Assembly (NCBI RefSeq): GCF_035084215.1
Contig: NW_027139729.1
Location: 1,488,001-1,552,000 of the forward strand
DNA length: 64,000 nucleotides
Direction of reading: 5' to 3'
From: Heptranchias perlo
Taxonomy: Eukaryota
In this document: piece after piece, positions 1 to 64,000 of the stretch
Layout: every line of letters begins with the position of its first letter
Position numbering within the stretch: the stretch's first letter is position 1
Made by a program: the position numbers and the translations under genes
The notes under the pieces: model-generated
The model's database searches: none
The model's input: the letters and a program-made list of their open reading frames with translations, nothing else
What the model was told of the DNA's origin: nothing

Positions 1-1275
1 TCTTTCACTATGTTTATCCCATCCAATATTTCACAAGCCTCCTCCTTAACTTCACTCCCTGCATCACCCCTCTCCCTTGTGAAGACAGTTGCAAAGTATT
101 CATTAAGAACCATACCCATATCTTCCGCCTCCACACATAGTTTACCCTTTTTGGTCACTAATAGGCCCTACTCTTTCCTTAGATATCCTCTTGCTCTTAA
201 TGTATTTATAAAACATCTTTGGATTTTCTTTGATTATACCTGCTAATATTTTTTCATGCCCTCTTTTTGCTTTCCTAATTTCCTTTTTAATTTCACCCCT
301 GCACTTCGTATATCCTCTAAGTTTTCCGTAGTATTGAGTTCCCGGTGTCTTCCATAGGCTTTCTTTATCTGTCTTGTCTTACCCTGAATGCTTCTTGACA
401 TCCAGTGGGCTCTAGATTTGTCAGCCCCTTCCTTTTTCTTTGTGGGAACATGTTTACCCTGAACGCCTTTGAATCACCCATTTGAATGAATCCCACTGTT
501 CTGGCACTGATTTACCCTCAAGTAGCTGTTTCCTGTTTACTTCTGCTAAACCACTTCTCAGTTTAGTAAAATTGGCCTTCCCCCAATTGAAAGCTTTAAC
601 TCCTGCTCTGTCTTAGTCCTTTTCCATAACTATGCTAAAACTAACTGTATTATGATCACCACCACCAAAATGCTCTCCCACTGCTACTTCTTCCACCTGC
701 CCAGCCTCATTTTCTGGAATTAAATCCAGAACTCCACAGCCACCCCCACCCCACTGTCGTTGGGCTTGCTATAAACTGGCTAAAAAAAATCTCCTCTATG
801 CAATGTAAGAATTCTGTGCCCTCCATACTATTCACACTGTTTGTATCCCAGTTAATATTAGGGTAATTGAAATCCCCTGCTATTACTGCCCTATTGTTTT
901 TCCACTTCTCAGAAATGTGCCTTCATATTTGCTCCTCTATCTCCCTCTGACTGTTTGGGGGTCGAAAGCACACTCCGATTAGTGTGACTGCCCCTTTTTT
1001 GTTCTTTAGCTCAACAAATAAGGCCTCATGTGATGCTCCTTCTAAATTATCATCCCTCCTCACAATTGTAATTGTTTCCTTAACCAAAATTGTCACCCCC
1101 TCCTCTTTTATCTTCCTCTCTATCGCGTCTGAAAACCCTGTAACCAGGGACGTTGAGCTGCCAGTCCTGCCCCACTTTAAGCCATGTTTCTGTAATAGTT
1201 AAGATATCATACTTTCACGTGTTCTGAGCTCATCTGCCTTATTTCCTATACTCCTTGCATTGAGGTAAATACATT
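1..1275 (-). mobile_element. Decayed CR1-type LINE, ORF2 endonuclease-region fragment
   Basis: Reverse strand reads as degenerate AP-endonuclease-type sequence (e.g. GDFN-like motif near 870-890); many stops; apparently continues at about 2015-2340 beyond a nested insertion. Confidence 0.6.
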
Positions 1276-1277
1276 TA

Positions 1278-2015
1278 GGAATACAGGAACATAGGAACAT
1301 AGGAACAGTAGTAGGCCATTCAGCCCCTCGTGCCTGTTCCGCCATTTGAAAAGATCTTGGCTGATCTGTGATCTAACTCCATATACGTGCCTTTGGCCCA
1401 TATCCCTTAATAACTTTGGTTGCCGAAAAGCTATCTATCTCAGATTTAAATTTAGCTATTGAGATAGTTTCAATTGCCGTTTGCGGAAGAGAGTTCCAAA
1501 CTTCTACCACCCTTTGTGTGTAGAAATGTTTTCTAATCTCACTCCTGAAAGGTCTGGCTCTAATTTTTAGACTGTGCCCCCACTCCTAAAATCCCCAACC
1601 AGCGGAAATAGTTTCTCTCTATCCACCCTATCTGTTCCCCTTAATATCTTATAAACTTCGATCAGATCACCCCTTAACCTTCGAAACTCTAGAGAATACA
1701 ACCCCAATTCGTGTAATCTTTCCCCGTAACTTAACCCTTGAAGTCCGGGTATCATTCTAGTAAACCTACGCTGCACTCCCTCCAAGGCCAATATGTCCTT
1801 CGGAAGGTGCGGTGCCCAGAACTGCTCACAATACTTCAGGTGCGGTCTAACCAGGGTTTTGTGTCGCTGCAGCATAACTTCTGCCCCCTTGTACTCTAGT
1901 CCTCTAAATATAAAGGCCAGCATTCCATTAGCCTTCTTGATTATTTTCTGCACCTGTTCATGACACTTCAATGATCTATATACCAGTACCCCAAAGTTCC
2001 TTTGGACATCCACTG
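1278..2015 (-). mobile_element. CR1 LINE 3' end (RT C-terminus plus 3' tail)
   Basis: ORF 1567..2127 has LVRPHLKYCEQFWAPH...LEGVQRRFTRMIPG...RRLRGDLIEVYK; short tail repeats (ggaacata) at 1280-1305. Confidence 0.9.
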
Positions 2016-2549
2016 CCAAACTCCTCTGTTGTTTATTTTCTAGCCTTCGTTCCCTCTGCCTTCCTGACTCACTCACTAATTTTCTGCCGTTCACTTCCAC
2101 TTTTGACTTTGTCCCATCTGAATTCACACTCAGGTTCCCATCCCCATGCCAAGCTAGTTTGAACCCTCCCCGACAGCACTAGCAAACCTCCCCGCAAGGA
2201 TATTGGTCCCGGCCCTGTTGAGGAGGTACAGGGCCCACCTCCTCCAGAACCGGTCCCAATGAGCCCTGAAACTAAAGGCCTCCCCCTTACACCGCCTTTG
2301 CAGCCACTGATTCATGTGCTCTATCCTCATATTTCTATTCTCACTGGTATTCTAGACCTATCAGCTCTGAGAAACTCCCAGCACTGTGTTCAGGGAGCTG
2401 GCTGTGACTTCCACAGCAGCAGTTCGAAGTTCATGTGACATCCCTATTGCACTGGATTCCAATAGCACTGGCCATTGCTTCCTATTTCACATAGTTCTGA
2501 TTACTGAAATATATTAAATATGCCATAAAATGGCTTGTCTTTACCCTCA

Positions 2550-3530
2550 ATATCCCTCCATGGCCCTCGCCCCTCATGATGTCTATAACCTCCTCCAGCC
2601 CAACAATTCTCATCCACGTGTTTAAATCACTCCATGGGCCTCGTCTCCTCCCTATCAATGTAACACCCACCAACCCTACAATTCACGTCCTCGTGTTCAA
2701 ATCTCTCTATGGCCCTCACCACCTCCATAGCTCTGTAACCTTCCCCAGCCCTACAATTCTCGTTCTCATGTTGAAAACCCTCTATTGCCCTCTCCCCCTT
2801 ACTATCTCTGTTACCTCCTCCAGCCCTATAATTGTCGGCCTCGTGTTCCTTAGCCTCGCCCACTCCCTCCCTCTGTAACCTCCTCCTATAATTCTCATCC
2901 TATTGTTCAAATCCATCCATAGCCTCGCCCACTCCCTCACTCTGTAAACTCCTCCTATAATTCTCATCCTCGTGTTCTAAACCGTACAGTAGCTCACCCT
3001 CTCCTTATCTCTGTAAACTCCTCTAGCCCTACAATCCTCATCCTCCTGTTCAAATCCCTCCATGACCCTCACCCACTCCATATCTCTGTAACCTCCTCCA
3101 GCCCTACAATTCGCATCCTGTTCAAATCCCTCCATGGCCCTCGCCCCCTCCATTTCTCTGTAACCTCCTCCAGCCCTACAATTCTCATCCTCCTGTTCAA
3201 ATCCCTCTATAACCCTCACCCCCTCCCTTTCTCTGTAACATCCTCCAGCTCTACAATTCTCATCCTTGTGTTCAAATCACTCCGTGGCCCTCGCCCCTTC
3301 CTATCTCTGTAACCTCCTTCAGTCCTACAATTCTCATCCTTGTGTTCAAATCCCTCCATGGTCCTCGCCCCACTCCCTATCTCTGTAACCTCCTCCAGCC
3401 CCTACAATTCTCATCCTTGTGTTCAAATCCCTCCATGGCTCTCGCCCCTTCCTATCTCTGTAACCTCCTTCAGTCCTACAATTCTCATCCTTGTGTTCAA
3501 ATCTCTCCATAGCCTCGCCCCCTCCCTATC
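2550..3530 (+). repeat. Tandem array of about 74-bp L2-LINE-derived unit
   Basis: Repeated ccatggccctcgcccctccctatctctgtaacctcctccagccctacaattctcatcct...ttcaaat; the same unit is part of L2 fragments at 8430-8540 and 15540-15890. Confidence 0.8.
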
Positions 3531-4062
3531 TCGGAGACTAATAAATAATAGCTGTACAATTGTGCTTGTTTATCCAGTCTCGCTATAAGACGGATCAATT
3601 ATTACCAGATGCGAGTGCCTGGGGCCCAGAGTGAGGACGCACGCAGAGAAACGAGCCACGAGAAATGGGCAGTCTGCCCAGAAAAGCCTTTAAAGAAAAC
3701 AAGGGGCAGCGAAGGGAGGCGAAGGACCAGCAGAGAAGGAAAGAAACTCTCGCCAACTCTGAACGATACTTGCCTCCAACGGGCAGAAACCTTCCGAGGA
3801 CTGATGCTCAGGCGAGTAATGGTAGAACACCAGAGGGGCAATCAGGGGGAATTAAAGCGAAGGGGGCTGGGACTGGAGAAGAGTCTGGCTGAAGGATGGG
3901 GGCGGGGGACTGGAAGGATAAACAAACAAAGGGTATCCCAGCCAAAAAAACAAATGAAGTGAAAAGTAGGCAAAGCAAACAGCTGAAAGTGGAGGCAGTT
4001 ATGTGACACAAAGAGGGAAACAGCACGAATCTAATGGTGGAAGGAATTGTACCCAACCTCTG

Positions 4063-4990
4063 TTAACAACAACTCGCATTTATACAGCGCCTTTAACATA
4101 GTAAATCGTTCCACGACGCTACACAGGAGCGATTATTAAACACAATTTGACATTGAACCACACAAGGAGGTATTAGGACAGGTGACCTAAAGCTTGGTCA
4201 AAGAGTTAGGTATTAAGGAGCGTCTTAAAGGAGGAGAGCGATGCGGACAGGTTGAGGGAGGGAATTCCAGAGCTTAGGGCCTAGGCAGCTAAAGGCACAG
4301 ACGCCAATGGTGAAGTGATTAACATCGGGGATGTGCATGAGGCCAGAATTGGAGAACCGCAGAAATTTCGGAGGGATGTAGGGCTGGAGTATGTTACAGA
4401 GATAGGGAGGGGGCGAGGGCTATGGAGTCATTCGAACAATAGGATGAGAATTATAGGGCTGGAGGAGGTTACAGAGATAGGGAGGGGGGGCGAGGGCCAT
4501 GGAGGGATTTGAACAGGAGGATGAGGATTGTAGGGCTGGAGGAGGTTACTGAGGTCGGGAGGAGCGAGGGCCATGGAGGGATTTGAACAGGAGGATGAGA
4601 ATTGTCGGGTTGGAGGAGGTTACATAACAGGGAGGGGCGAGGCCCTGGAGGGATTTGAACACAAGAAAGAGAATTGTAGGGCTGGAGGAGGTTACTGAGA
4701 TAGGGAGGGGCGAGGCCATAGAGGGATTTGAACAGGAGGATGAGAATTGTAGTGGCTGGAGGAGGGTACAGAGATAGGTAGGGGGCGAGGGCCATTGAGC
4801 ATTTGAACAGGAGGATGAGAATTGTTGGGCTGGAGGAGGTTACTGAGATAGGGAGGGGGCGAGGGCCATTGAGCATTTGAACAGGAGGATGAGAATTGTT
4901 GGGCTGGAGGAGGTTACAGGGATAGGAAGGGGCGAGACCATGCAGGGATTTGAAAACAAGGATGAGAATTTTGAAATCGAGGCGTTGCAG
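4063..4990 (-). mobile_element. L2-type LINE 3' end with internal tandem expansion (same unit as 2550-3530, inverted)
   Basis: Starts with reverse complement of the ...aggcgct(g)tataaatgc..gttgttgtt tail; gggctggaggaggttacagagatagggagggg repeats at 4380-4980. Confidence 0.75.
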
Positions 4991-5149
4991 GACCAGGAGC
5001 CAAAGTAATAATAAAATAACGTGTAACTAACTTTTTACACCCAACAGTGTGAGATTATCACCTTAGATGATCTCCCTTGGCATGGCTTTGGATCAGTCCC
5101 AGAGAACCATACTTATTAAAACGGCAGGCCAATTGTGCAATCTAACCCA

Positions 5150-5948
5150 CGGTGCATTATGATACATTTTGTAGGAAGGACGAGGAGAGGAAATATAAAC
5201 GAAATGGTACAATTCTAAAGCGGTGCAGGAGCAGAGACCTGTGGTCAAGGTGCAGAAATCTTTGAAGGTGGTAGAACAGGTGGAGAAAGCAGTTAAAAAG
5301 CATATGGGGTCCTGGGCTTTATACATAGAGGCATTGAGTACAAAAGCAAGGAATTAATGTTGAAACTTTATAAAACACTGGTTCAGCCACAACTGGAGTA
5401 TTGTGTCGATTTCTGGGCACCGCACTTTAGGAAGGATGTGAAGGCCTTAGAGAAGGTGCAGAAAAGATTTACTCGAATGGTTCCAGGGATGAGGGACTTC
5501 AGTTACGTGGATGGACTGGAGGAGCTGTGGTTGTTCTCCTTAGTGCAGAGAAAGTTGAGAGGAGATTTGATAGAAGTGTTCAAAATCATGACGGGTTTAG
5601 TTAATGTAAATAAAGAGAAACTCTTCCCATTGACGGAAGGGTCGAGAACCAAATGACACAGATTTAAGGTAATTGGCAAAAGAACCAAAGGCGACATGAG
5701 GAAAACCTTTTTTACGCAGCGAGTGGTTATGATCTGGAATGCGTTGCCTGAAAGGGTGTCAGAGGCAGATTCAATCGTGGCTTTCAAAAGGGAATTTGAT
5801 AAATATTTGAAGGGCAAAAAATACAGGGCTGTGGGGAAAAAGCAGGGGAGTGGGATTAACTGGATTGCTCGAACAAAGAGCTGGCACAGGCTCAATTGGC
5901 CGAATGGCCTCCTTCTGTGCTGTAACCATTCTATGATTCTATGATATA
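5150..5948 (+). mobile_element. CR1 LINE 3' fragment
   Basis: ORFs 5357..5656 and 5696..5944 (LYKTLVQPQLEYC, FFTQRVVMIWNALP); ends in (ttctatga)n tail. Confidence 0.9.
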
Positions 5949-6164
5949 ACATGGGTTTATTAAGACTCCTCTATTCTGATATTCCACTATATCAGCACAT
6001 CCTTTCCCAATAGGTGTTAAAGAAAGGTGCAAAGCGCGGAGCTGTGTAGAACGTGGCCTGTCCCTTTAAGACCACAGAACATAATTACTGTAAATAGGCA
6101 CATCCTGTGGTTAGTTAGAGATCAAATTGCTACTGGTCAGGGATCTTTGCCTTTAGGTTGGCAG

Positions 6165-7590
6165 CTTTGAAGTGCAACACATTGAGATGTGATACTTTGA
6201 GGTGTGACACTTTGAGGTGTGGCACTTTGGGATGTGACAAGGTGAGATGTGACATTTGAAATGTGATACTTTGAAGTGTGACACCTTGAGGTGTGAAACT
6301 TTGTGGTGTGATACTTTGAGGTGTGATACTTTGAGGTGTGACACTTTGAGGTGTGATACTTTGAGATTGATACTTTGAAATGTAACAATTTGATGTGTAA
6401 CACTATGAATTGTAACACTTTGAGGTGTGATACATTGAGATGTGACACTTTGAAGAGTGACACTTTGAGGTGTGACACGTTGAGGTGTGAGACTTTAAGA
6501 TGTGATACTTTGAGGTGTGATACTTTGAGGTGTGAAACTTTGAGGTGTGACACTTTGAGATGTGACACTTTGAGGTGTGACACTTTGAGATGTGACACTT
6601 TGAGGTGTGACACTTTGAGATGTGACACTTTGAGGTGTGACACTTTGAGATGTGATGCTTTGAGATGTGACACTTTGAGGTGTGACACCTTGAGGTTTGA
6701 CACTTTGAGGTGTGACACTTTGAGATGTGACACTTTGAGGTGTGACACTTTGAGATGTGATACTTTGAGGTGTGACACTTTGAGATGTGATGCTTTGAGA
6801 TGTGACACTTTGAGGTGTGACACTTTGAGATGTGATGCTTTGAGATGTGATACTTTGAGGTGTGACACTTTGAGATATGATGCTTTGAGATGTGACACTT
6901 TGAGGTGTGACACCTTGAGGTTTGACACTTTGAGGTGTGACACTTTGAGATGTGGCACTTTGAGGTGTGACACTTTGAGATGTGACACTTTGAGGTGTGA
7001 CACTTTGAGATGTGACACTTTGAGGTGTGACACTTTGAGATGTGATGCTTTGAGATGTGACACTTTGAGGTGTGACACCTTGAGGTTTGACACTTTGAGG
7101 TGTGACACTTTGAGATGTGATGCTTTGAGATGTGACACTTTGAGATGTGACACCTTGAGGTTTGACACTTTGAGGTGTGACACTTTGAGATGTGACACTT
7201 TGAGGTGTGACACCTTGAGGTTTGACACTTTGAGGTGTGACACTTTGAGATGTGATGCTTTGAGATGTGACACTTTGATATTTGATAATTTGAGATGTGA
7301 CACTTTGAGGTGTGATACTTTGAGATGTCAAACTTTGAGATGTGCCCCTTTGAGATGTGACACTGTGAGATGTGACACTTTGAGATGTGACATTTTGAGG
7401 TGTAACACTTTGAGATGTGAAACGTTGAGATGTGACACTTTGAGGTGCTACAATTTGAGATATGACACTTCAAGATTTGGCACTTTGAGATGTCAAAATC
7501 TGTATCTTGACACCCTGAAATGTGACTCTCTGAAGTGTGACACTGGAGTGTGGCATTTTAAGGCTTGACAGTTTCAAGTGTGACACTTTT
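6165..7590. repeat. 15-bp minisatellite (tgtgacactttgaga/g)n, about 1.4 kb
   Basis: Direct inspection; homogeneous core about 6480-7320 with degenerate edges; explains the CDTLR/SHLKV repeat ORFs. Confidence 0.97.
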
Positions 7591-7836
7591 TGCCGTGACC
7601 AGACACGCGCGACTGTTAATACCTGTAGAGCTCGCTATCTAAAACTAGAACGTGTCCAAGAACCATTAACAAACCGGCTGTTATTGTCCTTACTGGCTAA
7701 GACCGATGTTTTTGGGAGGCAAATAACAAACTTGGTTTTCCCACTGCAGGTAGTTAGTGGGCCTGATCGCTGAAGGAACGACTTTTGTAACGAGGTCCAG
7801 AGCTCCCAGTTTGCACAGCCGGTCTCCTATCTCAAA

Positions 7837-7867
7837 ATGAACGGGTTAGCTCTTTGCTTTGTGATGG
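7837..7867 (+). CDS. Ig-superfamily (LRC-like) gene, leader exon 1 (MNGLALCFVM+1 nt)
   Basis: aaaATG in good context, hydrophobic codons, G|gtgagt consensus donor; phase 1; 31 coding nt. Confidence 0.75.
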
Positions 7868-8870
7868 GTGAGTATTAACACAACTTCCCTGCATGCACAG
7901 AAGGGCCGGAATGTCTCACAACAACGACATAGATCTGTAGCGCCGAATGGCCTGTTTCTGTGCTTTAAATTCTATGTAACAACAACAACTTGCATTGATA
8001 TACAGCCTTTAACGTAGTAAAACTTCCAAAAATGCTTCGTAGCAGTGTAAATCAGGCAAAAATATGACTCCTTGCCACATTAGGCGATATTGCGACACGT
8101 GACCAAAAGCTTGGTCAAAGAGGTAGTTTATAACCTAGAAACACAGAAAATAGGAGCATGAGTAGGCCCTTCGGCCCTTCGGGCCTGCTCCGCCATTCAA
8201 AATGATCATGGCTGATCGTCTAACTCAGTACCCTGTTCCAGCTTTTTCCCAATATCCCTTGTCCCTTTAGCACTTAAGCAGTGTATTTAAGGTGGAGAGA
8301 GAAATGGAGAAGGGAGGGAATTCCAGAGCTTAGGTCCTAGGCAGCTGAAGGTACGGCTGCCAATGGTGGAGCGAATAAAATCGGGGATGCGCAAGAGAAA
8401 ATTGTACTGAATTGATTGCAGAGAATTCAGACGGTTGTAGGGCTGGAGGAGGTTACAGAGATAGGGAGGGGCGAGGGCCATGGAGGGATTTGAACAGGAG
8501 GGTGAGGATTGTAGGGCTGGAGGAGGTTACAGAGATAGGAAGGAATTGTACACAATTACAGTGACATTAAGCAAATTTAAACCAATCATTCTAAACTGTC
8601 GGCTGTCGCTTTTATCTTCTCGGATTCATTTCAGTGTCAGAATTGTCCTGGGAAGTTGCAATCTTCGATTTGATACAAGCTAACCCCCCAAACTGCGGAG
8701 CAGAGTCCCTGACACCCAAAGGAGAGATTTCCTTTGCACAACAAATTTTAAACCGTTTTTCATATAATCTTCCTTCTGTGTCATTTTTTTGACACATTGT
8801 TTACGGGAGAGAAAAATGTTACCTGTTAATAAAATCTCATGATGTATTTTAATGAAACCATGACAATTCA

Positions 8871-9310
8871 GGTGTCAGCCGTGGCTCAGTGTCTGAACCC
8901 TCACCTCTCAGTCATGAAGGCCGTAGTTTCAAGCACTTCTCCAGAGACCTAAGCAGGCCCACACTCCCTGGTGCCAGTACTGAGGGAGTGCTGCTCTGTC
9001 GGAGGTGCCGTCTTTCGGATGAGACGTTAAACCAAGGCCCAGTCTGCCCTCTCAGGTGGACGTAAAAGATCCCACGGCCACTATTGTTCTCCCCCCTGAA
9101 CTGGCCTCAACCAACATCACGAAAAAAGCAGATTATCTGGTCATTATCACATTGCTGTTTGTGGGATCTAGTTTTGCGCAAAATTGGCTGCCGCGTTTCC
9201 TACATTACAACAGTGAGTGCACTTCAAAAAAATCCCTCATTGGCTGTAATGTTTGGGATGTCCTGAGGTGGTGAAAGACGCTGTTGAAATGCACCTTCTT
9301 TCTTTCTTTT
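8871..9310 (+). mobile_element. tRNA-derived Deu-domain SINE (SacSINE1/AmnSINE1-like)
   Basis: A-box-like gtggctcagtg head; Deu core gtgccgtctttcggatgagacgttaaacc...ctcaggtggacgtaaaagatccc; L2-like tail ending in tttc repeats. Confidence 0.8.
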
Positions 9311-9373
9311 GTCCATGAATTGTCTTTATTTGACCTTGGAACTAATCCTCGTTTTCCTTCTTTCTCCCCCCAG

Positions 9374-9409
9374 CGATTCTCAGCCAGCAGCAGGCCGTTC
9401 TTCCTCAGG
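9374..9409 (+). CDS. Ig-superfamily gene, 36-nt leader exon 2 (AILSQQQAVLPQ)
   Basis: Long polypyrimidine tract then cag| at 9373; G|gtcagt donor; phase 1-1; joins exon 1 and the D1 exon in frame. Confidence 0.75.
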
Positions 9410-9654
9410 GTCAGTCTTCAGGTTTCCATTGAGAGAATGAACGTTTACTGGTGATATTTACAATGTTGCAAATCTTTTTAGTTTTTTATTTTAACGGAAG
9501 ATTGCCCCAATCAGCCACTCTACGAGAGCAACGTGCTGAGCTTTTGAAAGGCTGAACGTTACTGTTCCACCAATATTCCTGCCTCCTCCAGCAGATTAGC
9601 TGGAAGTTCATCACAATTGTTGTTTTGTGGGACCTTGCTGTGCATAAGTTGGAA

Positions 9655-10050
9655 AGAAACAGCTTGCATTTATATAGCGCCTTTCACGACATCCCAAAGC
9701 ACTTCACAGCCAATGAAGTACTTTTTTGAAGTGCAGTCACTGTTATAATGTAGCGAAATGCAGCTGCTAATTTGAGCATAGCAAGATCCCACAAACACGA
9801 CCAGATAATCTGTTTTAGTGATGTTGCTTGAGGAATAGAGAATGTCATGGGATCTTTTACGTCCGCCTGAGAAGGCAGACGGGACTTCAGTTTAAAGTGT
9901 CATCTGAAAGACAGCACATCCGACAGCGCAGTGCTCCCTCAGTACGGGCACCGGGAATGTCAGCCTGGATTATGGGCTCAAGCCCCTGGAGTGGGGATTA
10001 AACCCATGTCCTTCTGACTCAGAAGCGAGAATGCTACCACGGAGACACAG
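9655..10050 (-). mobile_element. Deu-domain SINE
   Basis: Reverse complement of the element at 8871-9310 (gggatcttttacgtcc.cctgaga...catctgaaagacagcac). Confidence 0.75.
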
Positions 10051-10260
10051 CTCACTCCCTATTTAGCTGCTAGGTTGACCTACATGCCAACAGTAACTGA
10101 ACTTGAAAGACACTGAAATGGCTGTGAAGTGATTTTGGACGTCCTGAGGTCGCGAAAGGCGCTATGTAAATGCAAATTCTGTCTTTGAGCATTGACAAAA
10201 TAATGTCCCACACTGTATTTTCTACCCTCAATCCACATTATTGTTTCTGTTTTGTTGCAG

Positions 10261-10554
10261 ATACACTGACTAAACCGCAAATTGCTCTCAGTGAACAGAC
10301 TGGTGTTTACTGGCGAGGGGAGAATATCAGCATTACCTGCACTGGACACAAAGAATCTGGGAATAGCACATTTTATTTGTACAGAGATAAGCAAATATTG
10401 ACAAGTCCCCGCATCTATGTGGAGAATAACAGCGCCATATTCACAGTTAATGCATCAAACCCAGAAGGCGGGTATCAGTGTCAATATGGAAGAGAGATCT
10501 CCGGGGAATGGATCAAGTCACCTCGTAGCCGAGATGTGAGGATCATTGTCACAG
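10261..10554 (+). CDS. Ig-superfamily gene, Ig domain D1 exon
   Basis: ttgcag| acceptor, ACAG|gtgagt donor, 294 nt, phase 1-1; TLTKPQI...GENISITC...FYLYRD...GGYQC; four N-glycosylation sequons. Confidence 0.9.
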
Positions 10555-10835
10555 GTGAGTGACAGGCACCTGAGATTGGGGCGAGATCCTGGTTACAAGG
10601 TGGGAGAATCATTGTCACAGGTGAGTGACAGGCTCCTGAGATTGGGGCGAGAACCTGGTTACAAGGTGGGAGAATCATTGTCACAGGTGAGTGGTGGGCA
10701 ACTGAGATTGGGGCGAGATCCTGGTTACAAGTTTGGAGAATCATTGTCACAGGTGAGTGATGGGCACCTGAGATTGGGGCGAGATCCTGGTTACAAGGTG
10801 GGAGAATCATCGTCACAGGTGAGTGATGGGCACTA
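10538..10835 (+). repeat. 66-bp tandem repeat containing the D1 exon end and splice donor
   Basis: gtcacag|gtgagtg recurs with GT at 10555, 10621, 10687, 10753 and 10819. Confidence 0.95.
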
Positions 10836-10859
10836 AAGATCTGCGATATACCCTGGTCA

Positions 10860-12110
10860 ACCAACAACAACTTGCATTTATATAGCGCCTTTAACGTAGT
10901 GAAACGTCCCAAGGTGTTTCACAAGAGCGATTATCAAATATAATTTGACACTGAGCCAAATAATGAGATATCAGGAGAGGTGACCAAAAGCTCGCCAAAG
11001 GGGTAGGTTTTGAGAAGCGTCTTAAAGTTGGAGAGAGAGCCAAAAGAAAGAAAGGCTTGCATTTACAAAGAGCTTTTCGTGACCTGAAGATGTCCCAAAG
11101 CGATTTACAGCCAATGCAATATTTTTAAAGTGTAGTCACGGTTGTAATGTCGGAAATGCGGCAGCCAATTTGCGCACAGCAAGGTCCCACAATCAGCAAT
11201 GAGATAAATGACCAGATAATCTGTTTTTATTGATGTTGGTTGATGGCTAAATATTGGCCAGGACACTGGGGATAACTCCCCTGCCCTTCTTCGATATAGT
11301 GCTGTGGGATCTTTTACGTGCACCTGAGAGGGCAGACGGGGTCTCGCTTTAACGTCTCATCTGAAAGACGGTAGACGATAGGGAGGCGGAAAGATTTAGG
11401 GAGGGAGGTCCAGAGCTTATGGCCTCGGCATCTGAAGGCATGGCCGATAATGGTGGAGCGATTAAAGTTGGGGATGCACAAGAGGCAAGAATTGGAGGAG
11501 CGCAGAGATCTCAGAGGGTTGTCGGGTTGGAGGAGGTTACAGAGATAGGAGGGGTGAGGTCATGGAGGGATTTGAAAACAAGGATGAGAATTTTAAAATC
11601 GAGATGAAGCCGGAACGAGAGCCAATGTAGGTCAGTGAGCATAGGGTTGATGGGTGAACGGTAATCGGTACGAGTTAGGATACGGGCAGCAGAGCTTTGA
11701 ATGAGTTCAAGTTTATGGATGATGAAAGATGGGAGGCCGACTGGGAGAGTATTCGAATAGTCAAGTCTAGAGGTAACAAAGTCATGGATGAGGGTTTCAG
11801 CAGCAGTTGAGCTGAGGCAGGGTCAAATAGGATGCCAAGTTTGCGAAGGGTCTGGTTCAGCCTCAGACAGTGGCTGGAGAGAGGGGTGGATTCGGTGGAT
11901 AGGTAACGGAGTTTTTGGCGGGGACCAAAGACAATGGCTTCGGTCTTCCCAATAATTAGTTGGAGGAAATTTTTGCTTATTGAGTACTATATGTCGGACA
12001 AGCAGTGTGACAAATGAAAGACAGTGGAGGGGTCGTGGGAGGTGCTTGTGAGGTAGAGATGGGTTTCATCAGAGTACATGCGGAATCTGACGTTATATTT
12101 TCGGATGATG
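10860..12110 (-). mobile_element. L2-type LINE fragment with nested Deu-SINE (about 11045-11370)
   Basis: L2 tail at 10862; SINE core reverse complement at 11300-11370; L2 body resumes at about 11375. Confidence 0.7.
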
Positions 12111-12114
12111 TTGG

Positions 12115-12495
12115 GCAAATCATTGTCACCGGTAAGTGATGGGCACGTTAGATTGGAGAGAGACTCTGGTAAACTAAGGTGGGAGAATCATCGTCACTAA
12201 TAAGTGATAGGCACCTGAGATTGGAGAAAGAGTCTGGTAAACAAAGCAGTAGAATCATTGTCACGAGTAAGTGACGGAGACCTGAGATTGGAGAGAGACT
12301 CTGGTAAACTCAAGTCGGAGAACCATTGTCACGAGTAAGTGATGGAGCCCTGAGATTGGAGAGAGACTCTGGTAAACTCAGGTAGGAGAACCATTGACAC
12401 CGTTAAGTGATGGAGACCTGAGATTGGAGAGAGACTCTGGTCAACCAAGGCAGTAGAATAATTGTCACCGGTAAGTGATGGGTACTAGAGATCTG
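12115..12495 (+). repeat. Diverged continuation of the 66-bp splice-donor repeat
   Basis: About six units of agaatcattgtcac..gtaagtgatgg..acctgagattggagagagactctggt. Confidence 0.85.
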
Positions 12496-13094
12496 AAGAG
12501 ATCCAAGAGCCATGGAAATCCGGCTGAAATATAATGAATCTTTGCCAATTCCCATTAGTAGTTGATTATATTGACGCCGAATGCTTCGCTGAAATAGCTG
12601 AGACGGGAATTCCATGCAGAATCACTTAAGTTTTGCAAGTCAATTGTCCCTGGCGTGATTTTAAGTCTGGAAGACGCAAAGTGGTCTGAATTTAGAAAGC
12701 ACAAGATATTATGAGAAAGTGGCTGATTTATTTTTGCTGGGACAGGGAGGGATTTGAGGGTGTTCGCCGTCGCACTGAACTCGGTGAACAGTCCAGCACA
12801 GCTCACATTTCCTTGCAAGTCAATTTCTTAAATGTCATCATGGAGGCAACAGAGCACTTTAAAAAAAAAATCTATGCTCAATTTAGAAAGCTACGCAGGT
12901 GGTTCAATGAGCAGGACTGAACACTCTTGTGACCTGGTCTGAGTTTTTCCATCCCTTGAGAAGCCCGAACCCCCGTGGGACTATACACCAGGACTGGAGC
13001 ACCACAGCGCTACCACTGGCGGGAGGGTGCGTTTCCCATTGTAAAAGTTTACATGGAATTTTTAATCGAAAAAGTTATTTGTCGGAACATGGGA

Positions 13095-13640
13095 ACAACC
13101 CCTCGAGCCCGTTACGCCATTTAACTAGATCCTGGCTGATCTGTATCTCAACTCCATCTACCCGCCTTGTTTCCATAACCCTGAATACCATTGTCTCACA
13201 AAAATCCATCAATCTCAGTTTTGAAATTTTCTATTGATCCCCAGCCTCAACAGATTTTTGGGGGAGAGATTTCCAGATTTCTACTGCAGTTGGCGGAAGA
13301 ATTGCTTCCTTACATCACCCTTGAATAGCCTAGCTCTAATTTTAACGTCATGCCCCCTTGTTCTGGACTCCCCCACCAGAGAAAATATTTTCTCTCTCTC
13401 CACCGATCAAACCCTTTAATCACCTTAAACACCTTAATTAGATCACCCCTTAATCTTCTCCACTCGTGGGAATACAAGCCTCGTCTGTGCAACCTGTCCT
13501 CAGAATGTAACCACTTATGTCCCGGTATCATTCTGGTGACTCTCTGCTGCATCCCCTCCAAGGTCAATATATCCCTCCTGAGAAGCGGTGCCCAGTACAA
13601 TAAATAGGGTCTAACCAGAGCTTTGCATAGCTGCAACATG
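13095..13640 (-). mobile_element. CR1 LINE 3' fragment
   Basis: Minus-strand ORF contains KALVRPYL...RVTRMIPG...RRLRGDLIKVFK. Confidence 0.85.
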
Positions 13641-13727
13641 CACAGGAAGTGTGTGCAGATGTACGATTGTAAAAGTTGATCGTTACATGTCTTACTGCGT
13701 TCAGCATCGATATTTTCTCCCTGACAG

Positions 13728-14033
13728 ATCGTCCCCCCAAGCCAACAATCTACATATACCGACAGGTCAAGGTGTTCGTGAAAGGAGAGCGTATGAAGCT
13801 GGTGTGTGTAGCTCGGACTCCCACTCGAGGCCACTACTTTTACTTGTACCGAGGCACTGAGGAGGAATCGGCCCAGTTTCAGAGGGCCGAGTCTTGGAGC
13901 TTGTTTGTCATCTTCGAGGTCCAGGACATTGTGGAGGTCGGGACGCAAGAGTACACGTGTTCCTATTGGAGGCGGGTGTCGGGGCGGGAGATATTCGCAG
14001 AGCGCAGTGACCCTGTGGCCGTGACTGTAATCG
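13728..14033 (+). CDS. Ig-superfamily gene, Ig domain D2 exon
   Basis: ctgacag| acceptor, G|gtacaa donor, 306 nt, phase 1-1; DRPPKPTI...GERMKLVC...FYLYR...YTCSY...RSDPVAVTV. Confidence 0.9.
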
Positions 14034-14194
14034 GTACAACGATCTTTTTTTACACTTATTTATCGACCCACTTGTGAAATGTGGACGGCAGAGAAGCAAT
14101 ATTATGCCTCCCGCTACTCGGGAGGTGGTTGGAGAGGGTGAAAAGCTTCTCCCTAATCTCCCTTCCCAATCCAAGCTTCATTATCCCGACAACA

Positions 14195-14782
14195 TGAGGA
14201 AGTTATGCTTAAACCTTTATCAATCACTGGTTAGGCCTCAGCTGGAGTATTGTATCCGATTCTGAGCACAGTGCTTTAGGAAGGATGTCAAGGCCTTATA
14301 GAGGGTGCAGGGGAGATTTACCAGAATGGTACCAGGGATGAGGGACTTCAGTTATATGGAGAGACTGGAGAAGCTGGGATTGTTCTCCTTGGAGCAGAGA
14401 CGGTTTAGGGGAGATTTAATAGAGGGGTTGAAAATGAGGAGGGGTTTTGATGGAGTCGATGGGGAGAAACTGTTTCCACTGGGGGGAGGGTCGGTCACCA
14501 GGGGACACAGATTGAAGGGAATTGGGAGAAGAGCCAGAGCGAGATGAGGGGGATGTATGTTAAGATTTTTTATGATCTGGAATGCACTGCCTGAAAGGGC
14601 GGTGGAAGGAGATTCAATAGTTACATTCGAACGGGAATTAGATACATACCTGAAAAGGAAAGCACTGTAAGGCAATGGGGAAAGAGCAGGGGAGTGGGAC
14701 TAATCGGATCACTCTTTCAAAGAGCAGGCACAGGCATGATGGGCCGAATGGGCTCCTTCCGTGCTGTTGGATTCTATGATTC
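14195..14782 (+). mobile_element. CR1 LINE 3' fragment
   Basis: LYQSLVRPQLEYC and FTRMVPGMRDFSY motifs; ttctatga tail. Confidence 0.85.
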
Positions 14783-15060
14783 CATAACGTCCAGGATTGA
14801 TTGTCTTTCACTCATTCTGAATCACTGTGGGCAGTTTTTTTTATTGCCATCCTCACGCACAGGAATGTGCAGCTTTACGGCAGGACAGTGCTCTTAATGT
14901 GATCTAACCAAATTTCAATATAAGTTTAACATAATCTTTCAGCTTTTGAACTCTGTTCCTTTAGAATTGAACCCCAGTACTTTGTTTGCATTTCTTACAG
15001 CCTTGTTAACCTGCGTCAATACTTTTAATAATACAACTAGCTCTTTTATTTTTTATTCAG

Positions 15061-15366
15061 AGCGTCCCACCAAACCGAGGATTGCCCCTGAGGGGAAATA
15101 CCGTGTCTTCGTCGATGGGGAGCTTGTGAGAGTTACGTGCACGGCTCCCTCCCCCGTTGGAAACGCCACCTTTCACTTGTACCAAGGCGGAGAGAAGAAA
15201 CCGGTCGCCTCCGAGACGAGCCAATCGGCCAATAGTTCCGCCACGTTTGACATCACCAACATACTGGGCGTCGCCATCAAACATTACGCATGTGGCTACG
15301 TCACATCCGTGTCTGAGAGACTGATCGAGTCGGAGCGCAGCGACTCAGTGAAGATAGTCGTGGAGA
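15061..15366 (+). CDS. Ig-superfamily gene, Ig domain D3 exon
   Basis: ttttattcag| acceptor, A|gtaagt donor, 306 nt; ERPTKPRI...GELVRVTC...FHLYQ...YACGY...SERSDSVKIVV. Confidence 0.9.
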
Positions 15367-15539
15367 GTAAGTCACTGTTGTTTCCTTAACACAACGGGAG
15401 AGGGGTTAGCACTTAGTTTATGGGCCTTATTTTCTGTGGTAAATAGGAGGCTTCAGAATGACCTTGATCGTAATCCGTGACTCAGTGAGTCGTAAGGTTC
15501 AGGTTTCAAGTCCAGTGCAGAAAATTGAGCACATAAACC

Positions 15540-16188
15540 AGCCCTACAATTATCATCCCCGTGTTCAAATCCCTCCGCAGCCCACGCCCCTCCCTATCGC
15601 TGTAACTTCCTCCAGCCCTGTAATTCTCATCCTCGTATTCAAATCCATCCATGACATCCTATCTCTGTAATCTCCTCCAGCCATATAATTATCATCTTTG
15701 TGTTCTAGCCCTCGCCCCCACCCTATATCTGTGACATCTTCCAACCCTACAATTCTCATCCTCTTGTTCAGAGCACTCGCCCCCACTCTATCTCTGTAAC
15801 GTTCTCCAACCCTAGAATTCTCATCCTTCCGTTCAAATCCCTCCATGGCCCCGCCCCCTCCCTTTCTCTCTAACCTCCTCCAGCGCTACAACTTTCCCGA
15901 GAACTCTGATTTCCTCCAATTCTGGCTTCTTGCCCATCCACCACTCCCTTCGCTCCACCATTGGGACGTGTCTTCAGCTGCCTTGACCATAAGCTCGGGA
16001 ATTCCCTCCCTAAACCTCTCCAGCTCTCTCTCGTTTAAAACGCCCTCGAAACCATACCTTTTTGACCAAGCTTTTGGTCATTTGTCTTAATATCACCTTG
16101 TGTGGCTCAGTGTCAATTTTTGTTTATCAATCCTTGGGACGCTTTACTACGTTAAAGGCACTATATAAATACAAGTTGTTGCTATTGT
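15540..16188 (+). mobile_element. L2-type LINE 3' end with tandem 74-bp units
   Basis: Ends in aaggcactatataaatacaagttgttg tail. Confidence 0.7.
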
Positions 16189-16304
16189 TGACATTGCGGT
16201 ACCGAGGGAATGTTGCACTGTCGGAGGTGCCGTATGATTCGACCAATGTTTGAAAGTGCCTTTTCTTCGCCTCCACTTACCCCCCCACTCCCCATCCATT
16301 GCAG

Positions 16305-16610
16305 TCCGCTTGGTGAGACCGTATCTCTATTTCCAAGGAGTGACCAGGACGTTGGAGGTGGGAGAATCGGCCAGGCTTGTGTGCCAGGGAGCTTTTGAAG
16401 ATCGTGACAGCACCTTCTACTTGTACAAGGACAGCCAGGAGGAGGCGCTGTTGTCCAAGTCCCCCAGAGACATGACGTTTCACGTCGCCTTCGACATCAG
16501 GGACACCTTGATCAACGGGACCGAGTATTACTCGTGCGCCTATCGGAGACGGCTGACCCAGCGGACAGTGCTGTCGGGCCGCAGTAACTCCTTGGCGATA
16601 ACCGCGCACA
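16305..16610 (+). CDS. Ig-superfamily gene, Ig domain D4 exon
   Basis: C-rich tract then gcag| acceptor, A|gtaagc donor, 306 nt; RLVRPYL...GESARLVC...FYLYKD...YYSCAY...GRSNSLAIT. Confidence 0.9.
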
Positions 16611-16779
16611 GTAAGCTTTTCGGTTTTTGAATCATTGTGCTGATTGGCAGCCAGATCATTACCAATCATTGGAACATAGCAACCATTAGGCGCTAAAAGA
16701 CCAAGGTCCATCGAGCACGCCTTCCAATCCCATGATACTACGATAATGTAGAGAGCCATTGACTAAAGGTAGCAACCGA

Positions 16780-17565
16780 TCATAGAATCTTACAGCAAAG
16801 AAGGAGACCGTTCGGTCCATCGTGCCTATGCTGGCTCTTTGAAAGAGCTATCCAATTAGAATCATGGAATCTTACAGCACAGAAAGAGGCCATTCAGTCC
16901 ATTGTGCCTTTGCCGACTCTATGAAAAAGCTATCCAATTAGTCCCACTCCCCCTTCCCCTTTCCCCAGGGCCCTGCAATTTTGTCCCCCTTCAAGTAATT
17001 ATCCAATTTCCTATGGAAAGTTATTATTGAATCAGCTTCCACCACATTTCAGGCAGTGAATTCCAGATTATAATAACTTGCTGCATGAAAAAAAAATCCT
17101 CAATTCCAGTTGTTTTGCCAATTATCTTAAAGCTTCGTCATCTGGTTACGGGTCCTCCTGCCAGTGGAAACAATTTCTCTTTATTTAGTGGAACAAAATC
17201 CCTCATAATTTTGAACACATCTATTAAATCTCCCCTTAACCTTCTCTGATCCAAAGAAAACAACCCCAGCTTCTCGAGTCTCTCCACGTAACTGAAATTA
17301 CTCATCACTGGTACTATTCTGGAAAATCTCCTCTGCACCCTCTCCAAGGGCTTGACATCCTTCCTAAAGTGGGGGCACAATACTCCTGCTGAGGATGAAC
17401 CGGAGTTTTAAAGAAGTTTAACTATCACTTCCTTACTTTTGTGCTCTAAGTCTCTATTTCCAAAACCCAGCATCCCGTATGGCTTTCTTTGACAGCTTCA
17501 TCATTCCAGCCACCTTCAAGATTTACACACATGAACACTCAGGTCTCTCTGTTCCTGCACACCCT
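16780..17565 (-). mobile_element. CR1 LINE 3' fragment
   Basis: ORF 17138..17380 has PHFRKDVKPLERVQRRF...RRLRGDLIDVFK. Confidence 0.85.
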
Positions 17566-17569
17566 CACT

Positions 17570-20207
17570 CAGACAGTGGGGAGAAAGGATCTTAGCACTG
17601 AAAATCAGGATGTTGAATCAGTATGGGTGGAACTCAGAAATAACAAGGGTCAGAAAACACTGATGGGAGTAGTTTACAGGCACCCTAACAGTAGTTATCA
17701 GGAAATTAGAGGAGCATTTAACAAGGGTAATGCAATAATCACGGGCGACTTTAATCTTCATATAGACTGGGCAATCCAACCTGGCAAAAATAGTTTGGAT
17801 GACGAATTCTTGGAATAAATTCGAGACAGTTTTCTAGAACAATATTTCGAGGAGCCAACTAGTGAACAGGATATTTTAGATCGAGTATTGTGCAATGAGA
17901 CAGGATTAATTAGTAATCTTATAATAAAGGATCCTCTAGGGAAGAGTGATCATAATATGATAGAATTTCATGTTGAGTTTGAGAGTGATGTAGTTAAGTC
18001 CGAAACTAGGGCCTTAAATTTCAACAAGGCCAATTATGTCGGTATGAGGGGTGAGTTGGTTAAGGTAGATTAGGAAATTAGATTAAAAGATATGGTCGAT
18101 AAGCAGTGGTGAACATTTAAATAAATAATTCATAATTCCCAGCGAATATCTATACTCGTGAGGAATAAAGAACTCCACAGGGAAAGTGATCCAACTAGAG
18201 AAGTTAAGGATAGTATTAGTTTAAAAGAGGCTTGCAATGTTGTTAAAATGTAGTAAGCCTGAGGATTGGGAGGATTTTAGAATCCAGCAAAGGGTGACCA
18301 AGAAATTGATAAAGTGGGAGGACATTGAATATGAGAGTAAACTAGCAAGAATATAAAAACCGATTGTAAGAGCTTCTACTAGTATATAAAAAGGAAGAGA
18401 TTAGTGAAAGTAAACGTGGGTCCCTTGGAGGCAGATACAGGAGAAATTATAATGGGGAATAAGGAAATAGAAGAGCAGTTAAATAAATATTTTATATCTA
18501 TCTTCACAGTGAAAGACACAATAAAACATAGGGAAATAGTGGGGAAACAAGTTTCTAATGAGAGGGAGGAACTTGAAGGAATTAATTTTAGTAAAGAAAA
18601 AGTTTTTGATAACATTAATGGGACTAAAAGCCAATCAATACTTTAGCCCTAATGGCCTACAGCTTAAGGTTTAAAAAGAGCTGGCTGCAGAGATATTCGA
18701 TGCATGGGTTGTGATCTTCCAAAATCCCCTAGATTCCAGAACGTCCCAGTGGATTGGAAAGTAGCAAATGTAATCCCGCTATTCAAGAAAGGAGGGAGAG
18801 AGAAAACAGGGAACTATAGGCTAGTTAGCCTGACATCAGTGGTAGGAAAAATGAAAAAAATCTATTACTAAGAATCGAGTAACAGGACACTTAGAAAGTA
18901 ATCTTGTGATTAGGAAAAGTCAACGCGGTTTTATGAAAGTGAAATCGTGTTTGAAAAATCTATTAGATTGTTTTGAGGGTGTAAATCGAAAGGGTAGGTA
19001 AGGGGAACCAGTGGATGTCATATATTTGGATTTTCAAAAGGCATTCGAAAAGGTGCCAAATAAAAGGTTGTTACACAAGATTAGGGCTCATGGGATTGGG
19101 TGTAACATATCTGCATGGATTGAGGATTGGTTAACGGACAGAAAGCAGAGAGTAGGAATAAACGTGTCATTTTTGGGTTGGCAGGTTGTAACTAGTGGGC
19201 TGCCCGAAGGATCAGTGCTTGGACCTCAGCTATTTACAATCTATATTAATGACTTAGATGAAGGGACCGAGTTTAATGTATCCAAGTTTGCTGATGATAC
19301 AAAGGCAGGTGGGAAAGTAAGCTGTAAGGAGGATGCAAATTGTCTGTAAAGGGATATAGACAGGTTGAGTGGACAAGAAGGTGGCAGCTGGAGTATAATG
19401 TGGGGAAATGTGAGCTTATTCACTTTGGTAGGAAAAATAGAAAAACGTAACATCTTTTAAATGGTGAAAAACTATTAAATGTTGGTGTTCAGAGGGATTT
19501 GGGTGTCCTTATACACGAAAAACAGGATGTTCACATACAGGTAGAGCAAGCAATTAGGAAGACAAATGGATGTTGGCTTTTATTGCAAGGAGATTGGAGT
19601 ACAAGAGTAAGGAAGTCTTGCTGTAATTGTTCAGGGCTTTATTAAGACGACACGAGGAGTACTATGTGCAGTTTTGGTCTCCTTACCTAAGGAGGGATAC
19701 ACATGCCTTAGGGGAAGTGCAGCAAAGGTTCACTAGATTGATCCCTGGAATGAGAGGGCTGCCCTATGAGGAAAGATTGAGTAGAATGGGCAGATACTGT
19801 GTGGAGTTTAGAAGAATGAGAGGTGATCTCGTTGAAACCTATAAGATTCCAAGAAGGCTGGACAGGGCAAATGCTGAGAGGATGTTCCCCCTGGCCGGAG
19901 AATCTAGAACTAGGGGACATAGTCTCAGGTTAAGTGGTCGGATATTTAAGACTGAGATGAGGAGGAATTTCTTCACTCAGAGGGTTGTGAATATTTAGAA
20001 TTCTCTCGCCCAGAGGGCTGTGGATACTGAGCCGTTGATTATAGTCAAGCCTGAGATGGATGGATTTTTGATTCTAAGGGAATCAAGGGATATGGTGATC
20101 GGGCGGGAAAGTGGAGTTGAGGTCACAGATCAGGCATGATCTGATTGAATTGCGGAGCAGGCTCGAGGGGCCGTATGGCCTACTCCTGCTCCTAATTCTT
20201 ATGTTCT
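17570..20207 (+). mobile_element. Decayed about 2.6-kb CR1 LINE ORF2 (endonuclease + RT) with 3' tail
   Basis: ESVWVEL, GDFN, SDHN (endonuclease); YLDFQKAF, GSVLGP, FADD (RT); many frameshifts and stops. Confidence 0.93.
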
Positions 20208-20233
20208 GATTTATTTATTTTTATTTACCACAG

Positions 20234-20518
20234 ATCCGCTCACAAAACCAGAGCTGATCCTTAATGTACAGACGGGCAAGTATTGGAAAGGACAAGTCAT
20301 GACCATGACGTGTGAGGGAGACGTGCGGGAGCCGGACGGTTACTTTTATTTTTACAGAGATGGGCAACCTGCATACGTTGGGGAGCCCCACAGCTTTCAA
20401 ACCGTCAGTATTCTGGGTCCAAACAGGGTGGGAATCTACCAGTGTAAGTACGCAATGGACGCCCCTGGAAAATGGTTCGAATCCCCATTCAGTGATGGCG
20501 TGAGAGTGACTGAGATAG
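20234..20518 (+). CDS. Ig-superfamily gene, Ig domain D5 exon
   Basis: ccacag| acceptor, G|gtaagt donor, 285 nt; PLTKPEL...GQVMTMTC...FYFYRDG...GIYQCKY...SPFSDGVRVT. Confidence 0.9.
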
Positions 20519-20699
20519 GTAAGTGATCACGGGAGAATCAATCCCCAACCTGTTAAACTGTGGGGAATAAATCTATGGATTGTTTATAAAAATTCATCAA
20601 CCTTGTCCTGCCGTTGTTCCAATTTTTGATCACCCTACTCTGTCAACAAATACCACAGTAAATTGCTGTGTCAACATTTTTGGTCACGCTTTTTACAAA

Positions 20700-22312
20700 G
20701 GATTGCACAGAATTTAAAGCACAGAAACAGGCTATTCGGCCCAACTGGTCCATGCCCGTATTCATGCTCTTCACGAGCCTTCTCCTGCCCCTCTTAATCT
20801 AACCCTATCAGCATAACTTTTTATCCCTTTCTCCATCATGTACCTAGTATCATAGAAAGGTTACAGCATGGAAGGAGGCAATTCGGCCCATCGAGTCCGT
20901 GCCGGCTCTATGCAAGAGCAATCCAGCTGGTTTCACTCCCCCGCCCTTTCCCCGTAGCCCTGCTTTTTTTTTTCTTTCAAGTACTTATCCATTTCCCTTT
21001 TGAAGGCCACGATTGAATCTGCCTCCACCGCCCCCTCGGGCAGTGCATTCCAGATCATGACCACACGCTGTGTTTAAAAAAATATCGTCGTGTCACCTTT
21101 TGCCAATCATCTTAAATCTATGTCCGCTGGTTCTTGACCCTTCCGCCAATGGGAACTGTTTCTCTCTATCTGTTCTGTCTAGAACCTTAATGATTTTAAA
21201 CACCTCGATCAAATCTCCTCTAAACCTCCTCAGTTCCAAGGAACAACCGTAGCTTCTCCAGTCTGTTCACGTAACTAAAGTCCCTCGTCCCTGCAATTAT
21301 TCCACTAAATCTTTTCTGCACCCTCTCTAAGCCCTTCACATCCTTCCTAAAGTGCGGTGCCCAGAACTGAACACAATATTCCAGTTGTGGTCGAACCAAT
21401 GTTTTATAAAATTTCATCATGACATCCTTGCTTTTGTACTCTCTGCCTCTATTTATAAAGCCCAGGATCCCGTATGCTTTTTTAACCGCTTTCTCAACCT
21501 GCCCTACCACTTTCAACTATTTGTGCACATATACCCTCAGATCTCTCTGTTCCTGTACCCCTTTTAAAGTTGTGCCCTTTGGTTTATGTTGCCTCTCCTC
21601 GTCCTTCGTACCGAAATATATCACGTCGCAATTTTCTGCGTTAAATTTCATCTGCCACGTGTCCGCCCATTTCACCAACCTGTCTATATCCTCTTGAAGT
21701 CTTTCACTATCCTCCTCACTATTCACTACACTTCCAAGTTTTGTTATCTCATCTAGCTTCCCTTAAACGCATCTATGCTATTTGCCTCAACTACTCCTTG
21801 TGGAAGCAAGTTCCACAATCTAAACACTCTCTGGGTAAAAAAGTTACTCCTGAATTCTTTACTGGATTTATCAATGACTATCGTATATTTATGACCTCCA
21901 GTTTCTAAGAGAAAAGCGCCCCAGCCTGTTCAACTTTTCCTGATAGGTAGAAACTCTCAGTTCTGGTATAATCCTTGTAACTCTTTGTTGCACCTTCTCC
22001 AGTGCCTCCATATGCTTTTTATCGTGTGGAGACCAGAACTGTGCACAATACTCCAAATGTTGGCTAACCAAGGTTTGATATAAGTTTAACAAAACGTTTC
22101 TGCTTTTCAATTCTATTCCTCGAGGAATGAACCCCAGTGCTTTGTTTGCATTTTTAATGGCCGTGTTCACTTGTGACACTACTATTAATGAATTGTGAAT
22201 CTGCACCCTTTGCTTCTATACCCCATTTCGACTCTTATTTCCCAAGGAGAATGTGGCCTCCTTATCCCTCCCACCAAAATGCACCACCTCACACTTATCT
22301 ATATTGAAATTC
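20700..22312 (-). mobile_element. Nested CR1 LINE 3' fragments
   Basis: ORFs 21220..21516, 21517..21726 and 21889..22206 carry CR1 RT C-terminal motifs. Confidence 0.85.
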
Positions 22313-22603
22313 TGTCAACATTTACCATTTTAAATTGCTATGTCAACATTTCTGGTCACGCTTTTCTGACAACATTTACCACTGTAAATTGCTATGTCAA
22401 CATTTTTAGTCACTTTTTCTGTCAAAAGTACTTCATTGGCCGTAAATGCTTTGGGACGTCCTGAGGTCGTGAAAGACGCAATATAAATGAGAGTCCATTC
22501 CTTCTTAAAGAGACCTCCAGAATGTAACAGTGACACTAATATTTTGGAATTGTGACATGTCTATCCTTACGTTGCCCCTGTTTTCTTTTGCTCCTCGGTC
22601 AAG

Positions 22604-22909
22604 GTGATCTTCCAAGACCGACGATCACTTTGGAAGGAGGTCACAAGATGTTTGAGGTGGGACAGTCGGTCACCGTGACCTGCGAAGCTCCCTCTGGAGA
22701 AGCAGGTCGCAAGTTTTATTTGTACCAAAGCACCGGAATGAGGCCGGTGATGTCTGAGAAGGCAAAACCCTGGAGTCTGTCCGTCACGTTTGACATCAAG
22801 GACGTAATGAGACGCGGCGACGATTACTACACGTGTGCTTATCGGAGACGAGAGGCAGAAGAGGAGAAATTCTCTCAGCGTAGCGATCCGCTGAAAGTAT
22901 CAACTCTGT
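22604..22909 (+). CDS. Ig-superfamily gene, Ig domain D6 exon
   Basis: Pyrimidine tract then caag| acceptor, T|gtaagg donor, 306 nt; DLPRPTITL...GQSVTVTC...FYLYQ...YYTCAY...RSDPLKVS. Confidence 0.9.
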
Positions 22910-22959
22910 GTAAGGTTTCTTTTTTATTTACCGAAATTTATAGGTTGGATATTTCTTAA

Positions 22960-23425
22960 ATCATTCTCGGGATGTGAACGTCGCTGGCAAGGCCAGCAAT
23001 TATTGCCCATCCCTAGTTGCCCCAAGAGAGCTTGGCGGTCGGCTTTCTTCCAGAACCGCTGCAGTTCCCCTCCAAGTCACACACCATCCCGACTTGGAAA
23101 TATATCGCCATTCCTTCATTGTCGCTGGGTCAAAATCCTGGAACTCCCTTCCTAACAGCACTGTGGGAGAACCGTCACCACACGGACTGCAGCGGTTCAA
23201 GAAGGCGGCTCACCACCACCTTCTCGAGGGCAGTTAGGGATGGGCAATAAATGCCGGCCTCGCCAGCGACGCCCACATCCCGTGAACGAATAAAAAAAAA
23301 AGTCCTGTGTGTTGAAGGTACTCCCACAATGCTGTTAGGTCCAGGATTTTCACCCAGCGACGATGAAGGAACGGCGAACATACGTCCAAGTCGGGATGGT
23401 GTGTGACTTGGAGGGGTACTTGGGA
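22960..23425. mobile_element. Rearranged 3' fragments of the LINE family seen at 29030-30330
   Basis: 23067-23290 nearly identical to 30097-30315; flanking pieces are inverted copies. Confidence 0.8.
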
Positions 23426-23429
23426 GCGA

Positions 23430-24005
23430 TGCTGTTGGAGGGGTCAGTGTGGAGGGAGCTTAACCTGTATCGAACCCATGCTGTACGTGCCCTGGCTGTG
23501 TTTGATGGGACAGTGTAGAGAGAGTTTTATTCTGTATCTAACCCGTGCTGTACCTGCCCTGGGAGTGTTTGATGGGACAGTGTCGACAGAGTTTTACTCT
23601 GTATCTAACCCATGCTGTACCTGCCCTGGCTGTGTTTGATGGGACAGTGCAGAGCGAGCTTTACTCTGTATCTAACCCGTGCTGTACCTGCCCTCGGATT
23701 GTTTGATGGGACAGTGTAGAGGGAGCTTTACTCTGTATCTATCCCATGCTGTACCTGCCCTGGGAGTGTTTGATGTAACAGTGCAGAGGGAGCTTTACTC
23801 TGTAGCTAAATCATGCTGTACCTAACCTGGGAGCGTTTGATGGGACAAGGTAGAGGGAGCTTTACTCTGTATCTAACCCGTGCTGTACCTGCCCTGGGAG
23901 CGTTTGATGGGTCAGTGTAGAGGGAGCTTTAATCTGTATCGAACCCGTACTGTACCTGCCCTTGGAGTCTGGTGGGACAGTGTCGAGGGAGCTTTACTCT
24001 GTATA
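23430..24005. repeat. 67-bp tandem repeat
   Basis: (ctgtatctaacccgtgctgtacctgccctgggagtgtttgatgggacagtgtagagggagctttact)n, about 8-9 units. Confidence 0.95.
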
Positions 24006-24434
24006 TAATTTATGTAAAGGCCAAAACTTTACAATGCACTACTGCCTTTTTTAAAATATAGAATTGGGCAGATGTCCAAATCAGTGGTCGCTCTGATCAA
24101 TTCACTTTATTAATTAATTGATTGACGAGTTTGTTTCGTTCTGACTAACTGGGACCAGTATAGACTGCTGTGTAACATTGTCCTTTAATACGTGTTGTTC
24201 CTCATGCAGAACTGTGAGTCACGTTAACCCCAATCGAGGAACATTCATCCTGGGCCAAGGGATTAAGTCTCACGATTGTTTTCTCAAAACATCTGGATCT
24301 AATCTCACGTCGCACTTGGAGGAAACGAGAGACAGGCAGTTCCCAATGAGCTGATATATTTGCTTTAACTCATATTGTTTTAATGATGCCGAGAACTTCA
24401 GCATAATAATCACTCATGTATCCGCTTAAGGGCT

Positions 24435-26155
24435 AACGTAGGAACATAGGAACAGGAGTAGGCCATTCAGCCCCTCGAGCCTGTTTCGCCACACCTGCAC
24501 AGTTAATGTGCACAGGTTTAAATCTGGAATAGGAATGCAGCGACCTCCATTTTTTTCTCTCGGCCCTTCCTTCTCCATTTAACATACAGAGCCTCAAAGG
24601 AACATAGGAACAGGAGTAGGCCACTCGGCCCCTCGAACCTGTTCCGCCATTCAATAAGATCATAGCTGATCTGTATCCTACCTCCATTTACCCATTTTGG
24701 CTCAATGTCCGTTAATACCCTTGGCGAGCAAAAATCTAATAATTTCAAATTATTAATTGAGCTAGCATCTGCTGCTTTTTGTGGGAGAGAGTTCCACACG
24801 TCTACCACCCATTGCGTGAAGAAGTGTTTCCTGACTTCTCTCCTGAATGGCCTGGCTCTGATTTTAAGATGATGTCCCCTTGAGCTAGACTCCTCCACCA
24901 GCGAAAAAGGTTTCTCTCTAACTCTTTCAAAAGGCTTTGGATAAAGCACCATATAATAGACTTGTGAGTAAAATTAAAGCCCATGGGATTAAAGGGCCGG
25001 TGGCAGCGCGGATATTAAAATTGGCCAGGAGACAGAAAGCCGAGAGTAGTGGTGAACAGTTGTTTTTCAGAATGGGGGGAAGTATACAGTGGTATTCCAC
25101 AGGGGTCAGTATTAGGACCACTGCTATTTTTTGGTATATATTAATGAACTCGACTTGGTTTTACAGGGCATAGTTTCAAAGCTTGCAGATGAAAAGAAAC
25201 TCGAAAATTTAGTAAACAATGAGGAGGATAGAAACAGAGTTCAGAAGGACTTAGACAGACTGATAAAATGGGGCAGACACGTGGCAGAAGAAATTTAACG
25301 CAGAGAAATGTGAAGTGATACATAGGAAGAATGAGGAGAGGCAAACTAAATGGTACAATTTTAAAGGGAGTGCAGGAACAGAGAGACCTGGGGATGTATG
25401 TACACAAATCTTTGAAGATGGCAGGACTCGTTGAGAAGGCTGTTAGAAAAGCATATGGGATTCTGGGCTTTATTAGGTGAGGTATAGAGTACAAAAGCAA
25501 GGAAGTTATGCTAAACCTTTATAATCACTGGTCAGGCCTCAGCTGGTGTATTGTGTCCAATTCTGGGCACCACACTTTAGGAAGGATGTCTAGGCCTTAG
25601 CGAGTCTGCAGAAGAGATTTTCAAGAATGGGACCAGGGATGAGCGACTTCAGTTATGTGGAGATACTGGAGAAGCTGCGGTTGCTCTCCTTACGGAAGAG
25701 AAGGTTAAGGGCCGATTTGATAGATGTGTTCAAAATCATGAAGGGTTTTGATAGAGTAAACAAAGTGAACTGTTCCCAGTGGGAGAAGAGTCCGGAACGA
25801 GAGGACACAGATTTAAGGTGATCGGCAAAAGAACAGAGGGGAGATAAAGAAACATTGTTTTTATGCAGCGAGTTGTAATGATCTGGAATGCACTGCCTGA
25901 AAGGGTGGTAGAAGCAGATTCAATCGTAACTTTCAGAAGCGAATTGGATAAATATTTGAAGGGAAACACTTGCAGGGCTACGGAGAAAGAGCAGGGGAGT
26001 GGGACGAATCGGATCGCTCTTTCAAAGAGCCGGCCCAGCCACGATGGGCCGAATGGCCTCCTCCTGTGCTGTACCTGCTATAATATCCTTTCTAAGGTGC
26101 GATGTCCAGAACTGTGCACAGTACTTGAGATGTGATCGGACTAGGGCTTTGTAGC
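24435..26155. mobile_element. CR1 LINE fragments (minus 24435-24925, plus 24930-26075)
   Basis: KHFFTQWVVDVWNSLP on minus; KIKAHGI, RRLRADLIDVFK and QRVVMIWNALP on plus. Confidence 0.85.
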
Positions 26156-26270
26156 AAAACTACCTCCCCCCGGGCTCTACTCTGATCTCAAGTGCAATTC
26201 CTGCATTTCTTTCTTTCCAATGCTCCCTCCGAGATATTCCGTCTCATCTCACTGCCTCTTTCTTCACCAG

Positions 26271-26296
26271 CCTCACCGACTCCTGACTCTCTATGA
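26271..26296 (+). CDS. Candidate terminal coding exon of the Ig gene (SSPTPDSL*); alternative is a split TAA at 24210
   Basis: tctcac branch-like site, ctctttcttcaccag| acceptor; phase 1 gives T|CC TCA CCG ACT CCT GAC TCT CTA TGA; AATAAA at 27561. Confidence 0.4.
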
Positions 26297-26404
26297 AGGC
26301 CAACTCTGTCAGGATTTGAACGCCGCTTGCATATCGAGAGAGGCTGCTCCCTTACCCAAGAACAGGGAACCGCTTATCATCTGGTAGGCGATCCTCGGCT
26401 TAGC

Positions 26405-27442
26405 TGATATAGGGGATTCTTCACTGATCCGATAGGGGATTCTTCACTGATCTGATAGGGGATTCATCACTGATCTGATAGGGGATTCTTCACTGTTCCG
26501 ATAGGGGATTCTTCACTGATCTGATAGGGGATTCTTCACTGATCCGATAGGGGATTCTTCACTGATCTGATAGGGGATTCTTCACTGATCCGATAGGGGA
26601 TTCTTCACTGATCTGATAGGGGATTCTTCACTGATCCGATAGGGGATTCTTCACTGATCTGATAGGGGATTCTTCACTGATCCGAAAGGGGATTCTTCAC
26701 CGATCTGATCGGGGATTCTTCACTGATCTGATAGGGGATTCCTCACTGATCTGATAGGGGATTCCTCACTGATCTGATAGTGGATTCCTCACTGATCCGA
26801 TAGGGGATTCTTCACTGATCTGATAGGGGATTCTTCACTGATCTGATAGGGAATTCATCACTGATCTGATTGTGGATTCATCACTGACCCGATAGGGGAT
26901 TCTTCACTGATCTAATAGTGGATTCATCACTGATCCGATAGGGGATTCATCACTGATCCGATAGGGGATTCTTCACTGATCTGATAGTGGATTCATCACT
27001 GATCTGATAGGGGATTCATCACTGATCTGATGGGGGATTCATCACTGATCTGATGGGGGATTCATCACTGATCCGACAGGGAATGCATCACTGATCTGAT
27101 AGGGGATTCATCACTGATCTGATGGGGGATTCATCATTGATCTGATAGGGGATTCATCACTGATCTGATGGGGGATTCATCATTGATCTGATAGGGGATT
27201 CATCACTGATCTGATGGGGGATTCATCACTGATCTGATAGGGGATTCTTCACTGATCCGATAGGGAATGCATCACTGATCTGATAGGGGATTCATCACTG
27301 ATCTGATAGGGGATTCATCACTGATCTGATCGTGGATTCTTCACTGATCCGATAGGGGATTCTTCACTGATCCGATAGGGGATTCTTCACTGATCTGATA
27401 GGGGATTCTTCACTGATCTGATAGTGGATTCTTCACTGATCT
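26405..27442. repeat. 23-bp minisatellite (gataggggattcttcactgatct/c)n
   Basis: Direct inspection; about 45 units with ttc/atc and ct/cc variants. Confidence 0.97.
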
Positions 27443-28121
27443 ATAATTGAAAGGAGTTTGCTCTGCAATATTACAATCTTTCATTCTTGTTTATATCGCA
27501 CAAATACAAGTAAGTGGTTTATATTTTAATAGTAAATGCTGCATTCTCCTATTCATTGTTAATAAATCTCTTCTGAAAGTCATCTGTTGTTTGCATCCAA
27601 ATTTTCAGCCCAGGAAGAGGACAACCGTCCTATCTCGTATGTGTTGATATCACCACCTGCCTCCACCAAATCTCTTGCGTCATGACGTTTCGAATCCTGT
27701 GCATCACGCCTTTGGTGACGTTACAGTAGCGTGCGCCAATGTGCAGTTTCACCTCTGGGCTGTTCCACTCTCCCGCTGGGAGGAGGGGTTGGTGGTTGGT
27801 GCTCAGATCACGAGTCCTCTCCCGCGGACTGCCGTGGTCGCACCCGCTGCCGCGGTCTGCCTGGATCACTTGGCCTGATCCATCGTCGCCGGAAGGGGTG
27901 GGGAGAGGAGGATGGATGTGGTAACTATGGAGAATGGTCTGTGAGCTGATGAGAAGAAGGAGAGGGCACAGAATGTATCATTGATCTGTCCCCAGGCTGG
28001 TCCCTCAGGACTGGTTGCTGGCCGTTTAACATCCCCCCACCATGGGTGGTGATATTGGTACCGCCCTGTTGACCCCTCCCCCTGAGTCTCGAGGTTCCGC
28101 CCATCAGTTGGCGCCTGGGGA

Positions 28122-28740
28122 CAGAACATAAAAATAGGAATAGGAGTAGGCCATTCGGCCCCTCAAGCCTGCGCCACCATTCAATCAGATCAGGGCTGAT
28201 CTTCGACCTCAACTTCACTTTCCTGCCCGATCCCCATATCCCTTGATTCCCCTAGAGTTCAAAAATCTATCGATCTCAGTCTTGAATATCCTCAACAAAT
28301 GATCATCCACAGCCCTCTGGTGCAGAGAAGTCCAAATATTCACAACCCTCTGGGCGAAGAAATTCCTCCTTATCTCAGTCTTGAATGGCCGACCCCTTCT
28401 CCTGAGACTATGCCTCCTAGTTCCAGACTCTCCAGCCAAGGGAAACCATCTCTCAGCCTCAACCCTGTCAAGCCCCCTCAGAATTATATATTTGTCAATG
28501 AGCTCACCTCTCATTCGTCTGAACTCCATAGAATATAAGCCCAATCTACTCAATCTCTCCTGGTAGGACAACCCTATCATCCCAGGAATCAATCCGGTGA
28601 AATATTCATTGAACCGCTTCTAAGGCAAGTAAGCCCTTCCTTAGAGAAGGTGACCAAGAAAGTATGCAGTACTCCAGGTGAGGTCTCCCCAAAGCCCTGT
28701 ACAATTTTACTAAGAATTCCTTACTCTTGTACTCCAACAT
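28122..28740 (-). mobile_element. CR1 LINE 3' fragment
   Basis: ORF 28215..28592 has MIPGMIGLSYQERL...RRNFFAQRVVNIW. Confidence 0.88.
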
Positions 28741-29019
28741 TTGGCGCATGACCCCACTCCATGAGAGGGAGCTGAGAATGAGGTGGTGGGCCCAGGGGGC
28801 CAGACTGAGGGGCTCAGGCACCGGACACCGGGCCAAAGGCACAGGCCCGACTTATAATTCATGCACTCCAATCATTAATCCAGCATTAAATCAATAAACC
28901 AGGACACCAATCAATCAATCAATCAATAAATTGGGAAATTAATCAGTCAATAAACTGAGAAGATAATGAATCAATAAATCAGGATAACAATCAATTAATA
29001 AATCATGAATGATGGAAAG

Positions 29020-30330
29020 CGATGGAAGGTGTCGTCGACGGTGCTATCAAGTGGCACTTACTCACCAGTAACCTGCTCATCGATGCTCAGTTTGGGTTCT
29101 GCCAGGACCACTCGGCTCCAGAACTCATTACAGCCTTGGTCCAAACATGGACAAAAACGCTGAATTCCTGAGGTGAGGTGATAATGAGTGCCCTTGACAT
29201 CAAGGCAGCATTTGACCGAGTGTGGGAACAAGGAACCAGTAAAATTGAAATCAGTGGAATAAGGGGGAAAGCTCTCCATTGGCTGTAGTCATACCTGGCA
29301 CAAAGAAAGATGGTAGTAGTTGTTGGAGGCCAAACATCTCAGCCTCGGCACACAGCAGCAGGTGTTCCTCAGGACAGCGTCCAAGGCCCAACCATCTTCA
29401 GCTGCTTCATCAATGAACTTCCCTTAATCAAAAGGTCAGAAATGGGGATGTTTGCTGATGATTGCAGTATTCAGTTCCATTCACAACTCCTCAGATAATG
29501 AAGCAGTCCATGCCCGCATGCAGCAAGACTTGGAAAATAAATGGCAAGTAACATTCACGCTAGACAAGTGCCAGGCAATGACCATCTCCAACAAGAGAGT
29601 CTAACCATCTCCCCTTGACCTTAAACGGCATTACCATCGCCGAATCCCCCACCATCAACATCCTGGGGCTCAACATTGAGCAGAAATTAAACTGGACCAG
29701 GCACATAAATACCGTGGCTACAAGAGCAGATCAGAGGTTAGGTATTCTATGGCGATTGACTCATCTCCTGAATTGCCAAAGCCTTTCCACCATCTACAAG
29801 GCACAAGTCAGGAGTGTGATGGAATACTCTCCACTTGCCTGGATGAGTGCAGATCCAACAACACTCAAGAAGCTCGACACCATCCAGGACAAGCAGCCCG
29901 CTTGATTGACACCCCATCCACCACCCTAAACATTCACTAACTCCACCACTGGCGCACCGTAGCTGCAGTGTGTACCATCTACAAGATGCACTGCAGCAAC
30001 TCACCAAGGCTTCATCGACAGCACCTCTCAAACCCGTGACCTCTATCACCTAGAAGGACAAGGGCAGGAGGCGCGTGGGAACAAGACCGCCTGCACGTTC
30101 CCCTCCAAGTCACACACCATCCCGACTTGGAAATATATCGCCGTTCCTTCATCGTCGCTGGGTCAAAATCCTGGAACTCCCTTCCTAACAGCACTGTGGG
30201 AGAACCTTCACCACACGGACTGCAGCGGTTCAAGAAGGCGGCTCACCACCACCTTCTCAATGGCAATTAGGGATGGGTAATAAAACCTGGCCTTGCCAGC
30301 GATGCCCACATCCCATCAATGTATAAAAAA
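29020..30330 (+). mobile_element. Non-LTR retrotransposon RT and 3' end, second lineage
   Basis: AGVPQDSVQGPTIF...MFADD and YKAQVRSVMEYSPLAW; A-rich end at about 30325. Confidence 0.85.
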
Positions 30331-30337
30331 GGTTATT

Positions 30338-31070
30338 ACATGTGTGGATAGAGTCCATGATAGGGTACAGTGTACTTGAGCTTTAGGAGGAGATTAAATG
30401 GGTGGCGTACAGTTCATGATAGGGGAGAGTGAGTGTACATGGGCTGTGGGAGGAAATTAAATAGACTGGGTAGAGTCCATGATAGGGCAGAGTGTACATG
30501 GGATGTGGGAGGAGAGTAAATGGTCGGGTACAGTCCATCATAGTGGAGAGTGTACATGGGCTATGGAAGGAGACCAAATCGGTGGGTAGAGTCCATGATA
30601 GGGGAGAGTGAGTGTACATGGGCTGTGGGAGGAGATTAAATGGGTGGGTAGAGTCTATGATAGGGGAGGGTGTACATGGGCTGTGGGAGGAGATTAAATG
30701 GGTCAGGTAGATTTCATAATAGTGGAGAGTTTACAAGGGCTGTGGGAGTAGATTAAATGGGTGGGTAGAGTCCATTATATGGGAGAGTATACATGGGCTG
30801 TGGGAGGAGATTAAATGGGTGGGTAGAGTCCATGATAGGGGATAGTGTACATGGGCTGTGGGAGGAGATTAAATGCGCGGGTAGAGCCCATGATAAGGGA
30901 GAGTGTACATGGACTGTGGGAGAAGATTAAATGGGTGGGTAGTGTCCATGATAGGGGATAATGTGCATGGGCTGTTGGAGGTGATTAAATGGGTGGGGAG
31001 AGTCCATGATAGAGGAGAGTGTACGTGGGCTGTCGGAGAAGATTAAAAGGGTGGGAAGAGTGTATATGGT
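30338..31070. repeat. About 58-bp tandem repeat
   Basis: (gtacatgggctgtgggaggagattaaatgggtgggtagagtccatgataggggagagt)n. Confidence 0.93.
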
Positions 31071-31219
31071 CTAGGGTATAGTTTATGCTAGGGGAGAATG
31101 TGTCTCCAAGTTTACCAGGGTGTGTTTACACTTGGCAGTGAATCTGTCACCTGGTACATCCCATCATTAATCACATTTTCCATAGAAATCAATCCCAATT
31201 CCAGCATTGAGAAAAAGAA

Positions 31220-32540
31220 TCGAAAAAAAGCGCTGGGAGAACCAAGAACAAGTGAAGCGGCCAAGATTTAATCTAATAACCTAAAGGACAGGACCAACCT
31301 TATTGGAATCATTGAATAAGGAACAGGAAGGGTAGACAAGGTTCATGTAGTAGATGTAATATATTTGGATTTTCCGAAGGCCTTCGATAATGTACCGCAT
31401 TGTAGACTCGTGGCTAAGTTCATAGCACGGAGAGTCAGGATCAGGTGGCAGAATGGATAGTAAGCTGGCTACAAAACAGAAAACCGAGAATAGAAGTTGA
31501 GGATAGCTGGTCAGACTGACAAAAGGTGGGAAGTGGAGTTCCACAGGGATCGGTGTTGGGACCATTGTTGTTCACAATTTACAATAATGATTTGGATTCG
31601 GGAATTGGAGTTACAATTTCAACATTTGCCGATGACATCAAATTGGAGGATGTATTTAATACAAAGGAAGAATGTGTCAAAATGCAAGAGAACATTAATA
31701 AACTTGCAGAATGAAGAATAAGGAGATCACACACTGCCTGGATAATAAGAGTCTAAACGGGATAGAGGAGCAAAGGAATCTAATGTTACAGATATACAGA
31801 TTACTAAAAGTAGCGACGCTGGTGAATAAGATCATAAAAAGGCAAATCAAACTCTAGAATTCATTTCTACAGGGATAGAATTGAAAAGCAAAGAAGTTAT
31901 GTTAAACTTCTATGGAATCTTGGTTAGACCACATTTGGAATAAGGCGATCTGTTCTGGTCTCCATATTACAAATATAGGGGCATTGGAGAAGATGCAAAA
32001 AAGATTCACAAGGATGATACCAGAAATGAGAGGATATTCTTATCAGGAAAGGCTGAACAGACTGGGTCTCATTTCACTAGAAAAGAGAAGGCTCAGGGTT
32101 GACCTGATAGAGGTCTTAAAGATAATGATTGGGTTTGATAGGGTAGACATAGAGAAAACGTTTCCACTTGTGGGGAGTCCAAAATTTCAGATAATAAATA
32201 TAAACTAGTCACTAATAAATCAAATAGGGAATTCAGGAGTAACTGCTTTACCCAGAGAGTGGGGAGAATCTGGAACACGCAACTAAAAGGAGTAGCTGAT
32301 GCAAATAACACGGGGGCATTTAAGGGGAAGATAGATCAGCACATCAGGGAGAATGGAATAGAAGGATATGCCGATAGTGTTAGGTGAAGTAAGGAAGGAG
32401 GAGGCTGGTGAGCAGCATAAACGCCGGCATAGACTAGTTGGGCCGAACGGCCTGTTTCTCTGCCGTAGTTTCGATGTAACTAGATGCAAAGGCTCTTTTC
32501 AGAGCCACCCACTGTATCTGTGAAAGGGCTGGTTACTGTC
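31220..32540 (+). pseudogene. Histone H2A 3'-end relic split by a CR1 insertion
   Basis: 31220-31287 matches the H2A last codons and 3'UTR (ccaagaacaagtgaagcggccaagatttaatctaataacc, cf. 49945-49990); stem-loop ggctcttttcagagcc and downstream element resume at 32491. Confidence 0.8.
31288..32487 (+). mobile_element. 5'-truncated CR1 LINE inserted in the H2A 3'UTR
   Basis: GVPQGSVLGPLLF...FADD and KRFTRMIPEMRG; flanked by aaagg on both sides. Confidence 0.88.
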
Positions 32541-32965
32541 TGAAGGGAGACGCTGATATCATGCTACCAGTGTGGCTTTGAGCTGCTTTTGTCTCGTTGT
32601 AGACGAGATGAGGTATTAATGGGGCTGGAGTCGGGGCAGCGACCACAGTCCGGGACTTTAAACGGTGATCGATAGACCCAGCCCACACATCGCCAGATTT
32701 CTTGTATTTAATTAACTACTTGCCATGCTGGGCTCGTAAAACATCACCAGAACTGCTCGACTAACCTTTCTACATCTGTGGGATTCAGCGCTTCGCTCCG
32801 TTTCTGTTCTATTTTGTTGGATTATTTACATAACGCATCAAACACACTGGGGAATCACTGAAATGTAACTTCGTACAGAAACAAATAACTGAATTGCCGG
32901 GTGCCCAGGAGATCAGAAATCTTACTCGCCTTTGGTAATGTTAACCAGTAAACCGTGTCGACAGA

Positions 32966-34238
32966 GAGGCAGGGACTGATTAGGAACAGTCAACATGGTT
33001 TTGTGAGAGGAAAATCATGTCTCACGAATTTGATTGAGTTTTTTGAAGGGGTAACCAAGAAGACAGATGAGGGCTGTGCAGTAGACGTGGTCTACATGGA
33101 CTTCAGCAAAGCATTTGACAAGGTACCGCATGGTAGGTTGTTACATAAGGTTAAATCTCACGGGATCCAAGGTGAGGTAGCCAATTGGATACAAAATTGG
33201 CTTGACGACAGAAGACAGAGGGTGGTTGTAGAGGGTTGTTTTTCAAACTGGAGGCCTGTGTCCAGCGGTGGGTGCTGAGTCTGCTGTTATTTGTTATTTA
33301 TATTAATGATTTGGATGAGAATTTAGGAGGCATGGTTAGTAAGTTTGCAGATGACACCAAGATTGGTGGCATTGTGGACAGTGAAGAAGGTTATCTAGGA
33401 TTGCAACGGGATCTTGATAAATTGGGCCAGTGGGCCGATGAATGGCAGATGGAGTTTAATTTAGATAAATGTGAGGTGATGCATTTTGGTAGATCGAATC
33501 GGGCCAGGACCTACTCCGTTAATGGTAGGGCGTTGGGGAGAGTTATAGAACAAAGAGATCTAGGAGTACAGGTTCATTGCTCCTTGAAAGTGGAGTCACA
33601 GGTGGATAGGGTGGTTAAGAAGGCAGTCGGCATGCTTAGCTTCATTGGTCAGAACATTGAATACAGGAGTTGGGATGTCTTGTTGAAGTTGTACAAGACA
33701 TTAGTAAGGCCACATTTGGAATACTGTGTACAGTTCTGGTCACCCTATTATAGAAAGGATATTATTAAACTAGAAAGAGTGCAGAAAATATTTACTAGGA
33801 TGCTACCGGGACTTGATGGTTTGACTTATAGGGAGAGGTTAGATAGACTGAGACTTTTTTCCCTGGAGAGTAGGAGGTTAAGGGGTGATCTTATAGAAGT
33901 CTATAAAATAATGAGGGGCATAGATAAGGTAGATAGTCAAAATCTTTTCCCAAAGGTAGGGGAGTCTATAACGAGGGGACATAGATTTAAGGTGAGAGGG
34001 GAGAGATACAAAAGGGTCCAGAGGGGCAATTTTTTCACTCAAAGGGTGGTGAGTGTCTGGAACGAGCTGCCAGAGGCAGTAGTAGAGGCGGGTACAATTT
34101 TGTCTTTTAAAAAGCATTTGGACAGTTACATGGGTAAGATGGGTATAGAGGGATATGGGCCAAGTGCAGGCAATTGGGACCAGCTTAGTGGTATAAACTG
34201 GGCCTGCTTCCATGTTGTAACTTCTATGATTCTATACC
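32966..34238 (+). mobile_element. Relatively young 5'-truncated CR1 LINE (RT domain)
   Basis: Two overlapping ORFs (107 and 342 aa): SQHGF, YMDFSKAFDKVPH, FADDTK, LVRPHLEYC, FFTQRVV; one small deletion at the VPQGS motif. Confidence 0.95.
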
Positions 34239-34259
34239 CGCTTTTTTTTCATATGGGGG

Positions 34260-34803
34260 ATTAAACAGAGAAAGCGGGAGGGGAGGAGTCAGAGTGACGG
34301 ACAGAGCGGAGAGCGGTCTCTGATCTTCCAGCTCCACCTCCGGCTTTCTCCATCCGCCAATTTGAAACCGTGTATTGATAATAGAACCGAAACACAGCGC
34401 TCCGCACAAACCCTTCATATTCAAGGATTCACAGAAACCCGGAGCTTTTAAATAAGCCCTGTTACAATTAACAGTCAGTAATATTACTGCGTAAATACAG
34501 TCCCTTCGTTAACAAGTCAACCCGCCTCCTTCCATTTCAGTCCCAGACCCGATTCTATCTCCCCACACATCCCCTCCCAGACGGGTTCAGCAGTTTACAA
34601 AAACTTTATTCAAGCTGTTTTGGAGAATCTCATGTGTTGGGGTTTGTGTTATGACGCGGAGTTTCTCCGCCAGTTTTACCGTCTCACAGAGACTCTCACC
34701 CTGAAACTGTGAAAAGAAAATGATATGAACTGGGACTGGAGTCGAACACATCCCCAGTTACAGTGAGGCTCGGACACCCCATTCTCTCTGTTTTATGTCA
34801 GAC
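34260..34803 (+). repeat. Orphan copy of the H4-H1 intergenic spacer
   Basis: Colinear high similarity with 52450-53001, but neither H4 nor H1 is adjacent. Confidence 0.85.
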
Positions 34804-35028
34804 AATATCCCACCTTCATGTCCAGCACGAGAGAGAGAGACAAAAACACACTGTCAGTCTTACACTTCCTATCAGAGTGTTCATATGACGCTCAATAGCA
34901 GTATCCACCTTAATATACAGCATCAGCTAGTCAGAGAGAACGGGAGACAGAGCGAGCGTGGATGCATAGTGCCACAGTATCAGTTCCAGACTGATCTGCA
35001 AATTTCCGCTTTATCCAGAAAATCCCGT

Positions 35029-35494
35029 TGGAGAGGCAGAAGATGCAATCTCATTTCTCACTGTTATACCAGAGACGGACACACTATTAATCCGATACTC
35101 AGGGACAGTTCAGAGGGTGACAAAAACAATGTGGGCCGAATTTAACTCTCTTGCCTGTTGTACTATATTCGGTTTGCTGTTCAGGGCCGTTCGCTATTAC
35201 TCTCAGTGACCGAGAGTTTCACTCTGATTATATTCATCTAGGACTGTTGCTGTCAGATATTAATCCTGCACGGTCCCACAAAATACACCGACTCCCACTT
35301 TCCTCCCATTTTTCTCCAGGATTAGTATGAGAAATCCTGCTTCCAGTTTCAGAGTCACAAGTCATTTAATCGGTAAAGGGGCCAAGAATGAACAGAACCA
35401 ATTGGCTCATTTCAGAGCCGCTCACTTTATCTCTGAAAGGCTCTTTTCCATCAAAAGATACCGAGAGAAACAGCAGGGATGGAAACATCCAGTT
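35029..35494 (+). repeat. Segment duplicated at 62140-62715
   Basis: ggagag.cagaagatgcaatctcat... to ...gggatggaaacatc.agttt is shared in direct orientation. Confidence 0.85.
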
Positions 35495-35694
35495 TAATAG
35501 TTAGAGATTGTAAAGTCAGTCTGGATTCCAGCGTTAGGCACTGGTGGAATCCCATCTGTTTTCCATTCTGGTGCCTGTTCCTGCACTGCCTGTGGACCCC
35601 ATTCCCTCTGACCTTTCCCCCAGACCCACTTCCTTTGCTCAGACTCTGAAAAATTCCAATTGGGGAAAGTTTCCATCGATTTTTGTATTGGGAA

Positions 35695-35970
35695 TTAAAC
35701 CAGATATCTGCGCATGCGCGACTCAGCCCCGCCTCCAGCGCTGGTTGTTGGTGAGCAGAAGAGCGCATGCGCGCTCCCCTCCCCCAGCTCGGCCTGTGGG
35801 CGCCATTCCCTCAGTGAGCGGAAGAAGATGGTTTAAAACAGCCGGGAATGGAGAGATCACGGCCCCCGGGGGAAGGGAGCAAAGAGCAGCCTCGTTACAG
35901 CAGCTCATCGCTTCGGGACCGTGTCCGCAGATGGGCTCAGAGATCGGCATTGAGTCCGGGGGAAGGTCAG
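35695..35970 (+). promoter_or_regulatory. CpG-island promoter with two NRF1-type GCGCATGCGC motifs and a GC box
   Basis: tgcgcatgcgc at about 35709, gcgcatgcgc at about 35763, ccccgcc at about 35727, cggaagaagatgg (ETS/YY1-like) at about 35819. Confidence 0.65.
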
Positions 35971-36211
35971 GGGGAGTCCGGGGGCTGTTTGTAAGAGGCG
36001 GAGTGGATCAGGAACTGGTCCCGGAACATGGAGTGAGCGGGGGAAGGGAGAGGTCATTCTCGGGCTGTGTGTGCACAGGGTGTGTCCAGGGGAAGGGAGA
36101 GAGAATGGGAAGAACCTGCTATTTAAAATCATTGCTGCTTTCTCTCCCCAAACCAGGAGTGAATGTTCCTGGTTTAGTTCCAGTCTCACCCTGTTTATTG
36201 TTATTGGACAG

Positions 36212-36744
36212 TGAAGAGTGGAAACAGAGCCGGACAGTAAGGATGTGGGGAGTTATACAAAGAGCATCTATTGCAGGCATCAGGTGAGAAGTGTGAAGGA
36301 CACATTTTGAACAGCGGCTGTTTGGTTTCATTTGAACGGTTAGTCCCATGGGAGAGGGGATTAGAAACCTGACTTGTGCAAAGGTCCCTGCCCCATCTGG
36401 TCGTACCATTCATGTGTTCGTGGAGGGGTTGGGTTGTGTCTGGATGTCTCTAAATTGTTGTAAAACAGCCCAACACACCTGGTGTGCAGAAGCTGAGTGC
36501 TGCAGTACTGCAGTGGAGTCAGACACTGACACTGTTCGAATCGCTGATTTATATTTAAGGATATTCAAAATAATTATTTACAGATATTAAACTGATCACT
36601 TCTGTATTTTCTTCCTCACCTGTTCTTGAGTTACCAGACATACGTTTCTTTCTACAGGCAAACCCGTGAAGGATCCACAATGAATGTGATGTTTCGTCCA
36701 CCCGAGGCACAAGGAACAGTGCAGCCAGCTCCTTCTCACACACA
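36212..36744 (+). other. Two putative exons (36212-36283, 36658-36744) of a repeated, probably non-coding or 5'UTR transcript module
   Basis: cag|...cag|gtgaga and ttctacag|...ca|gtaagt; copies at about 43072-43597 and 55320-55391 keep the splice signals. Confidence 0.45.
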
Positions 36745-36949
36745 GTAAGTACATTATCACTCACAGAGCACAGTGACACAGACAGGTCATCAGTTCCACA
36801 GTCTCAGACAGCAGAAGTACTCAGTCCCACAATGATCCCAAATTCCAGAGACACATTTTCAATCCACAGTCAAACAGAGCAGGTGAGGCAGACACTGTTC
36901 CATTTCCCCCGAACTCAGTCCCGCTGACAGGGAGATACAAAAATCCCAT

Positions 36950-39900
36950 TCCAAAATCACACTCTCAGATTGTCTATTTCACAAAGGGGCAAAATTAGCC
37001 ATGAATTAAATACCAGATAGAAATCACACATGGTACCCGATTGAAAGGTACAGAATGAATCCCAATAACGTTCCTCGAGATTCCTATTGAATTCGAGCCC
37101 AGAACTCTCACACACATGTGAGTTTAATACTTGCAGTATCCATTCAAATAGTGTACCATTCGAATACAAATTGCTAGTGCAAAACTCACGTACAGTATCA
37201 GATTGAGAAATGCTGTGACAGTGTAACCTGAGAAACAAATTAGATACCAGTTTATAATACACTCATAGTATGAGATTAAAAGATACTGTATCAATTCTGT
37301 TCATCCAGACTGAGATACACATTACACACGAGTCCAAAAATCTTATGAAATAAAATTTAAAGTTACAGAATCAATTCCTTTAGTGCAGACTGATCTACAC
37401 ATTACATACCAATTCACAATATAATTTTGAAAGATTCATTATCATTCACAATAGTAATCACGGAAATACACATTTAATACTCGTCCAAAAAGCACACAAA
37501 TTATCTGATTGAAACCTCCAGCATCAAATCCTAAAGTGTATCCATTTTGACCAATTAAATAATGTGAAAAACTATTTAAACATTTAAGACATTAAAGCTA
37601 CAGTATTGAACGCCATAATGTAATCTGAGAGAATAATTCCATACAGATACAGAATGAATCTCACACTCAGATACAGTACAGAGACACACAGACACAGAAT
37701 GAATCCCACACTCACATACAGTACGAGAGGTTGCCAGACATAAATTCAATCCCACACTGAAGTACGGTACAAGAGATGAAAGATACAGAATGAATCCCAC
37801 ACTGGCCATACAGTACCAAGGACTGACAGATATCAAGGTCATCCCACACTCTCATAAAGCACTAGAGACTTACAGGTAAAGTATGAATCCCACACTCAAA
37901 CATAGTACCAGAGACTGACAGATACAGATTGAATCTCACACTCACACACAGCACCAGAGACTGACAGATACAGAATGAATCCCACACTCACACACAGTAC
38001 CTGAGAACTGCAGATACAGAATGAATCCCACACTCACACACAGTACCAGAGACTGACAGATACAGAATGAATCCCAAACTCACACACAGTACCTGAGAAC
38101 TGCAGATACAGAATGAATCCCACACTCACACACAGCACCAGAGACTGACAGATACAGAATGAATCTCACACTCACACACAGTACCAGAGACTGACAGATA
38201 CAGAATGAATCCCACACTCACACACAGCACCAGAGAATGACAGATACAGAATGAATCCCACACTCACACACAGTACCTGAGAATTGCAGATATAGAATGA
38301 ATCTCACACTCACACACAGTACCAGAGACTGACAGATACAGAATGAATCTCACACTCACACACAGCACCAGAGAATGACAGATACAGAATGAATCCCACA
38401 CTCACACACAGCACCAGAGAATGACAGATACAGAATGAATCCCACACTCACACACAGTACCAGAGATTGACAGATACAGAATCAATCCCACACTCACATA
38501 CATTATGAGAAACTGCTTATATGGAAATAATTCAACACCCACACACAGTACTAGAGAATGTATATACAGAATGAATCCCACACTCAAATTGAGTACCAGA
38601 GAGTGACAGATACAGCATGAATCCCAAACTCACATGCAGTACCAGAGACTGAGAGATGCAAAGTGAATCTCACAGTCACCTATATTCGTGCAGGCTGAGT
38701 TACAAATTACTTACCAGAGCAAAAATCTCACAGTCACAGATTGAAAGATAACGTATCAATTCCATCAATGCAGGCTTGGTTGCACATTACGTACCAGTCC
38801 AAAAATCTCACAGTGTCAGATTGAAAGATACAGTGTCAATTCCATTAGTGCAGACTGAGCTACACATTAGAAACCACAACAACAAAACTGTTACAGATTC
38901 AGACTGAAATATACAGTATTCTATTCATGCAGACTGAGCTCCACATTATATACAAGTTCAAAAATGTCACCATATCAGTTTGGAAGATGCACAAATTCAC
39001 AATTGTTTTCCCATCGAGACAGATTTAATAGTAGTCCAAAAATAGATGCCCACATTATCTGATTATATCTGACAGCATTACATTTTAAAATATATCATGA
39101 TCTACTAATTAAAGACTGGGAAATAATATTCCAACATTAAGGTATTAAAGATACAGATTTGAACACCATACTGTAAACGGAAATACAAATTAGATACAGA
39201 TAAAGAATGAATCTCACACTCCGATAGAGTGCCAGAGACTGATATATGGAATGAATCCCAAACTCATACAATGTACCAGAGACTGACAGATTCAAAATGA
39301 ATCCCACACTCACACATTATCGCACAGACTGACAGATACAGAATTTCTCTCACTCATCTACAGCATCAGAAATTGTTAGATACAGAATGAATGTCTCACC
39401 CACACACAATACTAGAGACTGACAGATACAGAATGAATCCCACACCCACACACAATACCAGAGACTGACAGATACAGAAGGAATCCCTCATCCACACACA
39501 ATACCAGAGACTGACAGATACAGAATGATTCCCACACTCACATAGAGTACCAGGAACAGAATGAATTTCACTCACATACAGTAGCAGAAACTGACAGATA
39601 CAGAATGAATATCACAGTCACATTACTGCAGACTGAGTTACACTTTACTGACCAGTCCAAAGATCTCCTGGTGCCAGATTGAAAGATACAGTATAAATTC
39701 CATTAGTGCAGACTGAGCTACATATTAGATATATTGGTAAATACTCAGTATTATACTGAAATAAATAGTATCAATACCATTGGTACAGACTGAGCTACAC
39801 ATTATATACCAGTCCAAAAACCTCATAAATGAGCAGACAGGAAGATACAGTTTCTATTCTATTAGTACCGCCTGAGCTGTACAATACATACAAGACTGAA

Positions 39901-42290
39901 AATCCCATACAACATTAGACTGAACGATACAGTATCGATTTCATTAGTGCAGACTGAGCCACACATTATATAGCAGTCCAACAATCTCATATCCTATCAG
40001 ACTCAAAGATACAACATCAATTCCATGAGCACAGACTGAGCTACATGTTACTCACCAGTCCTAAAATCTCAGAGAATCAGATTGAAAGATTCAGTATCAC
40101 TTCCATTATTGAAGACTGAGCTACACATCACATTCCAGTCCAAAAATCTCATACAGTATCAGACTGATAGATAGAGTATCAATTCCTTTAGTTCATGATG
40201 AGCTCCATATTGCTTACCAGTCCAAAAATCTCACACAGTGTTCGACTCCGATACAGAATTAGTCCCATTATTGCAGACTGAACTGCACATTACATACCAG
40301 TCCAGTAATTTCACCATGAACAGATTGAGAGGTACATTGTCATTCACAATAGAGTTTAGAGATTAATATGTAATACTACTCCAAAACTCACACACATTCT
40401 TTGATTAAAGAAAATCAAAAGAAATCCATATTTACAAATTAAATAATCAACGGAGAACTATATATAATTTAAAGTATTAAAGATACAGTTTCAAATAAGA
40501 TACTGTAAACTGAAATAAGAATACAGAATGAATTCAGACTTGCACATTGTCTCAGAGACTGAATTACAGAATGAATCCCACACTGAGATAAAGTTGCAGA
40601 GAATGGCAGATACAGAATGAATCCCACATTCACATACAGCACCAGAGACTGACAGATACAGAATGAATCCATCACTTATATATAGTACGCCTGAGACTCA
40701 CAGATGCAGAATATACACTAAGCTCACAGTCAGTACCAGAGACTGACAGATATAGAATGAATCCTACACTCACATACAGTACCACGAACAGAATGAATCT
40801 CACTCACGCACAGTATCAGGGACTGACAGATATAGAATGAATCCCACACTCACACACCATACCAGGAACAGAATGAATCTCACTCATGCACAGTACCAGG
40901 GGCTGACAGATAAAGAATGAATCTCACACTCACAAACAGTACCAGAGACTGACAGATACAGAATGAAGCTCACACTCACATCTAGTACCAGAGACTGACA
41001 GATACAGAATGAATCTCACACTCACAAACAGTACCAGAGACTAACAGATACAGAATGAATCTCACAATCACATTACTGCAGAATGAGTTGCGCATTACAT
41101 ACCAGTCCAAAAATCTCATAGTGTCAGATTGAAAGATACAGTTTCAATTCCATTGGTGCAGACTGAGCGACATATTCGATATGTTGGTAATACTCATGTT
41201 ATACTGAAATAAACATTATCAATACCATTGGTACAGACTGAGCTACACATTACATACGAGTCCACAAACCCCATAAATGATCAGACTGGAAGGTATAGTT
41301 TAAATTCTATTCACACCAGCTGAGCTAAAATTATATAACAGCCCAACAATCTCATACAATATTAGACTGAAAGATACAGTATCGATTCCGTGAGTGCAGA
41401 CAGGGCCACAGATTATATAGCAGTCCAACAATGTCACAACATATCAGACTCAAAGATACAATTTCAATTCCATTAGCCGAGACTGAGCTATATGTTACTC
41501 ACCAGTCCAAAAGTCTCTCACAGTGTTAGACTCCGACACAGAATTAATCCCATTATTGCAGTCTGAGCTACACATTACATACTAGTCCAATAATTGCAAC
41601 GTGAACAGATTGAAAGGTACATTATCATTCACAATAGAGTTCAGAGATTAAGATGTAATACCACTCCAAAACTCACACACATTGTTTGATTAAAGAAAAT
41701 CGAAAAGTGTATCCATATTATCAAATCAAATACTCGACAAAGAACTGTATATAATTTGGAGTGTTAAGGATACAGTTTCAAGTACGATACTCTGAACTGA
41801 AATAAGAATATGGAATGAATTCAGACTTGCACATTGTCTCAGAGACTGAATTACATAATGAATCCCACACTGAGATAAAGCAGCAGAGAATGGCAGATAC
41901 AGAATGAATCCCACTCACACAGACAGTACATAGTTAATTCCACACTCACACACAGCACCAGAGACTGGCAGTGATGGAATTAACCTCACACTGACATAAA
42001 GCACCAGAGACTGTCAGATACAGAATAAACTCCACTCTCATATACAGTACCAGAGATAGACAGATACAGAATAAACCCCACTCTCATATACAGTACCAGA
42101 GATAGACAGATACAGAATAAACCCCACTCTCATATGCAGTACCAGAGACAGACAGACAGGTACAGAATAAACACCACTCTCAAAAACGGTACCAGAGACA
42201 GACAGATACAGAATAAACCTCACTCTCACATACAGTACCAGAGACTGACAGATACAGAATAAACCCCACTCTCATATACAGTACCAGAAA
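36950..42290. repeat. Composite satellite of 46-bp and about 81-bp related units in higher-order blocks
   Basis: 46-bp cccacactcacacacagtaccagagactgacagatacagaatgaat; about 81-bp ...gattgaaagatacagtatcaattccattagtgcagactgagctacacattacataccagtccaaaaatctc. Confidence 0.9.
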
Positions 42291-42564
42291 CTGACCTCGA
42301 CTGGACGTAAGCGAGAACTGTAAAAGAGCGGAACAAATTCACATTATCTGTCGTGGTTACAGAAACAGGACAGTGTGCAATGTGAGGAAAGTTTCTATCT
42401 GTAACTTTTACTCTCGTATTTTTGCACATTTTGACGGTGAAACATGAAGACAATTGATTCATAATAAAGTTTTTCTTTCACTCATTCGATAGTTGTGAAT
42501 TTGCCCCATTATATTTCACTGTACATTGCGCAGTGTTTCTCTCTGATTTCCCAGGACACGATTT

Positions 42565-43030
42565 ACATTGCTCCTCTACCCCATTTGGACTCTTATTTTC
42601 CAAGCAGTATGTGGCCTACTTATTCCCCCGAGCGAAATGCCCCACCTCACACCTTTCTATATTGAAATTCAATGGCCATTTACACGGCTGTTCTGCAAGT
42701 TTATTTTATCCCAGTCTTCCTCAGTATTGACAATACCCCCGAAATCAATTACAAGAATTTAACACAGCATTAGAAGTAGTGTTTGGTCTAACAAAATGTA
42801 CTTACAGCTCGTCTCCATTCCCAGTTTCTCCAAACCCCACCCGTGCAATATAATGTGAAGAATGAGTTTATCTTCTGTCCCTCTCTCATCTGTAAACTTC
42901 AATGACCCGGGGTTTGGGGACATCTACTGGCCGGAAGCAGAACTGCAACAGTTCGGAACAAATTGCTGAAACCGGACAATGTGCAGTGTGAGCGTGTTTG
43001 TGATTGGTGGCAGGTATTAAATCTGATTTT
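42565..43030 (+). repeat. Orphan copy of H2B upstream region
   Basis: Matches 47560-47992 and (inverted) 61310-61775; truncated before the proximal promoter. Confidence 0.85.
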
Positions 43031-43789
43031 TTTATACCTGTCCATTAAACTTTACTGTTTGTTACTGAACAGTAAACAGAGCCGGACAGAAAGGATGTGG
43101 GGAGTTATACAAAGAGCATCTATTGCAGGCATCAGGTGAGAAGTTTGAAGGACTCATTTTAAACAGCGGCTGTTTTGTTTCGGTTGAACTGTTCATTCCA
43201 AGGGAGAGGGAATTAGAAATCTGATGTGGGCAACGGTCCCGTCCCCATCGGTAGTCCCATTCATTGATCAGTGCAGCGGTTGGGTTGTGTCTGGATGTCA
43301 CTAAATTGTTGTAAAACAGCCCAACACACCTGGTGTGCAGAAGCTGAGTGCTGCAGGACTGCAGTGGAGTCAGACACTGACACTTTGTATCGCTGGTTTT
43401 CATTTGTGGTTATTACAATGATTATTAACAGAGATTCAATTGATCAGTTTTGTATTTTCTACTTCACCTGTTCTTGAATTACAAGACATACTTTTTCTTC
43501 CTACAGTTAAATCCTTGAAGGACCCAGAATCAGTGTGATGTTTACTCCACCCGGGGCACAAGGAGCAGTCAGTGCAGCCAGCTCCTTCTCACACACAGTA
43601 GGTACCTTATCACTCACAGAGCACAGAGACACAGACAAGTCATCAGTCCCACAATCTCAGACAGCAGAAATAGTCAGTCGCGCACTGATCCCAATCCAAC
43701 AGTCAAAGAGAGCAGGAGAGAAAGACATAATTTCCATTTCACAATGACTCAGTATCGCTGACCGGCAGATAAATATTTCCTAGTCCAAA

Positions 43790-45520
43790 ATCACACCCAC
43801 TATCAGATTGAAAGGCACGGTGTTAATCTCACATTCGTTCAGCCTTAGCTACAAATTAAATACCAGGTAGAACTGACACATGGTACTGATCGATAGATAC
43901 AGTATGAATCACAATAGTGTACTCCAAGATTCAAATTAAATACCAGCCCACAACTCACACACATTATGAGTTTAAAGATGCCATATTCATGACAATAGTG
44001 TACATTGAGATATAAATTAGATACCAGTTCAGATGTTACCCATATTTGACTCACATATGTCCAAAAACCTCATAGTGTCAGAATGAAATGTACAGTTTCA
44101 ATTCCTTTACTGCAGGCTGAGGTACACATTAGATACCAGTCGAAAATTCTCATACAGTATCAGATTGAAAGACACTGTATCAATCCCATTATTGCAGACT
44201 GAGCTATACATCACATACCAGTCCAAAAATCTCAGTGTCAGGTTGAAAGATACACTATCAATCCCATTAGTGCAGATTGAGCTGCACATTATATACCAGT
44301 CCAAAATTCGCATAAAGTATCGTACTGGAAGATACAATATCAATTCCTTTACTGCAGACAGAGGTTCACATTAGATACCTGTCCAAAAATCACATACAGT
44401 ATCATACTGAAATATATAGTATCGATTTGATTAGTACAGACTGCCCGACACGTTACATACCAGCACAAAAATCTCACACAGTGTCAGACTGGAAGATACA
44501 GTATCAATTCCATTAGTGCAGACTGAACTATACCTTACAAACCAGTCTAAATATATTGCGCAGAGTCAGACTGAAAGGCACAGTATGAATTCCATTAGTG
44601 CAGACTGAGCTACACATTATATACCGTCCAAAATTCACATACATCATCATACTGAAACAGACAGTGTGAATCCTATTAGTGTAGACTCAGCTACACATCA
44701 GAAACCAGTCCAAAAATCTCTCGCAGTGTCTGACTGAAAGTTAGAGTGTCAATTCCATTAGTACAGTCTGAACCACACATTTCATACCAGTCGAAAAATC
44801 TCATAGTGTCAGACTGAAAGATACAATATCAATTCCATTAGCCCAGACTGAGCTACACAATAAATACCAGTCCAATAATTTCACAGTAAAAGATTGAAAT
44901 GTACATTATCTTCACAGAGATTAAAATGTAATCCGACAACAAAACTCACACACGTTGTTTGATTAAAATAAAATCCGAAACTGTATCCATATTTACAAAT
45001 TAATGCTAGATGAAAGATTTGCATACATTAATGACTTAAAGATACAGTTTGAAACACCATACTGTAACCTGAAATAAGAATACAGAACGAATCCAGACTT
45101 GCACTTTGCCCAGAGACTGAGTTACAGAATGAATCCAAACTGAGATAAAATACCAGAGACTGACAGTCAAAGAATGAATCCCACACTCACAGATAGCACC
45201 AGAGATTGACAGATACAGAACGAATCCCACACTCACAAACATTCCCAGAGATTGACAGTCACAGAATGAATCCCACACTCACATACAGTACCAGAGACTG
45301 AGAGATACAGAATGAATCCCACACTCACAGACTGTGCTGGAGACTGACGGATACAGAATGAATATCACACTCACATACAGTACCAGAGATTGACAGATAC
45401 AGAATGAATCCCACACTCACAGACTGTACTGGAGACTGACGGATACAGAATGAATATCACACTCACAGACAGTAACAGAGACTGACAGACAGAGAATTAA
45501 TCCCACACTCACATGCAGTC
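43790..45520. repeat. Composite 81/46-bp satellite, second module copy
   Basis: Same units; followed by 45530-45785, which duplicates 42300-42565. Confidence 0.88.
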
Positions 45521-45892
45521 TGACATCTACTGGCCATAAGTGAGAACTGTAACAGAGTGGAACAAATTCACATTATCTGTCGTTGTTCCAGATTCAGGAC
45601 AATGTGTAATGTGAGGAAATAGTTTCTCTCTGTAACTTCTACTCTCGTACTTTTTCATATTTTGTCCGTAAAAAATTAGACAATTGATTCATAATAAAGT
45701 TTTTGTTTTGCTCATTCGAAAGTTGCCCCATTATGTTTCACTCTACATTGCACAAGATTTCTGTCTGATTTCTCAGGACTCGATTTATATTAATTCAAAA
45801 AACCGAACTGAAACACAAATAAAAACTGAGGGCAAATCTGCAAGTTTCAACGGCGACCGTCAAAAGTGAAAGGGATAAAATATAGAAAAAAT

Positions 45893-45990
45893 TAAAACCG
45901 AAAATGCTGGAAAGACTCAGCAGGTCCGGCAGCATCTGTGGAGAAGGGAAGCTCGGGTTAACGGTTCAGGACTATGACCCTTCTATAGAT
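45893..45990 (-). mobile_element. Degenerate Penelope-like terminal repeat fragment
   Basis: aaatgctggaaa.actcagcaggtc.ggcagcatctgtggag...ggttaacg.ttcag...gacccttc resembles a common shark repeat end as I recall it; hammerhead core decayed. Confidence 0.5.
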
Positions 45991-47091
45991 CAGAAAGGTT
46001 AATCCGACATAATTGAAATAAGGAACGGGAATCAGCAGAGGGAAAGACTTCAGAAAATCAATTAATTTCACTGAATCCGGGCAATTGTGTTCCGTATCCA
46101 CTGTGCAGATCAGGGCAAATAATAATACAAAGGATCAGAGTTAAATTCAACGTTATGGGAGAAATAAATGAATTTTAAAAGTATTTTATGTAAATTTGAC
46201 CCGTTTGTGTTTTGGAAACACTATCGCTCTGAACATCATCAAATTCGGTTCCAGTCTTGGTGTTTCTGAATTCAGCGAACTGGGATTCAAACCTGTTGGA
46301 ATTAACTGTTTGGAAGGCAGCTCACTCACCATTATAGCACCTGAGTTCACTCGGAGGGAGAAATAGAGTGTTTCTGTGGAGTTTCGGACTGAATTGCTCC
46401 ATTTGGTTTCTGGCACTTTAATCATAGACAATAAATAGTTCCCAAACATCAGCCCCTGAACAGACACAACAAGCTGATGGAGTTTCTCATTCTTTGATAT
46501 TAAATAAGGTGATGGCAAAAGCGAATGGAAAGAGGTTAGGAAGAAGTCACAAAAACAATTAGGGAAGCAAACAGGAACTACGAAATCAAATTATCAAGGA
46601 ATACAAAAAGAAATAGTAAATTATTCCACAGGCACAAAAATAACAAAAGGAAAATCAGAATATCTGAGGGCCACGAAGGAATGCACAAGATAAACTAACA
46701 GATAACGTCAGCGAAATGCCAGAAATATTGAATTATTACTTTCCTTCAGTATTTACCCGGGAGATTAACAGGGTGAACATGATATTAGGGGAAGAGGTCA
46801 ATAAAGATATCAAGACATTTAAGTTAGAAAGGGTGGTTAAACTCCTGGTCCAGATGGATTGTATCCGTGCATATTAAATGAAGCAAGGGAAGAGATAGCA
46901 GAGGCACTGTTACATATATAGAAAAAATCATCACAAAAAGGAATAGTGCCAGAGGACTGGATGACAGTTAATGTGATTCTTATATTTTAAAACAGGAGAT
47001 AGAACAAGTCCAGGGAACTATAGACCAGTTAACTAAAGGTCGGTGGTAGGAGTGATCATGGAATCTTTCACTCAATGCTGCAATAGAAAAA

Positions 47092-47316
47092 TTGTAAACA
47101 ATTTTACAACACCAAGTTATAGTCCAGCAATTTTATTTTAAATTCACAAGCTTTCGGAGGCTTCCTCCTTCGTCAGGTGAACGATGTGAAAATGACGAAG
47201 GAGGAAGCCTCCGAAAGCTTGTGAATTTAAAATAAAATTGCTGGACCATAACTTGGTGTTGTAAAATTGTTTACAATTGTCAACCCCAGTCCATCACCGG
47301 CATCTCCACATCATGA
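47092..47316. mobile_element. Penelope-like element remnant with inverted terminal segment and 14-bp target-site duplication
   Basis: About 86-bp inverted arms (47090-47175 / 47193-47278); ctgcaatagaaaaa at 47078-47091 and 47317-47330; empty site in paralog at about 62000-62015. Confidence 0.8.
47143..47181 (-). ncRNA. Minimal type I hammerhead ribozyme motif
   Basis: TTCAC-CTGACGA-A-GGAGG aag CCTCC-GAAA-GCTT-GTGAA: intact core, stem I, stem II and palindromic AAGCTT stem III. Confidence 0.7.
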
Positions 47317-48164
47317 CTGCAATAGAAAAACATCGAGAAACCGAAAATATAACAAAGAATAGTCAGCACGGATTTCAGAAAGGGAAGGTTTAACAGTTTG
47401 ACAGAAGGTTTGAAAGTTTAAATTATAGTTCAACATAACTTATCTGCTTTTCAATTCTACTCCTCCAGAAACAAACCTCTGTGTTTGCTATTTATGGACT
47501 TATCAACCTGTGTTGTTACTTTTAAAGATTTGTCAATCTGTACCCCTAAATCCCTTTACACTTCGACTCCATTTAGACTCTTATTTTCCAAGCAGTATGT
47601 GTCCTCCTTATTCCCCCGAGCAAAATGCACCACCTCACACCTTTCTATATGGAAATTCAAAGGCCATTTGCACCGCCTTTCAGCAAGCTTATCAAAGTCA
47701 GTATAGATAATACCCCCTAAATTCATTACAAGCATTTAATACAGCATTACAACTAATGTTTTATCTATAAAATGTTCTCCATTCCCAGTTTTTGAAAATC
47801 CCACTCGTGCAATATAATGTGAAGAATGAGTTTATCTTCTGTCCCTCTCTCATCTGTAAACTTCAATGACCCGGGGTTTGGGGACATCTACTGGCCGGAA
47901 GCAGAACTGCAACAGTTCGGAACAAATTGCTGAAACCGGACAATGTGCAGTGTGAGCGTGTTTGTGATTGGTGGCAGGTATTAAATCTGATTGGTTTCTT
48001 CAGATATCCAATCAGATCGATAAAGGAAAAATATTGTGACATCAGTCCCAATCACAATCATTGCCTTCCCCCATCCCTCATTACCATAGGGCTGTGGGGC
48101 TGCCTATTTAATCCGAGCTCGGAGCGGATTTGGGTCATTTCTGGGTCTGAAATTGAGTTTGAAA

Positions 48165-48539
48165 ATGCCTGAGGACAAGAAAGCAGCTCCCAAGAAGGGC
48201 GCCAAGAAAACCTTGAGTAAAGCACCAGCCAAGGGCGGCAAGAAGCGGAGAAAGTCGAGGAAGGAGAGTTACTCCATCTACGTCTACAAAGTGATGAAGC
48301 AGGTTCACCCCGACACCGGCATCTCCTCCAAGGCCATGAGCATCATGAACTCCTTTGTGAACGATATTTTCGAGCGCATCGCGGGTGAGGCTTCCCGCCT
48401 GGCCCATTATAATAAACGGGCGACCATCAGCTCCCGGGAGATCCAGACCGCCGTGCGCCTGCTGCTGCCCGGGGAACTGGCCAAGCACGCCGTGTCGGAA
48501 GGGACAAAGGCGGTGACCAAGTACACCAGCTCCAAGTAA
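48165..48539 (+). CDS. H2B: Histone H2B (replication-dependent)
   Basis: [12 protein letters not shown]...[26 protein letters not shown]...TKYTSSK, 124 aa. Confidence 0.99.
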
Positions 48540-48575
48540 AACTCAACAATGCACTGAAAAAAAAATAAACACAAA

Positions 48576-48591
48576 GGCTCTTTTAAGAGCC
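48576..48591 (+). terminator. Histone 3' stem-loop
   Basis: aaa-GGCTCTTTTAAGAGCC-accca, followed by a purine-rich downstream element. Confidence 0.97.
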
Positions 48592-49509
48592 ACCCACAGT
48601 CTCTCTGAAGACGCTGTACCGACACCTCTGTATGGAATCATTTTACTGTAGATAGTTTGATACTAACTGTCTCTCTATAACTCTTGTGTTTTTGTAGTTT
48701 CTCTTGAAATCTGGAAGATTCTCATAATCACAGCCCGGTTTAATCTGTGTGTCGCTTTTTTATTGAGTCCCAATAACCAAAAACGTGTCCCTGATCCTCT
48801 CATTCCCGTTCATTTTCCACCCCTTCCCCCGTGTCTGCCCCATCAGAGCCGTTTTGAGGCGGTGGATTAGACTTCAGTCATTTCTTTCTCCTTTTCACGT
48901 TTGTTTGTTCATTATTCGGGAATATCACTTTCAAAACCGCAATCCTTTGTAAAGCAGCAACCCTGAAAGGGAATTCACACCGAGTACAGAATAGTCTAAA
49001 GGCTCTGTCACTGTTCGACTTCTTACACCAGGAGTCTCGGCTCCGGTTTCGATCGCGCTGCAGCTCCTGTGAACAGGGATCAATCCACAATCTGTGGTTT
49101 GTTACTTTTACAAAGATTGAGCTGGAATCTGTCCCGTTACAAAATGGGACTTTATTCCCGCCCGATTGAAAGCGAACGGTGAAAGAAGGCGGATTTTAAC
49201 CGGATTGTAAAAGATTCTGGAAGTTGTGACGGGAAATGTAGAAAAACAGAGTAAAAGGAGAGAAATTATTCAACCTTTGTCTTAAGGCGACATTATTTAC
49301 TAAATCCGCTTCTTGTGTTACAAATATATTGGCGGGCTTTTCAAATTTCAAAAAAACGGTTCACTTCGGGATTTTCCGCCTTTTCTCATTGCCGGCTGTT
49401 GATTGGTGAATAAAACAGCTCTCTGATTGGTATGTGCGTTCAACCAATGAGATTGAGAACAGATGGACCAATCACAATTTCCCCCACTGTTCTCCTCCAG
49501 AAGGTATAA

Positions 49510-49959
<450 letters not shown>

Positions 49960-49989
49960 AGCGGCCAAGATTTAATCTGATAACCCAAA

Positions 49990-50005
49990 GGCTCTTTTCA
50001 GAGCC
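49990..50005 (+). terminator. Histone 3' stem-loop
   Basis: GGCTCTTTTCAGAGCC-accca. Confidence 0.97.
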
Positions 50006-50534
50006 ACCCACTGTATTTATGAAAGGGCTGGTTACTGTCAGTCAAAGGACTTGATTCCGATTCGCGAAACTAACAATAACTTGTTAAACACAAATGATCC
50101 ATATCGGTCTGTTGCAGTACTCGCTTCCGGACCGCAGATGTCGCCAACCTCCAATAGATTGAAATTTGCAGTTTGTCTGGTGAATGAGACAAAATACCAG
50201 AACCGTCAGAATTGTTAACTGGGTGGGTGGGATGCAGAAATACCAGGGACGCTTGTTATTATTTACCGTCCCATCCTCGGACAACTCTGCCTCGGCTTGT
50301 TATTTTACCCAGATGTATACAACAGATGCTGAATGATCAGTTGTTTATTGTGTCAGCGATTACTGAATAAAGAATGTGTGAAATTTGTGTTTGGATGTGA
50401 GTGAGGTATTTATTCTGTCCCTGTCCGTCTGATATCTGCTCGCTCCCCTTTATACATTTCCCGTTTAAGCAAATTTCTCACGGCCCTGCCATTTCAACCC
50501 AGGAAATCACAGCTCTTTCCATCGCCGATTTGGT

Positions 50535-50550
50535 GGCTCTGAAAAGAGCC
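50535..50550 (-). terminator. Histone 3' stem-loop (H3)
   Basis: GGCTCTTTTCAGAGCC-acca on minus; aaagagct downstream element follows. Confidence 0.97.
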
Positions 50551-50583
50551 TTTGTTGCACTTGGTGCTGAAGCCGGGTCGGGT

Positions 50584-51123
<540 letters not shown>

Positions 51124-51853
51124 TCAGGGAGTGACCGTCCCGGGACTGTGATTCGCAGGTTTGAACAGAGCTCTGACAGTCAGACCGAAACGGCGGGAGA
51201 TATTGGGCCCCAATTGGCTGAGCTGAAATTAATCTTCAATTTCAAAAAGCCCGCCAATTTCAGAGCATCAAATAACAGTTTCAAGAAAATCTCATTTCCC
51301 TCCAGCAATTTAAGAATCTCTCTCTTTATAATCTCCATTATTTCCTACTCCTCAGCCCAAATCTCAGGCTGTTTCACATTCCGGTTCGTTCTCTGATCTG
51401 TCTGTAAACGGGCGGGAATAAAGCCCCGGTCATTGCTTTCCGTAACGGGACAAAGTCCAGCTTCAATTTCAAAAATCCCGCCAGTTCCGGCCCGGTGAAT
51501 CGCTCCTCAAACAGAAACTTCACATCGAACTGATAATTGAATGAGGGCAGGAAATAAAGACCGAGCAGAGAGGACACAGCGGGAGAGGGAGTGAGGAGGG
51601 ATTTTACTCTGAGCGGAGAATGTAATGTCTGATGAAAGACTCTGTATCCCCGCCTGTTCATTTATACCGTGAAACCGGGAATTCCGCTCCTTCTCTCGGG
51701 ATGGCCGAGAACCCCGGCCGTTGTTTCTGATCTCCCTGTACCGAGTGTTGGGGAATCTCCCCATACTAATTAAATATCAGAAACTGCTTCCCCATCCCGA
51801 GATCATTCCTCTCCCCGTTCCCAGGTCAGTGCTCTCTCTGTGAGGCGGTGGGC

Positions 51854-51869
51854 GGCTCTTAGAAGAGCC
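51854..51869 (-). terminator. Histone 3' stem-loop (H4)
   Basis: GGCTCTTCTAAGAGCC on minus. Confidence 0.95.
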
Positions 51870-51904
51870 TTTGTTTTGTGTCCGGTTTGAAAGGGTCGAG
51901 TTGT

Positions 51905-52225
<321 letters not shown>

Positions 52226-52319
52226 TCACTCAAATCGTTGCTGAATGAATAACAAACTTATGCTGCTTCCGTTTTTATGCAGCCTGCCCCGACCTGACTG
52301 AAACAGACACAGGGTGAGA

Positions 52320-52475
52320 GAGGGAGGGGAGGAGACAGAATGAGATATTAAACAGGGAGGGGAGGAGACAGAGTGAGATATTAAACAGGGAGGGGAGGAG
52401 ACAGAGTGAGATATTAAACAGGGAGGGGAGGAGAGAATCAGAGTGAGATATTAAACAGAGAGGGGAGGAGAGATT
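52320..52475. repeat. 33-bp tandem repeat in the H4 promoter
   Basis: (gagtgagatattaaacagggaggggaggagaca), about 4 copies. Confidence 0.9.
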
Positions 52476-53146
52476 CAGAGTGACGGACAGAGCCGCAAGC
52501 GGCCACTGATCTTCCAGCTCCACCTCCAGCTTTCTCCACCCGCCAATTTCAAACCGGTTATCGATAATTGAACCGAAACACAGCGCTCCGCACAAACCCT
52601 TACAGACTCGGGCTTCATATTCAAGGATTCCCAGAAACCCGGAGCTTTTAAATGAGCCCCGTTACAATTAACAGTCAGTAATATTCCTGCCTAAATACAG
52701 TCCCTTCTATAACAAGTCAACCCGCCTCGTTCCATTTCAGTCCCAGACCCGATTCGATCTCCCCACACATCCCCTCCCAGACGGGTTCAGCAGTTTACAA
52801 ACACTTTATTCCAGTTGATTTGAAGAATCTCATGTGTTGGGGTTTGAATTGTGATAGCGGCGGGTCTCCGCCAGTTTTACCCTGTCACCGACTCTCGCCC
52901 TGAATCTGTGAGAATAAATGAACTGGGACTGGAGCCGAACACACGCCAGTTCCAGTGAGGCCCGGCCCGGACATCCCATTCTCTCTATTTTATTTCAGAC
53001 AGTGGGGGTGTGGCGAGAATAGCGAATGTCAGCGAGTCACCGGGACCCTGGGTTTATTTGAAATGATTTCTATCTGAAATCTGAGCCCGACCCCGGGACA
53101 GGAATCATCTGATTCCGGGATCAGCTCTTTTCTGAGAGACGTGGGT

Positions 53147-53162
53147 GGCTCTGAGAAGAGCC
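53147..53162 (-). terminator. Histone 3' stem-loop (H1)
   Basis: GGCTCTTCTCAGAGCC-accca on minus. Confidence 0.95.
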
Positions 53163-53198
53163 GTTGGGTTCAGATGGTCACAAGTTGCACTTGATTTT

Positions 53199-53810
53199 TT
53201 ACTTCTTTTTGCCCGCTGCTTTCTTAGGCTTTGCTGACTTCGGCTTGGGCTTGGCCCTCGGTTTTTCCACCTTCTTCGCCTTCGCCTTCACTGTCTTGGG
53301 GGTCTTGGGCTTCTTCGCCGCCGCTTTCTTCTTAATTGGTGATTTCGCCGCCTTTTTCGTGGTCGATTTCTTGACCGCTGGTTTCTTGGCCGTTAATTTC
53401 TTGACGGCTGTTTTTTTGGCCGCTGGTTTCTTTCCGGGAGATTTCTTGGTCACTTGTTTCTTCACCTTCTTCACCACTTTTGCCTGGGTTTCCTTCTTAG
53501 CGACTCTGAAGGAGCCCGAGGCGCCCGTGCCCTTGATCTGCACCAGGGAGCCTTTTTCCACATTTCTCTTGATACTTAATTTGATCTGGGACCGGAGCTT
53601 CTCCACATCCAGGCCTTTGGTAGCCAGAACCTTCTTTATCGCGGCCAGGGATATCCCCTTGCGGTCCTTGCAATCCGCCACAATCTTGAGGATCTGTTCT
53701 CCCAACGGGGGACCGGTGGACTTGGGTCTGGGAACCGCCTTCTTCTTGGGAGCCTTGGCTTGAGCGGCGGCGGCAGGAGGTGCCGTTTCGGCGGCTGCAG
53801 TGTCTGTCAT
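53199..53810 (-). CDS. H1: Linker histone H1, 203 aa
   Basis: MTDTAAAETAPP N-terminus, globular domain ending KGTGASGSFRV, K/A/P-rich tail; AAACACA H1 box at about 53955-53961 and GC box upstream. Confidence 0.97.
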   Translation of the reverse strand: MTDTAAAETAPPAAAAQAKAPKKKAVPRPKSTGPPLGEQILKIVADCKDRKGISLAAIKKVLATKGLDVEKLRSQIKLSIKRNVEKGSLVQIKGTGASGSFRVAKKETQAKVVKKVKKQVTKKSPGKKPAAKKTAVKKLTAKKPAVKKSTTKKAAKSPIKKKAAAKKPKTPKTVKAKAKKVEKPRAKPKPKSAKPKKAAGKKK

Positions 53811-55499
53811 GTCCGGGACTCTGTCGAAAATCTCTCTGACAGTCAGAGCTGGGTCAGAAATGAAATGAGAGGCGGCGGCACAGAGCAACTTAAAGGCACA
53901 GAGCGGACGGGGCGGAGACATCCTGCTGTCAGCTCCCGGCCCCTCCAGCCTCTCTGTGTTTCTCTCTCCTCTTAAACTCCCCGATTCCAATTCAAATCGG
54001 GCACTCCAGAGTCCCAGACTAGCCCCTTCCTATCTCTAACACCGGTATGTTTGCTGTCGATAAACTTTCACCCGAATTAAAAGCACCAGTTTCGATTTAA
54101 ACCCGTTTCATTGATGCACTGATCGCGCTCTCTCACCCGATCGCCGACATGATCTCCGTTTTTCGGCTGAAATCTTGAATTGATCTGAAACTTTACCTTA
54201 AATTTCCACTTCGGAGCTCGGCAGGGGAGGAGGGCAATCCTTTGACAGGGATTTTAAAAAATTTTACTCAAAAGGGACTCGGAAATCCGGCGATGAGACC
54301 GGCCACACAAACACAGTGACATTAATCTAACCCGCCCGCCCCTTTAACACACTCTCTCTGACACAATGTTCACATCTTCACATTCACAGGACAAACTGTT
54401 CGCCAGATTGACAATTCCCGGGACAGGCTTTCCTCCCCGCTCGGCCTGTGCTGCAGATTCTCGGGGGTTAGTTGTCGTTTCCCAGCTCAGTCACTGTTAA
54501 ACACTCTGAGGCCAGCGCTCCTCACAGTGTCTGGTCCCCAGATTCAGGGGCAGGAGTCAATCACAGCTGTGGATGTGATAATCCACATCTGGTTTTACAT
54601 TATTATATTGTTCGACACAGAAATATGTTTGATGAAGATGAAAATACAAATTATCCGCTCTGGGCTCCTCCAATCTCTCTGTGTCTCTCTCTCCTCCGAA
54701 ACTGACTGACAGACAATCGTAACTGGTGTCCTATCCGTCCCGTTCTCAATCCCCTTAGACGGCTAGTTATTGAATATATTCAACACTAACAGGCAGTCCA
54801 GTGTCAGACAGTTACAAGCTGTTTCTCTCCAACTTTCCTTACTGGACTGGAGACAGGTAAATGCACCGTCAGACCGGCGCATACATAATAGAAGGGACAG
54901 TGACCGTCTGACCAACAGAACCGGAGGTCTGTTCACAGACACAGAATGAGTCTTTACCTTACAACAGGGTATCTATATTACGCTCATTAACAGTATCCTG
55001 CTTTCATGTACAGCACTAGAGAGAGAGAGAAAGACAGACCGACAGACAAACAGAGAGACATACACACAGACACAGTATCAGTCTCACACTTCCTATCAGT
55101 GTGTCCGTTTCACGCTCAGTAACAGTATCCCACCTTCATGTGCAGCGCTAGAGACAGAGACACAGAGAGGCACAATATCAGTCTCACATTCCCACCAGTG
55201 TGTCCGTTTCACACTCAGAATGGAAAGAACCTGCTATTTAAAATCATTGCTGCTTTCTCCCCCCAAACCAATAGTGAATGTTCCTGGTTTAGTTCCAGTC
55301 TCACTCTGTGGTTGGACAGTGAAGAGTGGAAACAGAGCCGGACAGTAAGGATGTGGGGAGTTATACAAAGAGCATCTATTGCAGGCACCAGGTGAGAAGT
55401 GTGAAGGATACATTTTAAACAGCGGCTGTTGGGTTTCGGTTGAAAGGTTAGTCCCATGGGAGAGGGGATCAGAAACCTGACCTGTACAAAGGTCCCTGC

Positions 55500-56178
55500 C
55501 CTCTCACACTCACATACAGTTCCACGGACTGAGAAATACAGAATGAATCCCACACTCACACACAGTGCCAGGGAGTGAGAGATACAGAATTAATCCCACA
55601 TTTACATACAGTACCAGAGAGTGAGAGATACAGAATCAATCCCACACTCACACACAGCACCAGAGAGTGAGATACAGAATAAATTCGTCACTCACATACA
55701 GTATCAGAGAGTGACAGTTACAGAATCAATCCCACACTCACACATAGTACCAGAGAGTAAGATACAGAATAAATTCGGCACTCACATACAGTATCAGAGA
55801 GTGACAGTTACAGAATCAATCCCACGCTCAGACAAAGTACCAGAGAGTGACAGATACAGAATGAAACCCTCAGTCACATACAATACCAGAGAGTGACAGA
55901 TACAGAATCAATCCCACACTCACACATAGTACCAGAGAGTAAGATACAGAATAAATTCGTCACTCACATACAGTATCAGAGAGTGACAGTTACAGAATCA
56001 ATCCCACGCTCAGACAAAGTACCAGAGAGTGACAGATACAGAATGAAACCCTCAGTCACATACAATACCAGAAACTGACAGATACAGAATCAACCCCACA
56101 CTCACATACAGTTCCACAGACTGACAGATACAGAATGAATCCCACACACACAGGACCAGAGACTGACAGATTCAGAAT
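55500..56178. repeat. 46-bp satellite with perfect about 184-bp internal duplication
   Basis: Same unit as 37900-38480; 55720-55890 repeated at 55904-56070. Confidence 0.9.
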
Positions 56179-57451
56179 TGCTGCTTTACTCGGTCTTCAT
56201 CCTTTGAATCTGGTGGAGAAATTGAAATAAAATCAGTGAAACTGCCCCATTTTAATGTTTGTTTCTGTAGAATTTGCTGCCCAATAAAGTAAACACGGGT
56301 CCGGGGTCCGTTCAATTCCCATTTTGCTTTGCTCTCGCTCTCATTCAGATTTACACCGCCCCCGGTTTTCCCGTTAACCACCACTTTCAGGGCTAAGAAT
56401 CAGAATTCAGTTCCTTCCTCTTTCTCACTGCGGAGCCAGTCTCTGAAATAATTAATTACTGATATTAATATCCCGCATATTAGCAGCACGTTCCCCGCAG
56501 TGTAACAATCCAGAATGAACGTCTTGGAGAAAAGAACAGGCTCGTTTTCAGGCTTAGTCAATGATTCCGTTTTCAGGACACACGGCTCCTGTTCAGTCCC
56601 TGCAACGGAATCAATCGATAACCTGTAATTTGTTATTTTTACAGGTAGAAGTGAAATTTGTCCATATCAGCAATCTATGAATGGGGTTTTATTCCGCAAG
56701 TTATGGACAATGTGTTTTTAAACAGCGCTAGGAATCTGGGACGTGTAATACGGAATAACATTATTACAAAGAGATTTTAAGTCTTTGTCTGAAAACGACA
56801 TGTCCGAGTAATTCACTGATTTCATACACTGAAATTGGCGGACTTTTTCAAATTTTTAAAAATCGGTCAATTCTGGCCAATAATTTGCTCTGTTTTCTTA
56901 TTGACGTCTCTCCGATTGGTTCAGGAAATTAGTTTTCAAGCAAAGCAACCAATGAGAAGTAGCCTCAGTTTGGAGCGGGCTTTGAGAGTTGGGCCTGTGG
57001 TAATTCCAGGTCCCCAATGACTGAGCTCAAACGGTTCAATTTCACAAACCCTCTCAGTATCAGTGTCAGAAACAACCGTCAGAGGGAAAATCCATATCAC
57101 AAGCTGGGCCCTTATCACAGCGGCTCAGCTTAACCTCTTCTCCCATGGAAACCCCCGGTCCCACATCACAACATCTGACTGATAAATAGAACCAAAACAG
57201 AGCGAATGGAGTGAAGGAGCATTTCACTGAGGGGGGAAATGCAGGTCCGGGTAAACTCACTTGTAACGTTCCCTGGACAATTCAGTGCACTCATTCAGGG
57301 AAATTTTCCTCTCAGTAACCGGTGCAGCACGCCGCCGATCCCACGTCACCGTATTGTGTTCCTGAAAACTCCTTAATTATAAAACTATTCCCGAGCCCCA
57401 TATATCCCGCACCAGTTCCCAGGTCAGTGCTCTCTCTGTGAGGCGGTGGGT

Positions 57452-57467
57452 GGCTCTTAGAAGAGCC
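57452..57467 (-). terminator. Histone 3' stem-loop (H4 copy 2)
   Basis: GGCTCTTCTAAGAGCC-accca on minus. Confidence 0.96.
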
Positions 57468-57502
57468 TTTGTTTTGTGTCCGGTTTGAAAGGGTCGAGTT
57501 GT

Positions 57503-57823
<321 letters not shown>

Positions 57824-58344
57824 TCACTCAGATCGCTGGTGAATGAAAAACTCTCGCCTTTCTTCTCGATTTATAAAGCCCGCCCCGACCTGGTTGAGAA
57901 AGGCACATTATCGGAGAGGCCGGGGAGGAGTGTTTGAATGACAGACAGAGCATGAAGTGCGGGAGGGGAGGAGACTGGCTCAGAATGACGGACAAGCGGA
58001 CGTGTAACTTCGAGCTCCGCCTCCAGGAATCAGTTACCGTCCTTTATAAAATTTTCACCAGCATCAAATGCGAAATACAAATTCAGACACAACCCTTACA
58101 GACTCCGGCTTGATATTCAAGGATTGCTGGGAAAAAAGGCGGAAAATACAATTTAAATTCAATAATTGAGGCACACTACAGTTCCAATACAATCACGATC
58201 ATAACAGAATCAATCAGTGCCGCTCCGGGACCGTTGGAAGAGGGAGTTTTAGTTTTCAGATTTGTAGCTGACAGTAGGCGCCCAATAGTTCAATAAACAT
58301 AAATCGGTGTGGAAGGCACCCGATACCTTTCCGTGCTTGGGTCA

Positions 58345-58720
58345 GTATGGGACTGGATAGATTCAGGCACTGGGATGGATGGAGACTGGTCCTATGTGGG
58401 GACTGGATAGATTCAGGCACCGGGATGGATGCAGAATTATCCTGTGTGGGGACTGAATAGATTCAGGCACTGGGATGGATGGAGAATGATCCTGTTTGGG
58501 GACTGGATAGATTCAGAGACTGGGATGGATGGAGACATTTCCTGTGTGAGTACAATGAGTTTCATTAGAGCTGAGGTCATTGGGGACTGGATAGATTCTG
58601 GGAACGGAATGGATGGTGACACATCCTATGTGGGACTGGATAGATTCAGGGACCGGGATGGACAGACCCTGGTCCTGAGTGGGGAATGGATAGATTCAGG
58701 GACCGGGATGGACAGAGACT
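58345..58720. repeat. About 50-bp tandem repeat
   Basis: (gggactggatagattcaggcactgggatggatggagactggtcctatgtg)n. Confidence 0.88.
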
Positions 58721-59287
58721 TGCCCCGGGCCACTGTGCGAGGCGGAATCTTACCTTTCGCAACCTTGGCGTCCAATCTGACCCTGAGACGGGCATCCGAC
58801 CACATATAGGAATATGGGGAAAGTGCGGGAAAGTGGAGTTGAGGTAAAAATCAGATCAGGCATGATCTCATTAAATGGCAGAGCAAGCTCGAGCGGCTAA
58901 ATGGCCTACTGCTGCTCCTTTCTCTTATGGTCTTTTCCGCTCCATCACCAAGGCCGCCGACTTCCACCTCCGAAGCATCGCGCGTCTCCGCACCTGCCTC
59001 AGCTGATCTGGTGCAAAAACCCTCATCCATTCCCTTCTTACCTCCAGACTTGGCTATTCCAATGCTCTCCTGCTCAACCTCCGATCTTCTGCCCTGTGTA
59101 AACTTGAACTCCTCCAAAACACCGTTGCCCTATTCTAATTCCCACCAAGTCCTGTTCACCCATCACCCATGTTCTCGCTGACTGACATTGGCTCCCATTC
59201 CTTTAACCGCTGGAGAGATGTAATATATTAACGTAGAACGGGGATAACAGTGATCAATAGTTCAGCCCTTTCATAGATACAGTGGGT

Positions 59288-59303
59288 GGCTCTGAAAAGA
59301 GCC
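59288..59303 (-). terminator. Histone 3' stem-loop (H2A copy 2)
   Basis: GGCTCTTTTCAGAGCC on minus. Confidence 0.97.
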
Positions 59304-59333
59304 TTTGGGTTATCAGATTAAATCTCGGCCGCT

Positions 59334-59783
<450 letters not shown>

Positions 59784-60703
59784 TTATACCTTCTGGAGGA
59801 GTAGAGTGGGGGAAATTGTGATTGGTCCATCTGTCCTCAATCTCATTGGTTCAATGAACAGTCCATTCAGAGAGCTGTTTTATTCACCAATCAACAGCCG
59901 GCAATGAGAAAAAGGCGGAAAATACCGAACTGAACCGTTTTTTTTAAAATTTGAAAAGCCCGCCAATATATTTGTAACACAAGGAGCGGATTAAGTAAAT
60001 AATGTCGCCTTAAGACAAATATTTAAAAATCTCTCTCCTTTTACTCTGTTATTCCACATTTCCCGTCACAACTTCCAGAATCTTTTACAATCCGGTTAAA
60101 ATCCGGCTTCATTCACCGTTCGCTTTCAATCGGGCGGGAATAAAGTCCCATTTTGTAACGGGACAGATTCCAGCTCAATCTTTGTAAAAGTAACAAACCA
60201 CAGATTGTGGATTGATCCCTGTTCACAGGAGCTGCAGCGCGATCGAAACCGGAGCCGAGACTCCTGGTGTAAGAAGTCGAACAGTGACAGAGCCTTTAGA
60301 CTATTCTGTACTCGGTGTGAAGTCCCTTTCAGGGCTGCTGTTTTACAAAGGATTGCGGTTCTGAAAGTGATATTCCCGAATAATGAACAAACAAACGTGA
60401 AAAGGAGAAAAAAATGACTGAAGTCTAATCCACCGCCTTAAAACGGCTGTGAAGGTGCAGACGCGGGGAAAAGGGCGGAATATGATTGGAAATGAGAGGA
60501 TTATGGACACGTTTTTGGTTATTGGGACCAAATAAAAAAGCGACACACAGATTATACCGGGCAGTGATTATGAGAATCTTCCAGATTTGAAGAGAAATTA
60601 CAATAGCACATCAGTTATAGAGAGACAGTTAGTATCAAACTATCTACAGTAAAATGATTCCATGCAGAGGTGTCGTTACAGCGTCTTCAGAGAGACTTTG
60701 GGT

Positions 60704-60719
60704 GGCTCTTAAAAGAGCC
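60704..60719 (-). terminator. Histone 3' stem-loop (H2B copy 2)
   Basis: GGCTCTTTTAAGAGCC on minus. Confidence 0.97.
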
Positions 60720-60753
60720 TTTGTGTTAATTTTTTTCAATAGATTGTGGAGCT

Positions 60754-61128
60754 TTACTTGGAGCTGGTGTACTTGGTCACCGCCTTTGTCCCTTCCGACA
60801 CGGCGTGCTTGGCCAGTTCCCCGGGCAGCAGCAGGCGCACGGCGGTCTGGATCTCCCGGGAGCTGATGGTGTGGCGTTTATTATAATGAGCCAGGCGGGA
60901 AGCTTCACCCGCGATGCGCTCGAAAATATCGTTCACAAAGGAGTTCATGATGCTCATGGCCTTGGAGGAGATGCCGGTGTCGGGGTGAACCTGCTTCATC
61001 ACTTTGTAGACGTAGATGGAGTAACTCTCCTTCCTCGACTTTCTCCGCTTCTTGCCGCCCTTGGCTGGTGCTTTACTCAAGGTTTTCTTGGCGCCCTTCT
61101 TGGGAGCTGCTTTCTTGTCCTCAGGCAT
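60754..61128 (-). CDS. H2B: Histone H2B (copy 2)
   Basis: Same protein as 48165..48539 except NKRHT vs NKRAT. Confidence 0.99.
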
Positions 61129-62318
61129 TTTCAAACTCAATTTCAGACCCAGAAATGACCCAAATCCGCTCCGAGCTCGGATTAAATAGGCAGCCCCACA
61201 GCCCAATGGTAATGAGGGATGGGGGAAGGCAATGATTGTGATTGGGTCATTGGGAGTGATCAAACGTCACATTTTCCTTTCACTCTCTGATTGGTTTCTT
61301 CAGATATCCAATCAGATTTAATACCTGCCACCAATCACAAACACGCTCACACTGCACATTGTCCGGTTTCAGCAATTTGTTCCGAACTGTTGCAGTTCTG
61401 CTTCCGGCCAGTAGATGTCCCCAAACCCCGGGTCATTGAAGTTTACAGATGAGAGAGGGACAGAAGATAAACTCATTCTTCACATTATATTGCACGGGTG
61501 GGGTTTAGAAAAACTGGGAAAGGAAAACACTTGGTAAGACCAAACATGAGTTGTAATGCTGTATTAAATGCTTGTAATTAATTTAGGGGGTTTAGCCTGT
61601 ACTGAGGAAGAATCCAACAAAATACAAGAAGACTGTATTAAGCTTGCTGAAAGGCGGTGTAAATGTCCATTGAATTTCCATATAGAAAGGTGTGAGGTGG
61701 TGCGTTTTGCTCGGGGGAATAAGGAGGCCACATACTGCTTGGAAAATAAGAGTCTGAATGGGGTAGAAGAGCAAAGGGATTTAGGGGTACAGATTGACAA
61801 ATCTTTAAAAGTAGCAACACAGGTTGATAAGGTCACAGAAAGCAAACACAGAAGTTTATTTCTGGAGGAATAGAATTGAAAAGCAGATAAGTTATGTTGA
61901 AATGTAATTTAAACTGTCAAACCTTCTGCCAAACTGTTAAACCTTCCCTTTCTGAAATCCGTGCTGACTATTCTTTATTATATTTTCGGTTTCTAGATGT
62001 TTTTCTATTGCTTCATTGAGTAAAAGATTCCATGATCATTCCCACCACCGACCTTTAGTTAACTGGTCTATAGTTCCCTGGACTTGTTCTATCTCCTGTT
62101 TTAAATTATAAGAATCACATTAACTGTCATCCAGTCCTCTGGAGAGACAGAAGATGCAATCTCATCTCTCACTGATATTGTACAAGGGACAGACACACTA
62201 TTAATCCCACACTCAGGGAGAGTGCAGAGAGTGACAAAAATAATGGGACACATTTAAACCTCTTTTGCCTGATGTACCATCTGAAGTTTTGCAGCTCAAG
62301 GCTGTTCGATATTACTTT

Positions 62319-62408
62319 TGTAAACAATTTTACAACACCAAGTTATAGTCCAACAATTTTTATTTGAAATCTACAAGCTTTCGGAGGCTTCCTCCTTCCT
62401 CAGGTAAA
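62319..62408 (-). mobile_element. Short Penelope-like terminal fragment with hammerhead motif (62370-62408)
   Basis: Similar to 47092-47181; flanked by tgttc(g/a)atattacttt duplication (62303-62318 / 62409-62424); empty site at about 35187-35210. Confidence 0.75.
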
Positions 62409-62715
62409 TGTTCAATATTACTTTGAGTGACCGAGAGTTTCACTCCGGTTAAATTAATCTGGGTCTGTTACTGTCAGATATTAATCCTACACGGTGCCAG
62501 GAAATTAACCGACTCCCACTTTCGTCCCATGTTTCTCCAGGATTGGTTTGAGAAATCCTCCCTGCAGTTTCAGAGTCCCACGTTTATTTATCAGAAGAGG
62601 GGCCAAAAATGAACCGGATCCTTTGGCTCATTCCACAGCCGCTCACTTTATCTCTGAAAGCCCCTTTACCATCAAAAGATACCGAGAGAAACAGCAGGGA
62701 TGGAAACATCTAGTT

Positions 62716-64000
62716 TTCTGGTGCTGTGTGTGAGTGTGGGATTCATTCTGAATCTGTCAGTCTCTGGTACTGTATGTGAGTGTGGGATTCACTCTGTATC
62801 TGTCAGTTTGTGGTACTGTGTATGAGTGTGGAATTCATTCTGTATCTGTCAGTCTCTGGTACGGTGTGTGAGTGTGGGATTCATTCTGTATCTGTCAGAC
62901 TCTGGTCCTGTGTGTGAGTGTGGGATTCATTCTGTGTCTGTCAATCTCTGGCACTGTGTGTGAGTGTGGGATTCATTCTGTGTCTGTCAATCTCTGGCAC
63001 TGTGTGTGAGTGTGGGATTCATTCTGAATCTGTCAGACTCTGGTGCTGCCTGTGAGTGTGGGATTCATTCTGTGACAGTCAGTCTCTGGTATTATATCTC
63101 AGTGTAGGATTTATTCTGTAACTCAGTTTCTGGGACAAAGTTCAAGTCTGGATTCGTTCTGTATTCTTATTTCAGGTTACAGTATGTTGCTTGAAACTGT
63201 ATCTTTAATACATGAATGTATGCATAGTCATTTGTCTAGTGTTAATTTGTAATTATGGATACACTTTAGAACTTTGTTTTAATCATGCAATGTTTGTGAG
63301 TTTTGATGTAGGATTACATCTTAATTTCTGTGAAGATTATTTTAAATGAGAATGTACATTTCAATATCTTACTGTGAAATTATTGGACTGGTATTTATTG
63401 TGTAGCTCAGTCTGGGCTAGTGGAATTGATACTTCATCTTGCAAGCTGACACTGTGTGATTTTTGGACTGGTATGTAATGTGTAGTTCAGTTTGCATTAA
63501 TGGGAATGAGACTGTATCTTTCAGTCTGACACTGTGTGCTATATTTGGACTTGTGTGCAAGGAATAACTCAGTCTGCAATAATGGAATTGATGCCGTACC
63601 TTTCAGCATGAGCTTGACCTGATTATTGGACTGGTTTGCAATGTGTGCTGAGTCAACAATAATAGGATTGATACTGTATCTTTCAGTCTGACACTGTGTG
63701 CTATATTTGGACTTGTGTGTAAGGAATAACTCAGTCTGCAATAATGGAATTGATGCCGTACCTTTCAGCATGAGCTTGACCTGATTATTGGACTGGTTTG
63801 CAATGTGTGCTGAGTCAACAATAATAGGATTGATACTGTATCTTTCAGTCTGACACTGTATTCGAATTTTGGACCATATATAATGTGTAGCTCAATCTGC
63901 ACTAATGGAATTGATACTGTATCTTTCGATCTGACACTGAGATTGTTGGGCTCATATCTGTTGTGTAGCTCAGTCTGCACTAATGGAATTCATACTGCAT
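62716..64000 (-). repeat. Composite 46/81-bp satellite in inverted orientation
   Basis: Reverse complement of 44100-45500-type sequence. Confidence 0.9.

Follow-up and report, generated by a model that had tools for sequence, protein, structure and literature searches.

Introduction

Receptors of the leukocyte receptor complex (LRC), such as LILR/PIR-B, CHIR, OSCAR, KIR, LAIR1 and Fc-alpha-RI, carry Ig domains in which the C-strand Trp is replaced by Leu, Phe or Tyr, and their split leader has, as a rule, a second exon of 36 nt. Secreted Ig-only members are known in the mammalian LRC and in the frog FCRL family. HIDE1 (C19orf38) is a single-Ig membrane protein with a transmembrane (TM) segment and a cytoplasmic tail. 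The time at which the LILR/KIR-type receptor family originated is stated to be open, and proteins have been counted to the LRC when their domains gave better matches to LRC proteins than to other IgSF families (PMC6557307); in sharks, a survey of 2014 reported no C2-only LRC homologues and no FCRL genes (PMC4016189). Among the secreted relatives, alpha-1B-glycoprotein (A1BG) has five domains, one B1 plus four B2-type, and arose from a two-domain OSCAR-like ancestor by loss of the TM; automatic names of this kind mislead (PMC6557307). Passages of PMC2413239 record that A1BG binds CRISP-3 and that an opossum homologue neutralises venom metalloproteinase, give the leader exons of FcR/FCRL genes as 30/21 bp, and describe mouse FCRLS as a soluble Ig plus scavenger mosaic; both sources also give examples of LRC members that are secreted and have binding roles. 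Here we compare with these systems a gene on the forward strand of the Heptranchias perlo genome, in a window of 64,000 nucleotides (the whole stretch of DNA analysed), in whose positions all coordinates below are given.

Results

Eight coding exons, all with AG/GT ends and all ending in phase 1, join into a single frame without an internal stop, and their lengths are exactly the 31+36+294+306+306+306+285+306 nt of the first-pass annotation. The spliced product is letter-for-letter identical to the 623-aa RefSeq protein XP_067837371.1 (Heptranchias perlo), named 'alpha-1B-glycoprotein-like'. The coding part of leader exon S1 (7837..7867; 31 nt, or 10 codons plus 1 nt) ends at the donor GTGAGT and forms the N-terminus of RefSeq model P0001; an acceptor upstream of it, at 7749, suggests an additional, putative non-coding exon still further upstream. 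The leader mini-exon S2 (9374..9409; 36 nt, phase 1-1), also in the RefSeq model, was the only candidate in a scan between S1 and D1. The Ig domain exons are D1 (10261..10554; 294 nt), D2 (13728..14033), D3 (15061..15366) and D4 (16305..16610), these three of 306 nt each, D5 (20234..20518; 285 nt, the shortest) and D6 (22604..22909; 306 nt), the last coding exon, with which the RefSeq protein ends and whose final T opens the stop codon. D1, which has four N-glycosylation sequons, and D5 form a short subtype, and D2, D3, D4 and D6 a long one. In alignment, each Ig exon carries a pair of Cys, a P close to its start, F-Y/H-L/F-Y for the C-strand Trp, which is present in none of the six, and YxCxY; all six, D2 included, match Pfam Ig families (E 1.9e-7 to 0.03). 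The signal peptide and six C2 domains with LRC-like motifs described at first pass are confirmed.

Spliced contigs came from four runs, presumably of RNA, on one sample; their depth is no basis for ranking expression. D1 is spliced in four of four contigs, and D2, D3, D4, D5 and D6 also lie in spliced contigs, which link all six Ig exons to an exon at 24210. S1 and S2 fall outside the contig pieces displayed; the evidence for them is their splice signals, the N-terminus of the RefSeq protein and a further 212-337 letters at the 5' side of the contigs. A chance chain of exons is excluded by the spliced contigs together with the orthologues in other sharks. Contigs from three of the four runs listed splice 22909 to 24210, and the fourth run shows the exon at 24210 too. 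This terminal exon (24210..24468) finishes a TAA stop that is split as T|AA across the junction and continues as 3' UTR; the contigs stop at 24440-24468, and the true 3' end may lie further on. The gene had earlier been taken to end at 26296, but the contigs splice to 24210 instead: the proposed last exon, 26271-26296, holds an open frame, but no listed contig joins it to exon 8, and it is covered by a separate unspliced 387-nt contig alone.

Since the stop is formed at the 22909/24210 junction in spliced contigs, the gene product is a secreted protein, consisting of a signal peptide and six C2 Ig domains, with a putative secretion site. After the leader, no 19-residue window exceeds a hydropathy of 0.9. 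Downstream, among 177 phase-1 acceptor candidates after 22909 considered as a possible TM exon, none before 47 kb reaches hydropathy 1.4, and the three above 1.8 belong to the histone cluster, where one runs antisense to H1. The spliced contigs, in which the stop codon follows directly on D6, likewise hold no TM exon, although a rarer TM isoform could escape contigs; the earlier view of an apparently secreted protein agrees with both results.

Domain-by-domain orthologues occur in four other sharks. The domain tree gives each of D1-D6 its own orthologue group (support 97, 99, 99, 99, 98 and 95), with D1 beside the D1 of Mustelus and Chiloscyllium (97). Orthologue identity is 40-65%, much as in the SRCR-Ig control (39-71%); D4 is 63% identical to its Mustelus orthologue and D5 65% identical to that of Heterodontus. 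The catshark orthologue (P0166) likewise ends straight after the last Ig domain, and catshark isoforms without D1 and D5 mean that the six-domain layout is not fixed.

The gene belongs to a greatly expanded LRC-like family in this genome, of at least 150 exons, with membrane and SRCR-chimeric forms. Among 153 relatives (the best search matches), 90 have a TM and 13 an ITIM-like tail, while an Arg stands at the TM start in 5 of the 90, in no case within an NxxR motif; judged from these predicted features, the mix is a paired-receptor pattern. The domains of the six-Ig protein are about 46-48% identical to their closest same-genome paralogues. Near-identical copies number only two among 150 matches scored of 575 candidates, and neighbouring membrane genes are in many copies. 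On contig C511, family genes lie together with clear FCRL-type genes, an exon there matching Fc-gamma-RI D3 at E 2e-13 as a positive control for the FCRL type. By sequence similarity, the closest relatives elsewhere are shark, ray, coelacanth, frog, turtle and teleost proteins auto-named 'IGSF1-like', 'FCRL5-like', 'CEACAM5-like' and 'DMBT1-like', most of them membrane-bound or with SRCR domains, whereas the six-Ig shark protein is secreted and Ig-only. The papers searched do not describe these relatives as one family. The label 'uncharacterised' given to the gene is supported; an automatic RefSeq model already exists. Mouse FCRLS and the shark SRCR-Ig relatives are both Ig plus scavenger mosaics, but most of the shark ones are membrane-bound.

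The fold comparison used a model of D3 (pLDDT 88); a whole-protein AlphaFold model without an alignment had pLDDT 48 and was set aside. LRC receptors take the first seven places in the structural comparison (Z 13.4-12.2), the best being CHIR-AB1 (Z 13.4), PIR-B, LILR, OSCAR and KIR, with 20-27% identity in the structural alignments. Other scores were Z 11.3 for Fc-alpha-RI, 10.3 for Fc-gamma-RI, 10.0 for FCRLA and 9.7 for FCRL5; PECAM-1 D2 (Z 12.1) is level with the lower LRC matches, and fold alone gives no clean exclusion. A CEACAM, CD22 or ICAM-type identity was dropped (CEACAM5 Z 9.2, CD22 10.0, ICAM-2 11.0).

In profile scores, LRC stands above fish FCRL for five of the six domains (D5 alone has FCRL above LRC) and in 51 of 60 shark-family domains, and hhalign gives the shark family 140 with LRC versus 105 with FCRL. 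A rough script found the C-strand Trp in 6/57 shark-family, 8/39 LRC and 47/61 FCRL domains. The six domains score 45-82 bits on a frog/turtle/coelacanth profile versus 20-56 on LRC. The 36-nt S2 follows the LRC rule, for which literature searches gave no source, but is a weak marker, because a paralogue on contig C2 apparently uses 33 nt; the 12-residue spacing before TLxKP is the same as in bat LILRA6. Single-sequence phmmer results were mixed, with FCRL5 and CEA on top. FCRL5 also comes first in whole-protein searches and owes this rank to having nine domains, the best of which scores 21.7 bits by itself versus 31.0 for LILRB2 D1; the 623-aa protein matches Fc-epsilon-RI only at E 0.007, with Fc-gamma-RI absent from the 11 matches. 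The shark protein is like the LRC receptors in fold, single-domain profiles, C-strand Trp loss, one phase-1 exon per domain and split leader, and differs in having no TM or tail and in lying outside the amniote LRC clade. Its C2 domains are also related to those of FcR, FCRL and teleost LITR, but the 30/21 leader does not match the 31 + 36 nt here, the FcR/FCRL D1-D5 domain subtypes are absent, and the structural scores are lower than for LRC.

The domain tree, which is unrooted, has no outgroup and leaves out A1BG itself, places the shark domains in a third group with coelacanth, frog, turtle and teleost SRCR-Ig proteins at a weak support of 76, with 97 for the amniote LRC clade and 82 for fish FCRL. 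In AU tests, forcing the LRC grouping cost 30.6 log-likelihood units (p 0.204) and forcing the FCRL grouping 3.2 (p 0.47), and neither was rejected. The LRC-likeness of the domains noted at first pass is supported by fold, profiles, Trp loss and the 36-nt S2, whereas LRC membership is not shown.

PF17737 (Ig_C19orf38; curated cut-off 23.2) is passed by two of the six domains, D1 (24.9) and D6 (25.9), and is matched by the whole protein (76.8 bits), the coelacanth relative (92.8 bits) and 55 exons of the LRC-like family in the genome, while IGSF1, LILRA6 and the opossum protein are unmatched; a lizard protein within the LRC clade also matches, with 88 bits over 12 domains. The domain is common to HIDE1 and the shark protein, compared by Pfam profile rather than HIDE1 sequence, but the latter has six domains and no TM. 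A literature search on C19orf38/HIDE1 and rbfox1l returned nothing relevant. As to synteny, the LRC framework genes are TTYH1, CNOT3, PRPF31, RPS9, LENG8 and CACNG6; of these, CNOT3 (contigs C43 and C1364) and Tweety (C25, C26, C686 and C817) lie on none of the family contigs; genome searches for the PRPF31, UFC1 and RPS9 families came back empty and therefore have no bearing. Contig C511 carries third or fourth paralogues of PDI and, as candidates, of RBFOX, which is indirect as synteny.

Discussion

Our best guess, to which we give a probability of roughly 0.45, is that this protein is a soluble ligand buffer or decoy for its membrane paralogues, as LAIR2 and LILRA3 are held to be beside their membrane relatives. 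On this view the protein is secreted and N-glycosylated, has six C2 Ig domains of LRC-like structural type in tandem, and is the soluble member, stable and low in copy number, of an expanded receptor family of jawed vertebrates that is otherwise membrane-bound. Once in plasma or mucus, it would bind a conserved protein ligand of the kind that the membrane paralogues recognise and, having neither anchor nor tail, would buffer or sequester that ligand and damp receptor signalling. The stop after D6, the orthology, the low copy number, the paired-receptor pattern and the LRC fold all point this way, and from them we infer ligand binding and decoy action; with paralogue identity at only 46-48%, a shared ligand is not assured. 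The main text of a nurse shark plasma proteome (PMC9207270) mentions no A1BG, IgSF, Fc receptor or DMBT1, and its supplement could list the protein.

The same fold evidence could be read as that of a soluble immunoglobulin-binding protein, a carrier or clearance factor for the Fc of IgM, IgW or IgNAR. CHIR-AB1, the best structural match, is a chicken IgY receptor (PMC6557307; PMC2413239), Fc-alpha-RI also matches, family genes share C511 with FCRL-type genes and FCRL5 tops the whole-protein searches; but that rank reflects nine domains rather than a close single one, and a common fold shows no function; we consider such a role unlikely. We think still less of a scavenging role in plasma like that of A1BG or opossum DM43, in which proteases, CRISP proteins or toxins would be bound and neutralised. 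The shark protein has the same overall design, being secreted and built of LRC-like Ig domains only, its RefSeq name points to A1BG, an 'Alpha-1-B glycoprotein' cluster ranks sixth in an Atlas feature search (0.93), and such activities are on record for A1BG and the opossum homologue (PMC2413239). Against this, there are six domains in two subtypes rather than five, and the tree groups none with IGSF1, opossum or LILR domains, the A1BG sequence itself being outside that comparison. Since A1BG descends from an OSCAR-like ancestor with two domains whose TM was lost (PMC6557307), any likeness would be convergent, and the TM loss of the shark protein was probably independent. Despite its automatic name, the gene is not the shark version of alpha-1B-glycoprotein, and the A1BG/DM43 counterpart proposed at first pass is not established; the functions suggested there (decoy receptor, Ig binder or inhibitor) are conjectural.

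Two further alternatives concern not the soluble decoy role but the family and the copy. The family might be FcR/FCRL-related or an independent HIDE1-like branch, its LRC-likeness being retained ancestral similarity. The third tree group apart from amniote LRC, the far lower AU cost of joining FCRL, the PF17737 matches in shark and coelacanth but not in IGSF1, LILRA6 or the opossum protein, and the higher frog/turtle/coelacanth scores favour it; the AU test rejects neither grouping, however, profile scores, hhalign and the C-strand Trp pattern are on the LRC side, separate clear FCRL-type genes exist in the same genome, and the lizard LRC-clade protein matches PF17737 too. We find this origin doubtful. 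As for the copy, a twin gene at 2.38 Mb on contig C1562, 0.88 Mb from the window copy, is 99% identical and has at least 33 kb in common with it. Of the seven introns that separate the coding exons, six show substitutions of 0.3-2%, and the remaining one about 1%. At 10 of 11 checked sites the contigs agree with the twin, and they therefore do not themselves show the window copy to be expressed. That letter match and the low intron divergence would fit a recent duplicate that is silent, or else a false haplotype duplication, with the twin as the working gene, whatever the protein does. Yet the frame and splice sites of the window copy are intact, its letter at 22764 is read in one of four contigs, the number of differences in exon 7 changes from run to run (2, 1, 1, 2), which hints at a mixture, and many other dispersed duplicates on the same contig make a true segmental duplication plausible; we lean against this reading.

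Taken alone, the gene is less striking, because it already has an automatic model and because there are precedents for secreted Ig-only proteins in the mammalian LRC and frog FCRL families; being conserved, low-copy and secreted, it is the easiest handle on the LRC-like shark family. Set against the 2014 survey, the Heptranchias perlo genome holds both the LRC-like exons and separate, clear FCRL-type genes. It is conceivable, though we would not count on it, that the shark counterpart of the LRC chromosome still carries a mixed complex of ancestral type, in which LRC-like C2 receptors, SRCR-Ig chimeras and true FCRL genes lie together. The LRC-like genes would then make up a family found throughout jawed vertebrates (in sharks, coelacanth, amphibians and turtles, and as SRCR-Ig in teleosts), the source of the amniote LRC with HIDE1 as a mammalian remnant, and this gene would be an ancient soluble member with an independently evolved A1BG/LAIR2-like design. 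If true, this would overturn the published view that LRC-type and FCRL genes both begin with bony fish. A 2021 paper in Immunogenetics reportedly deals with fish regions that resemble those of LRC and FcR, and some of these findings may already be in it. The large local receptor family, the near-identical twin and the existing automatic annotation are additions to the first-pass annotation, which had none of the three.

Gene structure and secretion

The gene under study (7837-22909, with a terminal exon at 24210) has its eight exons at the positions and lengths given by the first-pass annotation, all in phase 1, with AG/GT ends and no stop inside the frame. In the spliced sequence the leader is split between a 31-nt and a 36-nt exon. 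The six domains that follow (D1-D6) are 94-101 residues each, with pairwise identities of 21-41%; all six match Pfam Ig families, and in their alignment the columns for P, G, C, F, Y, YxCxY and S are invariant. Spliced together, the exons encode exactly the protein of RefSeq XP_067837371.1 ('alpha-1B-glycoprotein-like [Heptranchias perlo]', 623 aa), so an automatic model of the gene already exists. We do not class the gene as an A1BG orthologue.

Transcript data came from four runs of a single sample, taken as RNA by guess. Each run gave one contig of ~2.3 kb with the six Ig exons in order (exons 1 and 2 are absent from the displayed contig pieces). The junction 22909 to 24210 is in the listed pieces of three runs, and in the fourth the exon at 24210 appears in difference tables. 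The gene had been drawn to end near 26296, but that region is not joined to it; the spliced contigs run to the exon at 24210 instead. A TAA stop forms where exon 8 is spliced to this exon (T from the former, AA from the latter), and the protein therefore ends at the end of D6, in agreement with RefSeq. The stretch from the gene to the histone cluster was scanned for a hydrophobic phase-1 exon, and none is there. Together with the stop directly after D6, this supports a secreted product, and the earlier claim that no transmembrane (TM) exon follows is supported by the spliced contigs, from which rare isoforms drop out. The product has seven N-glycosylation sequons and no anchor. In intron 3 the donor region of exon 3 recurs in tandem (10540-10830 and 12110-12480; unit ~56 nt), each copy with a donor-like sequence.

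A twin copy

The window is part of a 3.6-Mb contig, on which a near-identical twin gene lies 0.88 Mb from the window copy; at least 33 kb is common to the two. There are eight coding differences, five of which change a residue (the twin product is XP_067837370.1, five residues different from XP_067837371.1), and the introns differ by ~1%. As the spliced contigs agree with the twin at 10 of the 11 sites that were checked, expression is assigned to the twin-type sequence, which, with the runs read as RNA, is expressed. The window's letter at 22764 was read in one run. The window copy is intact as a gene and may or may not be expressed itself; the duplication may be a false haplotype one.

Conservation among sharks

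Colinear proteins were found in Mustelus (D1-D4 at 53%, D5-D6 at 54%), Scyliorhinus torazame (leader, D2, D3, D4 and D6, stopping after D6), Heterodontus (D4 end to D6, 59%) and Chiloscyllium (D1-D2, 40%). These four genera and Heptranchias represent the two great shark lineages. In the domain tree each domain joins its positional counterpart in other sharks (support 95-99), and on this grouping the gene is older than the split of those lineages. No orthologue was seen among named ray or bony-fish matches (30 proteins checked by name).

Relationship to LRC and FCRL receptors

We regard the product as an LRC-type soluble protein by design, and membership of the LRC in a broad sense as somewhat favoured. 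A structure model of D3 (27-row alignment, pLDDT 88) is closest to CHIR-AB1 (Z 13.4, rmsd 1.9, 92 aligned), followed by PIR-B (13.1), LILRB4 and LILRB1 (both 12.9), OSCAR (12.6) and KIR3DL1 (12.2), with PECAM-1 next at 12.1; Fc-gamma-RI and FCRL5 reach 10.3 and 9.7; in Foldseek, LRC chains fill the first nine rows. On the family profile LILRB2 D1 scores 31.0 bits and the highest-scoring FCRL5 domain 21.7. An LRC profile outscores a fish FCRL profile for five of the gene's six domains. Over the shark family it does so for 51 of 60 domains (43-54 of 60 in 20 draws at equal profile depth). The single genome match of a mammalian IGSF1 query lies inside the family. The second leader exon of LRC genes is typically 36 nt long. 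The same length is found here, in contrast to the 21 nt of FCRL in the accessible part of PMC2413239.

The earlier LRC-type reading is supported by fold, profile scores and leader exon; in the tree the gene's domains fall outside the amniote LRC clade. That tree came from a quick search of 180 domains (203 after near-duplicate removal, minus 23 random fish FCRL rows) over 114 columns, without an outgroup, mammalian FCRL or A1BG, and with the fish FCRL label verified on one protein. Amniote LRC domains form one clade (support 97) and fish FCRL/LITR another (82); a third group, weakly supported (76), unites the shark domains with those of coelacanth, frog, turtle and teleost SRCR-Ig proteins. 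An AU test rejected neither shark plus LRC (p 0.204) nor shark plus FCRL (p 0.468). The gene's domains score far higher on the profile of the non-mammalian group than on that of the LRC, and the Pfam HIDE1 domain matches this group, with no match in three mammalian LRC proteins.

The surrounding family

With one domain as query, at least 150 exons match in the genome (150 scored of 575 candidates), on C1562, C1275, C1499, C1456, C511, C2 and C34. In three neighbour genes the number of Ig exons is at least 4 to 8, and each has a TM exon without charge. Among proteins, 822 relatives were counted, of which 150 were listed, under mixed automatic names; named members come from sharks, rays, coelacanth, frogs, turtles and teleosts. 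Such domains were collected from 164 proteins, isoforms included, and 153 of them have their highest score on the shark-family profile, in part because of how that profile was built; 90 of these have a TM segment, 13 an ITIM-like tail, five an Arg at the TM start and 36 SRCR domains.

Dozens of near-identical multi-Ig membrane genes, in both orientations, are spread over >20 Mb on small contigs (C1275, C1499, C1456, C1562), which is either a CHIR-like mass expansion or in part an artefact of duplicated assembly. In a further set of membrane proteins (P0002-P0006, P0023, P0024, P0012; also C511) SRCR domains alternate with LRC-like Ig domains, of which there are up to 25; the set occurs in sharks and rays and has teleost counterparts; P0002-P0005 share a 35-residue cytoplasmic tail nearly invariant in one ray and three sharks. 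The Stegostoma protein P0085 has five Ig domains and a short hydrophobic C-terminus without a tail, and is possibly GPI-anchored. Two family Ig exons joined without an intron at C34:33.458 Mb (L040) are probably a processed pseudogene. On other chromosomes, family-like Ig exons are also scattered at C40:10.03-10.04 Mb (a gene with two degenerate and two intact-looking domains) and C26:16.48 Mb.

Possible role and significance

The gene is real and conserved, codes for a secreted product and belongs to an LRC-like family of cartilaginous fish that has been little described. The identity of its domains is kept, and its copy number is low amid many membrane paralogues. We propose, with a probability of about 0.45 for the whole, that the product would be secreted into a body fluid, bind a conserved protein ligand and so buffer it away from signalling membrane paralogues. 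That it is instead an immunoglobulin-binding protein seems unlikely, and a scavenger resembling A1BG or DM43 is more doubtful still.

Our literature search, in which most subscription papers fell outside coverage, found no paper that treats the protein, or an LRC-like family in sharks, and the accessible portions of PMC9207270, PMC8562567 and PMC1458963 hold nothing on the six-Ig gene. As far as the available text goes, PMC6557307 treats LRC origin as an open question and cautions against automatic names, and PMC8302630 assigns the LRC to a proto-gnathostome microchromosome. The significance of the gene comes mostly from its family and genomic setting.

Genomic setting

C511 (1.24 Mb) carries family genes, SRCR-Ig genes and clear FCRL-type genes. 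One of the latter has seven Ig exons (858-872 kb; L056, L094, L095), including a match to Fc-gamma-RI D3 (E 2e-13), and a second, at ~976-990 kb (L107, L108), has FCRL5-like domains. PMC4016189, in its accessible part, reports neither C2-only LRC homologues nor FCRL in sharks. LRC framework markers were sought in the genome and none was located on family contigs. Our gene is tied to C511 indirectly, through Heterodontus and S. torazame, where the orthologue sits on a record equal in length to that of the SRCR-Ig genes.

C511 also has PDI and RBFOX genes (1.01-1.02 and 1.20-1.22 Mb). Its PDI gene is a third paralogue beside those on C25 and C26, which also carry Tweety genes; RBFOX has four genes, one each on C511, C25, C26 and C43; and CNOT3 has two distinct genes, on C1364 and on C43, where RBFOX adjoins it (1.51-1.69 Mb). 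The extra PDI, RBFOX and CNOT3 genes suggest retained whole-genome duplicates lost in mammals. Since human 16p13, 17q25, 22q12-13 and 19q13.4 are mutually paralogous, C511 would be the counterpart of either the LRC chromosome or 22q, and C43 the remaining one of the two. The neighbour screen took 140 of 2,051 candidate frames, from ~430 kb, and other neighbours were surely missed.

Within the window, a replication-type histone cluster read by eye lies at ~48166-61128, in the order H2B, H2A (+), H3, H4, H1, H4, H2A, H2B (-), the second H2A/H2B block repeating the first in inverted orientation. The interval that separates the Ig gene from the histones has a GC-rich, promoter-like stretch and small exon-like segments that are repeated (35700-36750 and 43050-43600); these may be a transcript unit that is non-coding or degenerate.
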